Shown: positions 1-61,151 of the stretch, piece after piece | Position numbering within the stretch: position 1 is the stretch's first letter | How the letters are laid out: each line of letters opens with the position of its first letter | Virus record (IMG/VR): IMGVR_UViG_3300025168_000089 | Coordinates: 1-61,151 of that record | Source of the DNA: a virus | Lineage: Duplodnaviria > Caudoviricetes | Direction: 5' to 3' (one strand) | DNA length: 61,151 nucleotides | Translations under genes and position numbers: made by a program | Notes under the pieces: generated by a model | What the model was told of the DNA's origin: nothing | The model's database searches: none | Seen by the model: only the letters and a program-made list of their open reading frames with translations

Positions 1-23
1 AAAACAGGACCGGGAAGTAGATA

Positions 24-200
24 ATGCCAGTTGATAAAATGGATAGACGATATGGTAAACCAGTTCAAATAGGACTTGCAGGAGAGGGTGCTTTTGGAAC
101 TATGATATCTAACGGAATTAATAATGGAAGAATTACTGCAAAAGAAGGACGAGCATTATTACGATATAGAAAAATGTTAAGTAATAAAAAGAAAAAATAA
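24..200 (+). CDS. small basic hypothetical protein (58 aa, not in ORF track)
   Basis: Own translation MPVDKMDRRYGKPVQIG...SNKKKK; stop overlaps next ATG (TAATG coupling). Confidence 0.55.
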   Translation: MPVDKMDRRYGKPVQIGLAGEGAFGTMISNGINNGRITAKEGRALLRYRKMLSNKKKK

Positions 201-385
201 TGGCTTATAGATTATCAAGTAATAGACAACCTGGCATTAAAAAAGCTAATAAAGGAAAATCTAAAAAAAGCTCAAGAAAATGGCCTGCTACATGGCCTGA
301 ATTATGGAAAGCTTATAATAATAAAGTAGGAAAATTTGCAGATAAAATGGATAAAGTAATGAAAAAAGCTAAAAAGAAAAAATAA
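200..385 (+). CDS. small Lys-rich hypothetical protein
   Basis: 61 aa ORF coupled (TAATG) to both neighbours. Confidence 0.6.
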   Translation: MAYRLSSNRQPGIKKANKGKSKKSSRKWPATWPELWKAYNNKVGKFADKMDKVMKKAKKKK

Positions 386-2715
386 TGGTAGAAGAAGTAA
401 TAAGTTTAGAGGAAGTACAAGTTGAACTTCCCGAAGAAGATATATTAGAAACGGGTGTTGAAATAAATCTTGAAGAAGAAGAATTTATAAATCCATTAGA
501 TACAGATCATTATTCTAATCTTGCAGAAAATATAGATAAACAAAAATTAGGTCGTATTGCTGCAGATTTATTTGATAAATATGAAAGTGATAGATCCAGT
601 CGAAAAGATTGGGCAGATCAATATTCAAAAGGTTTACGCATGCTCGGTGTTATTACTGAAGATAGGTCAGACCCATTTCCAGGTGCATCGGGTGTTCATC
701 ATCCTTTAATGGCAGAAGCTGCTACGCAGTTTCAAGCAAGAGCCATTGCTGAGATGTTTCCTCCTGGCGGACCTGTAAAGACACAGATCATAGGAAAAGT
801 AACTGACGAAAAACTAAAACAGGCAACAAGAGTCCAAGACTTTATGAATTATCAATTAACTCAAGAAATGCCCGAATACTTTAGTGAATTAGATCAGTTA
901 TTATTTTACCTTGCAGTGTCAGGGTCCGCTTTTAAAAAAGTTTATTATGATACTACTTTAGAAAGAGTGCGTTCATCTTTTATACCCGCAGAGGATTTTG
1001 TTATATCTTATGGAAGTAATGATTTAGAAACTTCTGAACGGTATACACAAGTCATGAAAATGACATCAAATGATTTACGAAAATATATAGCATCGGGTTT
1101 TTATAAAGAAATAAAAATTAATAGTGATACTAATGATGACGAAATTAATACAGTCGCTTCTACTATTCATAGATTAGAGGGAGTGTCTGATACATTAGCA
1201 CAAAATACGCATACTGTTTTAGAAATACATTGTGATTATAATATAGAAGATGTAGATAATGAAAATGCAATAGCACTTCCTTATATTATTACTTTAGATA
1301 GTGCATCACAACAAGTATTAGCAATTAGAAGAAACTGGAAAGAAGATGATGAACGTAAGAAAAAAAGAATTTATTATGTACATTATAAATACTTACCAGG
1401 TTTAGGATTTTATGGCTTTGGTTTAATTCACATGATTGGCGGATTACAGCACGCTGCGACAGGAGCACTACGAGCTTTACTTGATTCAGCAGCATTCGCT
1501 AATTTAAATGGCGGATTTAAGGCAAAAGGAGCAAGAATAGAAGGGGGAGATATGACAGTTTCTCCAGGAGCATGGTTAGAAGTTGAAGCGTATGGAGATG
1601 ACTTAAAAAAATCATTTATGCAACTTCCATTTAAAGAACCTTCTCCTACACTAATGCAACTTTTAGGAATTTTAACAGAAGCTGGAAGACGTTTTTCAAG
1701 TATAGCTGATGCTATGGTAGGTGACGCTGCAGGAACTTCACCAGTTGGAACGACTATAGCTCAAATAGAACAAGGAAGTAAGATATTTTCTGCTATCCAT
1801 AAAAGAGTACATCATGCTCAAGGACATGAATTAAAATTAATAGGTGAATTAGACGGTGAATATCTTCCTAATGACTATCCATATGAAGTAATTGGCGATG
1901 AACTGTCTGTAAGAAGATCAGATTTTGATAATAGAATAGATATTATCCCTGTTTCTGACCCTAATATTTTTTCTCAAGCACAGAGAATAGCATTAGCACA
2001 AACTACACTTCAAATGGCTCAACAAGCACCTCAAATTATAGATATAAAAGAAGCATATAAAAGATTAATGTTAGCTTTAGCTTTACCTGATCCAGATTCT
2101 TTAATAATTGATGATGATGATATTATGAGACGTGATCCAGTATCAGAAAATATGGCATTATTAAATGGAAAACCAATAAAAGCTTTCTCAGATCAAAATC
2201 ATGCTGCTCATATGGCAGTACACGAACAATTTATTTCTGATCCTCGTTATGGTGGAAGACCCGAGGCTAAAGAAGCTTTATTAGGACCAATGCTTGCACA
2301 TATAGGAGAACATTTAGCTTTTCAATATCGTCAACAAATGCAAGCTGCAGTTGATCAAGTTTCAGGACAACCTATTCAATTACCAATGCCAGATTTTGAT
2401 GATGATAATAAAAATGAAAATGAACAAGAAATGCCAATCGAAATGGAAAATCAATTAGCTCAATTTGAAGCACAATCAGTTCAACTTCTTGCTGAATCTC
2501 AACCACCAGATCCAGATCAAGTTAAAGAGCAACGTATGGCGGCAAGTGATGAAGCTAATATTGCAATAAAACAAGAAGAAATGAGCATTAGAAAAGAACG
2601 ATTTGTTGCAGGTGAAAAAAATAATGAAAGAACTCAATCTCGAAAAGATAAAGAACTTCAATTAAAAGCTTTGGACATGATGGATAAACAGAAAAATAAA
2701 AAAAGTGGAAAATAA
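385..2715 (+). CDS. portal protein
   Basis: 776 aa; HPLMAEAATQFQARA, GSAFKKVYYD, YLPGLGFYGFGLIH motifs typical of podovirus portals; follows terL on circular map. Confidence 0.9.
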   Translation: MVEEVISLEEVQVELPEEDILETGVEINLEEEEFINPLDTDHYSNLAENIDKQKLGRIAADLFDKYESDRSSRKDWADQYSKGLRMLGVITEDRSDPFPGASGVHHPLMAEAATQFQARAIAEMFPPGGPVKTQIIGKVTDEKLKQATRVQDFMNYQLTQEMPEYFSELDQLLFYLAVSGSAFKKVYYDTTLERVRSSFIPAEDFVISYGSNDLETSERYTQVMKMTSNDLRKYIASGFYKEIKINSDTNDDEINTVASTIHRLEGVSDTLAQNTHTVLEIHCDYNIEDVDNENAIALPYIITLDSASQQVLAIRRNWKEDDERKKKRIYYVHYKYLPGLGFYGFGLIHMIGGLQHAATGALRALLDSAAFANLNGGFKAKGARIEGGDMTVSPGAWLEVEAYGDDLKKSFMQLPFKEPSPTLMQLLGILTEAGRRFSSIADAMVGDAAGTSPVGTTIAQIEQGSKIFSAIHKRVHHAQGHELKLIGELDGEYLPNDYPYEVIGDELSVRRSDFDNRIDIIPVSDPNIFSQAQRIALAQTTLQMAQQAPQIIDIKEAYKRLMLALALPDPDSLIIDDDDIMRRDPVSENMALLNGKPIKAFSDQNHAAHMAVHEQFISDPRYGGRPEAKEALLGPMLAHIGEHLAFQYRQQMQAAVDQVSGQPIQLPMPDFDDDNKNENEQEMPIEMENQLAQFEAQSVQLLAESQPPDPDQVKEQRMAASDEANIAIKQEEMSIRKERFVAGEKNNERTQSRKDKELQLKALDMMDKQKNKKSGK

Positions 2716-2962
2716 AACTAGGCCTACTGGAGAAGAAATAAGAAAAGCTAAAAAATTTCTTCAAAATAAAAAAGTACCTTTAACTTTATTTAAACCCAAT
2801 ACTTTTGCGGCAGCTAGTAAAGAAATAAAACAAAATTTTGATAAAACGTTTAATACTTTATTAAATGTTTATAAATCAGGAAACCCATATTATAAACGGA
2901 GAATAAAAAATGGCACAAATTCCGCCGATACAAGCGATACTACAAGAAATAAAGAAGTATAA
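2705..2962 (+). CDS. hypothetical protein
   Basis: 85 aa ORF, GTG start overlapping portal stop. Confidence 0.5.
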   Translation: MENKTRPTGEEIRKAKKFLQNKKVPLTLFKPNTFAAASKEIKQNFDKTFNTLLNVYKSGNPYYKRRIKNGTNSADTSDTTRNKEV

Positions 2963-3116
2963 AACAGAATTAGCTAGTAAATCACTAGCTCCGGGTTTTG
3001 ATACATTTGAGGTGTATCAGAAAGCAAAAGGAATAGCTGAGGGTTTAGATAAAGCTTCAGATATTTGTATAGAAATTGAGAAACGTTATATTCAAGGAGA
3101 TGATACGGATGATTAG
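2910..3116 (+). CDS. hypothetical head-module protein
   Basis: 68 aa, GGAG SD upstream, typical small gene before phage groES. Confidence 0.7.
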   Translation: MAQIPPIQAILQEIKKYKTELASKSLAPGFDTFEVYQKAKGIAEGLDKASDICIEIEKRYIQGDDTDD

Positions 3117-3483
3117 AAATGAAGATTGGTTTACTGACGAAGATATAAAAGATCCAAATGAAAAAGATTTACCTATTCCCTGTGGTTGGAGAATTTTAGT
3201 TAGACCAGCTGGTTCAATTAGAAAAACTAAAGGCGGAATTATATTAACTGAAAAAAATCTTTCAGAACAACAATATTTAAATTCAAAAGGTAGAGTTATA
3301 GCTATGGGAAGTGAGTGTTACAGCAATAGAAACACAAATTGGTGTACATCAGGAGACCATATTGTATATAGTAGATACGCAGGGTCAAAAATTGACATTA
3401 AAGGTGTTAAGTTGATTTTGTTAAATGATGACGAAGTATTGGCTGTATTACCAAATCCAGATGCGATAACTCAGAATCTTTAA
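3109..3483 (+). CDS. groES: co-chaperonin GroES (Cpn10)
   Basis: PCGWRILVRP...KTKGGIIL...GRVIAMG...GDHIVYSRYAG...LLNDDEVLAV; start moved to ATG 3109 behind AAGGAG. Confidence 0.92.
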   Translation: MIRNEDWFTDEDIKDPNEKDLPIPCGWRILVRPAGSIRKTKGGIILTEKNLSEQQYLNSKGRVIAMGSECYSNRNTNWCTSGDHIVYSRYAGSKIDIKGVKLILLNDDEVLAVLPNPDAITQNL

Positions 3484-3522
3484 TACGCACTTGTTGCGAC
3501 AATACATAGGGAGAAAAAAACT

Positions 3523-4434
3523 ATGACAGACGATATAAAAGATATTACCCCTGATAATGAAATCGAGGTAAAAATACTTGAAGATGACGTTGATAAATTA
3601 AAAGAGGATAATCCTCTTGAAATTAATCAAGAAGAAAAACCTCAACAATCCGCCGAACCAGAAGATTTAAGTAAAACAGTTGAATCTTTAAAAGGTGAAT
3701 TAGAGGAAATAAAAAAAGAACCTTATAGTGCTCGTGTAAAAACTCGAATTGCTAAAGAAGTTTCAAAACGAAAAGCAGAAGAAGATAAAACACGATTACT
3801 TGAAGAAAGGTTAGCTAAATTAGAAAGTGCTGCTCAAACTCAAGATAAAAATACTCTTGAAAATCAATATCAAACAGTTTCAAAAGATTTAAAAGAAGCT
3901 ATTGAAGGTGGAGATACTGAAAAGCAAGTAAAACTAATGGATGAAATGGCTGATGTGAGAAATAAAATTCAAACAGTTAAACAAACTCCTCCAGAAGTTA
4001 AACCTCAAACTCCAGTCGTTCCAGAAATGGCAAAAGAGTGGATTCAAAATAATTCTCATTGGTGGAATAAACCAGGGAATAGAGCAGCAACTCAAACAGC
4101 GTTTGGAATTGATGCAGATTTAACAGAAGAAGGATATGATGTTGCTGAACCTGAATATTATACAGAAATGGATAAAAGAATGAGCAAATTATACCCAGAA
4201 CTGGTTAAACCACCAGAAAGTTCTGTTCAAAGTGAACAAAAAGATGTAGAAAATAAACCAAGAGTGCAATCACCTGTAGCCGGTGTTTCTCGATCAAATC
4301 AAGGAACCGCTAAAAGTGTAAGATTGACAAGTGATGATTTACAGAACGCTGTTACGTTCGGTATTGATATTAATGATCCATCCGCACTAAAGAGATACGC
4401 AAAAGAACTTGCAAATCTCAACACGGGAACATAG
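3523..4434 (+). CDS. capsid scaffolding protein
   Basis: Acidic coiled-coil 303 aa between portal and capsid; C-terminal ...KRYAKE helix. Confidence 0.75.
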   Translation: MTDDIKDITPDNEIEVKILEDDVDKLKEDNPLEINQEEKPQQSAEPEDLSKTVESLKGELEEIKKEPYSARVKTRIAKEVSKRKAEEDKTRLLEERLAKLESAAQTQDKNTLENQYQTVSKDLKEAIEGGDTEKQVKLMDEMADVRNKIQTVKQTPPEVKPQTPVVPEMAKEWIQNNSHWWNKPGNRAATQTAFGIDADLTEEGYDVAEPEYYTEMDKRMSKLYPELVKPPESSVQSEQKDVENKPRVQSPVAGVSRSNQGTAKSVRLTSDDLQNAVTFGIDINDPSALKRYAKELANLNTGT

Positions 4435-4444
4435 GAGCCTGATT

Positions 4445-4912
4445 ATGACAAAAGAAAAAAGCACTTCTCTAAAAATAGAGAGAGAAACACGTGATGAGAG
4501 TACACGAATCAAAGAGTGGAAACCACCCTCTTTACTAGAAGCACCACCAGCTCGGCCTGGCTACAAGCAGAGATGGATTGCAACTAAAATACTTGGAGTA
4601 GATAACCCTACGAACTGGGCTAAGCGCCGACGTGAAGGTTGGGAACCAAGAAAACCTGAGACTATTACTGATACAGGATTTCATGCACCAACAATAGAAC
4701 ATGGGCAATATAGCGGGTTTATAGGAATCGAAGGTATGGTACTGTGCGAAATGCCAGAAGAAATGGTTAACCAGCGAAATGCTTACTATCAGAGCAAAAC
4801 AGATGCTCAGATGGAAAGTGTTAAAAGTGACTTACATAGAGCTGAGTCCCCTGGAAATCCAATTCACCGAGACCATAAAACCAGTGTTACTAGAGGTGGA
4901 ATCAAAGAATAA
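4445..4912 (+). CDS. conserved head-module protein
   Basis: WKPPSLLEAPPARPGYKQRWI...REGWEP motif; ATG 4445 behind AGGAG. Confidence 0.7.
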   Translation: MTKEKSTSLKIERETRDESTRIKEWKPPSLLEAPPARPGYKQRWIATKILGVDNPTNWAKRRREGWEPRKPETITDTGFHAPTIEHGQYSGFIGIEGMVLCEMPEEMVNQRNAYYQSKTDAQMESVKSDLHRAESPGNPIHRDHKTSVTRGGIKE

Positions 4913-4938
4913 CGTGGCATAGCTAAAAAGGAAATATT

Positions 4939-5508
4939 ATGGCTAATACAGACGCACCTAGTGGTTTTACACCACTAAGACACCTTACGGGTGGCGTTAT
5001 ACGTGCCAACGAATATGAAATTGCCAACTCGCAGGCAGATATTTTTTCTTATGGTGACATAGTCACTATGGATGGATCTGGCCAACTTGATGGTTTTGCC
5101 AATAACGTAAATGCTATTGGAATTTTTTATGGCGTTGAATATATCGATGACGCAACAGGTAATGTTGAGTTCGTTAAACGTTGGAAGAGTGGTACTACAG
5201 TGAAAGCTGGAACTACACCTAAAGCATATGTTTATGACGATCCAAACATTACTTTTTCAGTACAAGCAGGCAATGGGGCCTTTACACAAGCAAATGTGGG
5301 AGAACTTTGCAATGTGTTATTAACAGCATCAACAACTCCTTACTTCCATTCAAGACATGAAGCAGACATGGCTACTTTAGCCACTACTGCAAAAGTGTTA
5401 AGAATTTTAAGAGTTGAGAATATACCTGGGAACGAAACAGCGGCAGACGCTAAAATAGAGGTTGTAATTAACAACCACTTGTTCGGTACTCAGAATGCGG
5501 GAATATAG
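4939..5508 (+). CDS. capsid decoration/cement protein
   Basis: MANTDAPSGFTP...YVYDDPN; immediately upstream of major capsid gene. Confidence 0.65.
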   Translation: MANTDAPSGFTPLRHLTGGVIRANEYEIANSQADIFSYGDIVTMDGSGQLDGFANNVNAIGIFYGVEYIDDATGNVEFVKRWKSGTTVKAGTTPKAYVYDDPNITFSVQAGNGAFTQANVGELCNVLLTASTTPYFHSRHEADMATLATTAKVLRILRVENIPGNETAADAKIEVVINNHLFGTQNAGI

Positions 5509-5517
5509 GGGAATAGT

Positions 5518-6435
5518 ATGGCATTAAATAGATCATTATTTACAAAGCAGCTAAACCTCGGTCTAAACACTATTTTTGGTATGGAGTACGATATGTACCC
5601 AGAACAGTGGAGACAAGTATTTAGCACAGAAACATCCAAAAAAGCATTTGAAGAAGATGTTCAAATGTATGGATTCGGAGCAGCTCCGGTTAAAGCTGAA
5701 GGCGCAGCTATCTCTTATGATAGTGGTGCTGAAGGTATCGTTGCAAGATACGTTCATGAAACTATCGCACTTGCTTTTGCAATTACTGAAGAAGCAGAGG
5801 AAGATGGGCTTTATGGATCATTAGGGGCAAAATATGCGAAAGCACTTGCTCGTTCTATGCAACATACTAAAGAAATAAAAGGTATGAACGTTCTTAATAA
5901 CGGTTTCTCAACCTCAACAACACCAGTATTTGGTGGAGATGGAAAAACGTTAATAGCAACTGATCACCCTCTTGGTGGCGGTGGTACAGGTTCAAACCAA
6001 TTAGCAACTAATGCAGACTTAACAGAAACTTCTCTTGAAGCAATGTTAATTCTCATTTCTGAGATGAAAGATGATAGGGGAATTCCTATTGCAGCTCAGG
6101 GCATGAAGCTAGTGGTTCCACCTGAAATAATGTTCGTAGCTGAAAGAATTGTTGCAAGTAACCTAAGACCAGGTACTGCTGACAATGACGTCAACGCAAT
6201 GAAAAATATGGGAATGATCCCACAAGGTGTTGCAGTTAATCAAAGATTGACTGACCCTGATGCGTACTTCATGATTACTGATGTACCTGATGGACTAAAA
6301 CATTTTGTAAGACGTGCTATCAAAAAATCTGTTGAAGGAGATTTTGAATCAGGCAACTTGCGTTATAAAGTTTCTGAACGATATTCATTCGGTTTCACCG
6401 ATTGGAGAGGTTGTTTCGGAACTCCGGGCGCATAA
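5518..6435 (+). CDS. major capsid protein
   Basis: MALNRSLFTKQLNLGLNTIFGMEY, HETIALAFAITEEA, ERYSFGFTDWRGCFGTPGA; followed by terminator. Confidence 0.92.
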   Translation: MALNRSLFTKQLNLGLNTIFGMEYDMYPEQWRQVFSTETSKKAFEEDVQMYGFGAAPVKAEGAAISYDSGAEGIVARYVHETIALAFAITEEAEEDGLYGSLGAKYAKALARSMQHTKEIKGMNVLNNGFSTSTTPVFGGDGKTLIATDHPLGGGGTGSNQLATNADLTETSLEAMLILISEMKDDRGIPIAAQGMKLVVPPEIMFVAERIVASNLRPGTADNDVNAMKNMGMIPQGVAVNQRLTDPDAYFMITDVPDGLKHFVRRAIKKSVEGDFESGNLRYKVSERYSFGFTDWRGCFGTPGA

Positions 6436-6446
6436 GAAAATTAATT

Positions 6447-6476
6447 AAAAAAGGGCGGAATAGTTTCGCCCTTTTT
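6447..6476 (+). terminator. intrinsic terminator after capsid gene
   Basis: AAAAAGGGCGGA/TTCGCCCTTTTT stem-loop with T tract. Confidence 0.85.
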
Positions 6477-6516
6477 ATCCCAAAGACTTAAACGACTACT
6501 AATAAGGAGGTAGACA

Positions 6517-6993
6517 ATGGGAACAACTACTTTTTCTGGTCCTATAAAGGCTGGAACAATTAAAAATACTACAGGTACTACACTTGGTACTGACGTTAAA
6601 AATACTGGTCAAGTTGTAATGGCACAGACATTTTCAACAGGTACTTCTCTTGCGAGTGGTGCTTCTGCTGCAAATGCAACTACTGTTGTAATACCAGCTA
6701 ATTCACAAATCATTGATATAGTTCTTGATAAACCTACTGTAATGGCGGGTGCTACATGTGTTTTTAGCATTGGTGATACAGTTGGAGGTAACGCTACTTT
6801 TATCAACGCATATTCAGTTACAATCGCTTCTGGCGTTGGACGAGCATATCCAACAACTGAAGCTGGCGGTGCTTTAGCATGGGCTGATACAGGAACTGCG
6901 GATAAAAAATTAACATGGACTAGTGCCGGTGCTACAAGTGCTGGTGAAATTAGAGCTACTATTTTGTATCAACAAAATAATAACTTAGCATAG
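6517..6993 (+). CDS. virion structural protein (minor capsid/decoration-like)
   Basis: MGTTTFSGPIKAG start, Thr/Ala/Gly-rich, AAGGAGG SD. Confidence 0.7.
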   Translation: MGTTTFSGPIKAGTIKNTTGTTLGTDVKNTGQVVMAQTFSTGTSLASGASAANATTVVIPANSQIIDIVLDKPTVMAGATCVFSIGDTVGGNATFINAYSVTIASGVGRAYPTTEAGGALAWADTGTADKKLTWTSAGATSAGEIRATILYQQNNNLA

Positions 6994-7001
6994 AATAAAG
7001 G

Positions 7002-7023
7002 AAGTGGCTCTTCGGAGCCACTT
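7002..7023 (+). promoter_or_regulatory. cUUCGg tetraloop hairpin between SD and start codon
   Basis: AAGTGGCTC-TTCG-GAGCCACTT perfect 9 bp stem. Confidence 0.8.
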
Positions 7024-7030
7024 TAATATT

Positions 7031-7447
7031 ATGGCAGAACAACAAAGATTTTCAAAAATTTCAACTTTAATGAATGCTATTTTTGGTAATAGTACTCCTG
7101 ATCAATCTATACCCGGACATGAAATGTCAGAAAATGATATGATAGCTCAAAAAGCAAACGATAAAAAACTTCGTAAAGATACTTTTAAAAAAATGTTAGC
7201 TGCTTCTCAAAAAGCTACAGAAGAACAAGGAAATGAAATGATTAAAGGAGTTAAACTTCAACTAGGTGGAAATCCATATGATTTAAGTTCAGTTAAAATA
7301 AGACCTATGGAAAGTAGAAACAGTCCTTTATTTGCAAGCTTAAATGATATACAATCAGGTAATATGAAAAATATGGGAGAGAATCAAGGAAGTTTAATGA
7401 AAGCTTTGTATGGCGATAATCTTCCACAAACAGTAAATAGGAGATAA
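7031..7447 (+). CDS. hypothetical protein
   Basis: ORF track 7004-7447; GTG 7004 is buried in the hairpin so ATG 7031 preferred. Confidence 0.65.
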   Translation: MAEQQRFSKISTLMNAIFGNSTPDQSIPGHEMSENDMIAQKANDKKLRKDTFKKMLAASQKATEEQGNEMIKGVKLQLGGNPYDLSSVKIRPMESRNSPLFASLNDIQSGNMKNMGENQGSLMKALYGDNLPQTVNRR

Positions 7448-7449
7448 GT

Positions 7450-7761
7450 ATGATTTCAGACGTTAAACAGGCAACTTTAGTTGCAGATGGACGTTTTCAA
7501 AATAACCATGCTGGCGCAGGAACATATATTGGTCGTTCACGTTTGAAAGGCGTAACTGGAAGATGTGATTCAGCGGCAACTGCACAAATAAAATTATATG
7601 ACGGTACTGACGCAACGGGTACTTTAAAATATCATTTATATTGGGGAGCAGCTGCTGGAGATATGTATCAAGAATATATTTCTGATGACGGCATATTATT
7701 TGAAAATGGCATTTTTGCAGATTTAATTAACTGTAACGCAGCGTCAATTATTTGGGGCTAA
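7450..7761 (+). CDS. small virion structural protein
   Basis: 103 aa beta-rich, DDGILFENGIF motif, structural operon. Confidence 0.65.
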   Translation: MISDVKQATLVADGRFQNNHAGAGTYIGRSRLKGVTGRCDSAATAQIKLYDGTDATGTLKYHLYWGAAAGDMYQEYISDDGILFENGIFADLINCNAASIIWG

Positions 7762-8448
7762 ATGGCTGTTTCAGGGACAACTGCATTTAGCTTAACAGTT
7801 AATGATTGCATAATTGAAGCTTTAGATAGAATTGGCGGATCACCAGTTCTTGGGTATGATGTAAAATCAGCTCGAAGAAGTTTAAATTTAATGTTTACTG
7901 ATTGGGCTAATAGAGGTCTTAATCAATGGACGTTAGATAAACAAACTGTAACAATGATTACAGGGGACGTAACATATTCATTAGGATCAAGTACTATTGG
8001 ATTAGTTGACGTCTATATTACACGAGATTCCACAGATTATGGAATGAATGAAATTTCTCTTACAGACTATAACGTTTATCCTAATAAAGTAGAACAAGGT
8101 AGACCTAGTCAATATTATTTACAAAAAGATTTAGACCCTATTTTATATATTTATCCAGCTCCAGAAAATAACACTGATGTTATTACTTATTGGAGATTAA
8201 AAAAAATAGATGATATTACAGCTTCTACAGTGAGTGGAACTGAACAAACTTTTGAAGTACCATCAAGATTTTATGAAGCTATGACTTCGGGCTTAGCTTA
8301 TTATATGAGTTTAAAACGTGCAGGAGTTGATCCTAATAGGTCAATGTTTTTAAAACAAATGTATGATGAATCTTTTATTAGAGCTAGAGATTCTGATTTA
8401 AATTCGTCAGTTAATATAGTTCCAAATTATGGCGTCAATTTCTACTAA
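7762..8448 (+). CDS. head-tail adaptor / tail tubular protein
   Basis: SARRSLNLMFTDWANRGLNQW, GRPSQYY, YIYPAP motifs. Confidence 0.75.
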   Translation: MAVSGTTAFSLTVNDCIIEALDRIGGSPVLGYDVKSARRSLNLMFTDWANRGLNQWTLDKQTVTMITGDVTYSLGSSTIGLVDVYITRDSTDYGMNEISLTDYNVYPNKVEQGRPSQYYLQKDLDPILYIYPAPENNTDVITYWRLKKIDDITASTVSGTEQTFEVPSRFYEAMTSGLAYYMSLKRAGVDPNRSMFLKQMYDESFIRARDSDLNSSVNIVPNYGVNFY

Positions 8449-8821
8449 AAAAGGAGGTAAAGCTCCAACACAAAAATATGCTAATGGGAAATGGGCGTAT
8501 GCTATATCTGATAGAAGTGGTTTACAATTTCCTTACAATGAAATGGTTAAAGAATGGACAGGGGCATTAGTTCATTCATCAGAGTGGGAAGAAAAACAAC
8601 CTCAACTTGATCCAATTGTATATACTGATGCGACAGCTTTAAAAAATCCTCGACCACCAGTAAATATGTTTACAGGTAATATTCCTGAACCCACAGGAGT
8701 ACCTAATCAAATTACGAATGTATTTCCTGGCACATTTGGTGCTACAGGACTTTCATTCCCAATGTCTACAGGAGAACAAATAAATGCCAGCATCGGAAAC
8801 GTCACAGTTATCATTAGTTGA
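8429..8821 (+). CDS. conserved virion-module protein
   Basis: YAISDRSGLQFPYNEMVKEWTG...EEKQPQL motif. Confidence 0.65.
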   Translation: MASISTKKGGKAPTQKYANGKWAYAISDRSGLQFPYNEMVKEWTGALVHSSEWEEKQPQLDPIVYTDATALKNPRPPVNMFTGNIPEPTGVPNQITNVFPGTFGATGLSFPMSTGEQINASIGNVTVIIS

Positions 8822-9620
8822 TAAAGTTTATGATTTTAAAAAAGTAGTACTAATGGTAGGAACACCATGTTATGGTGGTTTATTACATGAAGCTTATATG
8901 CATTCTTTTTTAAGAACTCAAAAAGAAGCTGAAACTAAAGGATACAGACTTCATTTAAATTCAATGGGAAATGAAAGTTTAATAACTAGAGCTAGAAATA
9001 CCATAGTTTCTCAGTTTTTAAATCAAGAAAACTTAACTCATTTATTATTTATAGATGCTGATATAGCCTGGCAAGCTGAAACTGTTACTCGTATGTTATC
9101 AGTAGATGAAGAAGTAGTAGCAGCTATATATCCAAGGAAAGGTTTAGAGTGGCAACATGTAGAAAAGTATGTTAAATCTGCTCCAAATGATTTAAAAAAT
9201 TTAGAACAAAAACTATTAGGTTATAATTTAAATTTTAAAGATCCACACAATATACCAATGTATCAAGGTGGATTTGTAGAGGTATTAGATGCAGCTACTG
9301 GTTTTATGATGATAAAAAGAGAAGCAATTTTAAAGATGATAGAAGCGTATCCAGAATTAAAATATACATCAGATCAGATGTTAAATGGTGGTTTATATAC
9401 AAGTGATAATTGTTATGCTTTTTTTGATACTATGATTGATCCAGTAAGTAATAGATATTTAAGTGAAGATTATGCTTTTTGCCGTTTATGGCAAAAAATA
9501 GGGGGAAAAATATATGCAGATGTGGCGAGTTCATTAACTCATTACGGAACATATTCTTTTAAAGGAAATGTCTCGCATAAATTTGCAGAACAAGATAAGA
9601 TAGAAGATAATGGCAACTAA
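8784..9620 (+). CDS. GT-A fold glycosyltransferase-like protein
   Basis: GTPCYGG, ESLITRARN, LFIDADI (DxD), ATGFMMIKR, LSEDYAFC, LTHYG. Confidence 0.75.
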   Translation: MPASETSQLSLVDKVYDFKKVVLMVGTPCYGGLLHEAYMHSFLRTQKEAETKGYRLHLNSMGNESLITRARNTIVSQFLNQENLTHLLFIDADIAWQAETVTRMLSVDEEVVAAIYPRKGLEWQHVEKYVKSAPNDLKNLEQKLLGYNLNFKDPHNIPMYQGGFVEVLDAATGFMMIKREAILKMIEAYPELKYTSDQMLNGGLYTSDNCYAFFDTMIDPVSNRYLSEDYAFCRLWQKIGGKIYADVASSLTHYGTYSFKGNVSHKFAEQDKIEDNGN

Positions 9621-10266
9621 TTATACAACATTAAAAAGTGATATACAAACTTGGTCTCAGAATACTGGAACTGATTTTACAGCACAATTAGATACTTTTA
9701 TTACTAATGCTCAACAAGAATTAATACGATTAATTGATCCTGAGCAATTAACATTTCATGCATTTAGCACATTTAATACAGGGACTCAATTTTTAACTAC
9801 TCCTGCAAATACTTTAATAGTTAAAAGTTTACAGTACACTAATGCTAGTAGCGAAAGAGTTATGATGGAGATTCAAACTGATGAATTTATAAGAGAATAT
9901 TGGCCTAATCCTACTCTTACAGGACAACCTAAATATTTTGCTAATTATAATGATGGTAATGTTTTAATAGCACCTACACCAGTTTCAAATTATACTGTAT
10001 ATATGGAATATGTACAAAATATTGCTGATTTATCAGCGAGCAATACTACTAATTACTTAACTGATAACGTATCAGATTTGTTATTGTATTCTTGTTTAGC
10101 AGAAGCAGCAGTTTTTACTAAAAGTTTAGAGGATTATAGTATATATAAATCTAAAGTTACGGAGTCAGTCGCTACTCTCAATAATGAGGCTAGGAGACGA
10201 AGAAGAACTGATTATAAATTCCCTGCCAGTCCTGCTGGTGCGGATACATTAACAGGCGGCCAATAA
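9610..10266 (+). CDS. second adaptor / tail tubular-like protein
   Basis: MATNYTTLKSDIQTW, GQPKYFA, IAPTP, LLLYSCLAEA motifs. Confidence 0.7.
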   Translation: MATNYTTLKSDIQTWSQNTGTDFTAQLDTFITNAQQELIRLIDPEQLTFHAFSTFNTGTQFLTTPANTLIVKSLQYTNASSERVMMEIQTDEFIREYWPNPTLTGQPKYFANYNDGNVLIAPTPVSNYTVYMEYVQNIADLSASNTTNYLTDNVSDLLLYSCLAEAAVFTKSLEDYSIYKSKVTESVATLNNEARRRRRTDYKFPASPAGADTLTGGQ

Positions 10267-10282
10267 AGGAGGGCTAAATATT

Positions 10283-10705
10283 ATGGCAATAAGTCAAGCA
10301 ATATGTACTGTCTTTAAAGCTGATTTAATGAATACTGCATCTAATTTAGAAGCAAATACTCTTAAAATGGCTTTATATACATCAAGTGCAACACTATCTC
10401 AAACTACGACAGCATATTCTGCTACTAATGAAGTACCTAATTCAGGAACTTATACAGCGGGCGGAAAAACTTTAACTACTGTAGGAATTTCAGTTGTGGG
10501 TAATACTGCAATTTTTGATTGTGATAACGTTACTTTTACAAGTGCAACTATTTCTGCACAAGCAGCAGTTATTTATAATAACTCTTTAGCTAACGCAGCA
10601 ATATGTGTATTAGATTTTAACTCAGTTAAATCATCATCTAGTGGAACATTTGAAGTTCAAATACCAACTCCAGATGCAACTGATGGGTTAATTAGAATAC
10701 AATAA
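10283..10705 (+). CDS. tail structural protein
   Basis: MAISQAICTVFK, KMALYTSSATL, YTAGGKTL, AICVLDF motifs. Confidence 0.7.
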   Translation: MAISQAICTVFKADLMNTASNLEANTLKMALYTSSATLSQTTTAYSATNEVPNSGTYTAGGKTLTTVGISVVGNTAIFDCDNVTFTSATISAQAAVIYNNSLANAAICVLDFNSVKSSSSGTFEVQIPTPDATDGLIRIQ

Positions 10706-11500
10706 ATGTCATTTATTTTAAATGATAGAGTAAAAGAAATTACTACAACTAGTGGTAATGGAGTTATTACATTAGGTGGAGTTGTAACAGGTTTTGAAAG
10801 TTTTGGTACAGGAATAGGTAATAGTAATTCTACTTATTATGCTATTATTCATCAAACAGCTAATGAATGGGAAGTGGGTATAGGAGACCTTAATGGCTCT
10901 AGTACTACTCTTACACGTACTACTGTTATAACGAGTTCTAATAGTGACGCAGCAGTTAGTTTTAGTACGGGAACAAAAGATGTATTTTGTACTTTACCTG
11001 CAAGTAAAACTACAGATATGGTTTTAACTACATCTGGGGATACATTATATGCGTCTTCAGATAATACACCAGCAAGATTAGCAAAAGGAAGTTCTCTTCA
11101 AGTTTTACAAACTAATTCAGGAGCAACAGCTCCAGAATGGGCAGCATCTCCTCAATCTGTTATGACAGCAGCAGGAGATATTTTATATGCTTCTGGAGCT
11201 AACACACTGGCGAAATTAGCAAAAGGAAGTGATACTGAAGTATTAACATTAGCTTCAGGAATTCCTTCATGGGCTGCACCCACAACAGGAGATATTACAG
11301 GGGTTACAGCAGGAACAGGATTAAGTGGAGGCGGAACATCGGGAGATGTAACTTTAAATATAGCAGCTACAGCAGTCTCAGCTGGATCATACACAAATTC
11401 AAGCATCACAGTTGATGCACAAGGAAGATTAACAGCAGCATCATCAGGAACTGCTGGTGCAACAAATGGTTTTGCAATAGCCATGGCGATTGCGTTATAG
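10706..11500 (+). CDS. tail fibre protein
   Basis: LNDRVKE start, repeated GDxLYAS..LAKG units, GDITGVTAGTGLSGGG, YTNSSITVDAQGR. Confidence 0.8.
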   Translation: MSFILNDRVKEITTTSGNGVITLGGVVTGFESFGTGIGNSNSTYYAIIHQTANEWEVGIGDLNGSSTTLTRTTVITSSNSDAAVSFSTGTKDVFCTLPASKTTDMVLTTSGDTLYASSDNTPARLAKGSSLQVLQTNSGATAPEWAASPQSVMTAAGDILYASGANTLAKLAKGSDTEVLTLASGIPSWAAPTTGDITGVTAGTGLSGGGTSGDVTLNIAATAVSAGSYTNSSITVDAQGRLTAASSGTAGATNGFAIAMAIAL

Positions 11501-11514
11501 TATAAGGATAATAT

Positions 11515-11841
11515 ATGGCTCAAAATTTTAGAAGATATACATCAAATGCAGTAGGCACAAGTCCAGCAACACTACATACAGCGAATTCTTACGACACGAT
11601 TGTAGGTATTTCGGTATCAAATATTTTAGGATCTACGATTCTCGTAGATGTTTATATTAATGATGGAAGTAATGACATCTATCTCGTAAAAACAGCGCCC
11701 ATCCCTAGTGGTGGAGCGTTACAGGTTTTGGCAGGAGGTGCTAAATTCGTAATGCAAAATTTAGATATTATTAAAGTTGTATCAGATACGGCGAGTTCTG
11801 CAGATGTGTGGGTTTCGGCGGTAGATGCAATAAGCACATAA
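11515..11841 (+). CDS. tail-fibre module structural protein
   Basis: 108 aa beta-rich ORF with SD in fibre cluster. Confidence 0.65.
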   Translation: MAQNFRRYTSNAVGTSPATLHTANSYDTIVGISVSNILGSTILVDVYINDGSNDIYLVKTAPIPSGGALQVLAGGAKFVMQNLDIIKVVSDTASSADVWVSAVDAIST

Positions 11842-11850
11842 GGAGTTTGA

Positions 11851-12993
11851 ATGCCCTATATAGGTAATCCTCCAGCAGAAAAGTACGCATCTTTCGAAGT
11901 TCAACACTTCACAACAAGTGCAACAACTTCTTATACATTAACACATGCAGTAGCTAATGAACTAGACATCCGTCTCGTTATTAATAATGTTATTCAACAA
12001 CCCGGCGGTTCGTATTCTTACACAGCGGCAGGAACAACTTTAACTCTTTCAGTAGCAACAACGGGTACAGACACAATGTACGCAGTGTATATTGGAAAAG
12101 CAGTTCAAACTGTAACACCACCTGATGGATCAGTAAGTGAGTCAAAATTACAAGTATCAAATTCACCAACTAATGGTTACGTACTCAGTGCCCAGTCAGC
12201 AGCTTCAGGCGGTCTTACATGGGCGGCAGATGCAGCAGGCACAATTACAGCATTCACTAACGGTGTAGACAATAGAGTAGTCACAGCGACCTCTGCTACG
12301 GCGTTAAATGGTGAAGCTAACCTTACTTTTGATGGAACAACATTTCAAGTTTCTAATTCTTCGGCTAGTTCTGATATGGCAAATATTCAAACTACAGCAG
12401 ATGGAATAGTTGCTTTAGGTTTAGAGAAATCCGATTATAAAGTGCAATTAGGATTAGACCATAATAATGATGGCTCTAAAAACTTTTTTATAAGAGAAAG
12501 AACTAAAGACGGAGTCACTACAAATTCTCTTAGACTAATAATTGACGAAGCTGGAGAAGTAACCAAACCACTACAACCAGCTTTTAAAATAACACAAACA
12601 GGTGCTTTAAGTGTAGCAGATGGACACACTTTATTTTCAACTAATACAACCGAAGTACAAGATATTGGCTCAAATTGGGCGAGTGGAACATTCACAGCGC
12701 CAGTAGATGGTTGGTATTATTTTTCAGCATCTATTACATACGAAAGCATAGGTAGTGGAGATACAGATACCGTACAAGATAATTTCATGATAAGTAATCA
12801 ATATGAAATTCTAGCTAGATATGGAAAATTAGATAATGCTTTTTCATCAGGTGGTTATGCTATATCGCACGATGCAACCATAACTTATATGGATGCAAAC
12901 GATACTTGTTATTGTAATCATACTGATGGAGGTACTTTAGCAGTACACGCCAATGCACATGCTTCACATTTTGAAGGATATTTACTAGGATAA
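11851..12993 (+). CDS. tail fibre with C1q-like tip
   Basis: MPYIGNPP start; C-terminal GTFTAPVDGWYYFSA...HFEGYLLG. Confidence 0.8.
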   Translation: MPYIGNPPAEKYASFEVQHFTTSATTSYTLTHAVANELDIRLVINNVIQQPGGSYSYTAAGTTLTLSVATTGTDTMYAVYIGKAVQTVTPPDGSVSESKLQVSNSPTNGYVLSAQSAASGGLTWAADAAGTITAFTNGVDNRVVTATSATALNGEANLTFDGTTFQVSNSSASSDMANIQTTADGIVALGLEKSDYKVQLGLDHNNDGSKNFFIRERTKDGVTTNSLRLIIDEAGEVTKPLQPAFKITQTGALSVADGHTLFSTNTTEVQDIGSNWASGTFTAPVDGWYYFSASITYESIGSGDTDTVQDNFMISNQYEILARYGKLDNAFSSGGYAISHDATITYMDANDTCYCNHTDGGTLAVHANAHASHFEGYLLG

Positions 12994-13029
12994 GCCAAAT
13001 GAAACAATTTAACATAAAGGAGTTATAAA

Positions 13030-13335
13030 ATGGCAAAGACAATTACAATCAATATATCTGATATTGATGAAAAAATATTATACGATAATTTATTATCAAC
13101 TGTTACCAAAGATGGAGTTGATAATGAAGGAATTAAAGATTGGCACGAACAAGCAAGTGCTGGAAAATTAAATAATTGTTGGAAACGCTTTAGACAAGAG
13201 TGGACAACAAAACTAATGGATGATGCTTCATTCACAGATTCTATTCCAAGTAACAAAGAAGCTTTTGTTAATCTTGTTCTAGCTCGTGATGATTATAAAG
13301 ACAGAGCAACAAGAGATGCAGAGGCACAAGGATAA
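13030..13335 (+). CDS. small fibre-associated protein
   Basis: 101 aa with AAGGAG SD directly after a fibre gene. Confidence 0.65.
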   Translation: MAKTITINISDIDEKILYDNLLSTVTKDGVDNEGIKDWHEQASAGKLNNCWKRFRQEWTTKLMDDASFTDSIPSNKEAFVNLVLARDDYKDRATRDAEAQG

Positions 13336-13338
13336 TAA

Positions 13339-14211
13339 ATGGCAACAAGTAAAATACCTTTAGTACCAGGAACAAAGACTCTCGCAAGAGGATCTGTAGT
13401 TATAGGAAATGCAAGTGGCGAACCGTCAGCTTTAGCTATTGGTTCTAATACTTATGTATTAAAATCTGATGGCACGGATATTTCTTGGGGTGCGGATGCA
13501 GCAGGAACAGTTACAGGATATACAAACGGAGTAGACGACAGGGTTATAACATCAAGTGGTGCTACGACATTAAATGGTGAAGCTACTTTTACATATAGTG
13601 GAAGTCAGTTACTTGTAGATACTGGCGATAGTGCATCAAATGACGCAGTAAAAATAATTCATAGAGGTGGTTATAGAGGAGTAATGATTCAATCAGATTC
13701 TACTAATGATGGCACATCTAGTTTATATGTTAATGCAATAGGAACAGGCGATAGTGTAATAGGATTATTAAATGACACATCTACACAATGGATAATAAAA
13801 AATGATATAAGTGATTCACAAAGATTTTATATAACAGATGGTGATGGCGATGGTGTTTATATGAATCAAAATGCCACCTCTTGGACAGGAACATCAGACG
13901 AAAGAGTAAAAACTGATTGGAATAATATTATAAATGCAGTTGATAAAATAGACACATTAACTAAAATTGGAAAATTTAAAAGAAAAAAATATGATAAAGA
14001 AAACAACACAATTTCAACATATATTGATGAAGATAAAAAAAATAAAATACATTTAGGAGTATCAGCACAAGAAATTGAAGCAATATTACCAGAAGCAGTA
14101 ACAGAAGATGCTAATGGTATTAAGGGTTTATCATATACTAATTTAGTTCCTTTATTATTAAAAGCAGTACAAGAATTATCAGCTAAAGTAACAGCATTGG
14201 AGAATAAATAA
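13339..14211 (+). CDS. tail fibre with intramolecular chaperone (peptidase S74) domain
   Basis: SDERVK cleavage motif, GVSAQEIEAILPEAV, LVPLLLKAVQELSAKVTALE coiled coil. Confidence 0.85.
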   Translation: MATSKIPLVPGTKTLARGSVVIGNASGEPSALAIGSNTYVLKSDGTDISWGADAAGTVTGYTNGVDDRVITSSGATTLNGEATFTYSGSQLLVDTGDSASNDAVKIIHRGGYRGVMIQSDSTNDGTSSLYVNAIGTGDSVIGLLNDTSTQWIIKNDISDSQRFYITDGDGDGVYMNQNATSWTGTSDERVKTDWNNIINAVDKIDTLTKIGKFKRKKYDKENNTISTYIDEDKKNKIHLGVSAQEIEAILPEAVTEDANGIKGLSYTNLVPLLLKAVQELSAKVTALENK

Positions 14212-14660
14212 TGCCATACGTAGGAAGAGATTTAAGTATAGGGGATCGTAAGATTCTTTCGGTGAGCGGATCAACACCCGCAACGACCTATACACTTCAA
14301 AATGCTTCGGTGGATTATTATCCTTCCGCAGCGCAAAATATAATCGTATCGGTTGGAGGAGTAATCCAAGCGCCAATAACATCATACACAATTACAGGAG
14401 CCACGATTGATTTCTTAGGAGTCTCGGTTGCCGCAGCGAATATCGATTTCATTGTAGCGATGGGCGAGAATGTTGATGTGGGAACACCAAGTGATGGAAC
14501 CATATCAGCGGCAAAATTATCCTCGACTTTTTACACAGAAAACCCTATAACTTATAGTGATATAACAGTTTCTGCTAGCTCTAATGCGATGGCGGCAGGT
14601 CCTGTGACTATTACGGGAACATTAACAATTCCTTCGGGATCAACTTTTGTGGTAGTATAA
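14211..14660 (+). CDS. tail fibre-like protein (N-terminus paralogous to 11851)
   Basis: MPYVGR start, VSVGGVIQAP..SYTITG. Confidence 0.7.
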   Translation: MPYVGRDLSIGDRKILSVSGSTPATTYTLQNASVDYYPSAAQNIIVSVGGVIQAPITSYTITGATIDFLGVSVAAANIDFIVAMGENVDVGTPSDGTISAAKLSSTFYTENPITYSDITVSASSNAMAAGPVTITGTLTIPSGSTFVVV

Positions 14661-15329
14661 ATGAGTAAAGTAAATGTAAATACAATAGAGCCTAGCACGG
14701 GTACAACAGTTACCCTCGGTGCTTCAGGTGATACCATAAGCATACCTTCAGGGGTAACGCTTTCAGGTGCAGGAACAATCACACCATCAGCGGCTAATTT
14801 AGCGGCTTCAGGTGCGGGAGGCGTGACAGGAAATCTTCCAGTAGCAAATCTTAATTCAGGGACATCGGCTAGTTCGAGTACGTTCTGGAGAGGTGATGGA
14901 ACTTGGGCTGCGGCAGGTGGAACTAATAGTGGAAAATTTATGGTTTATGATGCTGCTGTTACTGTGACAAACGCAACTGCTACAATCCTAACTGGATGGT
15001 CTGAAACTTATGATGTAGATAATTATTTTGCTAGTGATAAATATACTCCAACTGTTGCAGGATATTATTATCTTGCCGCAACTGCTCGTGCAGATAATCC
15101 AGGAGTAACTGCAAGATTTAATATAGGTACTCGTAAAAATGGTGCGGCTTTACCTTTAGGTGGCTATGATGCTGAAACAAATATAGTATCCGCTAGTTAT
15201 CCAACTGTTAACTGTAGTGCCATAGTTTATGCAAACGGAACAGATTATTTTGAGGTATCAATTTATCAAAATACAGGTGGCTCACATGTCTTTTTTGATG
15301 TTGGTTTTTTTGGATTTAAATTAATATGA
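14661..15329 (+). CDS. tail fibre with C1q-like tip
   Basis: [13 protein letters not shown]...TDYFEV...FFGFKLI. Confidence 0.75.
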
Positions 15330-15353
15330 TAACAATTTTAAAAGGAGGTCTAT

Positions 15354-15683
15354 ATGGCACAATTATCAACTAAGGTAAAAGCGTATGTGGAAGCAGCAGG
15401 TAAGACTGTTGACTTTCAAAAAGACGTTCTCCTTCAGGATGACTCGCAAGGGGCAGGACCGTACATTAAGGAATGGAATATCGCAGGGCTAGCACAGCCT
15501 AGTGATGCCGATCTTGCCGTGCACGATGCCTCTGGAGATACAACTGAAGCGAACAACGTTGTGAGAAAAACACGCAAAACAGCTTATGGTGATATTGGCG
15601 ATCAGCTAGACGAGATTTACAAGGACATTGATTCTTGGAAGGCTCGTATCAAAGCGATCAAAGATGCAAACCCTAAGAGTTAA
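15354..15683 (+). CDS. tail fibre assembly chaperone-like protein
   Basis: YIKEWN, RKTAYGDIGDQLDEIY...IKDANPK; AAGGAGG SD. Confidence 0.7.
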   Translation: MAQLSTKVKAYVEAAGKTVDFQKDVLLQDDSQGAGPYIKEWNIAGLAQPSDADLAVHDASGDTTEANNVVRKTRKTAYGDIGDQLDEIYKDIDSWKARIKAIKDANPKS

Positions 15684-15693
15684 GGAGTAAAAA

Positions 15694-16890
15694 GTGAGTA
15701 AAATATTTGTCGATCAGGTAGATCCAAAAACAGCAACCACGCTAACGCTTGGAACATCGGGTGATACGGTAAGCATACCTTCGGGTGTGACGATTGCCAA
15801 TAGTGGATCAGCAACTGGTTTTGGAGATGCTACTAATTTTAGACCTAATGTAAATCCATTAATTATCAATGGTAATATGGAATTATCACAAAGAGGAACT
15901 TCTTTTACTTCAAATGGTTATACTCTTGATAGATGGACTATGGATGAAAGTACAGACGGTGCAGTGACAGTTACACAAGATACTGATGTTCCAAGTGGTT
16001 ATGGTTTTGCCAACTCTTTGAAGATTGATTGTACAACAGCAGATGCTTCAATAGGAGCTGCTCAATATGCGGCTATGGTAATGTTTTTTGAAGGTCAAGA
16101 TTTACAATTATTAAAATACGGAACATCCTCTGCTGAAAATTTAACTTTATCTTTTTGGGTTAAAGCAGTTAAAACAGGAACTTATTGTATTCGTTTTGTT
16201 AAACACGCAGGAAGTGGAACACGATATGAAACGCCAATAGAATACACAATTTCATCAGGCAGTACATGGGAGAAAAAAGTTATAAATTTATCTCCAACAG
16301 CGGGAAGCACTTCTTTAATAACAGGTGAAGCAGGAGCTATTGCTAATAACAATTCTTCTGGTTTTAGAATTGGTTTTACTTTAGCAGCAGGAAGTGATTT
16401 TCATGCAACCAATGATACTTGGGTAGCTGGAAGTAATAAAATGTCAACTTCAAATCAAGTTAATGGGTTAGATAGCACATCAAATAATTTTTGGCTGACT
16501 GGCGTTCAACTAGAAGTAAGCGAATACACATCAGCAACTCTACCACCTTTTCAACATGAAAGTTATGGAGATAATTTATTTAGGTGTCAAAGATATTATC
16601 AATTAGTACAAAATTGGAATGGTGGCGTAGTTAATGCTTCAACAGCTTATATTAATGCACAATTTTGGTGTACAATGAGAACAACGCCATCAGTTACAAC
16701 AACTGGTGCATTAAATGGAAATGATATAGATGGTAACCGAGATCAAAGTAGTGGTCAAGTAACCTTACATGGTGCAAATGAAAATGGTTTTTGGGGTGGT
16801 GTAGGAAACTGGAGTAGCTTAACTACAAACAATCCTTTTAATAGTAGATTTCAAAACACTAACAAACTAGCCTTTAGTTCGGAGTTATAA
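15694..16890 (+). CDS. tail fibre with carbohydrate-binding-like domain
   Basis: IINGNMELSQRG, YTLDRW, LTLSFWVKA, TGVQLE, CQRYYQ. Confidence 0.8.
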   Translation: MSKIFVDQVDPKTATTLTLGTSGDTVSIPSGVTIANSGSATGFGDATNFRPNVNPLIINGNMELSQRGTSFTSNGYTLDRWTMDESTDGAVTVTQDTDVPSGYGFANSLKIDCTTADASIGAAQYAAMVMFFEGQDLQLLKYGTSSAENLTLSFWVKAVKTGTYCIRFVKHAGSGTRYETPIEYTISSGSTWEKKVINLSPTAGSTSLITGEAGAIANNNSSGFRIGFTLAAGSDFHATNDTWVAGSNKMSTSNQVNGLDSTSNNFWLTGVQLEVSEYTSATLPPFQHESYGDNLFRCQRYYQLVQNWNGGVVNASTAYINAQFWCTMRTTPSVTTTGALNGNDIDGNRDQSSGQVTLHGANENGFWGGVGNWSSLTTNNPFNSRFQNTNKLAFSSEL

Positions 16891-17057
16891 TGATACAGAC
16901 AGTAAAAAAATGTTTATTTAAAAATGAATTATGTTCATATGAAATTACTACAACTGATAATAAAAAACTATCCGTTCCTTTAGTAGAAGAAAACACAGAC
17001 TATCAAGAAATTCAAGAATGGGTAGCAGATGGTAACACGATTGAGGAGGCAGATTAA
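16890..17057 (+). CDS. small fibre chaperone-like protein (55 aa, not in ORF track)
   Basis: Own translation ends VPLVEENTDYQEIQEWVADGNTIEEAD; coupled both sides. Confidence 0.75.
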   Translation: MIQTVKKCLFKNELCSYEITTTDNKKLSVPLVEENTDYQEIQEWVADGNTIEEAD

Positions 17058-17752
17058 TGGCTAGCACGATACAAGTAGATAAGATACAGGATCAAGGTGG
17101 TAACACCATAGTAGAATCTAATGGAAGTGGCGTAGCTACAACCATAATTCCTACAACCTATTTAGGATCAGGAACTGCAAGCTCAAGTACATTCTTGAGG
17201 GGTGACCAAACGTATGCTGCAGTTGCAGCAGGTGGTTATGCTTTTATTTCTAAATCAACTATTGGTGCAGATACTGCAACACTAGAAATTACAGGTTTAG
17301 GTACAACTTATGAATCATATAGATTTATAATTAATGGTTTATATACAGATAGTGGTAGTAATCCAAGATTACTATTTCAAACTGGAGATTCAGGAGGTTA
17401 TGAAACAGGAAGTAATTATCATTCTGGTCATGTTTATCTAACAACAGAAAGTAGTGCAGGTGGAGGATATGAACAATTAACTGATACAGGATTTAGATTA
17501 TGTGACGCAATAGGAACTAACACAAATGGAGAACTAAGTGGTTGGTTTGATATTTATAATCATTCTACATCTGGAAAGAAAAAAAGAATAAACTTTCATT
17601 TTCAACACAGAAGAAGTGCTGGTGGAGTATATGATAAAATTGGTGGTGGTACAATTGCTGTAGAAACTGCTGAAGATAGAATAAAATTTTATTTAGATAC
17701 TGGCGAAATGGAAGGGGGCACAGTGTATGCCTACGGAATGGTACAGGCTTAA
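17057..17752 (+). CDS. tail fibre protein
   Basis: MASTIQVDKIQ, GSGTASSSTFLRGD, C-terminal GTVYAYG. Confidence 0.75.
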   Translation: MASTIQVDKIQDQGGNTIVESNGSGVATTIIPTTYLGSGTASSSTFLRGDQTYAAVAAGGYAFISKSTIGADTATLEITGLGTTYESYRFIINGLYTDSGSNPRLLFQTGDSGGYETGSNYHSGHVYLTTESSAGGGYEQLTDTGFRLCDAIGTNTNGELSGWFDIYNHSTSGKKKRINFHFQHRRSAGGVYDKIGGGTIAVETAEDRIKFYLDTGEMEGGTVYAYGMVQA

Positions 17753-17754
17753 TT

Positions 17755-18021
17755 ATGGTAAAAAAATATAAACAAATAGTTACCCCTGAAGGATCTACAA
17801 GAGTAGAAATTACAGGAGCAGAGTTGCAGGAAATTGAAAATAGAATAGCATCTAACAATAGTGCAGAAGCAACAACTTTAAAAAACAATGAACTCGTTGT
17901 TTTTAATAGACAAAAAGAATATGGCACTGTTGAGAAGCAAATAGAATTTATAACAGAAAAAGGTTTGGAAGCATGGAAAACAAATGTTCAAGCAATTAAA
18001 ACAAAGTATCCAAAGGAATAA
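17755..18021 (+). CDS. tail fibre assembly chaperone-like protein
   Basis: RQKEYGTVEKQIE...IKTKYPK, paralogous to C-terminus of 15354. Confidence 0.7.
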   Translation: MVKKYKQIVTPEGSTRVEITGAELQEIENRIASNNSAEATTLKNNELVVFNRQKEYGTVEKQIEFITEKGLEAWKTNVQAIKTKYPKE

Positions 18022-18024
18022 GAC

Positions 18025-18576
18025 ATGACACTAACAACAATTAACCTCGCAGCTTTAGGCGATACAGTAAATTTAACAACAGAGGTGACTGGTACCTTGC
18101 CTACGGGTAATGGTGGAACGGCAGCTACTACTCTGGCGGGTGCAGGACTGTCAAATACTCCAGCTTTTAATGTTTATAATAATGCAGCTCAATCATTAGC
18201 AAGTGCAACAGCTACAGAATTAGTTTGGAATATTGAAAATATAGATTCAGATGGAAAATTTGCAAGTAATAGGTTCACTCCTACAATAGCAGGAAATTAT
18301 GTAATTCACGCACAAATTGTAGTTGGAAATTTAGATAGTGGAGAACAAGTACGTATTTCACTTAGAAAAAATGGAAGTCAAATAACAAGTCCTTATCCTC
18401 AAACAGAAATGTTTACTTATGGAACTAATCAAGTTATTTATTCAATGGTAACACAAATTGTTACTTTAAACACTACAGATTATGTTTCAGCATTTGGTTA
18501 TCAAAATGAAGGATCAGCACAGGATTCAATAGCATCTGTAAATATGTTTTGGGGTTACAAACTAATAGGAGTATAA
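18025..18576 (+). CDS. tail fibre with C1q-like tip
   Basis: VTGTLPTGNGGT; SNRFTPTIAGNY...TDYVS...FWGYKLIG. Confidence 0.75.
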   Translation: MTLTTINLAALGDTVNLTTEVTGTLPTGNGGTAATTLAGAGLSNTPAFNVYNNAAQSLASATATELVWNIENIDSDGKFASNRFTPTIAGNYVIHAQIVVGNLDSGEQVRISLRKNGSQITSPYPQTEMFTYGTNQVIYSMVTQIVTLNTTDYVSAFGYQNEGSAQDSIASVNMFWGYKLIGV

Positions 18577-18635
18577 TAAATGGCTTTTGGTGCAGGAGAA
18601 ATTAATAAAATAACTTTCTTATATAAGGACGCTTA

Positions 18636-19370
18636 ATGTTTTTTGGCGCAACTCCTTTTTCTGAAGTTGCATTCAGTGAAGATCCATTTCATAATGCGAT
18701 TGTAGCTGTTTCAGGGCAACAAGCTACTATTACTATTGGAAATGTTACAGTAGGGGCTGGAATAGTAGTTATACCTAGTGCTCAATTATTAAATGCCACT
18801 CTTAATAGTGTAGCAGGAGTTACGGGAACTGCTTTATTTACTGCACCAGATCAACAATTAAATATAGGACAAGGAGACCCTAATATTGTTATAGATGGTC
18901 CTGTTTCAGCACAAGGTCAGCAATTAAATATAGCAGCATCCTCTACTTTTTCTGTTAATACAGGGCAAACAATAATTGCTTCAGGACAACAACTTTCAAC
19001 TGCAACTGGAAATGTATTAATTCATATTCCTACAAGTGTATTACTTAATGGACAACAATTAAATACTGGAGTTGGAAATGTAACAGTAGCAGGGGGAGTA
19101 TTATTAACTGCTATTGGAACACAAGCAACTATACGTGCAGGAAATGTTACTCAAGCTACTAATCAATTCATTACAGCAGGAAGTCAAAATTTAAGTGCAT
19201 TAACAGGAAATGTTACTATTAATCACGATCAAATACTGTCAATTTCTGGAATTTCTGCTAATATAAGAGTTGGTTCAGCAATTTTCTGGGATCCAGTTAT
19301 ACCGGGCGTGAGTAACTTATGGACGAATGTAAATGCGACAACCACTAATACGTGGACGAAAATAAATTAA
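18636..19370 (+). CDS. tail structural protein
   Basis: MFFGATPFSE start; repeated GQQL..GNV units. Confidence 0.65.
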   Translation: MFFGATPFSEVAFSEDPFHNAIVAVSGQQATITIGNVTVGAGIVVIPSAQLLNATLNSVAGVTGTALFTAPDQQLNIGQGDPNIVIDGPVSAQGQQLNIAASSTFSVNTGQTIIASGQQLSTATGNVLIHIPTSVLLNGQQLNTGVGNVTVAGGVLLTAIGTQATIRAGNVTQATNQFITAGSQNLSALTGNVTINHDQILSISGISANIRVGSAIFWDPVIPGVSNLWTNVNATTTNTWTKIN

Positions 19371-19382
19371 GGATAAATAACA

Positions 19383-20168
19383 ATGGCATCAACATATACT
19401 GCAAGACTAAAAATGGAAGTTATGGAAGCCGGTGCCAATTCTGGTACTTGGGGAAATAACACAAACGATAATTTAAAAGTAATAGACGCATCAGTCGGAG
19501 GATATTTAAGTAAATCAGTATCTGGAAGTGCTAATGTTACTTTAACTTCAGCGAATAGAGACCCTGATGTAGAAACAACGAATGAAGCTGGAAATGCAAT
19601 CATTGATTTTAATGGAACATTATCAGGTAATATTTATGTTTTTTTACCAGCGATTGAAAGAGAATATATACTTTATAATAATACTTCAGGAGCTTACACA
19701 TTACAAGTAGCACCGACTGGACATGCTGCAAATAATATAACTTTAACTCAAGGAGCGCATACTATTTCTTATATTCAAAATGGAAATAGTGTAAAAGATT
19801 TATTTGCTTCTTCTTTAGGCAATCTTTCAGTTTTAGGAACTGCTTCTGTAGGAGGAATTTCTACTTTAACGGGAAATGTCGCAATGTCAGCTAATGCAAC
19901 TGTTGGAGCTAAATTAACAGTAACAGGAGATATAATAGCTTCAGCGAATGCTAACGTAACGACTAATGTAAATGTTACTGGAAATATATCAGCACATACT
20001 ACTACTTCAAATGTTAATGTATCAAGTAAAACTTTAACTTTAGATGATGATCAAATAGCTTATGTTAAAGTAAATAATGCAGGTAAAAATGCATTAGGAG
20101 CAAGGACATTAAGTACTTCTGCACCAAGTGGTGGAGCTAGTGGTGATATTTGGTATAAATATTCTTAA
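19383..20168 (+). CDS. tail fibre/tail structural protein
   Basis: MASTYT..L....G.NSGTWGNNTN; C-terminal APSGGASGDIWYKY. Confidence 0.7.
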   Translation: MASTYTARLKMEVMEAGANSGTWGNNTNDNLKVIDASVGGYLSKSVSGSANVTLTSANRDPDVETTNEAGNAIIDFNGTLSGNIYVFLPAIEREYILYNNTSGAYTLQVAPTGHAANNITLTQGAHTISYIQNGNSVKDLFASSLGNLSVLGTASVGGISTLTGNVAMSANATVGAKLTVTGDIIASANANVTTNVNVTGNISAHTTTSNVNVSSKTLTLDDDQIAYVKVNNAGKNALGARTLSTSAPSGGASGDIWYKYS

Positions 20169-20173
20169 ATTAT

Positions 20174-21046
20174 ATGGCAACATATGTTAATGATAGCGGT
20201 ACATGGAGAGAAATAAGTAATTTATATGTGCATGACGGAACGTCATTTACTAATAAAACTATCGACAATGCTTATTTAAATGATTCTGGGACTTGGAGAG
20301 AAGTCTTTACTCTTTTTACTACAACGGGTTATTCTACATCTGTGGGAAGTATAACAGTTCCTAGTGGAGCTAATGCTATTCATGTTCAATACGCTGTAGG
20401 TGGTGGCGGTGGTGGATTTACGGGAGCTGATTATGATAAAGCTGGTGGTGAATCAGCCGGGTCTAGTGGAGCTGGAGGAGCCTATATTTCTGATAAAGTA
20501 TTTAGTATTATAGGAGGAGAAACATTAACTATTGCAGCTGGAGCAGCTGGAGCAGCTGATACAAGTGGTGATAGATATTCAGGTTCATCTAGTCCTGGAG
20601 CAACAACTTCTGTTGTAGGAGGAATTACAGGGAGTTTATTTACTTTGGGAGGTGGTGGCGGTGCTTCTGCTTCTGGAGGAGGTGTTCAAGGCCCACTTCG
20701 TAGTAATACTGCTGGAACTGGAGGAAGTGCTACTATTTCTACTTCTTTATCTTCTGGAACGACTACTGATGGAATAAATATAACGACTTTAAATGGAGGA
20801 CCTACAGGAACATTTAATCAAGGTGGTGCCGGTGGTGATGGTATTACAAATGGAAACTGTGGCGGAGATAACTGTAGTATTACAGGAAGTACAGGAGGTA
20901 CTTCATATAATGGAAATGTAGCTGGTGGCGGTGCTTCAACTGTTGGAACTCGTGGCTCTGGTGGAGGGGGTGGAAGTCATCCATTGTCTCTTGGTGCTGC
21001 TGGTGGTGCTGGTGAAATTAATTATAGATTTATGAGAATTATTTAA
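20174..21046 (+). CDS. glycine-rich adhesin / receptor-binding protein
   Basis: DSGTWRE repeat at N-terminus and poly-Gly tracts as in gp38-like adhesins. Confidence 0.7.
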   Translation: MATYVNDSGTWREISNLYVHDGTSFTNKTIDNAYLNDSGTWREVFTLFTTTGYSTSVGSITVPSGANAIHVQYAVGGGGGGFTGADYDKAGGESAGSSGAGGAYISDKVFSIIGGETLTIAAGAAGAADTSGDRYSGSSSPGATTSVVGGITGSLFTLGGGGGASASGGGVQGPLRSNTAGTGGSATISTSLSSGTTTDGINITTLNGGPTGTFNQGGAGGDGITNGNCGGDNCSITGSTGGTSYNGNVAGGGASTVGTRGSGGGGGSHPLSLGAAGGAGEINYRFMRII

Positions 21047-22902
21047 TGGCATATACTAACGTAAAATTTGTTGGTGGTATAAATAAAGAAACGACAGAGT
21101 ATGGAGCTGAAGGCCAATGGGTTGACGGTGATAAAATTCGTTTTCGATATGGACTTCCTCAAAAAATAGGGGGTTGGGTCAAAGCTTCCGTCTATGCATT
21201 AGTAGGAGTAACGAGAGGTTTATTTAGTTGGTTTGATTTAGGCGGTACTCGTTACGCTGCGATAGGAACTAATAGAAAAGTTTATTTATTTGAAGGTGAT
21301 AATTTTTATGATATTACACCTACGAGAGCTACATTTACTTCTCAAAATAACTGTTTCACGACTACTAATGGATCATCTATTTTTACAGCTACTGTAGTAA
21401 ATCATGGATGTATAGCAGGTGAATTTGTAATTATTAGTGGTACTACGAGTTTAGCTGCTACTACGAGTTTTACTGCAGCTAATTTTAATCAACAATTTGA
21501 AGTACAAACTGTTATTGACGCAGATAACTTTACTTTAACGATGGCGACTAGTAATACAGAAACAGCGGCAGGAATAACTACTAATGGAACAGCTAGTTTT
21601 GTTTTTCAATTAGAAGGTGAGCCAGCAACTCAGACATATGGATATGGCTGGGGAACAAATACATGGAATACAGATGCGTGGGGAACTGCAAGAACTATAT
21701 CTAACGTTACTCTTGATGCAGGAATTTGGCATTTTGATAATGGTGGCGAAGATTTATTTGCCTGGTTAAAAAATGGAGGTTTATACCAATGGGATGTAAC
21801 GAGTGGTGTGACTACTCCTTTAACAATATTAACGAATGCACCAACTAAATCAGTGACGGGATTAGTTTCTACTCCTGATAGACATCTTATATGTTTTGGA
21901 ACAACTTTAATTGGAACTACTAATCAAGATAAAATGTTTATTCGCTGGTCAAGTCAAGAAGCTTTTACTACATGGACACCGGGAGTAGCTAATACATCAG
22001 GCTCTCAACGATTAGGAGAGGGAAGTAGAATTATAGCAGCTCAATCTACACGTGGTGAGATATTAGTATGGACTGATACTGCCTTACATTCAATGCAATT
22101 TATTGGTCCACCATACACTTTTGGATTTAGATTATTAGGAACAGATTGTGGACTCGTTGCTTTAAATGCAGCAGTAGTAGTAAATGATAAAGCTTATTGG
22201 ATGGCCGATGGTAGATTCATGATGTATGCGGGAGCGATACAAGAAATACCATGTAGTGTAAAACAGTATGTATTTAATGATATTAATAGAACGCAATACT
22301 CTCAAGTATATGCGGGAGAGAATAATCAATTCAATGAAGTTATTTGGTATTACTGTTCTGCTAGTAGTAGTGATATAGATAGATATGTTATTTTTAATTA
22401 TGTAGATAATGTGTGGTATATAGGTACGTTAAATAGAACTGCATGGATAGATAACGCAGTCTTTCAACAGCCTATGGCGTTAAATTATAGTTCTACGTCA
22501 ACTGCAGCAACACAAGATACTATTTATGGAGTAACTGCAGGTCGTTCATATTTATATGATCATGAATCAGGGACATCAGATGATGGTGCTATTTTAGAAT
22601 CAACTTTAACGAGTGGAGATGCTGATATTGCTGATGGAGATACTTTTACTTTTATTCGAGGGATAATTCCTGACTTTAAAAATTTAGCCGGGACTGTAAA
22701 AATGGTTGTTCAATCTCGTGACTTTCCTGCAGATTCTCAAACAACTACAAATAATTTAGAAGTTACTACATCTACAAAATTATTGAATATGAGAGCACGT
22801 GGACGACAAGTTTCGCTTAAAATATTTAATGATACTTCAACTAGTGATAATTGGAGATTTGGTACTTTACGAATGGATACAAAACAAGATGGGAAAAGAT
22901 GA
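21046..22902 (+). CDS. tail nozzle / DNA stabilisation protein
   Basis: 618 aa; IRFRYGLPQKIGGW, FIRWSSQE, IWYYCS...RYVIFNY, RARGRQ, WRFGTLR. Confidence 0.8.
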   Translation: MAYTNVKFVGGINKETTEYGAEGQWVDGDKIRFRYGLPQKIGGWVKASVYALVGVTRGLFSWFDLGGTRYAAIGTNRKVYLFEGDNFYDITPTRATFTSQNNCFTTTNGSSIFTATVVNHGCIAGEFVIISGTTSLAATTSFTAANFNQQFEVQTVIDADNFTLTMATSNTETAAGITTNGTASFVFQLEGEPATQTYGYGWGTNTWNTDAWGTARTISNVTLDAGIWHFDNGGEDLFAWLKNGGLYQWDVTSGVTTPLTILTNAPTKSVTGLVSTPDRHLICFGTTLIGTTNQDKMFIRWSSQEAFTTWTPGVANTSGSQRLGEGSRIIAAQSTRGEILVWTDTALHSMQFIGPPYTFGFRLLGTDCGLVALNAAVVVNDKAYWMADGRFMMYAGAIQEIPCSVKQYVFNDINRTQYSQVYAGENNQFNEVIWYYCSASSSDIDRYVIFNYVDNVWYIGTLNRTAWIDNAVFQQPMALNYSSTSTAATQDTIYGVTAGRSYLYDHESGTSDDGAILESTLTSGDADIADGDTFTFIRGIIPDFKNLAGTVKMVVQSRDFPADSQTTTNNLEVTTSTKLLNMRARGRQVSLKIFNDTSTSDNWRFGTLRMDTKQDGKR

Positions 22903-23153
22903 GTTTTAAACCACCTCCGAGTTTACCTATCGCAATAAAAGGTCAAGATTTAATAACTACATTAAATGTTACTAATAGCACGTTAGAGAGATATTTAACT
23001 GAGATAAATCAAGCGGCAGCTATAGGATATTCAACTTCAAATATTACTGAAACAAAGACATTAAATGGCTCTACAGCAGTTTTAGCTGACGTTATTAATG
23101 TACTTGGAACTCTAATCGATGTATTAAAAACTAAAGGATTATTAGATGATTAA
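22899..23153 (+). CDS. small virion protein
   Basis: ATG 22899 overlaps previous stop; C-terminal LGTLIDVLKTKGLL helix. Confidence 0.6.
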   Translation: MSFKPPPSLPIAIKGQDLITTLNVTNSTLERYLTEINQAAAIGYSTSNITETKTLNGSTAVLADVINVLGTLIDVLKTKGLLDD

Positions 23154-23589
23154 ATTAAGAGTAGCTAAAGATACTGATACCTATCAAATAAGAGAACTTT
23201 TAAAAAAATGGTTAATTGAGACAAAACTTAACTTTGGGCAAACAAACAATAGTAAAGCAAGTGAAAATATATTAGAATACATACGTCAACACTTTGTTAT
23301 AATAGCAGAGGAAGATGATAAGATTATTGGAAGTATAGCAATGGCAAATTGCGATACATGGTATACTGATAAAGCTTTTTATAGAACGTTATGGTTTTTT
23401 GTAGATGAAACGAAAAGAAATCCTAATATCGCTAAAAGCTTATTGGATTTTGCAAGAGAGTATGCAAAAGGAAAAAATATACCCATGATTTTAGAGATTA
23501 TGCAAGGTAAAGATATGGAGAGAAAACATCAATGGGCTACACGACAAAATCTTAATTATCTTGGTGGAACTTACTCGGAGGGAATATGA
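23146..23589 (+). CDS. GNAT-family acetyltransferase
   Basis: LRVAKDTD, IIAEEDDKIIG, FFVDETKRNPNIAKSLL (GNAT motif A). Confidence 0.8.
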   Translation: MIKLRVAKDTDTYQIRELLKKWLIETKLNFGQTNNSKASENILEYIRQHFVIIAEEDDKIIGSIAMANCDTWYTDKAFYRTLWFFVDETKRNPNIAKSLLDFAREYAKGKNIPMILEIMQGKDMERKHQWATRQNLNYLGGTYSEGI

Positions 23590-24170
23590 TGGGAAGTATA
23601 TTTAAACCACAATCGTCAACAGCGCCAGTTGGATTTTCAGGTGCAACTCAATATAATATACCAGAATATTTTCAAAAAGTGCAAGAAGAATTACCTCAAC
23701 ATCAATTTAATACTTTTCAAACAACAAATAATGTTGCGCCAAATTATACAGAAAATCCCGCTCCTACAGTTTTAGAACAAGCAACTAATGTTGAATCTCC
23801 AAATATTAATTCTATACCTTCTTCAGTTACTCCAGAAAAGGGAGTAGAATCTCTACCACAAACACAATCGAGTGGATTTAATTTTGATCCAAATGGAGGA
23901 AGTTTATTTGATCAGATGTCAACATCTTATGGACAACCTGCTACATGGCAACAACAATACCAACAACAAAATCCTAATGCTAATAATATATTAAGAGGAG
24001 GCAGTAATTTCACTCAAGGATTTCAAGATTATATAGGACAACAAGGATATCATGTTCAAGATAATTCATCTTTTGATGGAGGTATGAATATCGTAGAAAA
24101 ATTAAAACAAGATATTATTAAAAAAGGTGATCCTTCGAATCTTTTCACTCAACAACAAAGAAGGATATAA
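23586..24170 (+). CDS. putative internal virion protein, N-terminus duplicated from next gene
   Basis: MGSIFKPQSS...YNIPEYFQKVQEEL then Q/N/P-rich low-complexity body. Confidence 0.6.
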   Translation: MMGSIFKPQSSTAPVGFSGATQYNIPEYFQKVQEELPQHQFNTFQTTNNVAPNYTENPAPTVLEQATNVESPNINSIPSSVTPEKGVESLPQTQSSGFNFDPNGGSLFDQMSTSYGQPATWQQQYQQQNPNANNILRGGSNFTQGFQDYIGQQGYHVQDNSSFDGGMNIVEKLKQDIIKKGDPSNLFTQQQRRI

Positions 24171-25069
24171 TGGGAAGTTTATTTAAACCACAATCATCGG
24201 TCGTACCAGCTTCATCTTCAGGAGAAACTAAATACGAAATTCCTGAATATTTTAAAAAAGCACAAGAAGAATTATTTAATAGAGCTAGTGCTGAATCTAA
24301 AAGACCATATCAATCATATGGTGGAAAAAGAATAGCTGACTTTACACAAGGACAACAAGATGCAATGAAAGTAGCTTATGGAAATTTAGGCGCTTTTGAA
24401 AAATCAGGAGTTACTAAAGAATCGAGAGGTTTATATGACCAAGCATCAAATATTGCAGGAGAAAGATTCGAAGGATCAACTGTAGATCAATACATGAATC
24501 CCTATATTAAAAATGTAGTTGATAGGTCAATGTCAAGTTTAGGAGAAATAGCGGGACAACAAAGAGGACAACGAGCAGCGGGTCAAGTATCAGGAGGAGC
24601 TTTTGGTGGATCACGAGCAGCGATAGAGAACGCTTTAGCTCAAGAAAGAGAAATGAAAGCTGGTGGAGATTTAACAGCTCAATTATATGGACAAGGTTTT
24701 GAACAAGGAAGAGGAGCATTCTTAAATAATAAAGCTATGCGTTATAACGATATGGTTAATAAAGCAGGAGTACTTCCTCAACTTCAAATGCAATTACAAG
24801 GAAATAATATGCAAGAAGCACAACAAGCAATGCAATATGGAGGGCAAGAACAGGCCCTTAATCAAGCGAATTTAAATGAATTATATAAAGACTTTATGGA
24901 AAAGCAAGGATATGGAAGAGGTCAATTAGGTTTCTTATCTCAAATAATGGGAGCGGCACCTATACGAAGTTATGGACAATCATCTACTGGTATGCAAGAA
25001 AATGTTATTGGAGGAACTTCACCATTTGCTCAAATAGCTGGAGCTGCAATGACCGGAATGAATTTATAA
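24170..25069 (+). CDS. DNA ejection (internal virion) protein
   Basis: YGGKRIADFT, YMNPY, GAFGGSR motifs; Gln/Gly/Ala-rich. Confidence 0.75.
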   Translation: MGSLFKPQSSVVPASSSGETKYEIPEYFKKAQEELFNRASAESKRPYQSYGGKRIADFTQGQQDAMKVAYGNLGAFEKSGVTKESRGLYDQASNIAGERFEGSTVDQYMNPYIKNVVDRSMSSLGEIAGQQRGQRAAGQVSGGAFGGSRAAIENALAQEREMKAGGDLTAQLYGQGFEQGRGAFLNNKAMRYNDMVNKAGVLPQLQMQLQGNNMQEAQQAMQYGGQEQALNQANLNELYKDFMEKQGYGRGQLGFLSQIMGAAPIRSYGQSSTGMQENVIGGTSPFAQIAGAAMTGMNL

Positions 25070-25081
25070 ATTTAAATTTAT

Positions 25082-27442
25082 ATGGCATTAGCTAATTTTT
25101 TTAACCCTAATGGAACTGCTACAGACGATATAACTCAATTAAAAATGTTATCAGATGATAATAATGGAGAGTTAGAAACAGTCGTTAATGAACAACTTAT
25201 TAGTAAGTATGGAAGTTTAGATAAACTTTACGACCAGTATCAGTCTGAGCAATCAGCGGGTGCTGGAGCTGGAGTAGGAACTTTACCAGAAAGTGATGTA
25301 GCTTATAATGAAAAAATAGCTGGATTAATTGCAGAAAGTGGAGCAAATTCAAATAACGATATGATGGCTGATTTCTATAATAATCAACCCGATGCTATTG
25401 GTCAAATGCAATCTCTTGTAAATCAATCAGGAACTGGAGGAGAAGTTATACAAGCTTCTGATGAAGTTGAGGATCCACCTAATCCAGAAGAAAAATTAAC
25501 TTTTGGTAAAGTAGTTTCAGAAATAGCAGGGATACCTTTTAAAGCAGTTGAAGGGATGTATAATAAAGCAGGGAGTATATATGAAACTGTAACTGATCCC
25601 GATAAATTTTCTTCATGGCTACAGTCTCCTCAAACACAAGCTGGATTACGAATGATACAACAAGGTGGAACACCAAGTTTCGCTTCACCTTTCGCTAAAA
25701 TGTCAAAAGCTTTAATAGACACGTCCACTTATTTATCAGCAGCAGAACAAGCAAAAAACACTGGCACAGGAACTACTAAATCAACTGACTTATTATATAT
25801 ACCAGGGCAAAATCCTGTTGTAGATTCTTTATTAAAAATACAAATGCATAGTGAAAGTAAAGGATCAATGTATGATTTCTTAGTTGATGAATCTATGAAA
25901 AATAATTATTTTAAGATTGGAATGCTTACTAATAATGGTCAGCTTGTAGGAGTTGATGGAGTATTAAAACCAAATGATACGAAATATACTGATGAAACAT
26001 TTGAAAATTATGTTGTAGGAGATAATCCAGAAATAGATAAGTTAATTGAAAAGGCTGGACTTACTAAGAAAATTACTAACAGTAAAACTAATAAAATAAA
26101 TATTACTATGGGTCCACAAGATAAAATGTTTGCTATTGAAAATATAGAAACTGATGGAGTAGAATATAAAGCAGGGGAATTTTATGAAACATATGACCCA
26201 AATACAGAGTTAGGTAAAAAAATAGAAGAACGTTATCCAGGTCAATTCAAAAAAGGTGATGAAATAAAAGTTGAATCATTTACAGGAGAGATTGCAGGAG
26301 AAGTTCAATGGGGAGATTTAATCTCTGTAGTAGACGCAGCTAATCCTAAAACTCAAAGTTCACTAGAAGCATTAAAAGATATGCCGCGTTCTGTAGATGC
26401 TAGTGAAAAAGTTAGTTCATTTAAAGATGCGTTACAATCTAGTAGAGCACAAGCTGTTTCATTAAATAATGCAACTGGTGCATTAATGACATTAGATAAC
26501 CCTCAAGAAACTTTAGGTGCATTACAAAATTTCTTTACTCCTTTCGCCAATGTTATTGATAGATTAATGGGTGGAACTGCAACTGGAGATTATATTTTAA
26601 ATGCATTAGTGGGATCAAAAGATGCATTTCAAGCACGAGAAGAAGCTTCTGCATATTTAAATAGAACTGTTATTCCTAAATTAAAAGATTTATATCCGGT
26701 TTCAGATAAAGACGTTGAATTTCTTAAATTAACGATGGCTAATCTAGGAACAAAATCTTACTTTAAACTCGCTTCTTTTTATAATGGTATGTATGCATTC
26801 GATGAAAGAATGAATGACGGACTTCAAGTATTTTATCAAGGCTTAAAAGAACAAGGTATTACGGGATATGATTTTAGCCCTGAGGGAATAAAATTAGATG
26901 GAAAAAATTATCAAGAAGCAATGAGATTTGCTCGTGCATGGGCTAATAAAAGTATTGAAGATGAATGGAAAGAACTTATTAAAGATGAAAAAATTATTAA
27001 TGCCGCTAAAGAGATGAGAGGTGTTAAAAAAGGTGATTTATTAAGTGGTGATATTGGGAATACAACTAAACTCGCTATTATTAATTATGCAAATTCAAAA
27101 GATAAAATGGAAGTAGATTCTGAAAAAATTAGAGCAAATAATAAATCTGAACTTCAACAAATATTTATGGGGTCAGGGAATGCAGACAGAGCAACTGAAT
27201 TAGCTAATAATATAATGAATAGAAGATTTGCTATCTATGCATTAATAGACACTTATAGAAAAGCCGGAAAGCTTAATAAAGAGAATCAATGGGCGCTAGA
27301 TCAAGTTGTACAGCAAATAGAGTCTTTTGAAGATACTTATGGATTAGATTATGGAGTTCATGGAAAAGAAGCTTGGATAGGTGTAGGCAAAACTCCAGAT
27401 AGTTTCTTTAATTATGTATTTAATGAGTTAAAGGCATCATGA
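25082..27442 (+). CDS. large internal virion / ejection protein
   Basis: 786 aa, position after small ejection protein; LYPVSDKDV motif. Confidence 0.6.
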   Translation: MALANFFNPNGTATDDITQLKMLSDDNNGELETVVNEQLISKYGSLDKLYDQYQSEQSAGAGAGVGTLPESDVAYNEKIAGLIAESGANSNNDMMADFYNNQPDAIGQMQSLVNQSGTGGEVIQASDEVEDPPNPEEKLTFGKVVSEIAGIPFKAVEGMYNKAGSIYETVTDPDKFSSWLQSPQTQAGLRMIQQGGTPSFASPFAKMSKALIDTSTYLSAAEQAKNTGTGTTKSTDLLYIPGQNPVVDSLLKIQMHSESKGSMYDFLVDESMKNNYFKIGMLTNNGQLVGVDGVLKPNDTKYTDETFENYVVGDNPEIDKLIEKAGLTKKITNSKTNKINITMGPQDKMFAIENIETDGVEYKAGEFYETYDPNTELGKKIEERYPGQFKKGDEIKVESFTGEIAGEVQWGDLISVVDAANPKTQSSLEALKDMPRSVDASEKVSSFKDALQSSRAQAVSLNNATGALMTLDNPQETLGALQNFFTPFANVIDRLMGGTATGDYILNALVGSKDAFQAREEASAYLNRTVIPKLKDLYPVSDKDVEFLKLTMANLGTKSYFKLASFYNGMYAFDERMNDGLQVFYQGLKEQGITGYDFSPEGIKLDGKNYQEAMRFARAWANKSIEDEWKELIKDEKIINAAKEMRGVKKGDLLSGDIGNTTKLAIINYANSKDKMEVDSEKIRANNKSELQQIFMGSGNADRATELANNIMNRRFAIYALIDTYRKAGKLNKENQWALDQVVQQIESFEDTYGLDYGVHGKEAWIGVGKTPDSFFNYVFNELKAS

Positions 27443-30400
27443 ACGAAATTTTAGATAGTTTAGATAAATCTCTTTTAGATGAAGATACGTTAAAGTTATT
27501 AGGATTAGATGTAGATTCTATTGAACAACAAAAAGTTGTACCTGGAAATAATATTACTCAAGAAGATATTATAGAAAATGATACTGCGTATGTAAAAAGT
27601 GAATTAGGAATTGATATGAATGCAATTCAAAGCGGTCTTGAGTTACGAAGTACAAGAGAAGCGGAAGGATTAGATGAATACTATAACGATGTATATACAA
27701 ATATAATTCAGAAAAATCCCAATTGGAGTAAAGTAATTTATCAAAATGGATTAGAATTAATGAAAGAAAAACATGGAGAAGGAGCAACTCCAGGGTATGT
27801 TGATGAAGCAACTTTATTTGAAGCAGCAAAACCATTTATCGATAATCTGTATGACTTTAATCCAGATGTTCAATCATCTTTTTTAAATTATAAAACAATG
27901 ATTGAAGATACTACTTCTGGAAAAGAAGCAATGCTTTTAAGTGGAATTAGTGATGAGGTATCTATGGATGTTTTACCTAGACTTATAGTTGAAACATTAG
28001 GGCCTAATGCCGATATAAAGTTAAAAAAATCTTTACTTACTACTGTACTTCAAAAGAATAATCCAGATTCTTCAGTAGAAGTAGGAACATTTAAAGAATT
28101 AAGTCAAGGTATATATAAAGGAGATACTCCTGATGCATTAGCTTATCGAATTGATGGAGAAAATATAATTCCAGTAAATATTCCCGGGTTAGATACTAAA
28201 GATTTATCACTTTTTTTAAGAGAGTTACCAAATATAACAGCAAGTGTTGCAGCGGGAGCTACTATGATTGCTTCAGGGTATGGAATACCAGCGACAGCAG
28301 CAGCGTCAGCGTCAGCAGTAGCAATAACAGAGTTAGCTACTAATGCATTTGGATTTGCTTATGAAAAAATGCATACTACAGGGGAAGTTACTGAAGAACA
28401 AATAATTGATTTTTTAAAAGATGCTTCTAAAGATGTTGCTTTTGCTGCAGCATTAGAAGGTTCTTTTGGAGTAATCATTCCAGGGTTAGCGACAGTAATA
28501 AAAAGAACAATAAAGAAAGGAGCAATTGCTCCTCGTAAATTAAGAATCGCATATGAAGATGGTTTAAAAGCAGGAGATAAAGGCGGTGAACAAGCTACAA
28601 AAGATTTAGCTAAAATAAATGAAATAATGACGAAAAGATTAGGAAAAAATCCTAATAGTAAAGACGGTACTTGGATAGATTTAAATATTCTTCAAACATT
28701 TAAAGGATCAATACCAGCAACTCAAAAAGCTTCTCAAGTTTTAAGTAATAAAGGATTAACAGTTACTGATATAGCAGCTACGAATATAGTAAAACAAACT
28801 TCTGAAGCATTTCAACAAGTATTCGCAAAAAATATTGATGACGGTATGATTACTCCAGGAATGCTACCTGATTTTACTGCAAGTCCTACTATTTTATTTG
28901 GAGATGCTTTTCAAAAAATAGCTGGTCAAATAGGAGAGGCAAATCTTAAAGAAGTTGAAGCTTTATTTACTAAACCACTAGATGAATTAACTGCTATTTT
29001 AAATGTTCTTAATAAAAGTGACGTACTAGAAAACCCAAATGCAGTGTTTGATAAAAGTATGATTAGCGGTAGTGGTCAAGAAATTTTAGAAAAACTTATT
29101 CAAAATGGAAATACTAATATAGCTTCTGTATTTGAAGTAGCTGGAGTTAAATTAACTGACAAAATTATTAGACCAGTTAATTTAAGAACTTCTGCGTATC
29201 AGTTTTTAAAAAGTATTGATGATGGTCTTTTAAAAAATTTAGATGAACCTCAACAAAAAACTTTAAAAGAAATAATTAAAAAACTTTCTGTTTATACAAA
29301 AAGTACACCGGGACCAGGTAAATTAAAAGATTTATCTTATAATCAAATAGATATTTTTTTAAATCAATTAAATGAAATGATAGATAATCCTGCACTTTAT
29401 GGAGGACTAGGAAAAAATAATAAAACTTTAGTAATGGCAGGAGCTTTACGAGAAGATTTAGAAAAAGGATTAAGAAAAGCTTTAGGCGATGATAACTGGC
29501 TAAAAGTAAAAGGGCAACGTTCTGAATTAAAATCAGTAAATGATTTAAGAAAAGGAGAGTTGTTTAAAAAAATACTTAAATCAGATGAATTTTTTACTGA
29601 TCAAAATGGAGGAGCTTTTTTTAAAAGTGTTAAAACTAATTCTAAAGTTTTATCACAAATGAATTCTGTCTTTAATAGAATGCCCTCTTTATCGGATCAA
29701 AAAAGATTATTTAAAATGGGAATTATTGAAGATTTAACTGGTGCTATTAATGGTCCAACGGGAGACGCATTAGAAATGGCGATTAAAAATAAAGATTTTA
29801 AATTCGTTAATGCAGCATATAAAACTTGGATGAAAACCAATAGAAAAAATATATCTCAATTTTTTACTAAAGAAGAAATGAAGTTATTAGATACTAACGG
29901 AATTAAAGCAACTAATTTATTAGAAACTCTTACGAAAAAAAGAGGTGCTGAAATGGATCACGTTAAGCAATTCACTGGAACATTACAAGCGATGGATGCT
30001 CAACAACTTATGAGTCATTTTAAGAAAAATCCAGAGCAATTTAAAAAATTTTATGAAGAAGGTATAAAAAAAGGAATTTTTGATAAAGAAGCTATGACTA
30101 ATTTTAAAAAATATACCGCAATGACTTTTAATAATAAAACTATGGCGACTCAAGGAAATGGTTTATTTTTATATGACCCCGGTAAAATGGCTGACGAAAT
30201 TTTAGATGCTCCTGATTTTTATAGAAATGTATTTGGAGAACAATGGTTAGATGACGCATTAGGAATGGCTAATTTTTTAAAACAATATTATCAACCTATA
30301 AAAAGTTTAATTAGTAGTGGAGATAATCAAGCTGCAAGGGCTGCTTTGCAAAATGTTTTTATGGGGCAACTTGATAGAAAAAGAACTTTTATAAGAGGTA

Positions 30401-30687
30401 CTTTAAATTTACTTGGTATGTTTGATGCTAGGGATTTTGCTAAGTTTGTAAGTTGGAAAGATTTTAAAAAAGGATATGATAATGCTTATTTATCTAAAAC
30501 TGCTAAAACAATACTTGAACCAATTAATGCTATTACCGCAGCAGATGAAAGAAAATTTGAACCTGAGAAAGGTGAAGCTTTATTAGATAGATGGGGAACA
30601 GCGGGAACACAAGCTGTAGGATTAGGAATAGGAGCAATAGATAAAGCAGCTGGTGTTGCAGGAGATATTTTAGGGATAGGTGAATAA
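27439..30687 (+). CDS. largest internal virion / ejection protein
   Basis: 1082 aa helical protein with hydrophobic Ala-rich segment; ends the structural operon. Confidence 0.6.
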   Translation: MNEILDSLDKSLLDEDTLKLLGLDVDSIEQQKVVPGNNITQEDIIENDTAYVKSELGIDMNAIQSGLELRSTREAEGLDEYYNDVYTNIIQKNPNWSKVIYQNGLELMKEKHGEGATPGYVDEATLFEAAKPFIDNLYDFNPDVQSSFLNYKTMIEDTTSGKEAMLLSGISDEVSMDVLPRLIVETLGPNADIKLKKSLLTTVLQKNNPDSSVEVGTFKELSQGIYKGDTPDALAYRIDGENIIPVNIPGLDTKDLSLFLRELPNITASVAAGATMIASGYGIPATAAASASAVAITELATNAFGFAYEKMHTTGEVTEEQIIDFLKDASKDVAFAAALEGSFGVIIPGLATVIKRTIKKGAIAPRKLRIAYEDGLKAGDKGGEQATKDLAKINEIMTKRLGKNPNSKDGTWIDLNILQTFKGSIPATQKASQVLSNKGLTVTDIAATNIVKQTSEAFQQVFAKNIDDGMITPGMLPDFTASPTILFGDAFQKIAGQIGEANLKEVEALFTKPLDELTAILNVLNKSDVLENPNAVFDKSMISGSGQEILEKLIQNGNTNIASVFEVAGVKLTDKIIRPVNLRTSAYQFLKSIDDGLLKNLDEPQQKTLKEIIKKLSVYTKSTPGPGKLKDLSYNQIDIFLNQLNEMIDNPALYGGLGKNNKTLVMAGALREDLEKGLRKALGDDNWLKVKGQRSELKSVNDLRKGELFKKILKSDEFFTDQNGGAFFKSVKTNSKVLSQMNSVFNRMPSLSDQKRLFKMGIIEDLTGAINGPTGDALEMAIKNKDFKFVNAAYKTWMKTNRKNISQFFTKEEMKLLDTNGIKATNLLETLTKKRGAEMDHVKQFTGTLQAMDAQQLMSHFKKNPEQFKKFYEEGIKKGIFDKEAMTNFKKYTAMTFNNKTMATQGNGLFLYDPGKMADEILDAPDFYRNVFGEQWLDDALGMANFLKQYYQPIKSLISSGDNQAARAALQNVFMGQLDRKRTFIRGTLNLLGMFDARDFAKFVSWKDFKKGYDNAYLSKTAKTILEPINAITAADERKFEPEKGEALLDRWGTAGTQAVGLGIGAIDKAAGVAGDILGIGE

Positions 30688-30911
30688 TGGAAAATAATTT
30701 AGCGATACATGAGGCGAAAGAGGACGAAAAATGGAAGCGCCAGAACGAAATTAACGATAGACTAGAGGAATTAGTCGAAAAGAATACCGCAGCTATTAAC
30801 GCATTAAATGTAACGATAGCTAATAGTAAAGGCACATTAAAAGCTTTAGGTATAATCAGTTTGATAGTGGGTATATTAATATCTGTATCAAACATGTCAT
30901 GGCTAAGATAA
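30687..30911 (+). CDS. coiled-coil plus C-terminal TM protein (lysis module)
   Basis: 74 aa; ALGIISLIVGILISV helix. Confidence 0.6.
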   Translation: MENNLAIHEAKEDEKWKRQNEINDRLEELVEKNTAAINALNVTIANSKGTLKALGIISLIVGILISVSNMSWLR

Positions 30912-31213
30912 GTAAAAGTAGATTAGGGACTGTTGGAGAATATTACGCCATTCAATGGTTATTGAATCAAGGACATCAAGTTTTTTATAATGTTCATTAT
31001 ACGGGACCTATAGATATAGTTATACTTAAAGGAGATAAATTTATTCCTATAGATGTTAAAGTAGAAAGTCATAGAACTAATAAAAAATTAAGAAAAAGTC
31101 AAACAAGAGTGTATAGAGTAGCAACTAAATTGCAAAAAAAATTAGGAGTTCGTATATTAAATGTCGATTTACAAGGGAAATGTTACTTTAACAATTCTGT
31201 TAAAGAACAATGA
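30899..31213 (+). CDS. PD-(D/E)XK nuclease-like protein
   Basis: GTVGEYYA..WL, GPIDIV, IDVK motifs. Confidence 0.65.
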   Translation: MAKISKSRLGTVGEYYAIQWLLNQGHQVFYNVHYTGPIDIVILKGDKFIPIDVKVESHRTNKKLRKSQTRVYRVATKLQKKLGVRILNVDLQGKCYFNNSVKEQ

Positions 31214-31249
31214 TATATGGTATAAAGACAACAACAAAAGGAGGTTTCA

Positions 31250-31375
31250 ATGAAACTTTTAAAAGATGTATGGGCTCACTTAAAAGAGTGGAGTGACTGG
31301 GGAATGAAAGATTGGATTAAAGCTGGAATAGTAACTATTATTGTTTTAGTCGTATTATCTAAAGTTGTAATATAA
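31250..31375 (+). CDS. small membrane protein (41 aa, not in ORF track)
   Basis: AAGGAGG SD; MKLLKDVWAHLKEWSDWGMKDWIKAGIVTIIVLVVLSKVVI. Confidence 0.75.
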   Translation: MKLLKDVWAHLKEWSDWGMKDWIKAGIVTIIVLVVLSKVVI

Positions 31376-31377
31376 TT

Positions 31378-31770
31378 ATGTTAGGGCTACTTCTTAAACC
31401 TTTACTTGGTGTTGCAGGAGATATTGTAAAAGGTGTCGTTGATACAAAAAAAGCAAAAGCTGTACAGAAAATAACAAAAATTAAAGCAGAGACTGAGTTA
31501 TTAAATAAACAGATAGCAGGAGAAGTATCGTGGGAAGCATCAGCAGTGAATCAAATGAAAGGATCATGGAAAGATGAGGTAGCCCTTATTGTTTTGTTAG
31601 TCCCGGCAGTTTTGGTGTTCATTCCTGGAATGACTGAACATGTAGAAAAGGGGTTTATTGCATTACAGAAATTACCAACTTTTTATCAACACTTATTATA
31701 TATAGCGATTAGTGCTTCATTTGGTATAAAAGGTGTTGGCGGAGCAATGAAATTATTTAAGAAAAAATGA
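31378..31770 (+). CDS. holin (3TM-type)
   Basis: SWKDE followed by TM, ISASFGIKG motif; upstream of endolysin. Confidence 0.7.
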   Translation: MLGLLLKPLLGVAGDIVKGVVDTKKAKAVQKITKIKAETELLNKQIAGEVSWEASAVNQMKGSWKDEVALIVLLVPAVLVFIPGMTEHVEKGFIALQKLPTFYQHLLYIAISASFGIKGVGGAMKLFKKK

Positions 31771-31994
31771 CTCCAGAGAAATTATCAGCGTGGAGAATAT
31801 TTCCCCGTTTACTAATTACTTTATATGGCGTAGCTTTTTTTCGTACAACAGAGTGGTTTATGCAATTACCCGACCCTACGAATGCACAATCAGCTTTTGT
31901 ATCAGTAGTCGTTGGCGCAGGAGCAGCATGGTTTGGACTCTATGTAGGAGGAACTAAACATGCGAGTATTAAAATAGAAAATAAAGAAAAATGA
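31767..31994 (+). CDS. two-TM holin-like protein
   Basis: WRIFPRLL...WFM.LPDPT..QSAFVSVVVGA. Confidence 0.6.
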   Translation: MTPEKLSAWRIFPRLLITLYGVAFFRTTEWFMQLPDPTNAQSAFVSVVVGAGAAWFGLYVGGTKHASIKIENKEK

Positions 31995-32416
31995 ACTTAG
32001 AGGAAAGAATCAAGCATCATGAAGGGTATGTTAATACTGTATACAAAGATACTTTAGGTAAAAGAACAGTTGGTTGGGGACATCTTTGCCGAGATACTGA
32101 AACCTGGGAAGATGGTATTGAATATCCTAAAGATGTTCTTCAACACTATTTTGACATTGATTTTGATACTGCCATTTATGGAGCTGACAGTCTTTGTGGC
32201 AATATGGGTTTGCCTGAACGAGCTGAAGAAATTATTATTGAAATGTGTTTCCAATTAGGAACTACGGGAGTGTCTAAATTTAAAAATATGTTAAAAGGAT
32301 TAAAAGAAAAAGATTATAATAAAGCTGCGGATGAAATGTTAGATTCTAAATGGGCTAAACAAACACCAAATAGAGCTAAAGAATTAAGCGATATGATGCG
32401 TACTCATGAAAAATGA
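31991..32416 (+). CDS. endolysin, T4-lysozyme-like (GH24)
   Basis: HEG...VYKDTLGKRTVGWGHL (E-D-T triad), EMLDSKWAKQTPNRA. Confidence 0.92.
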   Translation: MNLEERIKHHEGYVNTVYKDTLGKRTVGWGHLCRDTETWEDGIEYPKDVLQHYFDIDFDTAIYGADSLCGNMGLPERAEEIIIEMCFQLGTTGVSKFKNMLKGLKEKDYNKAADEMLDSKWAKQTPNRAKELSDMMRTHEK

Positions 32417-32622
32417 AAAAAATAATGTTTAGCGTAGCACTAATTTCTGCTTTAAATATGTATGGATGTGGAATATATGATAATATGTCCATGAAACCCC
32501 ATAAAACTAGTGTCACAACAGTTTATGGACAGGATGAAGTGGATAAGGCAAATGATAATAAGGATCAAACAAAAGATTCAATGCAACTAACTATTAAGCA
32601 GGAGTTTTTATGGAAAGAATGA
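32413..32622 (+). CDS. small lipoprotein, o-spanin candidate
   Basis: MKK + hydrophobic stretch + YGC lipobox-like Cys, after endolysin. Confidence 0.5.
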   Translation: MKKIMFSVALISALNMYGCGIYDNMSMKPHKTSVTTVYGQDEVDKANDNKDQTKDSMQLTIKQEFLWKE

Positions 32623-32804
32623 TAATTGGAATTATAGCCTCCGCCCTTATTGGGCTTGGTGCATGGAATTTAAATCAGACTTTTAATCTCTCTATTGAAA
32701 TAGAAAATGTTAAAGGCAAGATTGATGTCTTGGAAAATAGCATTAAACAGATAAGCAAGAAGAAACATAAAAAAGGTTCATCAATAATGCAACAAAGTAA
32801 TTAA
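32610..32804 (+). CDS. TM plus coiled-coil protein, i-spanin candidate
   Basis: N-terminal TM followed by heptads. Confidence 0.45.
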   Translation: MERMIIGIIASALIGLGAWNLNQTFNLSIEIENVKGKIDVLENSIKQISKKKHKKGSSIMQQSN

Positions 32805-32968
32805 TGTCTATTGATTTCTATGATAAAATGAAAGAGGAAAAGGAGTTACTTGATATGTCAATGAAAGAATCCATTAGACAGAAAAAAGAAAGAACTCCAT
32901 CTGAAGAGATGCAGGATAAGTTAGAACCTATTCCTTGCCCAATGCATGAAGATTATGACGGTGAATAA
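32804..32968 (+). CDS. hypothetical protein (54 aa, not in ORF track)
   Basis: Own translation MSIDFYDKMKEEKELL...; fills gap exactly with TAATG couplings. Confidence 0.65.
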   Translation: MSIDFYDKMKEEKELLDMSMKESIRQKKERTPSEEMQDKLEPIPCPMHEDYDGE

Positions 32969-33375
32969 TGACTGAAAAATTGGATGTATCATCTAACACT
33001 AGTGTTAGTATGCCTATGCGTAATCTTATATCGATTCTCGCTGCCGTCGGAATCGGCGTCTACGCCTTTTTCGGAATACAAGAAAGGCTTAACAATGTTG
33101 AGACGAGAAACACACTTATGGAAGCCGACCTCGTCAAGAATACTGAATTTAGAATCAAATGGCCTCGTGGAGAGTTAGGACAATTGCCTGCCGATAGTGA
33201 GCAATATATGTTATTAGAATTTATGGCATCACAATTAGAAAGTATACAAACAGAAATGGAATCCATGATGTCAAATACTGTCAACATAAATTTTTTAAAA
33301 AAACAAGTTGAAAAATTACAAGAGGACGTGGAAAAAATAAAAGATAAAGTCAGAAACAATGGAGGAGATCACTAA
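32968..33375 (+). CDS. TM plus coiled-coil protein
   Basis: SMPMRNLI, TM, FRIKWPRGELG. Confidence 0.65.
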   Translation: MTEKLDVSSNTSVSMPMRNLISILAAVGIGVYAFFGIQERLNNVETRNTLMEADLVKNTEFRIKWPRGELGQLPADSEQYMLLEFMASQLESIQTEMESMMSNTVNINFLKKQVEKLQEDVEKIKDKVRNNGGDH

Positions 33376-33620
33376 TGGTTATAATGAAAGTAATAGCTCT
33401 CTGTATGTTTGTCAACGGATCGTTGGACGGGCATATGCTCGTTGAGGGAAACAACATATCAGAATGCTTAAAAATTAAGAGGGAGGCTGAGAGGAATTTA
33501 GCAGATAACCGTACTAATAGAATTAGATACGCATGTGGATTTGTAACAGCAGAATTAAAAGAGGATTTTGAAGGCAATCTTAAAATATATAAGATAGTTA
33601 AAGATAAGTATGAGGATTAA
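33375..33620 (+). CDS. hypothetical protein
   Basis: 81 aa, SECLKIKREAER, coupled. Confidence 0.6.
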   Translation: MVIMKVIALCMFVNGSLDGHMLVEGNNISECLKIKREAERNLADNRTNRIRYACGFVTAELKEDFEGNLKIYKIVKDKYED

Positions 33621-35086
33621 ATCCATTCTTTCCAATTATCTCCTGTAATTGTATTAGCTAAAGATTTTTTGTTTTTAAGACTACTAAATATTTTTTCATC
33701 TATAGTATTAGGAGTTACAAAATCAATATAAGTAACATTATTTTTTTGCCCAATTCTATGTGGTCTATCTTCTGATTGTAATCTTGCTTCTAAGTCATAA
33801 GTATTAGCATAATAAATTACAGTTTTAGCTGCAGTTAAAGTTATTCCATAACCTCCCATACGGGGATTAGCTATAATATATTTATAATAACCACTTTGAA
33901 AATCTTTTATAATTTGTTGTCTATCTTCAGATTTAGTTTCTCCAAAATAAGTAGCTACAGGGATTTTAAAATGTTCTTTTAATTTATTTTGAATTTCTTT
34001 TACTGACCTTTTATAATTAGCCCAAATGATTACTTGACCATCTGTTTCCTCTAAAACTTGAACTAATTCAGTCAATCTAGGATTACCTCCAGAAATTGTT
34101 TCTTCAGTACCGTCATCATGTTTAACAAATCCGCATAAGACTTGATGAAGTCTTAATAATCGAGTAATAACTAAAGGAGCTGTTATCGATTTTTCTTTAG
34201 CTAATTCAACGTAAGCTTTTTTACGCAAAGTTTCATATATTCTTTTTTGTTCTGGAGAAAAATCTATTTCTCTTTTTTGGTATAATTTATCAGGTAAATC
34301 AAGACAGTCATCTTTTGTTACTCTAAACATGTGTTCTTTAATTGAATCTTTAAGTTCATCTAAATTTTGATAATCAACTACTTCATGAAAAGTTTTCATA
34401 TTAATAGTTCTTCTACGCAAAACACAATATCTATTTCTAAATCCATAAAAACTACAATTTAAAACGTATTCAGATAAAAATGACATTTGAGTATAAATAT
34501 CAATAGGACTTTGAGTAATAGGAGTTCCTGTTAATACTCTCCTAAATTTAGACTGTTTAGATAACTTTAAAATATTTTTAGTTCTTCTCGCAGTGCGATG
34601 TTTAATGGTACTTGACTCATCAACAACTACTAAAGACTTATGTACATTAAGAAAACGTTGAGTATAATTCAGTCCTTTTGTTGTACTAAAAGCCTCTACA
34701 TTAATAATAAATATTTTTAATTTATGTGTATCTTCCCTTAAAAAATCTTTTAATCTTTTAATATTAGATTTAGTTTCAACGGGTTTCCAAAGTTCTAAAT
34801 GAGAGTATTCCATAACATCATCGGGCATATGAATTGGAATCTCAGCTTGTTCCCAATTTCTATAAACACCTTTAGGCGCTATAATAACTGCAGAATTAAT
34901 TTCGCCCTTTCTATATAGATAAGCTATATTATCTACTATAACTTTAGATTTACCAGTACCCTGTTCCATAAATAAAGCATAGTATTCTTTATCCCTACTT
35001 ATATTAAAAGCATCAAGTTGATGTTTAAATGGTTCAGTTTTAAACTTAAAGTCCTTAACTTTATCGTCACTAAATATGATTTTCAT
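33617..35086 (-). CDS. SNF2-family (SF2) helicase
   Basis: MEQGTGKS, VVDES, LTGTP, GYGITLTAA, QSEDRPHRIGQ. Confidence 0.92.
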   Translation of the reverse strand: MKIIFSDDKVKDFKFKTEPFKHQLDAFNISRDKEYYALFMEQGTGKSKVIVDNIAYLYRKGEINSAVIIAPKGVYRNWEQAEIPIHMPDDVMEYSHLELWKPVETKSNIKRLKDFLREDTHKLKIFIINVEAFSTTKGLNYTQRFLNVHKSLVVVDESSTIKHRTARRTKNILKLSKQSKFRRVLTGTPITQSPIDIYTQMSFLSEYVLNCSFYGFRNRYCVLRRRTINMKTFHEVVDYQNLDELKDSIKEHMFRVTKDDCLDLPDKLYQKREIDFSPEQKRIYETLRKKAYVELAKEKSITAPLVITRLLRLHQVLCGFVKHDDGTEETISGGNPRLTELVQVLEETDGQVIIWANYKRSVKEIQNKLKEHFKIPVATYFGETKSEDRQQIIKDFQSGYYKYIIANPRMGGYGITLTAAKTVIYYANTYDLEARLQSEDRPHRIGQKNNVTYIDFVTPNTIDEKIFSSLKNKKSLANTITGDNWKEWI

Positions 35087-35163
35087 TTTTTACTTTCTTT
35101 AAAAATTTAATTATATATAAAGAATTATTATTATAAAGTAAAATTTTAATAGAAAGGAAAGAA
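35087..35163. promoter_or_regulatory. divergent promoter region
   Basis: Very AT-rich gap between divergent genes; AGAAAGGA SD on plus strand, AAGAAAG on minus. Confidence 0.55.
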
Positions 35164-35505
35164 ATGAAAAAAGGTAAAGTATATGTTGTTCAAGAGAATC
35201 CTAAGTTTAGTGTTCTTACTGCTGGGCAATATGGAGAATTAAGTGTTCTACTTCCTTTTGGATCTCAAGTAGTTTTAAGCGTAGCTCCTACATTACATCT
35301 AATTAGAAAAAAGTTAAGAGATTTTTCTGATGACGATTATATCGTTGCTATCGGCGACCCTACTGCAATAGCTATTGCATGTATGGTAGCAGGAGAAGTA
35401 AATAGAGGTGTAGTTAATATGCTTAAATGGGATAAAAGAGAAAAGATGTATTATCCCGTACAAATAGATTTGACTGGAAGAAAGGAGAGAGAGAAAAATG
35501 GCTGA
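35164..35505 (+). CDS. hypothetical protein
   Basis: KVYVVQE, AGQYGEL, DDYIVAIGDP, LKWD. Confidence 0.7.
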   Translation: MKKGKVYVVQENPKFSVLTAGQYGELSVLLPFGSQVVLSVAPTLHLIRKKLRDFSDDDYIVAIGDPTAIAIACMVAGEVNRGVVNMLKWDKREKMYYPVQIDLTGRKEREKNG

Positions 35506-36079
35506 TGTAGATATTTTTCAATCGCTAGAACAAGATGCGAAACGTCAAAAGGAAATTCCTAATGACGAAAAGTTTAAACAACTCAATACACTTGCAAAAC
35601 GTTTTATTGATACTAAAGACGATATTTCTGTAGCAGAAGAAAACGTAAGTAAGTTAAAAGAGAGTTTAAAACAAATCAAGGAGAATGACCTCCCTGATAT
35701 GATGAGTTCTTTAAATATGGATCAATTTAAGTTGACAGATGGTACAGTTATCTCTATAAAAGATGACGTATTCGCTTCAATTAAATCTGATAAAAATGTC
35801 GAAGCATTACAATGGCTTGACGATAATGGATTAGGAGATATTATTAAGCATAAAATCTCTGTATCTTTTAATCGTGGAGAACACGAAGATGCTGAGAAGT
35901 TTAAAGAATTTTTTGGCAAATCATTTAAACAAGAGTTAGATGAGAAGTCAACAGTCCATCCTCAAACATTAAAAGCGACAGCTAAAGAAATGGTGCATAG
36001 TGGCCAGAATTTACCTGATACACTTTTCAATGTATATGAGGCTAAGATTGCTAACGTGAAAATACCGAAAGGAGAATAA
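35498..36079 (+). CDS. replication-module hypothetical protein
   Basis: Coiled coil then WLDDNGLGDIIK, VHPQTLKA. Confidence 0.7.
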   Translation: MADVDIFQSLEQDAKRQKEIPNDEKFKQLNTLAKRFIDTKDDISVAEENVSKLKESLKQIKENDLPDMMSSLNMDQFKLTDGTVISIKDDVFASIKSDKNVEALQWLDDNGLGDIIKHKISVSFNRGEHEDAEKFKEFFGKSFKQELDEKSTVHPQTLKATAKEMVHSGQNLPDTLFNVYEAKIANVKIPKGE

Positions 36080-36080
36080 A

Positions 36081-36839
36081 ATGGCTGATACACAAGTAGC
36101 GAAGAAAGAAAACTCAGCACTGAGTATTCCTGCAGAGGATTTACTCGCTGATGTTGGAAGAGGACTTGAAAAAGTTTCTTCTGACGATATGACGATACCG
36201 AGGTTAGCTATCATACAAAGTGGTAGTCCTCAACGAAAAAAGAAAGACGATAAATATATAGAGAACGCAGATGAGGGAATGGTATTCAATACTGTTTCTA
36301 ATGCTCTATACAAAGATACTTTCTATGTAGTACCGTGCGAATTTGAGAAATTATTTATCGAATGGATACCACGAGAGAGTGGAGGTGGTTTAGTGACGAT
36401 GTACAACACCTCTAATAAACCGCAGGCAAAAAAAGAAGAAAATGGCAGACGTTTTTTATTGGAAAATGGTAATCAATTAGTTGATACTGCTCAACATTAC
36501 GTTATGGTAATTGGTAAAGATGGTTCATATGAACCAGCAGTTATGTCAATGTCATCTTCTTTATTAACAGTGTCTCGTAATTGGGTAACTCGTATGAAGT
36601 TACAACGAGAAAATGTTAATGGAAAGTTAATCGAGCCACCTACTTTTTATTACAAGTGGCCAATAACTACAATTGAGAAAACAAACTCAGATGGCTCGTG
36701 GTTTATTTATAAAATAGGAAACCCTGAACCTGTAGGAGATGCTGATTTATATCAAGCAGCGAGAAGTTTATCCGATTCTGTAAGAAAAGGAGTAGCTACT
36801 GCTGATGTGAATACTGATAACGATAATATACAATTTTAA
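36081..36839 (+). CDS. single-stranded DNA-binding protein-like
   Basis: IPRLAIIQSGSPQ, IEWIPRESGGG; acidic tail ending in Phe (DNDNIQF). Confidence 0.6.
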   Translation: MADTQVAKKENSALSIPAEDLLADVGRGLEKVSSDDMTIPRLAIIQSGSPQRKKKDDKYIENADEGMVFNTVSNALYKDTFYVVPCEFEKLFIEWIPRESGGGLVTMYNTSNKPQAKKEENGRRFLLENGNQLVDTAQHYVMVIGKDGSYEPAVMSMSSSLLTVSRNWVTRMKLQRENVNGKLIEPPTFYYKWPITTIEKTNSDGSWFIYKIGNPEPVGDADLYQAARSLSDSVRKGVATADVNTDNDNIQF

Positions 36840-38339
36840 ATGTTATCTCAAGAGTTCTTTGACTTATTTAAAGGTCTTGAGCGTGCTCATGGCCGTTACG
36901 ATTTAGCTACAGAAAATCAAGGCGGCCAAAAGCAAGGGGGAACTGCACGTACAGTTCAAGAAACACTTACTTTACATGAATGGGAATTACATTTAAAAGG
37001 TGAAAGAGGTCTTGGTGTTATACCTATTCGTGATGATAATAAAGTTTATTGGGGAGCAATAGACATTGATGTATACGACTTAAATTTAGAAGAATTTAGC
37101 AAGAGCCTCAGCTCATCACCAATTATACCATGTAGGACTAAGAGTGGAGGATTACATTTATACGTTTTTTTTAAAGAATCAATATTAGCTAAAAGTGTAG
37201 TTCCTAAATTAAGAGAAATAGCTACATTATTAGGATATGCGAGTGCAGAGATATTTCCTAAACAAATTAAAATAATATCTGAAAGAGGAGATGTTGGTAA
37301 TTGGATAAATATGCCATATTTTGGAGGAGAATTTTCTACTCGATATGCTTTTTATAATGGTAAAAGATTAACTTTAAAAGAATTTATAAAGACTGCTCAA
37401 AGTAATAAATTAAGTAATATAAATGAAATTAAGATTCCTAATTTTAAAAAAGAAAATAATGAATTATTACCCGATGGTCCTCCGTGTTTACAATATTTAG
37501 TTAAAACAGGAATACCTGCAGGATCAAGAAACAACGCCTTATATAATTTAGGCGTATATGCAAAAAAAGCTTATGCAAATGATTGGGAAGAAAAATTAGA
37601 TGATTATAACTTAAACTTTTTAAATCCTCCATTAAAATCGAGAGAAGTTCAAACTGTTATAAGTTCTTTAAATAAAAGGTCTTATAATTATATGTGTAGT
37701 GAACCTCCTATTCAACCCTTTTGTAATAGGTCGTTATGTGTATCTCGTAAGTTTGGAATATCAGAGAATGGTACTATGCCGAGAATAAGTGGAATAACTA
37801 AAATAGTAACAGAACCTCCTACTTACTTTTTAACTGTAGATGATTTAAGAATTGGACCATTAGAATCAATAGATATTCTTAATCAAAAAAACTTTCAACG
37901 TGTGGTATTTGAGCATATAGATAAAGCTATTCCTTTAGTTTCTCCTCATCTATGGATTGAAATAATGAACGATTTAATTGCTAAAGTAGAGATAGTTGAA
38001 GCAACTGACGATTCATCTAATAAAGGAAGATTATGGGAATTATGCGAAAGATTCTGCACTGGATCAAGTTCGTCCGATGCTATGGAAGATATATTAAGAG
38101 GTCAATCCGTTACTATTAAAGGTGAAACCATGTTTAGAATTAATGATTTTATGGAATTTCTTGAGAAACATAGATTCAAAGAATTTAAATTACATGAAAT
38201 TACTGCTCATCTTAAAGAAAGAGGTGCTAAACATAGCCCTAAAAAAGTAAAAGGAAAGCATGTTAATATTTGGGTTATTCCAGAATTTGAAAAACAAAAA
38301 GAAGATTTTACGGAGCCAAACATCGAGGAGGTATTTTAA
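36840..38339 (+). CDS. primase-polymerase (AEP) with PriCT-like domain
   Basis: WGAIDID, RTKSGGLHLY, INMPY, GPPCL, GSRNNAL. Confidence 0.85.
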   Translation: MLSQEFFDLFKGLERAHGRYDLATENQGGQKQGGTARTVQETLTLHEWELHLKGERGLGVIPIRDDNKVYWGAIDIDVYDLNLEEFSKSLSSSPIIPCRTKSGGLHLYVFFKESILAKSVVPKLREIATLLGYASAEIFPKQIKIISERGDVGNWINMPYFGGEFSTRYAFYNGKRLTLKEFIKTAQSNKLSNINEIKIPNFKKENNELLPDGPPCLQYLVKTGIPAGSRNNALYNLGVYAKKAYANDWEEKLDDYNLNFLNPPLKSREVQTVISSLNKRSYNYMCSEPPIQPFCNRSLCVSRKFGISENGTMPRISGITKIVTEPPTYFLTVDDLRIGPLESIDILNQKNFQRVVFEHIDKAIPLVSPHLWIEIMNDLIAKVEIVEATDDSSNKGRLWELCERFCTGSSSSDAMEDILRGQSVTIKGETMFRINDFMEFLEKHRFKEFKLHEITAHLKERGAKHSPKKVKGKHVNIWVIPEFEKQKEDFTEPNIEEVF

Positions 38340-38515
38340 TGAGCGATGATAAAAAAGTAGTAGATGTAGTAGTGAAAATCAAAGGAATTTCATTATTCGG
38401 AGAAAATAATCCTAAAGATAATTTTCAAAAATATTATAAAGAATTTTTAGATAAAGGATTAACACCAGCTGAAGCTGAAAGATTAACTAAACAAAAATTG
38501 GAGAATAAACAATGA
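38339..38515 (+). CDS. hypothetical protein (58 aa, not in ORF track)
   Basis: GAGGAGG SD; MSDDKKVVDV...; coupled both sides. Confidence 0.7.
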   Translation: MSDDKKVVDVVVKIKGISLFGENNPKDNFQKYYKEFLDKGLTPAEAERLTKQKLENKQ

Positions 38516-39300
38516 AATATTTATTTTTTGACGTAGAAACAACTGGGTTATGGAAAAGAGATTTAGAAGCAACTGATCCTAAACAACCTAAAATAGTTCA
38601 AATTGCTGCTCAATTAACTGACAAAGATGAGAAAGTTTACGCACAATTAGCTTGTATAGTACAACCAGATAAATGGTCTATACCTAAAGAAGCTGAAGAT
38701 ATTCATAAAATAAGTGATAATATAGCTTTGCAATATGGTGTTCCTCTGATAAATGTATTAGGAATGTTTAATTCTCTAGCAGCACAAGCTGACGTATTAG
38801 TGGCTCACAATACATCATTTGATTTACAGATGGTATTAAGAGAATTTAATGCGATAGGAAAAAGTTTTAGGATTCCTAAAGAGCAACATTGTACGATGAT
38901 GACTGCTAAAGATATTTTAAAATTAGAAAGTAATTTTAATGACTATAAATTTCCTAAACTAGAAGAAACATATAAACATTTTTTAGGAGCAGGAGGATAT
39001 CATAATTGGCACGATGCTCTTACTGATATTATTATATGCCGAATAATCTACTTCCACATGAAAGCGAAAGGAATAAAAATGGAAAAACCACGTGCAATGC
39101 CTAAAGCATTAATTAAAAATTTGGACGAAAAAATATACAAAGAGTTTTTAAATCTTATAAAATTTATTAAAGAAGATACTTTAAATGATTGGGAAAAAGG
39201 TTTTCTTAAAGACCAAAAAGAAAGACATGAGAAATATAAAGAAAAAATACTTATGAGCGATAAACAAATGAATATATTAAGAAAGTTTAAAGATAAATGA
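38512..39300 (+). CDS. DEDDh 3'-5' exonuclease (DnaQ-like)
   Basis: FDVETTG, AHNTSFD, HDALTD. Confidence 0.9.
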   Translation: MKYLFFDVETTGLWKRDLEATDPKQPKIVQIAAQLTDKDEKVYAQLACIVQPDKWSIPKEAEDIHKISDNIALQYGVPLINVLGMFNSLAAQADVLVAHNTSFDLQMVLREFNAIGKSFRIPKEQHCTMMTAKDILKLESNFNDYKFPKLEETYKHFLGAGGYHNWHDALTDIIICRIIYFHMKAKGIKMEKPRAMPKALIKNLDEKIYKEFLNLIKFIKEDTLNDWEKGFLKDQKERHEKYKEKILMSDKQMNILRKFKDK

Positions 39301-40259
39301 GAGTATTAGTAACAGGTTGCGCTGGTTTTGTAGGATCACATCTTACAGAACATTTAGTTAATAGAGGAGATACTGTTTACGGTATAGATAATTTATTAAC
39401 AGGGCAAGAAAAAAATATAGGAAATTTGCATAGTTTTATAGAAGCAGATATTAGTAAAACTAATGATATGAAAGATATTATAAAACAAATTATAAATGAA
39501 GGACCTATTGATTTAATTTATAATTTAGCATGTCCTGCAAGTCCTGATCACTATATAAAACATTCTCTTAAAACTTTAGATACTTGTTATTTAGGAACTA
39601 AAAATATTTTAGATGCTGCGTTTTTAACAAATTCTATGGTCATACACACATCTACTTCAGAAGTATATGGAAACCCAGATCATAGCCCTCAAGAAGAAGA
39701 TTATTACGGAAGTGTAAATTCTTTTGGACCACGAGCATGTTATGATGAGGGTAAAAGAGTAGCAGAAGCACTTATCTATGAATATATTCGTTTATATAGA
39801 TTAGATATTAAAATAGCAAGATTATTTAATACTTATGGACCTCGTATGGCTGTTAATGATGGTAGAGTTATATCTAATTTTATTTGCGCTGCTTTAGAAA
39901 ATAAAGAATTATTATTATATGGCAATGGGCTTCAATCTCGTTCTTTTTGTTATGTATCAGATACAATACACGCTTTATTAGGGCTTGCAGAAACTACAAA
40001 ATTAAATAAACCAGTTAATATTGGCAACCCAGATGAAAAAACAATTTATAATATTGCTGAATTAATAATTGCAATGACTGATTCTAAATCAGGAATCATG
40101 ACAGTTGCACATAAAAAAGACGACCCTTTACAAAGATGTCCTAATATAGAAAGAATTAATATGTTATTAAATTGGAAACCAGAAATAACTTTAACAGAAG
40201 GACTAAAGAAAACCATAGAGTATTTTAGAAAATGTTTAATAAAGAAAACACCAACGTAA
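39297..40259 (+). CDS. uxs: UDP-glucuronate decarboxylase (UDP-xylose synthase), extended SDR
   Basis: GCAGFVG, LACPASP, TSTSEVYG, GPRACYDEGKRVAE, FNTYGPRM..DGRVISNF. Confidence 0.85.
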   Translation: MRVLVTGCAGFVGSHLTEHLVNRGDTVYGIDNLLTGQEKNIGNLHSFIEADISKTNDMKDIIKQIINEGPIDLIYNLACPASPDHYIKHSLKTLDTCYLGTKNILDAAFLTNSMVIHTSTSEVYGNPDHSPQEEDYYGSVNSFGPRACYDEGKRVAEALIYEYIRLYRLDIKIARLFNTYGPRMAVNDGRVISNFICAALENKELLLYGNGLQSRSFCYVSDTIHALLGLAETTKLNKPVNIGNPDEKTIYNIAELIIAMTDSKSGIMTVAHKKDDPLQRCPNIERINMLLNWKPEITLTEGLKKTIEYFRKCLIKKTPT

Positions 40260-41764
40260 TATTAGGTCCTCCTGGGACTGGTAAAACTACTTCATTACTT
40301 AATAAGCTTGAAGCAGAAATAGAGGCAGGAGTTAAACCTCGCACTATTGGATTTGTGAGTTTTACTCGCAGAGCCATTAAAGAATCACGAGAAAGAACTA
40401 TTTCTCGTTTTGATATTAATGAAGAAACAGATTTAGATTATTTTAGAACACTTCATAGTATTTGTTTTCGTTCTTTAGGATTAAATGGAAAACAAATATT
40501 TAAAGGAAGTCACGTTACTGAATTTAAAAAACTTTTAAAAATAGATATGTCAGGTGGAGTAGAAGAAGATGAAATAGTCACATCGGGAATAAAGATTGGC
40601 GATAAAATGTTATTTTGTGACCAATTAGCTAGAGCAATGATGAAACCTTTAAGAGATACTTGGAGAAGTTTAGATTGTGAATATTCATGGAAAGAACAAG
40701 AATTATTTTCTAATACATTTAGAAAGTTTAAAGAAAAAAGAGGACTATCTGATTTCACTGATATGCTTATAACTTTCTTAAAAGAAGGTGTAGCACCTCC
40801 ATTAAAAGTTTTATTTGTTGATGAGGCACAAGATTTAACGATACTTCAATGGAAAGTAGTGAGTAAATTAGTTGAGAATTGCGATAGATTATATATCGCA
40901 GGAGATGATGATCAAACTATTTATAAATGGGCGGGTGCTGATATTGATACATTTCTAAATCTTAAAGGTAATATAGAAGTGCTTCCTTATAGTTATAGAT
41001 TACCTTCTAAAGTTTATGATTTAGCAATCGAGATTAGCTCACGTATAAAAAACAGATTTGCAAAAGAATGGAAAAGCAGAAAAGAAGAAGGTACTGTTAA
41101 TTATGTATCTGCTATAGAATATATAGACATGAAAGAAGGACCATGGCTCATCCTCTCTCGATATAATTATCAACTTTATTCAATTCAAAAATTTTTAAAA
41201 ACTCAAGGATTTGTGTTTGAAAACAAGTACGGAGGGTTTAAAGCTAATAAGCATGTTCAAGGAATTAGAGCATGGAAAAAACTTATGAATAAAGAAAAAA
41301 TTGTATATGAAGAAATAAAAAAACTATATTCTTGTTTACGAACAGGAAGTGGTATAGAAAGAGGATTTAAGAATTTAAAAACTATTGACGGAGATATAAT
41401 TAATTATCATAAAGAAGAATTTGATTTAGAAAGTTTAAGAATGCACCATGGGCTAAAAGCTAAAGGTAAATGGCAAGAAGCATTAGAGATGATTCCAGAA
41501 GAAGATAAATATTATTATGAAGCTTTAGAAAAAACTGGAGATATAAATGAAGATAGTCCACGAATACGATTAAGTACGATACATGGAAGTAAAGGAGCAG
41601 AAGCTGATAACGTAGTATTACTCACTGATGTTTCTTATAAAACTTGGAAGAATTTAGTTAAAGATGACGATGATGAGCATCGTGTTTTTTATGTAGGAAT
41701 TACACGAGTAAAAAATAATTTATTTATTGTAAATCCTCAAACTGAATATAGTTATAGGATATAA
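40232..41764 (+). CDS. UvrD/Rep-like SF1 helicase
   Basis: GPPGTGKT, TLHS, VDEAQD, GDDDQTIY, STIHGSKGAE, YVGITR. Confidence 0.92.
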   Translation: MFNKENTNVILGPPGTGKTTSLLNKLEAEIEAGVKPRTIGFVSFTRRAIKESRERTISRFDINEETDLDYFRTLHSICFRSLGLNGKQIFKGSHVTEFKKLLKIDMSGGVEEDEIVTSGIKIGDKMLFCDQLARAMMKPLRDTWRSLDCEYSWKEQELFSNTFRKFKEKRGLSDFTDMLITFLKEGVAPPLKVLFVDEAQDLTILQWKVVSKLVENCDRLYIAGDDDQTIYKWAGADIDTFLNLKGNIEVLPYSYRLPSKVYDLAIEISSRIKNRFAKEWKSRKEEGTVNYVSAIEYIDMKEGPWLILSRYNYQLYSIQKFLKTQGFVFENKYGGFKANKHVQGIRAWKKLMNKEKIVYEEIKKLYSCLRTGSGIERGFKNLKTIDGDIINYHKEEFDLESLRMHHGLKAKGKWQEALEMIPEEDKYYYEALEKTGDINEDSPRIRLSTIHGSKGAEADNVVLLTDVSYKTWKNLVKDDDDEHRVFYVGITRVKNNLFIVNPQTEYSYRI

Positions 41765-41765
41765 T

Positions 41766-42440
41766 ATGAGTAACGATAAAAGAATAGATTACTTGAATAG
41801 TTTTCAAAATAAAATAGATAGCGATATTTATAGCGAACCTAAATCTCAATTACACTATAGTGTAATAAAGCCTCAAGCACAAAACTTTTTAAATCAATTC
41901 GGAATTAAAGAAGATAAATCAGTTATAGATATAGGTTGTGGAGATGGTTATTTTTTATCTTTGTTAAAAGAAAATGGATTTAAAGATTTAGCTGGAGTTA
42001 CTAAAGGCAAAGAAGATATTACTAATTGTGTTGATAAAGGAATAAAAAAAATATATGATACTGATATGACATTTACTCATATTAAAGAACAATACGATGT
42101 TTTATGGTGCCGGCATTGTCTTGAGCATAGTCCATATCCTTATTTAACTTTGCATGAATTTAATCGTTTAGTTAAAATGAATGGCTATGCTTATATAGAA
42201 GTTCCCGAAGCTGAAGGATATGTTAAACATGAGAATAATGCAAATCATTACTCTATGTTAACGAAAAGAAATTGGGTATCTTTAATTTTACGTTGTGGAT
42301 TCGATATAAATAGAATACAAGATATTGATTTAAGTATTAGAAATAAAGATTTTCAAGATGGACACCCCTATCCCGAGCAATGGTGGGCTTTTTATTTAAC
42401 TAAAACAATTGATTTAAAATTTATGGAAGGAAAAATATGA
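41766..42440 (+). CDS. class I SAM-dependent methyltransferase
   Basis: VIDIGCGDG, RHCLEH, GYAYIEVP. Confidence 0.85.
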   Translation: MSNDKRIDYLNSFQNKIDSDIYSEPKSQLHYSVIKPQAQNFLNQFGIKEDKSVIDIGCGDGYFLSLLKENGFKDLAGVTKGKEDITNCVDKGIKKIYDTDMTFTHIKEQYDVLWCRHCLEHSPYPYLTLHEFNRLVKMNGYAYIEVPEAEGYVKHENNANHYSMLTKRNWVSLILRCGFDINRIQDIDLSIRNKDFQDGHPYPEQWWAFYLTKTIDLKFMEGKI

Positions 42441-43498
42441 AAGCAATAGGAAGTTATATATTCGCTGGAGGGTTTACTATTGGCGTTAAAAAACATTTTG
42501 ATATTGAGGCACATTTAGAAGGTGATGGAGCGTACGGAGCAGACACATTTTCTTTAAATTATCCAAATATACCTATATTTGAAGGACCAGATAATTGGCC
42601 TATAGAAAAATATAAAGATAAAATAGATTTTGTGTATGGTAATCCCCCTTGCGCTCCCTGGAGTACGTTAGGTTCAGGAAGTAAAGGAGCAGATGGTTGG
42701 AAAACTGATCCTCGTATTAGTTGTTGGAACGATGTATTTTCTTTACTTTATAAAATAAGGCCTAAAGTTTTAGCTATTGAATCAGTTCCCCGTGTTTTTT
42801 CAGAGACAGGAGGTAGACCAATGATAATGGATTTTACTAAAAAAGCTAATGAAGAAGGTTACGCCGTTACACATTTATTAGTAGATGGACAATATACGGG
42901 ACTTCCTCATTCAAGAAAACGATTTTTCTTTTTAGCACATAAAGGAAATTTTAATCCTCCTGCTCCTAACTGGAATCCTGCACCAAATGTAGGAGAAGTA
43001 TTAGATGAATTAAAAGCAGATGGAATTGAAGCAGGTCATACTGCAACTTTAAGTGAAAATGAAATGAAATTAACTAGAATGGCTAAACCTGGAGAATCAT
43101 TGAGAAATATATGGGAAAGTTTAAATCCCCCTGAAACTTGGAAAAGGTCACTTAAAGGACGTAAAGGAGTTATAGGTAGACCTCAATTTATGAAATGGAG
43201 ATTAACTCGAAAACAAATAATGGGAGTTATTGCAGGAAGTTTTTCTATTCACCCTGAAGAAGATAGACTTTTAGGAATACAAGAACTCTGCGCTTTTTGT
43301 GGATACCCAACAGATTATAAATTTTCAGGAGCAAAATCAGGGTGGCCTAGTTTATTAGCTAGAGGAGTAATGCCTCCAGTAGGTGAATGGTTAGCTAGAA
43401 ATGTAAAAGCAATGATAGAATCTAATTCGGGATTTGAAGTTAATCATAAAGTTATAGATTACCGTAAACCAACAACAGGAGATTTATTTAATGCTTAA
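42437..43498 (+). CDS. C5-cytosine methyltransferase-fold protein with atypical SAM motifs
   Basis: GNPPC (IV), IESV (VI), SRKR (VIII), RLLGIQEL...GYP (IX); motifs I and X divergent. Confidence 0.8.
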   Translation: MKAIGSYIFAGGFTIGVKKHFDIEAHLEGDGAYGADTFSLNYPNIPIFEGPDNWPIEKYKDKIDFVYGNPPCAPWSTLGSGSKGADGWKTDPRISCWNDVFSLLYKIRPKVLAIESVPRVFSETGGRPMIMDFTKKANEEGYAVTHLLVDGQYTGLPHSRKRFFFLAHKGNFNPPAPNWNPAPNVGEVLDELKADGIEAGHTATLSENEMKLTRMAKPGESLRNIWESLNPPETWKRSLKGRKGVIGRPQFMKWRLTRKQIMGVIAGSFSIHPEEDRLLGIQELCAFCGYPTDYKFSGAKSGWPSLLARGVMPPVGEWLARNVKAMIESNSGFEVNHKVIDYRKPTTGDLFNA

Positions 43499-43871
43499 AG
43501 ATATAGAAGAATTTCATAAAAAATTTGGATTTGAAAAAAGAGTGGGTATCAAAAATAATAAAAATTTGGTAGACTTTCGGATTAAATTCTTAGAAGAAGA
43601 ATTAAGAGAATTTAAAGAAGCAATTAAAGAAGAAAATGATGCAAAAGCATTAGATGCTTTAGTTGATTTAACATATGTAGCTATAGGAACAGCTTATCTT
43701 TTTGATTATCCGTTTTGGGCTGCTTGGACAGAAGTACAGAAAGCTAATATGGCAAAAGTAAGAAAAGAAAGTGAACGTTCAAAATTTGATGTAATAAAAC
43801 CTAAGGGTTGGAAAGCACCTAATATTGAACAAATAATAAATATATTTAAAAATTGGAAGGCATGGTCATGA
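43491..43871 (+). CDS. MazG-like all-alpha dNTP pyrophosphatase (dCTPase/dUTPase candidate)
   Basis: EFHKKF, EEELREF, DALVDLTYV, EVQKANMAK, KPKGWKAP. Confidence 0.85.
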   Translation: MLKDIEEFHKKFGFEKRVGIKNNKNLVDFRIKFLEEELREFKEAIKEENDAKALDALVDLTYVAIGTAYLFDYPFWAAWTEVQKANMAKVRKESERSKFDVIKPKGWKAPNIEQIINIFKNWKAWS

Positions 43872-44911
43872 AAGTATTAGTAACAGGATTTACTGCTAAA
43901 GGTATAGGCAGTGGTAAAAATGTATTAGAGATTGCAACAGCAGCTAATTGTTTACCAAGAGCATTAAGAGAATGCGGAATAGAAGTGGATCATAAGTCAG
44001 TTACTCCGGGAGATGATATATCAGAATATGATAAAGTAGTAGTATTTGCTTTTGCTCCTAATTCTTTACCGTCATCTTATTTATATGGAGGTCTTTATAC
44101 TTTATTGAAAAGACCAGACGCATATATAGCATTAGATGATTGGCAAACTAAAGATATAAAACAAGGATGTGGTACTTTTGCACGTGACGGACATTGGAGA
44201 TTATGGAAAAGAGTAAGTAAAGCAGGTAACTCTGTGGGTAAAAAATTCTTTCATGAAGCACAAGCTTATAAAAAAGAAATGGAAGATTTAATTACTCAAT
44301 TAGCTTTTGAAAAATGGCCATATAAAGTACTAGCACCAGTTTATAAAGGTGGAGATGTATCTCAATTAGGGATAGATTCCAAAGAAATAATACCATGGGA
44401 TCCAACTCCTGTTACTGATAGTTATAAAGCAGGAAGTAAATATAATCAATCTTTATTTTCAAGTATAAATAGTATTCCTGAAGTTAAAGAAAAAGAATGG
44501 ATCATGGCTTCTTTAATTCAAAAACAAAGTTGGTTTAAACGACAAAAATTCGAATGGCCTGTAACTTGTTATGGTAATCCAAATCTTAATCAACGAAGAT
44601 TAACTGAGCCCGATTTATATAATGAATATTTAAGAGTGAGGGGAATATTAATACCTCCTCATTATCATACGATAAAAGGAAGTGGTTGGTGGAGAGTTCG
44701 TTACGGAATGATAGCAGACGCAGGTTGCATAGCTTATGGAGAAACTGAAGAAACTAAATTATTTGGAGATTCTTATCAAGTATCTTTATCTGATATAGAA
44801 AAAATGAATGATAGTGAATTAAATGATTTAGCTGAAATTCAAAAAAAAGATTTTAATTCTACAGTATGGAATAAAAATAGATTAAATACTTTTATAAGCG
44901 ATTATTTTTAA
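43868..44911 (+). CDS. GT-B DNA glycosyltransferase-like (T4 beta-glucosyltransferase-like)
   Basis: About 350 aa like T4 BGT; DISEYDKVVV, YIALDD, WRVRYGMIADAG and DLAEIQK align by eye with BGT segments as I recall them; located among nucleotide-modifying genes. Confidence 0.6.
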   Translation: MKVLVTGFTAKGIGSGKNVLEIATAANCLPRALRECGIEVDHKSVTPGDDISEYDKVVVFAFAPNSLPSSYLYGGLYTLLKRPDAYIALDDWQTKDIKQGCGTFARDGHWRLWKRVSKAGNSVGKKFFHEAQAYKKEMEDLITQLAFEKWPYKVLAPVYKGGDVSQLGIDSKEIIPWDPTPVTDSYKAGSKYNQSLFSSINSIPEVKEKEWIMASLIQKQSWFKRQKFEWPVTCYGNPNLNQRRLTEPDLYNEYLRVRGILIPPHYHTIKGSGWWRVRYGMIADAGCIAYGETEETKLFGDSYQVSLSDIEKMNDSELNDLAEIQKKDFNSTVWNKNRLNTFISDYF

Positions 44912-45516
44912 TGAGAGATACATCAAATACAGTGAAAGGAATTATTATAGTAGAAGGTGCAGACTGTACGGGTAAAACTACTTTAACAGATTTATTTCGT
45001 AAAAAATTTAAAGCGAGATATATGCACTTACGAATTCATAAAAAAATGGAAGTATGGCATACTGCTACTGTTCGTAGAGCAATTAGATTAGCTAAAAATG
45101 AATTAGTTGTAATCGATAGACATTGGCCATCAGAAGAAGTTTATTCTTATGAAAGAGCAGATGGACCTGAATATAATCCTTTAAAACTTTATAAAAAATT
45201 AAAAAAAGCAAATACATTATATGTATGGTGTGCTCCTGAAGATAGTGCTAAAGTTATACGAACACATAGAAAAAAGAAAGAAGAACGGCATGAAGAATAT
45301 AGTGATATTACTCGAATTGTTGATAGATACAAACGTTCATGGTATGGTTTAAACTATGAGCATAATAACTTTCTTAAATCTCTAGGGGAATTAAGATGGC
45401 GAAAAAACTTCATACGATATGACGTTTTTAAAGAAGGTCATAAGATTGATAATAAATCTTATGATATAATTAATCGACTACGATATTTGAGAGGAGAAGC
45501 AGTATGGACGGTTTAG
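44911..45516 (+). CDS. dNMP kinase (thymidylate kinase-like)
   Basis: IIVEGADCTGKTT P-loop, VIDRHWPSE. Confidence 0.85.
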   Translation: MRDTSNTVKGIIIVEGADCTGKTTLTDLFRKKFKARYMHLRIHKKMEVWHTATVRRAIRLAKNELVVIDRHWPSEEVYSYERADGPEYNPLKLYKKLKKANTLYVWCAPEDSAKVIRTHRKKKEERHEEYSDITRIVDRYKRSWYGLNYEHNNFLKSLGELRWRKNFIRYDVFKEGHKIDNKSYDIINRLRYLRGEAVWTV

Positions 45517-46304
45517 CAGCAGATAATGTTTGGAATGATGCTATTTTAGATATTCAAGGAGGATTAAAATCATCGCCTCGTGGTATGAAAACACGAGAAA
45601 AAATAAATCATACTACTATGTGTGATATGCGATATCCTATCGTTACTAATAAAAAAAGATTATTAGGCTATAATTTTATGGTACAAGAAGCTATTTGGAT
45701 ATTAAGGGGTGATAATAGATTGAGCACGATAAAACATTATTCTAAAATAATTAGTAAATTTAGTGATGATAAATATTTCTTTAGAGGAGCTTATGGTCCT
45801 AAAGTTATAGACCAACTTCAGTATGTGTGTCACGCACTAAAAGAAGATAGAAACACGAGACAAGCAGTTATAAATATTTGGAGAGAAAGTCCATATGCGA
45901 CTAACGATATACCTTGTACTATATCATTTCAATTTTTAATTCGTGAAGATAAATTACATATTATAGCTAACATGAGGTCTAATGATTTATGGTTAGGCTG
46001 GCCTTACGATAATTTTAATTTTTCTATGCTCGGCGCATACGTTGCTTTATTATTAAAAGACATATATAATATAGAAGTGGGACTAGGAATAACGACTATT
46101 AATGCAGGGTCACGTCACTTATATGAACCTAACTTTGAGTCAGCAGATATGTGTACACATTCTAATTATGAAGATTATGTTAACTATAAACCATTGAATT
46201 TAAAGGATTATACTAGTGCAGAAAATTTCTTAGACCATTTAGAATTTGTATCTTTACCTAACTCTAAAGGATTTGCACATGAATTTTTTAATGAGACCAA
46301 ATAA
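45504..46304 (+). CDS. thymidylate-synthase-fold enzyme, probable dCMP hydroxymethyltransferase
   Basis: GAYGP, TRQAVI, DIPCT, MRSNDLWLGWPYD (Asp at the dUMP-specifying Asn position), GSRHLY. Confidence 0.8.
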   Translation: MDGLAADNVWNDAILDIQGGLKSSPRGMKTREKINHTTMCDMRYPIVTNKKRLLGYNFMVQEAIWILRGDNRLSTIKHYSKIISKFSDDKYFFRGAYGPKVIDQLQYVCHALKEDRNTRQAVINIWRESPYATNDIPCTISFQFLIREDKLHIIANMRSNDLWLGWPYDNFNFSMLGAYVALLLKDIYNIEVGLGITTINAGSRHLYEPNFESADMCTHSNYEDYVNYKPLNLKDYTSAENFLDHLEFVSLPNSKGFAHEFFNETK

Positions 46305-46740
46305 GAACGAAACTTTTTTAGACATTGCCCAGACAGTATCGGAACAAGCAACATGCATCCGGCGTAATGTTGGGTGTGTGTTAGTTAATTCAAAAAATCA
46401 TATTCTTGCGACAGGGTATAACGGAGTTCCTGCAGGAGCAGTGCACTGTTTAGATTTACCTTGCGCTGGAGCAGAACTTCCATCAGGAGAAGGATTAGAT
46501 TCTTGCGAAGCGATTCACGCAGAGCAAAATGCATTACTTCAATGCAAAGATATTTATGATATTGAAAAATGTTATTGCACAGTAAGTCCGTGTATGACGT
46601 GTGTTAAATTATTATTAAACACTTCTTGTAGTATTTTAATTTTTCCTACTTTATATACTGATACAGAACCATTAGAACTTTGGAAAAAAGCAGAAAGAGA
46701 GTATATTATTTATGAACGACTTATTCAAACCCGTCAGTAA
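46279..46740 (+). CDS. dCMP deaminase
   Basis: TCIRRNVGC, TGYNG, HAEQNA, SPCMTC zinc motifs. Confidence 0.92.
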   Translation: MNFLMRPNKNETFLDIAQTVSEQATCIRRNVGCVLVNSKNHILATGYNGVPAGAVHCLDLPCAGAELPSGEGLDSCEAIHAEQNALLQCKDIYDIEKCYCTVSPCMTCVKLLLNTSCSILIFPTLYTDTEPLELWKKAEREYIIYERLIQTRQ

Positions 46741-48583
46741 TTGGAGACCTCCCGAGGTTTTAATTAATTACAGCGACTCAAAATGTTTAGCTATTGATAC
46801 TGAAACGTATGACCCTAATTTAAAAAAGAATGGACCTGGAGGATTTCGTAACGATGGATTTGTCGTTGGTATTTCTCTATGCGATGAAGCAAGAAGAAAA
46901 TGTTATTTACCTATAGCACATCAAGAGGGCGGTAATCTTCCTAAAGAGTTAATCATCTCTTATTTAAAAAACGCACTGGAGACGACTAAAACGAAGATTT
47001 TCGCTAATGCATTATATGATTTAGAGTGGCTATCTACTTTAGGAATAAATACTCAAGGAAAAGTATATGATATTCAAGTAGCAGAAACTTTACTTAATGA
47101 GAATCGTAGGTCGTTTTCTTTAGATAATATATCAGCGGATTATTTAGGTGAAAAGAAAGATGAATCACTTTTAGAAGAAGCTGTGAGAACTCATTTTTCT
47201 GGAAAAGCTAATGTAAAAGGAAGTTTATGGAAACTTCATTCATCATATGTTGGTCCATATGCTGAGAAAGATGCTGAGTTGACGATGCAAGTTTTTAAAA
47301 AACAATATCCTTTATTACGGCAAGAAGATTTATTACCTGTACTTGATATGGAACAACGTATGATTCCTCTTTTGTTATCGATGAGAAAGAAAGGTGTTCG
47401 AGTTGACATTGAGAAAGCATCGAAGCTAAAGGATACGATTTACTTAAAACAAAATGAAACGCAAAAACAGTTAAACCATATTATAGGTGGAGAAGTAAAT
47501 GTATGGGCTAATGAAAGTATAGCGAGAGCATATGATTCACAGAATATTAAATACACATACACGGCCAAAGGATCACCATCATTTACTCAAGACTGGTTAA
47601 ACACTGCAGGAGATAATATTAGTCCTTTAATTTTACGAGTGCGAAAACTCTATAAATTAAAAAGCACATTCATTGAAAACATGATTATTAATAAATCAGT
47701 TAATGGAAGATTACATTGTCAATTACATTCGACAGGAACAGTAACAGGACGATTTAGTTCATCACATCCTAATCTTCAACAAGTACCTGCGCACGATCCC
47801 GAGTTAGCGCCATTAGTAAGAGGTTTATTTATTCCTGAAGAAGAACACGATTGGGTATGTGTAGATTATGCACAGCAAGAGCCACGATTACTCGTTCACT
47901 TCGCAAGTAAAACAAATAATCGTTCAGCAAAATTGGCACAGAATTTATACAAAAACGATACACAAACTGACTTTCATACGATGGTTGCAGAGATGGCTGG
48001 AATCAAGAGAAAACAAGCAAAAACTATTAATCTTGGCTTAACTTATGGCATGGGAAAAAAGAAATTAGCAGCGGAATTAGGACTAAGTTTTGATGACGCA
48101 GAATCTCTCTTTGAGAAGTATCATCGCAATGTTCCTTTCGTTCAAGCATTGAACAATCAAGCTATCGCATTCGCTTCGACTAAAGGTTATATTAAAACTT
48201 TATTAGGAAGGCGCAGGCATTTTAATTTATATGAACCAACTGGTTGGGATAACTTTGGTAAGCCTGCGTATCCGATTGAGAAAGCGAAAGAAGTGTATAA
48301 AGGAATGATATTGAAAAGAGCACAAACACATAAAGCTTTAAACTGCTTGATCCAAGGATCAGCCGCTGATGTTACAAAAGCAGCTATGTTAAAAGTATGG
48401 GATAGTAAGATTATGGATATAGGATTAACGATACATGATGAGTTAGACTTCTCAGTACCTCGCACGAAAGAGGGTGAAGAAAAACTTAATGAAGTAGTTA
48501 ATATTATGAAGAACGCAGTTACATTAAATGTTCCATTAGAGGTAGACGTTGAGAGAGGAGCAAGTTGGGGAGAGATTAAGTGA
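46712..48583 (+). CDS. polA: family A DNA polymerase with 3'-5' exonuclease
   Basis: IDTET, TGRFSSSHPNLQQ, DYAQQEPR, KTINLGLTYG, IQGSAAD, IHDEL. Confidence 0.95.
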   Translation: MNDLFKPVSNWRPPEVLINYSDSKCLAIDTETYDPNLKKNGPGGFRNDGFVVGISLCDEARRKCYLPIAHQEGGNLPKELIISYLKNALETTKTKIFANALYDLEWLSTLGINTQGKVYDIQVAETLLNENRRSFSLDNISADYLGEKKDESLLEEAVRTHFSGKANVKGSLWKLHSSYVGPYAEKDAELTMQVFKKQYPLLRQEDLLPVLDMEQRMIPLLLSMRKKGVRVDIEKASKLKDTIYLKQNETQKQLNHIIGGEVNVWANESIARAYDSQNIKYTYTAKGSPSFTQDWLNTAGDNISPLILRVRKLYKLKSTFIENMIINKSVNGRLHCQLHSTGTVTGRFSSSHPNLQQVPAHDPELAPLVRGLFIPEEEHDWVCVDYAQQEPRLLVHFASKTNNRSAKLAQNLYKNDTQTDFHTMVAEMAGIKRKQAKTINLGLTYGMGKKKLAAELGLSFDDAESLFEKYHRNVPFVQALNNQAIAFASTKGYIKTLLGRRRHFNLYEPTGWDNFGKPAYPIEKAKEVYKGMILKRAQTHKALNCLIQGSAADVTKAAMLKVWDSKIMDIGLTIHDELDFSVPRTKEGEEKLNEVVNIMKNAVTLNVPLEVDVERGASWGEIK

Positions 48584-48978
48584 GTGAAAAAAATCTTTGG
48601 AATGCATGTAGAAAAAAATGGCCTGATATTTTTCTTCAAAGAATTGAAACTGCAGTTGAAAGAGGAATCCCCGATTTATTTTATTGCCATGACGGAGTCA
48701 TGGGTTGGGTCGAAGGAAAGTACATCGATAAGCCCGTTCATAAAACAAGTAAATGTAGGACGAAAGTATCAGTAGAACAGATAGCTTGGCACCGGTCTTT
48801 TAAACGAAATAAAGGTGCGGTATTTCTACTAGTAAAAGTATCGAGAGAAGTTTATTTATTCGACACAGGCGAAGCAGAGAAGCTAAATTCCGGCGTTGTT
48901 TATACGAAATTAAGCGAATTAGCTTTAGCTGAAGGGTGGGACGAAATTAAAGAATATTTGATAAAAAAGAAGAATTAA
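48580..48978 (+). CDS. VRR-NUC / Holliday-junction resolvase-like nuclease
   Basis: RIET...GIPDL...WVEGK...EQIAW. Confidence 0.8.
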   Translation: MSEKNLWNACRKKWPDIFLQRIETAVERGIPDLFYCHDGVMGWVEGKYIDKPVHKTSKCRTKVSVEQIAWHRSFKRNKGAVFLLVKVSREVYLFDTGEAEKLNSGVVYTKLSELALAEGWDEIKEYLIKKKN

Positions 48979-49035
48979 CTGTTTTATTGTTTTTAAAAAT
49001 AATTATTATAGTAAAGTAACAGAAAGGAAAAATTT
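48979..49035 (+). promoter_or_regulatory. early promoter plus AGAAAGGA SD (member of repeated family)
   Basis: GTTT..N..TATTATA then AGAAAGGAAA; same layout recurs near 51300, 53975, 54785, 55440, 56160, 57005, 58365, 59040. Confidence 0.6.
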
Positions 49036-49794
49036 ATGGATAATAAAGAATCTATAAAAGGCAAAATACAGAAGTTGTTAGCTTTATCTCGTGACGAAGG
49101 TGCGAGTGAAGCAGAAGCTGCTTTTGCATTTAAGAAAGCGCACGAACTCCTCTCAACTTATAATTTAGATTTATCGGATATTAAAGAAGTTAATGCCGAT
49201 GAAATTCTACATGAAAAGATGATAGAAGTTATGCGAGAAGAATGGATCAAGACACTATATACATCTACTGCTAAATTATATTTTTGTAAATATTATTATA
49301 CTACAAAAAGAGTAATAGATAATATGTATAAAGAAACAAATAAAGTAGAACATAATATAGTAGGACGAGATCATAATATTGAGATTACGAAAAGTATGGT
49401 AACTTATTTTGTTGAAACTATTAAACGTATGGGAGAAACGCACGTAGCTCCTATACCTGGAGATGGTAGACAAATTAATAAAATCAGACGTAATTATGAA
49501 TTAGGTATCTCTCATCGATTAGGTGAAAGAGTAAGAGAACTTTATGCAGCGAGTGTTCGTCATGATCCCTCTGATAAGATAGAAAATCAAAATAAAAATC
49601 TTCCTGCTCTTTATAAAACAGAATTACAGCTCTGTGGAGATAAATTAGAGAGTGAAGGTATACGATTAACTTCAAAACGAAGTAGTGCGAGTATTACTGC
49701 TGGCGCTGCATATCGAAATGGTAAACGAGATGGTAATAATATTAATTTAAGTGGACAGATAACTGGGAGGGCATCACGTCATCTTTTAGGTTAG
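49036..49794 (+). CDS. DUF2786-domain protein
   Basis: KIQKLLALS..EAEA..A..KAHELLSTYNL N-terminus. Confidence 0.8.
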   Translation: MDNKESIKGKIQKLLALSRDEGASEAEAAFAFKKAHELLSTYNLDLSDIKEVNADEILHEKMIEVMREEWIKTLYTSTAKLYFCKYYYTTKRVIDNMYKETNKVEHNIVGRDHNIEITKSMVTYFVETIKRMGETHVAPIPGDGRQINKIRRNYELGISHRLGERVRELYAASVRHDPSDKIENQNKNLPALYKTELQLCGDKLESEGIRLTSKRSSASITAGAAYRNGKRDGNNINLSGQITGRASRHLLG

Positions 49795-49811
49795 ATATAG
49801 ATAAAACACCG

Positions 49812-50075
49812 ATGGTTCGTATCACGTGGTTAGATGCCCGTGATACGGAAACTGGTTGGCTCGATATAAAAGATGTTATCGATGCGCCATTAGCGTTATG
49901 TCAAGAAGTCGGCTGGATGGTTACCAGTAATGAAGATAAAGTAGTTATCATGCGTTCTTATAGTAAAGATAAAGATGAAGTATCGGGCGGTGGAGCTATT
50001 GCTATACCTAAAGGTTGGGTTAAAAAAATAGAATATTTAGAGGTATCATATGGAGAAAGAAGCGATAATAGGTAA
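49812..50075 (+). CDS. conserved hypothetical phage protein
   Basis: VRITWLDA...GW...IPKGWVKKI. Confidence 0.7.
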   Translation: MVRITWLDARDTETGWLDIKDVIDAPLALCQEVGWMVTSNEDKVVIMRSYSKDKDEVSGGGAIAIPKGWVKKIEYLEVSYGERSDNR

Positions 50076-50754
50076 TGTCTTTGGCAAAACGATTTATAAA
50101 TCGTCAATCAAGGGTCATCAATATTTAAATAGTAAAGTCAAACCTCTCATTGAGAAGTTTGTAAAAGAAAAACCAGGAACTGTAGCGGCGACTACAGATG
50201 TTAAAGGTAATCTTAAAGCAACGATATTAGAAAATGCTATTGATGATTTACATTTACAAGATGACTATAAAGAATTGTTCGATGCATTAGCTTTTGATAT
50301 AAAAGGATTTATGGCGGCGAAGTCTTATGACGATAGTAAATTTGATATAAATATTACGAAAGCATGGGCTACGTTTACATCGAAAGGTCAAAATATCCCA
50401 TCACATAAACATACGGCATCACATTATAGTTGTGTTTATTATGTGCATAATGAAGGTATGGGAGATATTAAATTTGAGCAAGAACTTTATTCACACGATG
50501 GATTTTTTATTCCACCAACAGATGCTTATATTAAAGAATGGAATCAATTTAATTTTGCGAGTTATAAATTTGAAGTAAAGTCAGGAGATTTTATTATATT
50601 TCCTAGTGGCTTACTTCATCAAACTGAAACGAATACGAAAGACACTCCACGCATAAGTATTTCGGCGGATATTCTTTTGACTATGAGAGAGGGGGTTAGC
50701 ACAGAACATTGTATTCCAAGTCCAAAAAGTTGGAAAACAATATATACTTCATAA
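50050..50754 (+). CDS. 2OG-Fe(II) oxygenase-like protein
   Basis: HKH, SCVYYV, FPSGLLH, RISIS. Confidence 0.85.
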   Translation: MEKEAIIGNVFGKTIYKSSIKGHQYLNSKVKPLIEKFVKEKPGTVAATTDVKGNLKATILENAIDDLHLQDDYKELFDALAFDIKGFMAAKSYDDSKFDINITKAWATFTSKGQNIPSHKHTASHYSCVYYVHNEGMGDIKFEQELYSHDGFFIPPTDAYIKEWNQFNFASYKFEVKSGDFIIFPSGLLHQTETNTKDTPRISISADILLTMREGVSTEHCIPSPKSWKTIYTS

Positions 50755-50776
50755 GAAGATTATACTATAGTGACTA

Positions 50777-51013
50777 ATGTCGTTTTTAGTTGCTCATAAA
50801 GTGAAAGTTACTTATACAGATTTTAGAGATAAAATAAAAACATATAGTTTTGAAGAGTATGATAGTCCTTTATTATACCCTCGCATTTCATATATAGTAA
50901 ATCTTATTTCTGACGTAAAGTACATCATGGATATTAATATCATCCCTGATATTAATAAGAAAGTAAGGGATCATCCTTTCGATCAGCTTGAGGGTAATCA
51001 CACAATACATTAG
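50777..51013 (+). CDS. hypothetical protein
   Basis: 78 aa ORF filling gap; weak SD. Confidence 0.5.
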   Translation: MSFLVAHKVKVTYTDFRDKIKTYSFEEYDSPLLYPRISYIVNLISDVKYIMDINIIPDINKKVRDHPFDQLEGNHTIH

Positions 51014-51021
51014 GAGAATAT

Positions 51022-51300
51022 ATGAGCAATATTTTATTTGCAGATAAGAAACTTTTACAAAGTTATAATATATACAATCGAAATAACTTTGATCACGGCT
51101 ATGACGATAAGGAATTTGAAGATTTAGATGAGACTGTCTTATATCCTGTATCGAAAGTTGATAAAAGTCGAAAAGATACTAATCATCGAGTATATCAGTT
51201 TTTATTGAACGATAAGGGTAAATTTTGCATTTTCTACTTAGATGAAGATAATTCAGCGAAACTTCAGTCTATGAAAATACCGAACAATTTAATTAATTAA
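51022..51300 (+). CDS. hypothetical protein
   Basis: AGGAG SD; resembles 54030. Confidence 0.7.
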   Translation: MSNILFADKKLLQSYNIYNRNNFDHGYDDKEFEDLDETVLYPVSKVDKSRKDTNHRVYQFLLNDKGKFCIFYLDEDNSAKLQSMKIPNNLIN

Positions 51301-51363
51301 TAGGTTTATAAGGTTTTAAAAAAGTTTAATATAAGAAATAACCATAAAGAAAGGAAAAACCAT

Positions 51364-51711
51364 ATGGAAGAAGAAAAGATGAGAAGATACCTTATTATCC
51401 ACGAATCTGGAGGGGTTACGCACGAAGCCGTTCCCTTTAAAAAGAAGTGGGATTTAGATAAACTTCAAAAAAGTGTTCAAGGTGAAACTCCTAAGGGATA
51501 CATCGAAAGTGTAAAACTTAAAATCCAAGGTAAAAAGTATCAAGGGTGGGCTCACGAAGAAGCTTTACGTTATCGTATGAAACCTAATCTTAAAGCAAGT
51601 AAATACTATCACGCTTATCATTATGGTGAAGAAAAAATCGCTGAAGGTACGTTAGGTATTTGTGGTCCTGTTGTTGTAGAAAACTTTAAGGGAGACAACT
51701 TAACGGTATGA
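51364..51711 (+). CDS. DUF3846-like early protein
   Basis: LQKSVQG..YIE, HEEAL...PN.KAS, ICGPVVV; strong SD. Confidence 0.7.
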   Translation: MEEEKMRRYLIIHESGGVTHEAVPFKKKWDLDKLQKSVQGETPKGYIESVKLKIQGKKYQGWAHEEALRYRMKPNLKASKYYHAYHYGEEKIAEGTLGICGPVVVENFKGDNLTV

Positions 51712-51905
51712 CGGGTGAAGAAAGAAAATTAACCAAGAAAGTCGAGCTGTTAGAAGGTCGACTTTCTATTCGAGACCATGAGATTAAAGGATTAAATCAT
51801 ATATTAAATGAGAAAGTATATGATTTAATTAAACTCAGGAGAGAATTATTTAAACTTAAAGGAGAGCAAAATGATACTAATATTACTAGGATTAATAATA
51901 TTTGA
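51708..51905 (+). CDS. coiled-coil hypothetical protein
   Basis: ATGA overlap, GGAG SD. Confidence 0.65.
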   Translation: MTGEERKLTKKVELLEGRLSIRDHEIKGLNHILNEKVYDLIKLRRELFKLKGEQNDTNITRINNI

Positions 51906-51963
51906 ACTCGGTGCTATAATTTTTATGTTGTGGGGTATCGGAGAAAAGGTGTATAAAAAATGA
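51871..51963 (+). CDS. 30 aa single-TM peptide (not in ORF track)
   Basis: AAGGAG SD; MILILLGLIIFELGAIIFMLWGIGEKVYKK. Confidence 0.65.
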   Translation: MILILLGLIIFELGAIIFMLWGIGEKVYKK

Positions 51964-52373
51964 TTCACTTCTGCGAGAACTGTAAAGATTTATATACAAT
52001 AAAAGTCGCATTCGAAGGTGAAGAAAGTGAGATAGACTGTAATAAATGTACTTATGACCGTCTATCTCGCCGATTAGAATGTGGAACTCTCACTAAATTA
52101 TCAGATATACACGAAGGACAACGCATCCAGTTTCTTGATCATTGGCATGCTATTGAAAACGATGAATTAGATTACTCATTTAAAAAAGGTATCGTGAAAG
52201 ACTATCAACGTAATTATAAAAACGGGCATATCATAGGATATTCGATAGAGGTTCAACTTCTCGATTATCACAAAGAATTAGATGAGTGGGATAATAAATT
52301 ATTATTCACTGAGGCTGATGCGAATTGGCATGACAAGCTTTATGAGTTTATGAAAGTTATCGTCTATGAGTGA
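51960..52373 (+). CDS. zinc-ribbon hypothetical protein
   Basis: CENC...CNKC pair. Confidence 0.65.
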   Translation: MIHFCENCKDLYTIKVAFEGEESEIDCNKCTYDRLSRRLECGTLTKLSDIHEGQRIQFLDHWHAIENDELDYSFKKGIVKDYQRNYKNGHIIGYSIEVQLLDYHKELDEWDNKLLFTEADANWHDKLYEFMKVIVYE

Positions 52374-52824
52374 CTTATTAGTTATTCCCGAGTTTTTGCG
52401 TAAGTTAAGTGAAGATGAAGATAAACCTAAAAAAGAATGGATCTCCCCTGTCGAGGAAGAAAGTCGAGTTGAAAAACCTGACGGCACGACTTTAATCATG
52501 AAACGAGTCATTAAAGAAGGGTATTGGCTTATTGATGGTAAACGTGAAGAAAAGAAAAAGTCTCCCGCATTTCACGTCACGAGAAGTCGAAGTAATGGCA
52601 AGCAACGAGAGCAGTGGCTCATGGGCATCATTTCTCAAAACCCTAACTTAAATCGTGTGGAATTATATAATTATATTAAAGAGAATAACTTGGAGCCTCA
52701 TACGGGGTTCAAGGATCATAAAAACTATCAAGCACATTTACGAAGTATTTTGATACGATTAAAAAGAAATGGTATCTTAAGGTTAGAAAATAATAGATAC
52801 TTAATTAGAAGCAGAAAAAAGTAG
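52366..52824 (+). CDS. hypothetical protein, possible winged-helix C-terminus and FtsZ-tail-like N-terminus
   Basis: DLLVIPEFLRK; NPNLNRVELY...ILIRLKRNGIL. Confidence 0.6.
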   Translation: MSDLLVIPEFLRKLSEDEDKPKKEWISPVEEESRVEKPDGTTLIMKRVIKEGYWLIDGKREEKKKSPAFHVTRSRSNGKQREQWLMGIISQNPNLNRVELYNYIKENNLEPHTGFKDHKNYQAHLRSILIRLKRNGILRLENNRYLIRSRKK

Positions 52825-52832
52825 TATTTGAC

Positions 52833-53076
52833 TAGTTGTTACCGGTAGCTGTTTCAGTAAGAGATTATTAAACATTGATCATGTTAATATGTATTCTCTT
52901 GCGCAGCTCGTAGTAAGCGGCACTGAGGGCCTTTCTATAAACGAGGATAAATAACTAAGCAAAGCGAAGAACCTTACTTGAGTATCTATGAGACAGTACT
53001 CAAGTACCTAAGAGGCTAGAGATTAACCTTAATGAAAGGATCACCTGTTATTATGTGTACTCTAGCCTTGAAGGTT
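52833..53076 (+). ncRNA. candidate structured non-coding RNA 1
   Basis: No long ORF; seven compatible nested stems, several with G-U pairs on plus strand. Confidence 0.6.
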
Positions 53077-53095
53077 AAAAATAGAAAGGAAAAAT

Positions 53096-53293
53096 ATGAC
53101 AGATTCACATCAGATAATTGATCAACTTGAAGAGAAGATAGATGGATTAGAAAAAGATAATAAAGCTTATCGCAATTTACTTGTTTTTATCCTTCAGGGA
53201 TTAGATAAGCACTATAATGTAGAAGTTAATCACACGGAGAGTATTTTAGGTAGAATAAGGTATAAATTAGATTATATTTTAAATAAACAATAG
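53096..53293 (+). CDS. hypothetical protein
   Basis: AGAAAGGA SD, coiled coil. Confidence 0.7.
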   Translation: MTDSHQIIDQLEEKIDGLEKDNKAYRNLLVFILQGLDKHYNVEVNHTESILGRIRYKLDYILNKQ

Positions 53294-53304
53294 AAAGGAA
53301 AATT

Positions 53305-53481
53305 ATGTTAAAAACAGTTGCTATATTTAGTGTTACTATTACAGTTGCACTATCTACTTATATATTTAGTTATGATATATTTAATGCAAACGCCGTAGCA
53401 TGGATTCATTATATTATACCCTTTAGTGTCGGTATGATATTCGCAGGAAGTACCGTTATGCTGTATTTAGATAACTCGTGA
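53305..53481 (+). CDS. 58 aa two-TM protein (not in ORF track)
   Basis: AGAAAGGA SD; MLKTVAIFSVTITVALSTYIF...IIPFSVGMIFAGSTVMLYL. Confidence 0.7.
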   Translation: MLKTVAIFSVTITVALSTYIFSYDIFNANAVAWIHYIIPFSVGMIFAGSTVMLYLDNS

Positions 53482-53972
53482 ATATCTTTTATTTACATCA
53501 TCACCCGTTAGTCGCAGCTCAATATCATTGCGATAAGCATGTGCCTAAGATGATATTAGAATCAGCTCAGATGTTAAGTATAGTCGCACGTTCTAATGGC
53601 TTTGACGTTGGCTATAATATGAAAGTTAATGGAGCTTTCTCCAAGCATCCCTGCACTTTATGGACAGGGCAATCACGTAGGCATTACGATTTCTTATGTG
53701 AATTAGGTGATTATCTTTGCGATGAATTTTATTTACGATTTGGCTCTAAAGAGCATAAGACGAGAGCTACAATTACAGAACTTACTGCAGATGATATACG
53801 CCAAAAAATACCAGATACTGGTTGGCATGATCCACCTCAATGTATGCCTCCAGAATATAAAGGAATAGATACTATAGAAGCATATAGAAAATATTATCAA
53901 GTAGAAAAAGCTTATTTTGCTAAATATGTTAAAGGTCGTAATGCTCCATACTGGTTTAAAGTAGAAGAATAA
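53478..53972 (+). CDS. pyrimidine dimer DNA glycosylase-like protein
   Basis: MNIFYL, HCDKHVPKMILESAQML, HPCTLW, PPQCMP, AYRKYY. Confidence 0.85.
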   Translation: MNIFYLHHHPLVAAQYHCDKHVPKMILESAQMLSIVARSNGFDVGYNMKVNGAFSKHPCTLWTGQSRRHYDFLCELGDYLCDEFYLRFGSKEHKTRATITELTADDIRQKIPDTGWHDPPQCMPPEYKGIDTIEAYRKYYQVEKAYFAKYVKGRNAPYWFKVEE

Positions 53973-54029
53973 TTAGGTTTTTAATGCTTTAAAAAAATAG
54001 TATAATTAATTTTAACAGAAAGGAAAAAT

Positions 54030-54359
54030 ATGGACGAAGTTAAGAAGTTATCATTTAAGCAGTTATTGGAGTTGAATGCTAAAGCTTTACATAATAATAA
54101 AAACAGAAGTATTGATTTAGATTGGATTAAAGATAACGAAAATAAAATGTTTCCTATTGGTAAAGTAGATGGAACTATGTCTTATACGAGGTTTAGGGAT
54201 TTAACATTTCTAATACCTTGGAAATTTTGTCATAATGAAGAAGAATGGCGATGCCAAATTATGTATACGCCCGATAAATCTATTTGGTTAGATATGGATT
54301 TTAACGAATACAATAAATTAGAATCAGCAATTAAAGGAGAAAAAGATGCTACCCATTGA
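54030..54359 (+). CDS. hypothetical early protein
   Basis: Promoter plus AGAAAGGA SD. Confidence 0.75.
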   Translation: MDEVKKLSFKQLLELNAKALHNNKNRSIDLDWIKDNENKMFPIGKVDGTMSYTRFRDLTFLIPWKFCHNEEEWRCQIMYTPDKSIWLDMDFNEYNKLESAIKGEKDATH

Positions 54360-54498
54360 TAAATTCTGGAATCATGTATCTCATATACAACAAGCAATAA
54401 TCCAATCAGATAGTCAACAAATGAAGAACTGGTGGACTTTAAGGATACTTAATCTTATGTTAAAGTTAGAATGTTATGAATCTAAGGCGTTAAATTAA
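54346..54498 (+). CDS. hypothetical protein (50 aa, not in ORF track)
   Basis: AAGGAG SD; MLPIDKFWNHVSH... Confidence 0.65.
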   Translation: MLPIDKFWNHVSHIQQAIIQSDSQQMKNWWTLRILNLMLKLECYESKALN

Positions 54499-54504
54499 CC
54501 TGTA

Positions 54505-54699
54505 TATATAGAGGGCGAAATGATTTTACTGATTTTTCATTTTACTAAATGGCAATCCCTAATCCCAATCGTTAATTCTATATATCCACTACTAAAAAAT
54601 AGGGATTACTAGTGATATTTACAAGTAATCCCTCTAATCTTACGAGGCTAGACGCAATCCTGAGTCACTAACTCTTAGTTGTGAATTGGTCTCTATATA
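54505..54699. repeat. origin-like element with inverted and AATCC repeats
   Basis: TATATAGAG/CTCTATATA ends; AGGGATTACT/AGTAATCCCT; clustered AATCC words. Confidence 0.55.
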
Positions 54700-54713
54700 A
54701 TAAAGGAAAAACA

Positions 54714-54776
54714 ATGGATTTTTACACTATAATAACTATCGTCATATGCGGTACTATAATATTAATGTTAACGTAA
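54714..54776 (+). CDS. 20 aa hydrophobic peptide
   Basis: AAAGGA SD; MDFYTIITIVICGTIILMLT. Confidence 0.55.
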   Translation: MDFYTIITIVICGTIILMLT

Positions 54777-54843
54777 TAAAAAAATTGTCGTATATGCGTA
54801 AAAAATATATATATTATAAGTATAAGCAGAAAGGAGAAACAAT

Positions 54844-55215
54844 ATGCAAATACAACCTGCTATAACTGGCTCAGGACAAAAACCCGCAGCTAGAAAGACT
54901 ACTCCAGAGGCTAAGAAAGCCAATGGAAAACAAAAAGTAATTAATACTCCAAGCGAAAAGACTGGGGTATTAAAATATGATGGTGATGCTAGAATACAAC
55001 TAGCAGCGCCTAAAAACCCTAAACGAGTAGGGTGCTCTGGCTGGAAAAGATTTAATTTTTATAAAAATGGTATGAAGATTAAAGATTTCATAAAAGCTGG
55101 AGGTAAAACAATAGACTTAGACTGGGACAGAGAACGAGGCTTTATCGCTACTGAAGATAGAGACAAAGTAGGGTCACAGAGTAAGTCGCCAAAAGCAACT
55201 TTCAATTTGAAATAG
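54844..55215 (+). CDS. basic early protein, NxK(R/K) family copy 1
   Basis: KNPKR....WKRFNFYK...GGKTIDLDWD; promoter plus AGAAAGGAG SD. Confidence 0.8.
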   Translation: MQIQPAITGSGQKPAARKTTPEAKKANGKQKVINTPSEKTGVLKYDGDARIQLAAPKNPKRVGCSGWKRFNFYKNGMKIKDFIKAGGKTIDLDWDRERGFIATEDRDKVGSQSKSPKATFNLK

Positions 55216-55230
55216 TTGTGTACATGGCGT

Positions 55231-55420
55231 CAAAACATATTAATCTTGTTTTGTTAAAGATATGTTATTATATCTTTTTCCTCCGTAGAGTAGGGGGCTT
55301 CATGGTGGAGCCCTCTACAATTAGAGATTCAGGTCATGGGCAGCAGACGTGCTGTTAGCTGAAAAATGGAGGATAGTCCATTTGACCATTAGGCAAGTTG
55401 AAACGATACATACTACCTAT
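55231..55420 (+). ncRNA. candidate structured non-coding RNA 2
   Basis: Three hairpins followed by a three-way junction in a 285 nt intergenic gap. Confidence 0.5.
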
Positions 55421-55499
55421 AAAAGTCCCTAGATTTAATTTTGGTTTAACTTGTTATTAAAAAGTTTATTATTAATAATAACAATAGAAAGGAAAACAT

Positions 55500-55781
55500 A
55501 TGGTTTTATTAGTGTTTAAAAAGATTTCAAGAGTTACTATTTATGAGCAACATAAATTACCTCGTCATGTCTACAATATAGAATATTATGATGGAACTCA
55601 TGGTAAAGTTACTGAAGAAGATTTTGATAGACTTAAAGGTGAGCATGCTAAGCAATTAGCTAATGATAAGAAAAAGGCCGATAAGATTTATCAAGAAGAT
55701 ATGGAGAAAAGTGAAAGATCAATGCAAGCAGGCATGGAATCAGGTATTGATGCCTATAACGATATGAATGGAGATAGCTAA
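55500..55781 (+). CDS. hypothetical early protein
   Basis: Promoter plus AGAAAGGA SD. Confidence 0.75.
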   Translation: MVLLVFKKISRVTIYEQHKLPRHVYNIEYYDGTHGKVTEEDFDRLKGEHAKQLANDKKKADKIYQEDMEKSERSMQAGMESGIDAYNDMNGDS

Positions 55782-56160
55782 AATGGGATACACTAATTAC
55801 TTTAATCAAAGAAGAAATTTTAATGACGATGAGTGGAAACTTTTACAGGATGAAGTTACTTATTTAAATGAATGTGGAAGAATTATATTGAGAACAGATA
55901 CTCCACATGAAGTTATAGCTTTTGATGGTAAGGGAGAAGATACTTGTGAGACATTTGTTCTCGCAAAGGATTTATCTTTTCATTGGTTAAAAAATGACGA
56001 GATAACTGAAAAACGGATTTATGATAATTATGTGAAAAGAGGGCACTATTTTGGATTTTGTAAAACTCGTATGTATCCTTACGATATAGATGTATGGCAT
56101 TTACTTACTTATTGCCGTGTAATTTCTCCTGAAAATTTTAGTTGTGGGAGAGATAGATAA
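55768..56160 (+). CDS. hypothetical early protein
   Basis: MGYTNYF, CETFVL, FCKTRMYPYD motifs; true start may be the second Met. Confidence 0.75.
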   Translation: MEIAKMGYTNYFNQRRNFNDDEWKLLQDEVTYLNECGRIILRTDTPHEVIAFDGKGEDTCETFVLAKDLSFHWLKNDEITEKRIYDNYVKRGHYFGFCKTRMYPYDIDVWHLLTYCRVISPENFSCGRDR

Positions 56161-56223
56161 TTTTGTTTAATATTGTTCTTATTAATTTATTATTAGTTAT
56201 AACAAAAAGAAAGAGAGAATATT

Positions 56224-56451
56224 ATGATTACTAATGAACAAATGATTACTCAAATTTTGCGAAATATTCGTAATTTAAATAATCAAATAAATGGTAATAT
56301 AGAAATTTTATCAACATTAGATAGAATGTCTGATAATTCTATGAACTTACATGATCAAGTTGCTCATATAAGGCAAGGTCACGAAACATTAACTAACGGA
56401 ACAAGAAATGCTTTAAGTATTCATGGATTTAATGTAATTGAGGATGATTAA
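56224..56451 (+). CDS. hypothetical early protein
   Basis: Promoter motif and AGAAAGAGAG leader. Confidence 0.7.
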   Translation: MITNEQMITQILRNIRNLNNQINGNIEILSTLDRMSDNSMNLHDQVAHIRQGHETLTNGTRNALSIHGFNVIEDD

Positions 56452-56477
56452 AAAATAACAAAGAAAGAGAGAACAAA

Positions 56478-56714
56478 ATGACTTTTAGAACTTTTAGATG
56501 GACTTCTAAAGAATCATATAGCGAAGAAAAAGGTCAAGAATACCACTTCGATACTCATTGTCCTATGTGTAAGTCAAAAGATACTATCACAGTTAAAGGA
56601 CCAGACTTATTTAATTACAATATGGGAAAGTCTATTCAAGATGCTTTCCCATATCTTGATAGCAATAAAAGAGAAAAATTAATGACAGGCATCTGTTGTA
56701 TGGAAGAAGATTAA
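56478..56714 (+). CDS. zinc-binding hypothetical protein
   Basis: CPMC...IQDAFPYL...RE.LMTGIC. Confidence 0.75.
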   Translation: MTFRTFRWTSKESYSEEKGQEYHFDTHCPMCKSKDTITVKGPDLFNYNMGKSIQDAFPYLDSNKREKLMTGICCMEED

Positions 56715-56715
56715 A

Positions 56716-57003
56716 ATGTTAATTTATGGTATAATAATTAAAATGACACCAGAACAAATACATAATTTAGTCATAGCTTCTGATTTCCCTGTTCCAGAGG
56801 ATTTAGATAAAAGTAAGAGTGAGGGAAGATTTAAATACACAAATGATGGAATAGAAGATGATGTTGAAATATATAATTACACAGGCAATACATATTTAGA
56901 TATAAGTCAATATATTGGAGGAACTAATATTTTAATAGCAGGAAAACATTCATTAAAAGATTTAAAACAATATTACTCCTGGACTTATTCAACCTTTAAA
57001 TAG
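56716..57003 (+). CDS. hypothetical protein
   Basis: 95 aa ORF filling gap. Confidence 0.6.
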   Translation: MLIYGIIIKMTPEQIHNLVIASDFPVPEDLDKSKSEGRFKYTNDGIEDDVEIYNYTGNTYLDISQYIGGTNILIAGKHSLKDLKQYYSWTYSTFK

Positions 57004-57067
57004 AAATTGTTTAATTATGTTTTAAAAAGTTTACTATTAATAATAACAAAAAGAAAGCGAGAATGAT

Positions 57068-57325
57068 ATGAAAGAAGGACGATTAAAATATGCCGAACTT
57101 TCTAATTATGACGAAGAAGCTGGACCTTTACTTTTTGAGGGACAAGTCGTTGGAGATTGGAGAGAAGAACACGATAGTGCTTTAGGGACATATAAATATA
57201 TTAGCCTTAACGCCAAATTACCTATTAAAACAGAAGATAATATACAATATCAATTTCACGATCATTACTTTACTGAGCAAGATATTATTGATAACATCTT
57301 AAAAATAAGAGGGAAAACAAAATGA
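57068..57325 (+). CDS. hypothetical early protein
   Basis: Promoter motif upstream. Confidence 0.7.
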   Translation: MKEGRLKYAELSNYDEEAGPLLFEGQVVGDWREEHDSALGTYKYISLNAKLPIKTEDNIQYQFHDHYFTEQDIIDNILKIRGKTK

Positions 57326-57639
57326 AAGCAGAAGAAATACAAAAATTAGTTGTCGTAGATGTAAAAGATGACAGATTTACTGTTACTAAGAAAATAGGGA
57401 TGTGCAGAGAACTCGAACATTTTGCTACTGTGTATCATCTTTTAAATCCACCCCTTGGAAAAACCACTGAAAGAAATTTAACAAAAGTAGAATTATACGA
57501 TGGTTGGGAGGACACGATAGTTTATATGAAAGGTCATTTAACTCTCGATAACATCTCCACTTACCTTACTTACTTAACAAACTGTGTAGAAGATGATACA
57601 GAATTCCAGTTTAAATCTCCCGATTTATTTAAGATGTGA
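57322..57639 (+). CDS. hypothetical protein
   Basis: ATGA overlap, GAGG SD. Confidence 0.7.
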   Translation: MKAEEIQKLVVVDVKDDRFTVTKKIGMCRELEHFATVYHLLNPPLGKTTERNLTKVELYDGWEDTIVYMKGHLTLDNISTYLTYLTNCVEDDTEFQFKSPDLFKM

Positions 57640-57655
57640 ATAAAAATCTATACAT

Positions 57656-57686
57656 TTAACCTCTAATAAGATAAATTAGAGGTTAA
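57656..57686 (+). promoter_or_regulatory. hairpin sequestering the terS Shine-Dalgarno
   Basis: TTAACCTCTAAT / ATTAGAGGTTAA 12 bp perfect stem; GAGG in 3' arm, ATG 5 nt later. Confidence 0.7.
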
Positions 57687-57690
57687 TTTT

Positions 57691-58128
57691 ATGGATAACA
57701 TTATAGAATTTTCTGAGGTCGAGAATAAGATTTTATCTGACAAAGAAAAAAAATTCGTTAATAACATTATCTCTGGTTTACCTAAGAGAAAAGCGGCTTT
57801 AGAGGCGGGTTACGCCGAATCTTCTGCTCACGTACAAGCCACTCGCTTACTAAAGAAGGATAAAATCCTGAGGGCGGTGAGCCGAGGGCGTGCGGTCCAT
57901 CAGCAGCAGTCTATTCACACCTTAGACAAGGAGGTTGAGAAACTTGACGTGTTGTATGAGGCGGCCGTAGCGAAAAAACAACTGGGAGCCGCCGTCCAAG
58001 CTGCGAGGTTGAAGGCCCAACTCTTGGGGTACTTGGTTGAGAAGAAAGAAGTTAAACACTCCGTCCTTGACACGATGAGCGATGATGAATTGATCACCTA
58101 CCTTGACAAACTATCCTCAGCAGGTTGA
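57691..58128 (+). CDS. terS: terminase small subunit
   Basis: LSDKEKKFV...AALEAGYAESSAHVQATRLLK HTH; AVQAARLKAQLLG. Confidence 0.85.
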   Translation: MDNIIEFSEVENKILSDKEKKFVNNIISGLPKRKAALEAGYAESSAHVQATRLLKKDKILRAVSRGRAVHQQQSIHTLDKEVEKLDVLYEAAVAKKQLGAAVQAARLKAQLLGYLVEKKEVKHSVLDTMSDDELITYLDKLSSAG

Positions 58129-58129
58129 C

Positions 58130-58337
58130 TGTTGATGCGTGATTCACACACACAGGGACATCCACAACCTTCAGCAATCTCCGCCCTTGGCGGTTGAGTG
58201 TTGATGCGGGAGGCTTGAGCATTGAGCCGTCCTCCACCGTCCGCCCGCCTTGCGGCGGTATGAGGTGGCGGGAGGATGCGGTGGGAGGAGGAGTGAGGCG
58301 GAGCCAACCTATATATAAATATCAACATTTATCAACA
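58130..58337. repeat. GC-rich repeat block A
   Basis: TGTTGATGCG x2 (58130, 58199), GCTTGAGCATTGAGCC (58213), CCGCCTTGCGG, inverted ATCAACA x2. Confidence 0.75.
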
Positions 58338-58437
58338 AAAAGTTATTAACATTTATTATTTTAAATTGTTTCTTTTTGTCTAAAAAAATCGTATAATAAT
58401 CCATAGCAATAAAGCTATATAGAAAGGAGAACATAAT

Positions 58438-58824
58438 ATGTCTCAGAATAAAAAATTTCCTACTAGCCTTAAGGTGTTAGAAGGACGCGCAATAATGTTT
58501 CTTTTTGTTAACCAAAAGAAACCATCAGGAAAAGCTTACGCAAGATACGAGCACTATAAAACAGCGCACAGTATCGCAGAAGCGGTGGACCGAGGCTTTA
58601 CAGCTTTAGACATGCAATACGAAACGAAATCTAATGGGAGATTTAAAAAATTTGTTACCATGTGTTTTATCGAAGGCGTCAATATAACGAAAGACACCAA
58701 AGATATTTTAACCGTGGTTATCAAAAAGAATAGAGAAGTACTCAAAGAGTTACCGAAAGCTATTCAAGCCAAAGCACAGGCAAACATCGAGAAATTCGAG
58801 AAATTAGCCGCAGCTATAAAATAA
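58438..58824 (+). CDS. basic early protein, NxK(R/K) family copy 2
   Basis: NKKFPTSLKVL...VNQKK; TATAAT promoter, AGAAAGGAG SD, own terminator. Confidence 0.85.
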   Translation: MSQNKKFPTSLKVLEGRAIMFLFVNQKKPSGKAYARYEHYKTAHSIAEAVDRGFTALDMQYETKSNGRFKKFVTMCFIEGVNITKDTKDILTVVIKKNREVLKELPKAIQAKAQANIEKFEKLAAAIK

Positions 58825-58831
58825 CATTACT

Positions 58832-58863
58832 CGGGGGCGTCACACAGGCGCCCTCGTTTTTTT
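58832..58863 (+). terminator. intrinsic terminator
   Basis: CGGGGGCGTC-ACACA-GGCGCCCTCG plus T7. Confidence 0.85.
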
Positions 58864-58865
58864 GT

Positions 58866-58951
58866 GCTTGAGCATTGAGCCACCGCACTCCGCCGCCTTG
58901 CGGTTGAGCATTAAGATTAAGTCATTGAGCATTGAGCATCAACCCTCCGCC
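58866..58951. repeat. GC-rich repeat block B
   Basis: GCTTGAGCATTGAGCC (58866, identical to 58213), CCGCCTTGCGG, further TTGAGCA units. Confidence 0.75.
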
Positions 58952-58973
58952 TTAGACTTACGTGTAAGTCTAA
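58952..58973. repeat. near-perfect palindrome
   Basis: TTAGACTTAC-GT-GTAAGTCTAA. Confidence 0.8.
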
Positions 58974-59091
58974 TAATAAATAAATACAAATAATAAAATA
59001 TAAAATACTAAACCAAACTAAAATTTTAACGATTTTATATCTGTTTAAAACTAAAAATAAATAATTTATTATAAATATAGAAAGGAAAATT

Positions 59092-59148
59092 ATGACGATT
59101 TTAATTATAATAATCGCTTATTTTTTAATAATAAGCTTTACTTTTTAA
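59092..59148 (+). CDS. 18 aa hydrophobic peptide
   Basis: AGAAAGGA SD; MTILIIIIAYFLIISFTF; SD and ATG retained inside the depleted zone. Confidence 0.65.
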   Translation: MTILIIIIAYFLIISFTF

Positions 59149-59192
59149 TAAATAGTCTATAAAAATATAGATAGAAAGGAGAAAAATAGAAA

Positions 59193-59591
59193 ATGGAAAA
59201 TAATAGTAATAAAAATAAAAAATTTCCTTCTTCGTTAAAAGTATTAGCGTCTAAAAAAATTCTTTTTAGATTAGTTAATATTAAAAGAGAAAATACTCGT
59301 TCGTTCGATATTTTCGAAGAAGCGAAATTTTCGACTACTATTAAAGATTTATTTACTTTAACGAATTATCGTAAAGTAGATTATTCTTACGATACTAAAG
59401 AGAATAATCGCTTTTCTACTATACGTTTAATAGTAGAAAATAAAAACGATACTAAAGAAAATAAAGAAGAATTAAAAACTATTATCGAAGAAAATAAAAA
59501 TTTCTTAAACGATAAAGATAATAAAATTCTTAATAGAAAATCTATAGAAGAAAATATTAAATTCTTCGAAGAAAAAATTTCTAGTCTTTAA
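59193..59591 (+). CDS. NxK(R/K) family copy 3, recoded without CA/TG/CC/GG
   Basis: NKKFPSSLKVL...VNIKR; no Gly, His, Gln, Cys, Trp or internal Met. Confidence 0.85.
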   Translation: MENNSNKNKKFPSSLKVLASKKILFRLVNIKRENTRSFDIFEEAKFSTTIKDLFTLTNYRKVDYSYDTKENNRFSTIRLIVENKNDTKENKEELKTIIEENKNFLNDKDNKILNRKSIEENIKFFEEKISSL

Positions 59592-59614
59592 TTACTAAAT
59601 ATATATTTAATAAT

Positions 59615-59648
59615 AAATCTCTCTAATTAATTTTAGAGAGATTTTTTT
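59615..59648 (+). terminator. intrinsic terminator with CT/AG-only stem
   Basis: AAATCTCTCTAA-TTAATT-TTAGAGAGATTT plus T tract. Confidence 0.75.
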
Positions 59649-59809
59649 ATTTTTAAAATTAGTAATCGAATAAGAAAAAATAAATCGTATTAAGTTTAAT
59701 CGAAAAAATTAGTATAAGTTTCTTTTTAGAATTTAGAAAAGTTGGTGGATTAAGCGTAAGCTTTATCACTATTGACTGTTATATGTATAAATAAAATATA
59801 TTATATATT

Positions 59810-60040
59810 GTGATTAAAGTGTGGTTATTATATTTAGTTATCTCTATGCCTAATATGCCTTCTGTAAAAACAAATTCTTTTTTGTATATTTCAGAAGAAA
59901 AATGTATGGAAGTCCTTGTTTCTTTTATGAATGTATATGAATCTAAATCTGAAGAATATAAAAAAAATTTAAAAACAACAGGATATTGTTTACCCTTTGA
60001 ATCATTTCCTATAAAAGGTATACATAACTTTAATTTATGA
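59810..60040 (+). CDS. hypothetical protein
   Basis: 76 aa, hydrophobic N-terminus, two Cys, ATGA overlap with terL. Confidence 0.65.
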   Translation: MIKVWLLYLVISMPNMPSVKTNSFLYISEEKCMEVLVSFMNVYESKSEEYKKNLKTTGYCLPFESFPIKGIHNFNL

Positions 60041-61151
60041 AACAGGAATTAGTACAGAAAGCTAAAAATATTTTATTAGATCCGAAAGTTTCCAAAAATG
60101 TAAAAGAACAAGTTTTCGAAATATTAGAGAAACAAAGAACAAAGGCCACTAATAGTGCCGCAAAATCTGGAATTTTGGATTATTCTAAACATATGTACCC
60201 TGGATACAATACTCCTGCTCATATAAAACTTATTGGACAAAACCTAGAAAGTTTAGAGAAAGGTGAGATTGATAGATTAGCTATCTTTATGCCACCACGA
60301 CATGGTAAATCTATGTTATGCTCAGAATTTTTTCCTGCATGGTACCTAGGCCGTAATCCTAGAAATTTTGTTATTCAAGCAACTTATGCTCAAGAACTCG
60401 CTGATGATTTTGGACGCAAGGTGCGTAACCAATTAAAATCAGAAGATTATATGAGAGTCTTTGAGGGTGTAGGTCTAAGAGATGACTCTAGCTCAGCTAA
60501 GAGATTTCACACAGTTCACGGTGGAACGTATAGCGCAGTCGGTGCGGGTGGTGCTATTACAGGTAGAGGTGCACATTTATTAATTATCGATGATCCTATA
60601 AAAGGGCGTGAAGAAGCAGAATCCGCACTTCAGAGAAGAAACTTAATCGAATGGTATAAAGCAGTCGCTTACACGAGATTACAGCCAGGAGGTAAAGTTA
60701 TCTTAATTCAAACTCGATGGCACGAAGATGATTTAGCTGGATGGATATTAGAGAACTCAGGTGAAAACTGGAAAGTTTTAGACCTACCAGCGATAAACGC
60801 AAATGGTGATGCTTTGTGGCCAGAATCATATCCCTTGCCCAAATTAGAAAAAATTAAAGCTACAGTCGGCGATAGAGTATGGGAGTCATTATACCAGCAA
60901 CGCCCAACGGCAGAGCAAGGCGCTATACTCAAGAGAGATTGGTGGCGTAAATTGGATCACGAACCTCAATACGATTTTATCGTTCAAAGTTATGATACTG
61001 CTTTTAGTACGAGAGAGTCTGCTGACTTTTCAGCAAGAACGACATGGGGAGTATTCTCACGAGTTAATGAAGAAGGTCTCATAGAAGCATGTATACATTT
61101 AATCGAAGCGTGGAAAGACAGAGTAGAGTATCCTGATTTAAGACGTATAGC
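60037..61151 (+). CDS. terL: terminase large subunit (runs off window end)
   Basis: Own translation: MPPRHGKS Walker A, GRGAHLLIIDDP Walker B, QTRWHEDDL, VQSYDTAF nuclease motif. Confidence 0.95.
   Translation, partial: MKQELVQKAKNILLDPKVSKNVKEQVFEILEKQRTKATNSAAKSGILDYSKHMYPGYNTPAHIKLIGQNLESLEKGEIDRLAIFMPPRHGKSMLCSEFFPAWYLGRNPRNFVIQATYAQELADDFGRKVRNQLKSEDYMRVFEGVGLRDDSSSAKRFHTVHGGTYSAVGAGGAITGRGAHLLIIDDPIKGREEAESALQRRNLIEWYKAVAYTRLQPGGKVILIQTRWHEDDLAGWILENSGENWKVLDLPAINANGDALWPESYPLPKLEKIKATVGDRVWESLYQQRPTAEQGAILKRDWWRKLDHEPQYDFIVQSYDTAFSTRESADFSARTTWGVFSRVNEEGLIEACIHLIEAWKDRVEYPDLRRI

Follow-up and report, generated by a model that had tools for sequence, protein, structure and literature searches.

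A phage gene almost cleared of four dinucleotides, and its unconstrained tandem twin, between the terminase genes of a marine phage group

The DNA analysed here, referred to as the window, comprises 61,151 nucleotides of a virus (Duplodnaviria; Caudoviricetes; IMG/VR record IMGVR_UViG_3300025168_000089, positions 1 to 61,151). Between the genes for the small (terS) and the large (terL) terminase subunit it carries two related genes, gene A of ordinary composition and gene B, which lies in a stretch depleted in four dinucleotides (Table 1). The slot of the depleted gene is always the one between terS and terL. The word TTGAGCATTGAG, which characterises the two repeat blocks, has exact copies at 58215, 58868 and 58925 and nowhere else; the copy at 58904 carries one mismatch. 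Related arrays (TTGAC, TTGATC) were found after terS in all five relatives compared (L019, L027, L061, L111 and the lineage of the window). Of 74 distinct regions upstream of the depleted gene, 72 contain a hydrophobic ORF of 17-38 residues, in most cases 17-26, and the CT/AG-only design of the terminator behind B recurs in a second clade. A scan for consensus promoters did not rise above shuffled sequence (10 found, 10.9 expected), and candidate promoter words were not repeated above chance. Rfam yielded no matches between 57500 and 60200, and no tRNA genes were found. The contig ends were considered as physical genome ends and ruled out, as the ends of a 64,233-nt relative overlap by 97 nt, which marks them as an assembly artefact. 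For the contigs of the 21 sequencing runs listed, no site of molecule start or end was reported.

Table 1. Positions of the features discussed in the text, numbered from the first nucleotide of the window.
Feature	Position	Strand	Remarks
Nucleotide and DNA modification cluster	39297..46301	+	context only
Distant third A/B relative	54844..55215	+	41-residue common core (hhalign)
Small terminase subunit gene (terS)	57691..58128	+	upstream module boundary; Pfam Terminase_2 E 3.9e-9; PHROG small-terminase families
Repeat block 1, G+C-rich	58100..58300	.	one TTGAGCATTGAG copy and related words
Gene A, ordinary-composition twin	58438..58824	+	128 aa; TG+CA 38, GG+CC 22, G+C 0.37
Terminator-like hairpin after A	58832..58866	+	G+C-rich
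Repeat block 2	58860..58960	.	three TTGAGCATTGAG-type copies, then a conserved short hairpin
Mini-ORF	59092..59148	+	18 hydrophobic residues; own ribosome-binding site
Stretch without CA/TG and CC/GG, both strands	59094..59743	.	650 nt; G+C 0.19; CG enriched; GATC and GANTC absent
Gene B, depleted twin	59193..59591	+	132 aa; TG+CA 1, GG+CC 2, CG 17
Terminator-like hairpin of B	59615..59654	+	stem of CT/AG steps only, then a T-run
Large terminase subunit gene (terL)	60037..61149	+	downstream module boundary; PHROG 38 E 7e-87; runs off the contig

The depleted stretch is the only one of its kind in the genome. Between 59094 and 59743, CA is absent (24.1 expected) and TG occurs once (24.9 expected), CC once (4.3 expected) and GG twice (7.5 expected); pooled, CA and TG amount to 1 compared to 49 expected and CC and GG to 3 compared to 11.8, with about 61 expected for all four steps. 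The single TG belongs to the ATG of B, the single CC to its sole proline codon, and the two GGs to its ribosome-binding site and to the sequence ATG-G. Other steps are spared: TA is abundant, GC is not depleted (5 observed, 5.7 expected) and CG is enriched four-fold (22 observed, 5.7 expected). The run free of TG and CA measures 549 nt, whereas no other in the 61,151 nt exceeds 81 nt. The ban extends to synonymous sites, codon junctions, the non-coding flanks and the terminator of B, and its limits are those of an expression unit: the mini-ORF's ribosome-binding site on one side and a point shortly after the terminator on the other. These limits are sharp and conserved, and the length of the stretch is 600-800 nt across lineages. 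The ban can be restated as one rule, no C before A or C on either strand. At the protein level, the loss of residues reported in the first-pass annotation was confirmed, as B contains no glycine, histidine, glutamine, cysteine, tryptophan or internal methionine and a single proline.

The end-to-end alignment of A and B on which that annotation was built also proved sound, the paralogy being significant over the full length (BLASTP, 39 of 129 residues identical, 30%, E 4e-18); 12 columns are invariant when both subfamilies are aligned (24 sequences). The gene at 54844 had been said to share the core of the pair. BLASTP gave no match, and what remains is a distant relationship only, supported by an hhalign profile-profile match over 41 of about 125 columns (probability 81.7%, E 1.1e-5). 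A profile search against 1.84 billion representatives retrieved 58 proteins at E ≤ 0.001, 25 of which reached E ≤ 1e-10; the best 24 with sequence inspected have 86-201 residues, and four lower matches of 569-702 residues are covered in short stretches only. No family in Pfam or PHROGs matched A, B or the protein encoded at 54844, and the DNA of the region and the B protein found no match in a deposited phage collection. Judged from these searches, the family is phage-only and has no name so far. AlphaFold2 modelled A with a pLDDT of 82.7 and B with a pLDDT of 91.3 and a pTM of 0.85. Fold searches returned no convincing match for model A (Foldseek, best E 1.2 in the PDB; BFVD, best E 0.7; VIA, Z at most 4.7) or for model B (Foldseek, best E 7.6; VIA, Z at most 3.9), and a search of the ESM Atlas gave unnamed viral clusters only. 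As modelled, B, a basic protein, has a confident predicted fold without a known relative among the folds searched.

Selection on the DNA had been proposed to override protein sequence, and codon resampling, codon junctions and silent substitution rates all support this, for codon choice as well. When the codons of B were resampled with genome usage (2000 samples), TG and CA together averaged 22.9 with a minimum of 11, compared to 1 observed. At junctions between an NNY codon and a following G, B uses C in seven of seven cases compared to 19% C genome-wide, and its serine codons switch family. For the same genome pairs, dS was 0.03-0.14 for B; terS and terL gave 0.3-0.65 and A gave 0.9-1.4, which places B 3-10 times below its neighbouring genes. 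Transitions creating a banned step account for 54% of those possible and only 14 of the 62 observed, and these 14 sit at the edges of the stretch or in two leaky relatives. Longer words are affected as well: compared to codon permutation, seven B genes contained no GATC (6.5 expected), no GANTC (10.2), two ACGT (9.8) and no GTAC (3.6), although the p-values of this word test are too optimistic because the seven lineages are related. No depletion of TCGA, AGCT or CTAG was detected in the same genes. Genome-wide, GANTC is not avoided (136 compared to about 141 expected). CGCG is nearly absent from the genome (2 compared to 31). The ban thus acts on the DNA rather than on the protein, and it is old and still active.

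A purely mutational origin would leave a similar trace. Context-specific deamination of cytosines in duplicated DNA, of the kind seen in fungal repeat-induced point mutation (RIP), might have turned CA, TG, CC and GG into TA, TC and GA in one copy, and loss of CpA and TpG, a G+C content of 0.19 and retention of CG are indeed seen in one member of a duplicate pair, in a genome encoding a C5-methylase homologue. This origin is nevertheless scarcely credible. A frame of 132 codons is intact in 80% A+T DNA and its product has a predicted fold with a pLDDT of 91, the serine codons switch family and the junctions of NNC codons with G are chosen, the limits of the stretch are sharp and conserved, synonymous change is suppressed and not raised, and lineages with a single copy show the same ban. 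The low dS and the single-copy lineages largely refute it.

The history of the pair was followed in relatives. B proteins of relatives that keep the ban are 47-64% identical. Runs free of TG and CA, 363-574 nt in length, were present in 21 of the first 22 loci, including loci in which B is 62-64% identical, and in all 79 clusters, with identity down to 47%, the seven kinds of banned residues number 0-3 per protein. A family member was present at 115 loci, and at most of these the depleted gene contains 1-4 TG and CA steps. Among 66 distinct loci holding terS, the depleted gene was found in every one and the normal twin in 34. The depleted gene is the constant member of the pair and the normal twin its relaxed tandem duplicate; the earlier view of B as the recoded twin of an unconstrained original therefore probably has the direction reversed. 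In one lineage, the normal twin shows the amino-acid make-up of the depleted gene written in ordinary codons and is clearly a relaxed duplicate of it. For this reason, the suggestion that the unconstrained copy takes over cannot be general. A family tree of 23 representatives needs three changes of state and does not settle the order of events, because it combines short branches and biased composition with long branches that join one another.

The ban might serve to keep expression signals clean. By stripping start codons (ATG, GTG, TTG), Shine-Dalgarno-like GG and TTG-type promoter elements from both strands, it would let a very strongly expressed message initiate at the intended sites only. 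The sole TGs in 59044-59743 are the start codons of the mini-ORF and of B, and GGs are restricted to ribosome-binding sites or ATG-G. Of the banned steps newly present on the coding strand of five relatives that became leaky recently, 39 are CA and 8 are TG (L007, 6:0; L021, 9:2; L067, 9:3; L088, 10:2; L093, 5:1), and TG is therefore more strongly avoided on the sense strand. However, this bias can also stem from the preference of the genome for A-ending codons, and in strict lineages the sense strand lacks CA and CC as much as TG and GG, which would require an equal concern about antisense RNA. Since a start site or a promoter takes more than a single TG or GG, a total ban would be disproportionate, and the loss of GATC and GANTC is left over. 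We consider clean signalling an improbable cause of the ban.

The constant length of 600-800 nt and the location, always directly after the repeat arrays downstream of terS, could also indicate a structural DNA element. A stretch beside putative terminase-binding repeats might need set mechanics for packaging or ejection, with no flexible CA/TG and no GG/CC, and the gene would be merely resident. We judge this very improbable, as TA and CG, which are flexible steps too, are abundant or enriched, the borders of the stretch follow the expression unit, and the loss of specific words (GATC, GANTC) is no mechanical property.

The modification cluster encodes a sugar epimerase, a SAM methyltransferase, a C5-cytosine methylase homologue (42437-43495), MazG, a 352-aa protein, a P-loop kinase and a thymidylate-synthase-like enzyme, and is conserved in all three complete relatives. 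The thymidylate-synthase-like protein was recognised with E 2e-20, and the match of the P-loop kinase is weak. The 352-aa protein has relatives in T4-like Aeromonas phages, one record of which annotates a glycosyltransferase. The marker enzymes of a thymidine-hypermodification cluster are a TS-like hydroxymethylase, a 5-hmdU DNA kinase and an aGPT-PPlase; no aGPT-PPlase was recognised here. No TET/JBP-type dioxygenase was identified, the one 2OG-Fe(II) oxygenase belonging to another Pfam family. In line with the first-pass proposal that B is made first, from modification-free DNA, modification enzymes of the phage might act at C before A or C (or at T before G). The stretch around B would then stay unmodified, and before a phage factor is made it would be readable by the host machinery or hidden from modification-dependent defences. 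The presence of the conserved cluster with its C5-methylase homologue and the single cytosine rule favour this explanation, and the additional loss of GATC and GANTC would agree with an unmodified stretch that is naked to restriction. It also has precedents. Phage C5-methylases of dinucleotide (GpC) specificity are reported to direct hypermodification (bioRxiv 10.1101/2023.12.21.572611), and hypermodification of thymidine is said to be sequence-context specific (PMC8989533), its sequence motifs being given as unknown in PMC5889632. Clusters for thymidine hypermodification are reported from some HTVC023P-type clades (PMC9599517).

In the first 50 kb of each of HTVC023P and 023Pt_psg01, there is no annotated modification cluster and no depleted stretch (no TG/CA-free run of at least 80 nt, the longest being 76 nt), a correlation which agrees with modification by the phage but is confounded, as both relatives apparently lack the gene family as well. 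The thymidylate-synthase-like enzyme, MazG and the kinase rather suggest replacement of a whole base before replication, which would include the stretch around B. In addition, a weaker CA/TG-poor zone exists in the E. coli phage ECML-117, a phage in which we know of no base modification. To our knowledge, no enzyme has this C-before-A/C context. Protection of the stretch from the phage's own modification is in our view unlikely.

As to the best explanation, we give about even weight to the 650-nt stretch being a self-contained cassette kept free of the steps and words that sequence-reading DNA enzymes need. The mini membrane peptide, gene B and the terminator would follow one another in this cassette, and its DNA, cleaned by selection, could not be cut or marked there. 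Such DNA would have to work while exposed and would most likely be the first to act in the cell, comparable to the T7 leader or to T5 first-step-transfer DNA. Basic and with a new predicted fold, B may be a factor for protection or takeover and might bind nucleic acid. One RNA library has just two contigs on a 4-kb stretch, and both fall inside the cassette, though the presence of contigs does not show transcription. From a transition-matrix argument, we estimate that no more than about three quarters of the possible hexamers are lost when four dinucleotides are banned. A generic benefit against restriction is a poor explanation of an absolute ban, and a specific reader is suggested. For the role of reading agent, we give a set of host nucleases clearly less than even odds, and context-specific base modification by the phage itself is an unlikely candidate. 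Somewhat tentatively, and at less than even confidence, we propose that an undescribed dinucleotide-level activity, either host defence or phage modification, acts on phage DNA by reading C before A or C (on the opposite strand, G after T or G), and that a large group of marine phages responds to it by carrying a "clean" gene, whose protein uses an alphabet of 13 amino acids.

DarT1 was considered as a low-specificity, G-modifying defence and was kept as a lead only, PMC11543638 reporting no consensus motif. The hosts of distant relatives suggest a SAR11-type bacterium as the host of the phage. Bacteria of this type may carry few restriction systems, and such a host would count against the cassette reading; the TCGA, AGCT and CTAG sites kept in the B genes count against it as well.

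Gene B represents a natural whole-gene recoding, in which selection at the DNA level has removed four of 16 dinucleotides and six to seven of 20 amino acids from a protein whose predicted fold is still confident. With the unconstrained twin adjoining, the two genes form a natural control pair, by which cost and cause of the ban become testable. If a reader of these steps is found, it would amount either to a low-specificity defence of a new kind or to a new rule on the contexts in which phage DNA is modified. Should a dinucleotide-reading activity exist, like zones in unrelated phages would be signs of a general layer of conflict between phages and hosts that has gone unrecognised. The signature is easily scanned and could flag genes that must survive first in uncultured phages, opening a culture-free way to find early anti-defence genes.

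In the literature on TpG/CpA depletion in early genes of bacteriophages, we found no description of such a zone, and the work found on Wifcevirus terminal repeats did not concern composition; for a gene-wide ban of four dinucleotides, no published description was found. The zone at ~6750-8500 of ECML-117 resembles the stretch described here in combining loss of CA/TG with an excess of CG, with 8-17 TG and CA steps per 250 nt compared to 27-48 elsewhere in the 12 kb examined, and 20-35 CG steps. There, the depletion is three- to four-fold, spares GG/CC and extends over a block of small genes, whereas here it is total, includes CC/GG and concerns one gene with a normal twin. The avoidance of restriction sites in phages is comparable in that GATC, GANTC, ACGT and GTAC are rarer than expected; classical palindrome avoidance, however, is genome-wide and word-specific, and the ban in B is local, acts on dinucleotides and has reshaped the protein. 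As in fungal RIP, one copy of a duplicate shows CpA/TpG loss and lower G+C, but B is intact, conserved and slow at silent sites, and single-copy lineages are in the same state: the depleted state is a product of selection, not of mutation. Similar to the phages with GpC-type C5-methylase hypermodification, the C5-methylase homologue adjoins a possible glycosyltransferase, whereas GC is not depleted in the stretch and no dioxygenase of the TET/JBP type was identified.

A close parallel may be the DNA that enters first in other phages. For T7-like Marinomonas phages, restriction is reported to be decided only by motifs in the first-injected region, with T5 as precedent (PMC12455610). Like the T7 leader and the T5 first-step-transfer DNA, the cassette is a short stretch, here one of 650-800 nt depleted in the restriction words GATC, GANTC, ACGT and GTAC; leaders of this kind bring their own promoter and first gene or genes, the cassette its own ribosome-binding sites and terminator. 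Ocr is acidic, whereas B is basic and without known relative. In contrast to those leaders, the cassette lies between two terminase genes, and whole dinucleotides are banned in it at the cost of seven amino acids.

The two genes between the terminase genes of the window, A with ordinary composition and B with the depleted one, align over their full length with 30% identity (E 4e-18), confirming the end-to-end paralogy proposed by the first-pass annotation. The core that it also assigned to the protein encoded at 54844-55215 was matched at profile level only, over 41 columns, which would make this protein a distant relative. Compared with expectation from base composition, region 59094-59743 contained 0 CA (24 expected), 1 TG (25), 1 CC (4) and 2 GG (7.5), and CG was enriched (22 versus 5.7). 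The longest run free of TG and CA in the genome, 549 nt, lies at gene B; the runner-up measures 81 nt (35085-35165), an A+T-rich divergent intergenic region flanked by the sole large minus-strand gene (SNF2-type helicase) and replication genes, which by rough estimate may be due to chance. The exceptions to the ban are functional. The lone TG is the ATG of gene B, both GG fall in its ribosome-binding site and ATG-G, and the lone CC is its single Pro codon; extending upstream to 59044 adds one TG only, in the ATG that opens a hydrophobic mini-ORF of 18 codons. The four banned steps amount to one rule: no cytosine is followed by A or C on either strand.

Genes at the A/B site and B genes of related lineages that have regained banned steps
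Feature	Position	Product	Remark
Small terminase gene (terS)	57691-58128		upstream boundary of A/B site
Gene A	58438-58824	128 aa	ordinary twin
Gene B	59193-59591	132 aa	depleted twin
Large terminase gene (terL)	60037 to contig end		downstream boundary of A/B site
B gene, L021	2866-3249		regained banned steps
B gene, L007	4760-5155		regained banned steps
B gene, L067	3995-4381		regained banned steps
B gene, L088	3992-4387		regained banned steps

This ban acts on the DNA and not on the protein. Codon resampling of gene B, retaining its protein and using genome codon usage, predicted 22.9 TG plus CA (minimum 11 in 2000 samples) versus one observed. The non-coding flanks conform as well, and the terminator hairpin of gene B uses CT/AG steps only, a design found in a second clade too, whereas that of gene A is an ordinary G+C-rich hairpin. 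The earlier claim that DNA-level selection overrides protein sequence was thus borne out. Part of the CG excess arises because pyrimidine-ending codons before G take C: two-fold codons of this kind ahead of a G-starting codon were C-ending in 7/7 cases, compared to 19% genome-wide. Gene A, too, has more CG than its protein and the codon usage of the genome predict (18 versus 6.9; at most 17 in 2000 samples). This excess may have been inherited from a depleted ancestor, or it may belong to the locally G+C-rich region.

A TG/CA-free run of 363-574 nt was present in 21 of the first 22 related IMG/VR loci, even where the identity of B drops to 62-64%. A search with B yielded 79 protein clusters, reaching down to 47% identity; each contained 0-3 residues of the seven types His, Gln, Cys, Trp, Met, Gly and Pro, and 27 lacked all seven, Pro included. 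Across the stretch in eight close relatives, a banned step would result from 54% of the possible transitions but arose in only 14 of the 62 observed, located at the edges or in two genomes that leak. Synonymous divergence, compared over identical genome pairs, was ~0.14 in B, 0.37 in terL, 0.58-0.65 in terS and ~1.0 in A. Judged from these comparisons, the ban is old, widespread and still enforced; the depletion around gene B is genuine, far from random and still maintained by selection. In the leaky lineages (L007, L021, L067, L088 and L093), the banned steps that arose anew on the coding strand comprised 39 CA and 8 TG. Some lineages closely related to strict ones (L021, L007, L067 and L088) again have 6-13 banned steps in B, nearly all coding-strand CA; the constraint may be relaxed in certain hosts, or the reader may be specific to one strand.

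Short words were analyzed in seven B genes of different lineages against permutations of their codons that preserve the ban, and in first-order Markov versions. GATC (0 versus 6.5 expected), GANTC (0 versus 10.2), ACGT (2 versus 9.8), GTAC (0 versus 3.6) and GAGC/GCTC (0 versus 3.6) were avoided, with p-values that are optimistic since the seven lineages are related; by codon permutation, TCGA, AGCT and CTAG were not depleted in these genes. Genome-wide, GANTC is not avoided (136 versus ~141) and GATC only mildly (112 versus 181). Host nucleases are a candidate for the agent reading this DNA, consistent with the avoidance of words, but a total dinucleotide ban exceeds what generic site avoidance needs. 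Across the whole window CGCG is almost absent (2 versus 31 expected, at 26385 and 58486), and GAAGAC (3 versus 15.4) and CTCTTC (10 versus 33.2) are scarce, which suggests whole-genome avoidance of particular host restriction sites.

The window is an entire phage contig of 61,151 bases with 92 of the 96 non-overlapping ORFs picked on the + strand. It encodes head, adaptor and tail genes, primase, helicases and a family-A DNA polymerase ~40-44% identical to those of HTVC023P-type pelagiphage and other phages. Interspersed with the head genes is a GroES (Cpn10) homologue (3076-3480), an arrangement annotated in HTVC023P and 023Pt_psg01 as well. At the contig ends (61149; 1-385), the terL frame breaks off at 61149 with 371 codons, compared with 504 codons in a relative that is 96% identical; the contig of this relative is a 64,233-nt circular assembly whose ends overlap by 97 nt. 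A nucleotide/DNA modification cluster comprises a thymidylate-synthase-like enzyme, P-loop kinase, MazG, C5-cytosine methylase homologue, SAM methyltransferase and sugar epimerase. Adjoining the methylase homologue, a 352-aa protein (43853-44908) without Pfam family has relatives 24-30% identical in T4-like Aeromonas, Morganella and Providencia phages and in Gordonia phages, one record being annotated as glycosyltransferase.

Context-specific modification by the phage itself is a plausible candidate agent and was the mechanism of the first-pass annotation, in which B would be made first and would bootstrap expression of the modified genome. Published work describes dinucleotide-specific phage methylases directing hypermodification (bioRxiv 10.1101/2023.12.21.572611), context-specific thymidine hypermodification (PMC8989533), its motifs being unknown in the literature (PMC5889632), and HTVC023P-type clades with such clusters (PMC9599517). 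The cluster is kept in 3/3 complete relatives. In two distant relatives (HTVC023P and 023Pt_psg01), the first 50 kb of each contained no annotated cluster and no depleted stretch, a comparison confounded by the apparent absence of the gene family as well. Both proteins are basic (pI 9.9 for A, 9.4 for B) and were modelled by AlphaFold2 with pLDDT of 82.7 (A) and 91.3 (B; pTM 0.85). The models had no structural match among solved or predicted viral structures, and an Atlas search returned unnamed viral clusters only. In contigs of one poly-A metatranscriptome, region 57000-61000 was represented by two contigs only (59119-59269 and 59426-59576, depth 2), both within the cassette of mini-ORF, gene B and terminator, a weak hint of expression; poly-A selection could favour A-rich message, and DNA carry-over is possible.

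Members of the A/B family were accompanied by terS, terL or both in 114 of 115 loci, and lay between them where both were present. Where the locus also carries terS (66 distinct depleted genes), a copy of normal composition is interposed between the two in 34 cases; in the remaining 32 the gap is too short for one (463-639 nt versus 957-1350 nt). Loci showing a normal copy alone were all interrupted by a contig end. In lineage L061, the normal copy shares 67% identity with the adjacent depleted gene. It still has no His, Cys, Trp, Met or Gly, but ordinary synonymous codons give it 32 TG/CA, and it is therefore a relaxed duplicate of a depleted gene. The family tree, which is weak, requires no fewer than three state changes. 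A tandem duplication of repeat block plus gene appears to have occurred in the window (repeat words 653 nt apart, gene starts 755 nt apart). Copy counts, the L061 duplicate and this layout argue for the depleted gene as the core and the twin as an accessory that probably escaped constraint by shifting one slot upstream, so that the direction first assumed is probably reversed and the proposal that the unconstrained copy takes over later is limited. Of 74 distinct regions upstream of the depleted gene, 72 contain a hydrophobic mini-ORF, 17-38 residues long and mostly 17-26. In all lineages inspected, terS is followed by arrays built from TTGAGC, TTGAC or TTGATC; the short direct repeats are TTGAGCATTGAG in the window (58100-58300 and 58860-58960) and CTTGACT or TTGATC in related loci (L019, L027, L061, L111). 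These arrays may serve terminase binding or regulation. Some lineages have arrays rich in GATC next to a depleted stretch without any GATC.

Strand-exchange symmetry, inclusion of non-coding DNA and terminator, and loss of GATC and GANTC point to double-stranded DNA read by enzymes. Cassette size (600-800 nt in all lineages), self-contained signals and a site adjoining terminase repeats resemble the T7 leader and T5 first-step-transfer DNA; in first-exposed DNA of this type, motifs there alone decide restriction, according to PMC12455610. Together these traits favour, by analogy, a target-free cassette, to which we give an even chance: DNA-reading enzymes would find no target, neither cutting nor marking it, and the mini peptide and B would be made from this DNA. 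No published description of such a stretch was found in the literature searched. In phage ECML-117 (12 kb of the record), a zone at ~6750-8500 has 8-17 TG plus CA per 250 nt compared to 27-48 elsewhere, with CG raised and GG/CC unchanged. The ban in the window is an extreme form: absolute, including CC and GG, and confined to one gene with its normal twin alongside.

What the first reader, a model, noticed from the sequence alone, without database searches (positions are those of the whole stretch)
59044..59743. 700 bp zone purged of CA, TG, CC and GG: a modification-free transcription unit
Seen: in 59228-59743 I count about 45 C, each followed by G or T (about 20 CG), and every G is preceded by A or C. 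No cytosine on either strand is therefore followed by A or C, although A is the commonest base. The only exceptions upstream are two SD GG, two ATG (one ATGG) and one Pro CC. The purge covers coding and intergenic DNA and the terminator stem, and ends abruptly at 59743. Inference: the modification cluster marks C in CA/CC context, and this unit (probably at a genome end that enters first) must stay unmarked so host RNA polymerase can read it. Alternative: unprotected leader DNA avoiding host restriction motifs.
Basis: partly seen in the sequence, partly recalled or inferred. Interest (0 to 1): 0.95.

Follow-up and report, generated by a model that had tools for sequence, protein, structure and literature searches.

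The report
Modification-free gene cassette in a phage
A marine phage that probably decorates about half of its cytosines keeps one small gene cassette written entirely without the DNA steps that get decorated, which may let that cassette be read straight from the incoming chromosome.

Summary
Window 59227-59742 holds no CA, TG, CC or GG (0 against 50 expected). The only exceptions back to 59043 are two ribosome-site GGs, two ATGs and one Pro CC.

The zone is a conserved cassette between the small and large terminase genes. It holds a promoter-like stretch, an 18-aa hydrophobic peptide, a 132-aa protein of unknown fold, a terminator and a conserved motif pair. Relatives keep the purge through about 60% protein divergence. 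One lineage has 973 bp with no exception at all, so not even an ATG.

An independent genome-wide pattern gives the same rule. GATC sites where neither strand's C is followed by A or C are almost absent (10 of 1193, against 98 of 706 in relatives without the module). CGCG is nearly absent genome-wide. So cytosines before A or C seem to carry a restriction-blocking modification, and those before G or T do not.

The zone lacks modifiable cytosines and also the exposed restriction sites, so it looks selected to stay unmodified. A cytosine-modification module co-occurs with it in 10 of 10 genomes that cover both. The window also carries an ordinary, unpurged paralogue just upstream.

Why the zone must stay unmodified is inferred; my best guess is reading by host RNA polymerase. 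No chemical data exist.

The parts
57691..58128 (+). small terminase subunit gene; the cassette lies between it and the large terminase gene
   Evidence: PF03592 Terminase_2, E 3.9e-9, 37.7 bits (cut-off 26.1)
58438..58824 (+). ordinary (unpurged) paralogue of the zone's protein, 128 aa: 27 CA, 11 CC, 11 TG, 11 GG, 37% G+C
   Evidence: BLASTP against the zone ORF: 30% identity, E 4e-18. hhalign against family alignment A1: probability 98%. Composition:
58832..58856 (+). G+C-rich terminator-like hairpin that closes the preceding operon
58866..58973 (.). array of TTGAGCAT-type direct repeats followed by a 22-bp palindrome; a possible operator or packaging site (function not tested)
   Evidence: Read. 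Relatives carry other repeat words (GGATCA, TTGATC) at the same place
59043..59742 (.). the purged zone: 6 exceptions in 59043-59226, none in 59227-59742
59044..59072 (+). promoter-like hexamer pair at the left edge of the zone (9 of 12 matches; the region's hits are no more frequent than in shuffles)
59092..59148 (+). 18-codon hydrophobic peptide ORF. Its ribosome-site GG and its ATG are two of the exceptions. A counterpart was found in 16 of 16 relatives examined
59193..59591 (+). 132-aa protein written without CA/TG/CC/GG, so without His, Gln, Gly, Cys, Trp or internal Met, and with a single Pro (the one CC). No known family or fold
59615..59644 (+). terminator-like hairpin whose stem uses only the allowed dinucleotides
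59687..59721 (+). two copies of a GTAT(T)AAGTTT motif 17 bp apart, still inside the purge. They could be the -35 and -10 elements of the next promoter (my reading, not tested)
   Evidence: Exact copy unique in the window. Conserved in relatives L008, L009, L021, L037, L039 and G016
42437..46740 (+). conserved cytosine-modification module: C5-methyltransferase-family enzyme, MazG-like pyrophosphatase, GT-B-like protein, dNMP-kinase-like protein, ThyA homologue nearest to CMP hydroxymethylase, dCMP deaminase
   Evidence: conservation
60037..61151 (+). large terminase gene, cut by the end of the record

Best explanation
The phage puts a restriction-blocking modification on cytosines that are followed by A or C, on either strand. 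That is about half of its cytosines. Cytosines followed by G or T stay unprotected.

The 700-bp zone is a self-contained expression cassette: promoter, small membrane-like peptide, 132-aa protein, terminator and the next promoter-like motif pair. It has been rewritten so that no cytosine on either strand sits before A or C. It therefore carries none of the phage's own marks. It has also shed the restriction sites (GATC, GANTC, GCGC, GTAC) that the marks would otherwise shield.

The most likely purpose is that unaided host RNA polymerase can transcribe this one unit at once from the incoming, fully modified chromosome. Either the bulky adduct itself impedes the polymerase at promoters and on the template strand, or host enzymes that attack modified bases would damage any marked template.

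Shown:
- the purge and its conservation;
- the genome-wide flank rule;
- the co-occurrence with the module;
- the unpurged paralogue.

Inferred:
- that a modification exists, and that it sits on C rather than on the paired G;
- which enzyme sets the context;
- the link to transcription.
For: 1. The purge is far beyond chance.

2. It is under selection and is not a mutational scar.
- The ORF is intact and conserved. 45 of 77 distinct relatives' ORF cores have at most 1 CA/CC and at most 1 TG/GG.
- 102 of the 120 best database hits have no His, Gln, Pro, Gly, Cys, Trp or internal Met.
- Ribosome-site GG is replaced by AGTAG, AGAAG or AGCGAG in many lineages.
- L039 and L040 have no exception in 973 and 885 bp, so no NTG start codon exists there.

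3. The same context comes from independent data.
- [AC]GATC[GT] sites: 1 of 112 in the window (28 expected). Pooled over 11 module-bearing genomes: 10 of 1193, against 98 of 706 in four genomes without the module (Fisher p 5.5e-33).
- With an A or C 5' flank, the 3' flank counts for A/C/G/T are 64/25/1/1 (clade A) and 157/58/6/2 (clade B).
- GANTC follows the same rule in clade B (3 of 464 in the unshielded class). GTAC follows it partly (40 of 765).
- CGCG, whose cytosines always precede G, occurs 2 times against about 31 expected in the window, and 0-1 times in G001, G016, G020 and G011.

4. Pooled pure zones (28 non-redundant runs, 13.8 kb) lack the exposed sites: GATC 1 against 33.8, GAATC 1 against 17.3, GATTC 0 against 16.2, GTAC 3 against 15.4, and GCGC 0 against 7.9.

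5. The module and the zone co-occur in 10 of 10 genomes that cover both. 4 of 4 relatives without the module have no zone.

6. The module points to cytosine. The ThyA homologue is nearest to CMP 5-hydroxymethylase (E 7e-19, against 1e-13 for the best thymidylate synthase) and has Asp aligned to that enzyme's Asp. There is a C5-methyltransferase-family enzyme with a PPC motif. One protein has a GT-B-like fold.

7. Strand asymmetry. In the ORFs of partly relaxed relatives, sense CA/CC return but TG/GG do not: L037 26:0, L021 20:2, L008 21:2, L009 11:2. NNC|G codon junctions are retained.

8. Passages of PMC11550810. Bulky major-groove groups inhibit E. coli and B. subtilis RNA polymerase at promoters. 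With T7 RNA polymerase, template-strand groups inhibit more than non-template ones.
Against: - There is no chemical or signal-level evidence that any base is modified.
- Clade C (G016, G017) has the module but no GATC flank rule (129 of 455 sites in the unshielded class) and only a partial purge.
- G011 has the module but a moderately relaxed zone.
- The C5-methyltransferase gene of G003 is in two frames, yet its zone and its flank rule are intact.
- No other intergenic region of the window is purged. It is therefore unexplained how the other genes of the incoming chromosome get transcribed if the mark blocks polymerase.
- The asymmetry has a baseline. The unpurged paralogue itself has 38 CA/CC against 21 TG/GG. 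The bias is reversed in the upstream parts of L021, L008 and L009, and L013, L028, L049 and L239 show none.
- The promoter-like match is no better than shuffles give.
- A ThyA-type pathway would replace all cytosines, which fits poorly with CG and CT cytosines being unprotected, unless only the later step is context-specific.
- A G modification on the opposite strand gives the same pattern.
Confidence: 0.55

Rival explanations
1. Same modification-free cassette, different reason. It stays unmarked to escape host defences that recognise modified bases (type IV nucleases, glycosylases that excise decorated cytosines). An anti-defence gene can then still be expressed while the rest of the chromosome is under attack.
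For: All the evidence for the context rule and for selection to be unmodified applies. Abasic sites or nicks on the template strand would give the observed bias towards purging the template strand. Glycosylase defences against decorated hydroxymethylcytosine exist (title and start of the abstract of PMC13160076, seen in the listing).
Against: The protein has no likeness to any known anti-defence protein. The purged set is identical across lineages whose restriction pressures differ (GANTC in clade B only; CGCG not avoided in L039/L040). That fits a phage-intrinsic cost better than variable host enzymes. No defence system is in hand to test.
Confidence: 0.2
2. Plain restriction avoidance: an unprotected leader that simply avoids host restriction motifs.
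For: The zone does lack GATC, GANTC, GCGC and GTAC. The genome avoids CGCG, so restriction pressure is real.
Against: No restriction enzyme reads two bases, so the union of sites cannot remove every CA, TG, CC and GG. TCGA (132), AGCT (50), CTAG (31), TTCGAA (35) and ATCGAT (21) remain in the pooled zones. Elsewhere in the genome C before A or C is what shields sites, so purging it runs against restriction avoidance. Nothing shows that the zone enters first.
Confidence: 0.08
3. The zone must be unmodified DNA for a protein-DNA event other than transcription, such as packaging initiation next to the terminase genes or a replication origin with an AT-rich unwinding element.
For: The zone lies between terS and terL, beside repeat arrays. 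It is 80% A+T. Several long contigs break within about 2 kb of it: G001, G002, G011, G012 and G013. In G018 and G019 the break removes the region altogether.
Against: The purge follows a conserved protein-coding gene codon by codon and runs from the promoter-like stretch past the terminator. It does not follow the repeat arrays, which are full of GG, CC, TG and CA. Contig breaks can come from poor coverage of very AT-rich DNA.
Confidence: 0.07
4. RNA-level selection: the transcript avoids the cleavage dinucleotides of an endoribonuclease, in the manner of ACA-less mRNAs and MazF.
For: The purge of sense-strand UG/GG is the best-kept part in relaxed relatives.
Against: The purged set is exactly closed under reverse complement. 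It extends about 95 bp past the terminator (0 against 11.1 expected in 59592-59742). The same context rule appears at restriction sites all over the genome on both strands.
Confidence: 0.04
5. Mutational footprint of a context-specific cytosine deaminase acting on this stretch.
For: The zone has 20% G+C against 33% for the genome. CA to TA and CC to TC changes would lower G+C.
Against: The ORF stays open and conserved at the protein level across about 60% divergence. The exceptions are exactly the functional ones (start codons, ribosome sites). TA is not enriched (odds 0.97-1.0). CG is enriched about 4-fold through NNC|G codon junctions, a sign of selection.
Confidence: 0.02

Closest known systems
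T-even phage hydroxymethylcytosine glucosylation (ThyA-homologue dCMP hydroxymethylase, dNMP kinase, dCTPase, DNA glucosyltransferases)
   Same: A ThyA homologue of the cytosine type, a kinase-like protein, a MazG-like pyrophosphatase, a dCMP deaminase and a GT-B-like protein sit side by side. As I recall, not from a call, T2 and T6 leave about a quarter of their hydroxymethylcytosines unglucosylated, depending on neighbouring bases.
   Different: Here the protected class is defined by the 3' neighbour (A or C). A C5-methyltransferase-family enzyme belongs to the conserved module. No T-even phage is known to me (recalled) to keep a region purged of its modifiable contexts.
Phage C5-methyltransferase-directed hypermodification (C5-MT/5mYOX/glycosyltransferase clusters; CmoX carboxymethyltransferase)
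   Same: A sequence-specific C5-MTase-family enzyme next to a glycosyltransferase-like gene. The best solved-structure match of the window's enzyme is CmoX, entry 8YF3 (Results section of PMC12783734). The context is set by a very short motif.
   Different: The published enzymes prefer GC (passages of 10.1101/2023.12.21.572611; PMC12783734). Here GC is not purged (odds 1.36) and the inferred context is C followed by A or C. There is no TET/JBP-type oxygenase, and no CmoA model hit.
Restriction-site-poor early regions (T7 gene 0.3 leader, T5 first-step-transfer DNA), recalled and not from a call
   Same: A short unit that carries few or no host restriction sites and may be expressed first.
   Different: Those regions avoid particular 4-6-bp sites. 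This zone removes two whole base-pair steps, at the cost of six amino acids and sometimes of the ATG. What it avoids is, on the evidence, the phage's own mark.
Vertebrate CpG islands, as a concept only
   Same: A promoter-associated island whose modification state differs from the bulk genome.
   Different: CpG islands keep the modifiable dinucleotide and stay unmethylated through protein factors. Here the modifiable dinucleotides themselves are deleted from the sequence.
ACA-less mRNAs that escape MazF (recalled)
   Same: A coding sequence rewritten to lack a short target word.
   Different: That target is RNA and a single trinucleotide on one strand. Here the set is symmetric on both DNA strands and covers non-coding DNA.

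Membership tests
T-even-type pre-replicative cytosine replacement plus glycosylation | ThyA homologue that acts on a cytosine nucleotide | tested here: met
   Best solved relatives are CMP 5-hydroxymethylase (E 7e-19), ahead of thymidylate synthases (1e-13 and weaker). Asp is aligned with that enzyme's Asp in 'WPYD'. That this position sets C against U is recalled knowledge.
T-even-type pre-replicative cytosine replacement plus glycosylation | dNMP kinase for the modified nucleotide | tested here: inconclusive
   PF02223 25.4 bits (cut-off 27) and PF13521 29.3 bits. NCBIfam dTMP kinase 35.6 bits against a cut-off of 83.
T-even-type pre-replicative cytosine replacement plus glycosylation | DNA glycosyltransferase | tested here: inconclusive
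   Model pLDDT 68.8. Foldseek: GT-B enzymes SenB at E 2e-4; T4 alpha-glucosyltransferase 1y6f at TMq 0.45 but E 0.28. No Pfam or NCBIfam hit.
T-even-type pre-replicative cytosine replacement plus glycosylation | All cytosines replaced and protected | tested here: not met
   CGCG is avoided genome-wide, and unshielded GATC, GANTC and GCGC sites are purged. So cytosines before G or T are not protected. The chemistry itself is not testable here.
C5-MTase-directed post-replicative hypermodification (C5-MT/5mYOX/GT, CmoA-CmoX) | C5-methyltransferase-family enzyme with a catalytic Pro-Cys motif | tested here: met
   PF00145 at 92.2 bits. Motifs FAGGF, PPCAPWS, ESV and RKRFFF read.
C5-MTase-directed post-replicative hypermodification (C5-MT/5mYOX/GT, CmoA-CmoX) | Adjacent TET/JBP-type dioxygenase or CmoA | tested here: not met
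   The only 2OG oxygenase is PF13759, and no match to it was found at the module in G011, G014, G015 or G016-G020. The SAM-methyltransferase-like gene gave no CmoA model hit.
C5-MTase-directed post-replicative hypermodification (C5-MT/5mYOX/GT, CmoA-CmoX) | GC target context | tested here: not met
   GC is not purged in the zones (158 in 13.6 kb, odds 1.36). The inferred context is C followed by A or C.
Restriction-site-free early leader (T7/T5 type) | Lies at the genome end that enters first | not testable with these tools
   The record is linear without end repeats and is broken inside terL. About 1.7 kb is missing relative to L006.
Restriction-site-free early leader (T7/T5 type) | Avoidance limited to host restriction sites | tested here: not met
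   Whole dinucleotide steps are removed, while TCGA, AGCT, CTAG and TTCGAA remain.
Independent transcription unit | Own promoter and intrinsic terminator | tested here: inconclusive
   Terminator-like hairpin at 59615-59644. The region gave 3 terminator-like hits against 1.4 +/- 1.4 in shuffles. The promoter-like pair matches 9 of 12, no better than shuffles. Two 151-nt contigs of one RNA library lie inside the zone at depth 2, which does not prove transcription.

The most novel reading that the evidence does not exclude
The cassette is the only part of the incoming, fully hypermodified chromosome that host RNA polymerase can read. Its 132-aa product, which has no detectable fold relative, would then be a pioneer factor that licenses transcription or replication of decorated DNA, or disarms enzymes that attack decorated bases. 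The phage would thus carry a 'boot sector' written in a reduced DNA alphabet and a 13-15-letter amino-acid alphabet. The same genomes would reveal a new kind of DNA-modifying specificity, read from the base 3' of the cytosine.
Probability: 0.25. Interest if true: 0.95.

Novelty: categorically new. Interest (0 to 1): 0.9.

Why it matters
If this is right, sequence alone reveals three things.

- It reveals the target context of an uncharacterised DNA hypermodification in uncultured marine phages. The context shows up twice: in the flanks of restriction sites and in a purged island.
- It shows that such modifications carry a cost large enough to force a phage to rewrite a gene. The rewrite gives up six amino acids, the canonical ribosome-binding GG and, in one lineage, the ATG start.
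- It gives a directly testable handle on an old question: how hypermodified phage DNA gets its first genes expressed.

It also offers two transferable methods. One is to scan phage genomes for islands that lack a dinucleotide set. The other is to look for restriction sites that survive only with particular flanks. Both can predict modification contexts without chemistry.

The family is large: 1151 clusters at E up to 0.001, and none carries a name or Pfam domain among the 120 listed.

Tried and rejected
**Searches for the zone and its protein**
- Similarity searches of the zone DNA and of the 132-aa protein against cultured phages gave no match. The best cultured terL relatives are only 42-49% identical.
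- Pfam, PHROGs, PDB sequence profile, Foldseek against PDB and BFVD, and the protein atlas gave nothing for the 132-aa protein.

**Searches for informative relatives**
- The search for related loci with the DUF2786 protein reached only close relatives.
- PolA-based relatives G006-G009 turned out distant: 41-44% identity, 48-50% G+C. Their lack of both module and zone is only weak evidence.
- G004 and G005 share only terL and the portal protein with the window, and were dropped as uninformative.
- G010 was searched only for the ORF family and had none.
- G012 and G013 hold the zone but not the module region. G018 and G019 hold the module, but their contigs break between terS and terL. These four were left out of the co-occurrence count.

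**Sequencing runs**
- All 21 runs listed are kept as contigs and none as raw reads, so no signal- or error-based test of modification was possible.
- RNA libraries gave two 151-nt contigs inside the zone (X18, depth 2) and two over the upstream paralogue (X19, X20). This does not show transcription.

**Local features**
- The GTATWAAGTTT motif is not repeated elsewhere in the window: 6 matches with up to one mismatch against 8.4 expected.
- Other intergenic regions are not purged.
- The GCGC flank result reduces to the absence of AGCGCT, which the module-less genomes also lack. I do not count it as independent.

**Hypotheses set aside**
- A deaminase footprint, RNase avoidance and a packaging or origin role were considered and ranked low. 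The reasons are given under the rivals.
- The 'enters first' idea could not be tested.

**Literature**
- Three full-text searches for a described dinucleotide-purged or modification-free phage region found nothing relevant.
- Supplementary files were not opened.
Full report
**1. The observation**

The window is a whole IMG/VR virus record: 61151 b, linear, estimated 99% complete.

From 59227 to 59742 there is no CA, TG, CC or GG, a gap of 517 bp. The longest such gap outside this region of the window is 72 bp. Every one of the 45 C is followed by G (20) or T (25). Every one of the 56 G is preceded by A (36) or C (20).

Null models:
- A base shuffle of the 516 bp gives 50.4 +/- 5.0 (minimum 32 of 10000).
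- The same protein with the genome's codon usage gives 25.7 +/- 4.0, against 1 observed.
- A synonymous shuffle inside the ORF gives 13.4 +/- 2.4.
- The 151 non-coding bases after the ORF have 0 against 11.1 expected.

The rest of the genome has these dinucleotides at normal odds of 0.94-1.10. No other intergenic region is purged.

**2. Anatomy**

The zone lies between the small terminase gene (57691-58128, PF03592) and the large one (60037 onward). In order, it holds:
- a weak promoter-like pair at 59044-59072;
- an 18-codon hydrophobic peptide ORF at 59092-59148;
- a 132-aa ORF at 59193-59591;
- a terminator-like hairpin at 59615-59644, built only from allowed dinucleotides;
- two copies of a GTAT(T)AAGTTT motif at 59687-59721, conserved in relatives.

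The purge ends a few bases after the second motif.

The 132-aa protein uses only 15 amino acids. It has no Pfam, PHROG, PDB-sequence or fold match, although its model is confident at pLDDT 89.9.

The ORF just upstream (58438-58824) has ordinary composition: 27 CA, 11 CC, 11 TG, 11 GG. It is a paralogue of the purged ORF (30% identity, E 4e-18; hhalign probability 98%). The complete relative G016 has the same pair, one unpurged copy followed by a mostly purged copy.

**3. Conservation**

- Among 91 relatives' loci, 41 hold a run of 80 bp or more free of the four dinucleotides, up to 973 bp (one search examined 95 loci, four of which are pieces of the window).
- The ORF family was found in 120 of 167 loci. 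Of 77 distinct ORF cores, 45 have at most one CA/CC and at most one TG/GG.
- A database search gave 1151 clusters at E up to 0.001, none of the 120 listed carrying an informative name or a Pfam domain. 102 of the 120 best contain no His, Gln, Pro, Gly, Cys, Trp or internal Met.
- Protein identity within the family falls to 36-47% while the purge holds.
- In many lineages the ribosome-site GG has been replaced by AGTAG, AGAAG or AGCGAG.
- In L039 and L040 there is no exception at all, so the conserved ORF has no ATG, GTG or TTG. It apparently starts at ATA.
- A small hydrophobic peptide ORF precedes the main ORF in 16 of 16 relatives examined.

This is selection on DNA that overrides protein and translation signals. 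It is not a mutational scar.

**4. The same rule, found independently**

Inside 13.8 kb of pooled, non-redundant pure zones some words made only of allowed dinucleotides are also missing:
- GATC 1 against 33.8 expected;
- GAATC 1 against 17.3;
- GATTC 0 against 16.2;
- GTAC 3 against 15.4;
- GCGC 0 against 7.9 (this figure from a 13.6-kb pool).

TCGA (132), AGCT (50) and CTAG (31) remain.

Genome-wide, GATC is common, but its flanks are not free. Sites in which neither strand's terminal C is followed by A or C, that is [AC]GATC[GT], number as follows:

| Genome | Unshielded sites | All GATC sites |
|---|---|---|
| window | 1 (28 expected) | 112 |
| G001 | 1 | 128 |
| G003 | 0 | 56 |
| G018 | 0 | 148 |
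| G019 | 0 | 139 |
| G020 | 0 | 137 |
| G011 | 0 | 126 |
| G012 | 5 | 125 |
| G013 | 3 | 114 |

Pooled over 11 genomes of clades A and B this is 10 of 1193. In four relatives without the module it is 98 of 706 (Fisher p 5.5e-33).

With an A or C 5' flank, the 3' flank is A/C/G/T = 64/25/1/1 in clade A and 157/58/6/2 in clade B. So both A and C shield the site, and G and T do not.

GANTC obeys the same rule in clade B (3 of 464 unshielded) but not in clade A. GTAC obeys it partly in clade B (40 of 765).

CGCG, whose cytosines always precede G, is nearly absent: 2 against about 31 expected in the window, and 0-1 in G001, G016, G020 and G011. The L039/L040 lineage does not avoid CGCG anywhere.

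The simplest reading is this. The base pair of a C followed by A or C carries something that blocks restriction. A C followed by G or T does not. The hosts of different lineages impose different restriction enzymes.

**5. What follows for the zone**

The zone contains no cytosine of the shielded class on either strand. It has also lost the sites that would then be exposed.

Restriction avoidance alone would have no reason to remove the shielding contexts. So the absence of the mark is the selected property.

**6. The enzymes**

A conserved block at 42437-46740 encodes:
- a C5-methyltransferase-family enzyme (PF00145; Pro-Cys motif; nearest solved structure is the carboxymethyltransferase CmoX, 8YF3);
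- a MazG-like pyrophosphatase;
- a protein with a GT-B glycosyltransferase-like fold (moderate model);
- a kinase-like protein;
- a ThyA homologue nearest to CMP hydroxymethylase, with Asp at the aligned position;
- a dCMP deaminase.

The block is present in all 10 genomes that cover both it and the zone: G000-G003, G011, G014, G015, G016, G017 and G020. It is absent, with the zone, from G006-G009. Those four are distant relatives, so this is weak support.

The sugar dehydratase/epimerase, the SAM methyltransferase and the 2OG oxygenase of the window are not conserved with the zone.

I cannot tell which enzyme reads the 3' neighbour. I also cannot tell whether all cytosines are first replaced and only a later step is context-specific.

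**7. Why the zone should be unmodified**

In partly relaxed relatives the ORF regains sense-strand CA/CC but not TG/GG: L037 26:0, L021 20:2, L008 21:2, L009 11:2. NNC|G codon junctions are kept. So the template strand stays free of modifiable cytosines longest.

Caveats:
- The unpurged paralogue itself has 38:21.
- The bias is reversed in the upstream parts of three of these loci.
- Four relaxed loci show no bias.

Published passages say two things (PMC11550810). Bulky major-groove groups block bacterial RNA polymerase at promoters. Template-strand groups inhibit T7 RNA polymerase more than non-template ones. An abstract states that such group transfers usually happen late, before packaging (PMC13326640).

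I therefore favour a cassette that can be read from the incoming, fully decorated chromosome. A close rival is that it must escape enzymes that attack decorated bases.

What argues against the polymerase reading:
- Nothing else in the genome is purged.
- Clade C has the module but no GATC rule and only a partial purge.
- G011's zone is partly relaxed.
- G003's methyltransferase gene is split.
- No chemistry exists.

**8. Comparison and novelty**

The module resembles the T-even pathway and the C5-MT/glycosyltransferase clusters, but it fails defining features of both. Not all cytosines are protected. There is no TET/JBP or CmoA partner. The context is not GC.

Restriction-poor early regions (T7, T5; recalled) avoid particular sites, not whole base-pair steps.

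Three literature searches found no description of such a zone. I rate the zone as a new kind of feature and the inferred context rule as a new variant of context-specific phage DNA modification.

**9. Verdict**

- The polymerase reason is plausible but inferred.
- The 'enters first' idea is untested.

My confidence that the zone is a modification-free cassette shaped by the phage's own C-before-A/C mark is about 0.7. For the whole statement, including the transcription reason, it is 0.55.

Noticed in passing
whole window; also G001, G011, G016, G020: CGCG is almost absent genome-wide: 2 against about 31 expected in the window, and 0-1 in the four relatives. The two window copies are at 26385 and 58486. 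The L039/L040 lineage does not avoid it.
   Followed up: yes
window 15509: The single [AC]GATC[GT] site of the window (CGATCT); all other 111 GATC sites have A or C after the C on at least one strand.
   Followed up: partly
L039 1689-2661 and L040 1-885: A zone with no exception at all. It holds two units, each with an AGCGAG ribosome-site-like word, an apparent ATA start and the same terminator hairpin. The second unit is a roughly 50-codon Lys/Asn/Ile-rich ORF.
   Followed up: partly
window 58866-58973; L038 1-60; L041 120-230; G016 13560-13620: Arrays of short direct repeats just upstream of the zone, with a different word in each clade (TTGAGCAT; GGATCA with CTTGACG or CTTGTTG; TTGATC). 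They could be operator or packaging sites.
   Followed up: no
L038 270-300, L041 460-510, L011 335-350, L037 470-510, L021 445-475: Repeats of GAAC(G/A)AAACGAGAAC between the small peptide ORF and the main ORF in clade B. They are absent from the window's zone.
   Followed up: no
G003:C1:9129-10179 (L098, L099): The C5-methyltransferase homologue is in two overlapping frames with a TGA inside. This is either a frameshift or an assembly error. The zone and the GATC flank rule of G003 are intact.
   Followed up: no
window ends; L006 3259-4935: The record breaks inside terL. Relative L006 has about 1.7 kb between the window's last base and its base 18, so the record lacks the terL 3' part and probably one more gene.
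   Followed up: partly
G001 end, G002 end, G011 start, G012 start, G013 end; G018 and G019 breaks: Long contigs of this phage group often end within about 2 kb of the zone, or the zone region is the missing piece. This may reflect poor coverage of 80% A+T DNA, repeats or real genome ends.
   Followed up: no
window 39297-42440 and 50050-50754: A dTDP-glucose-4,6-dehydratase-like gene, a class I SAM methyltransferase and a PF13759 2OG oxygenase are present in clade A (and partly in G016/G017) but not in clade B. They may elaborate the sugar.
   Followed up: partly
window 35087-35163: A 77-bp divergent intergenic region (10% G+C) between the SNF2 helicase gene on the minus strand and the Pam3 gp32-like gene has 1 of the four dinucleotides against 4 expected. 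This is not significant.
   Followed up: yes
G006-G009: The module-less relatives avoid their own 6-mers: AGATCT 1, GGATCC 0 and AGCGCT 0 in the flank tables. This is ordinary restriction avoidance in a different host.
   Followed up: no
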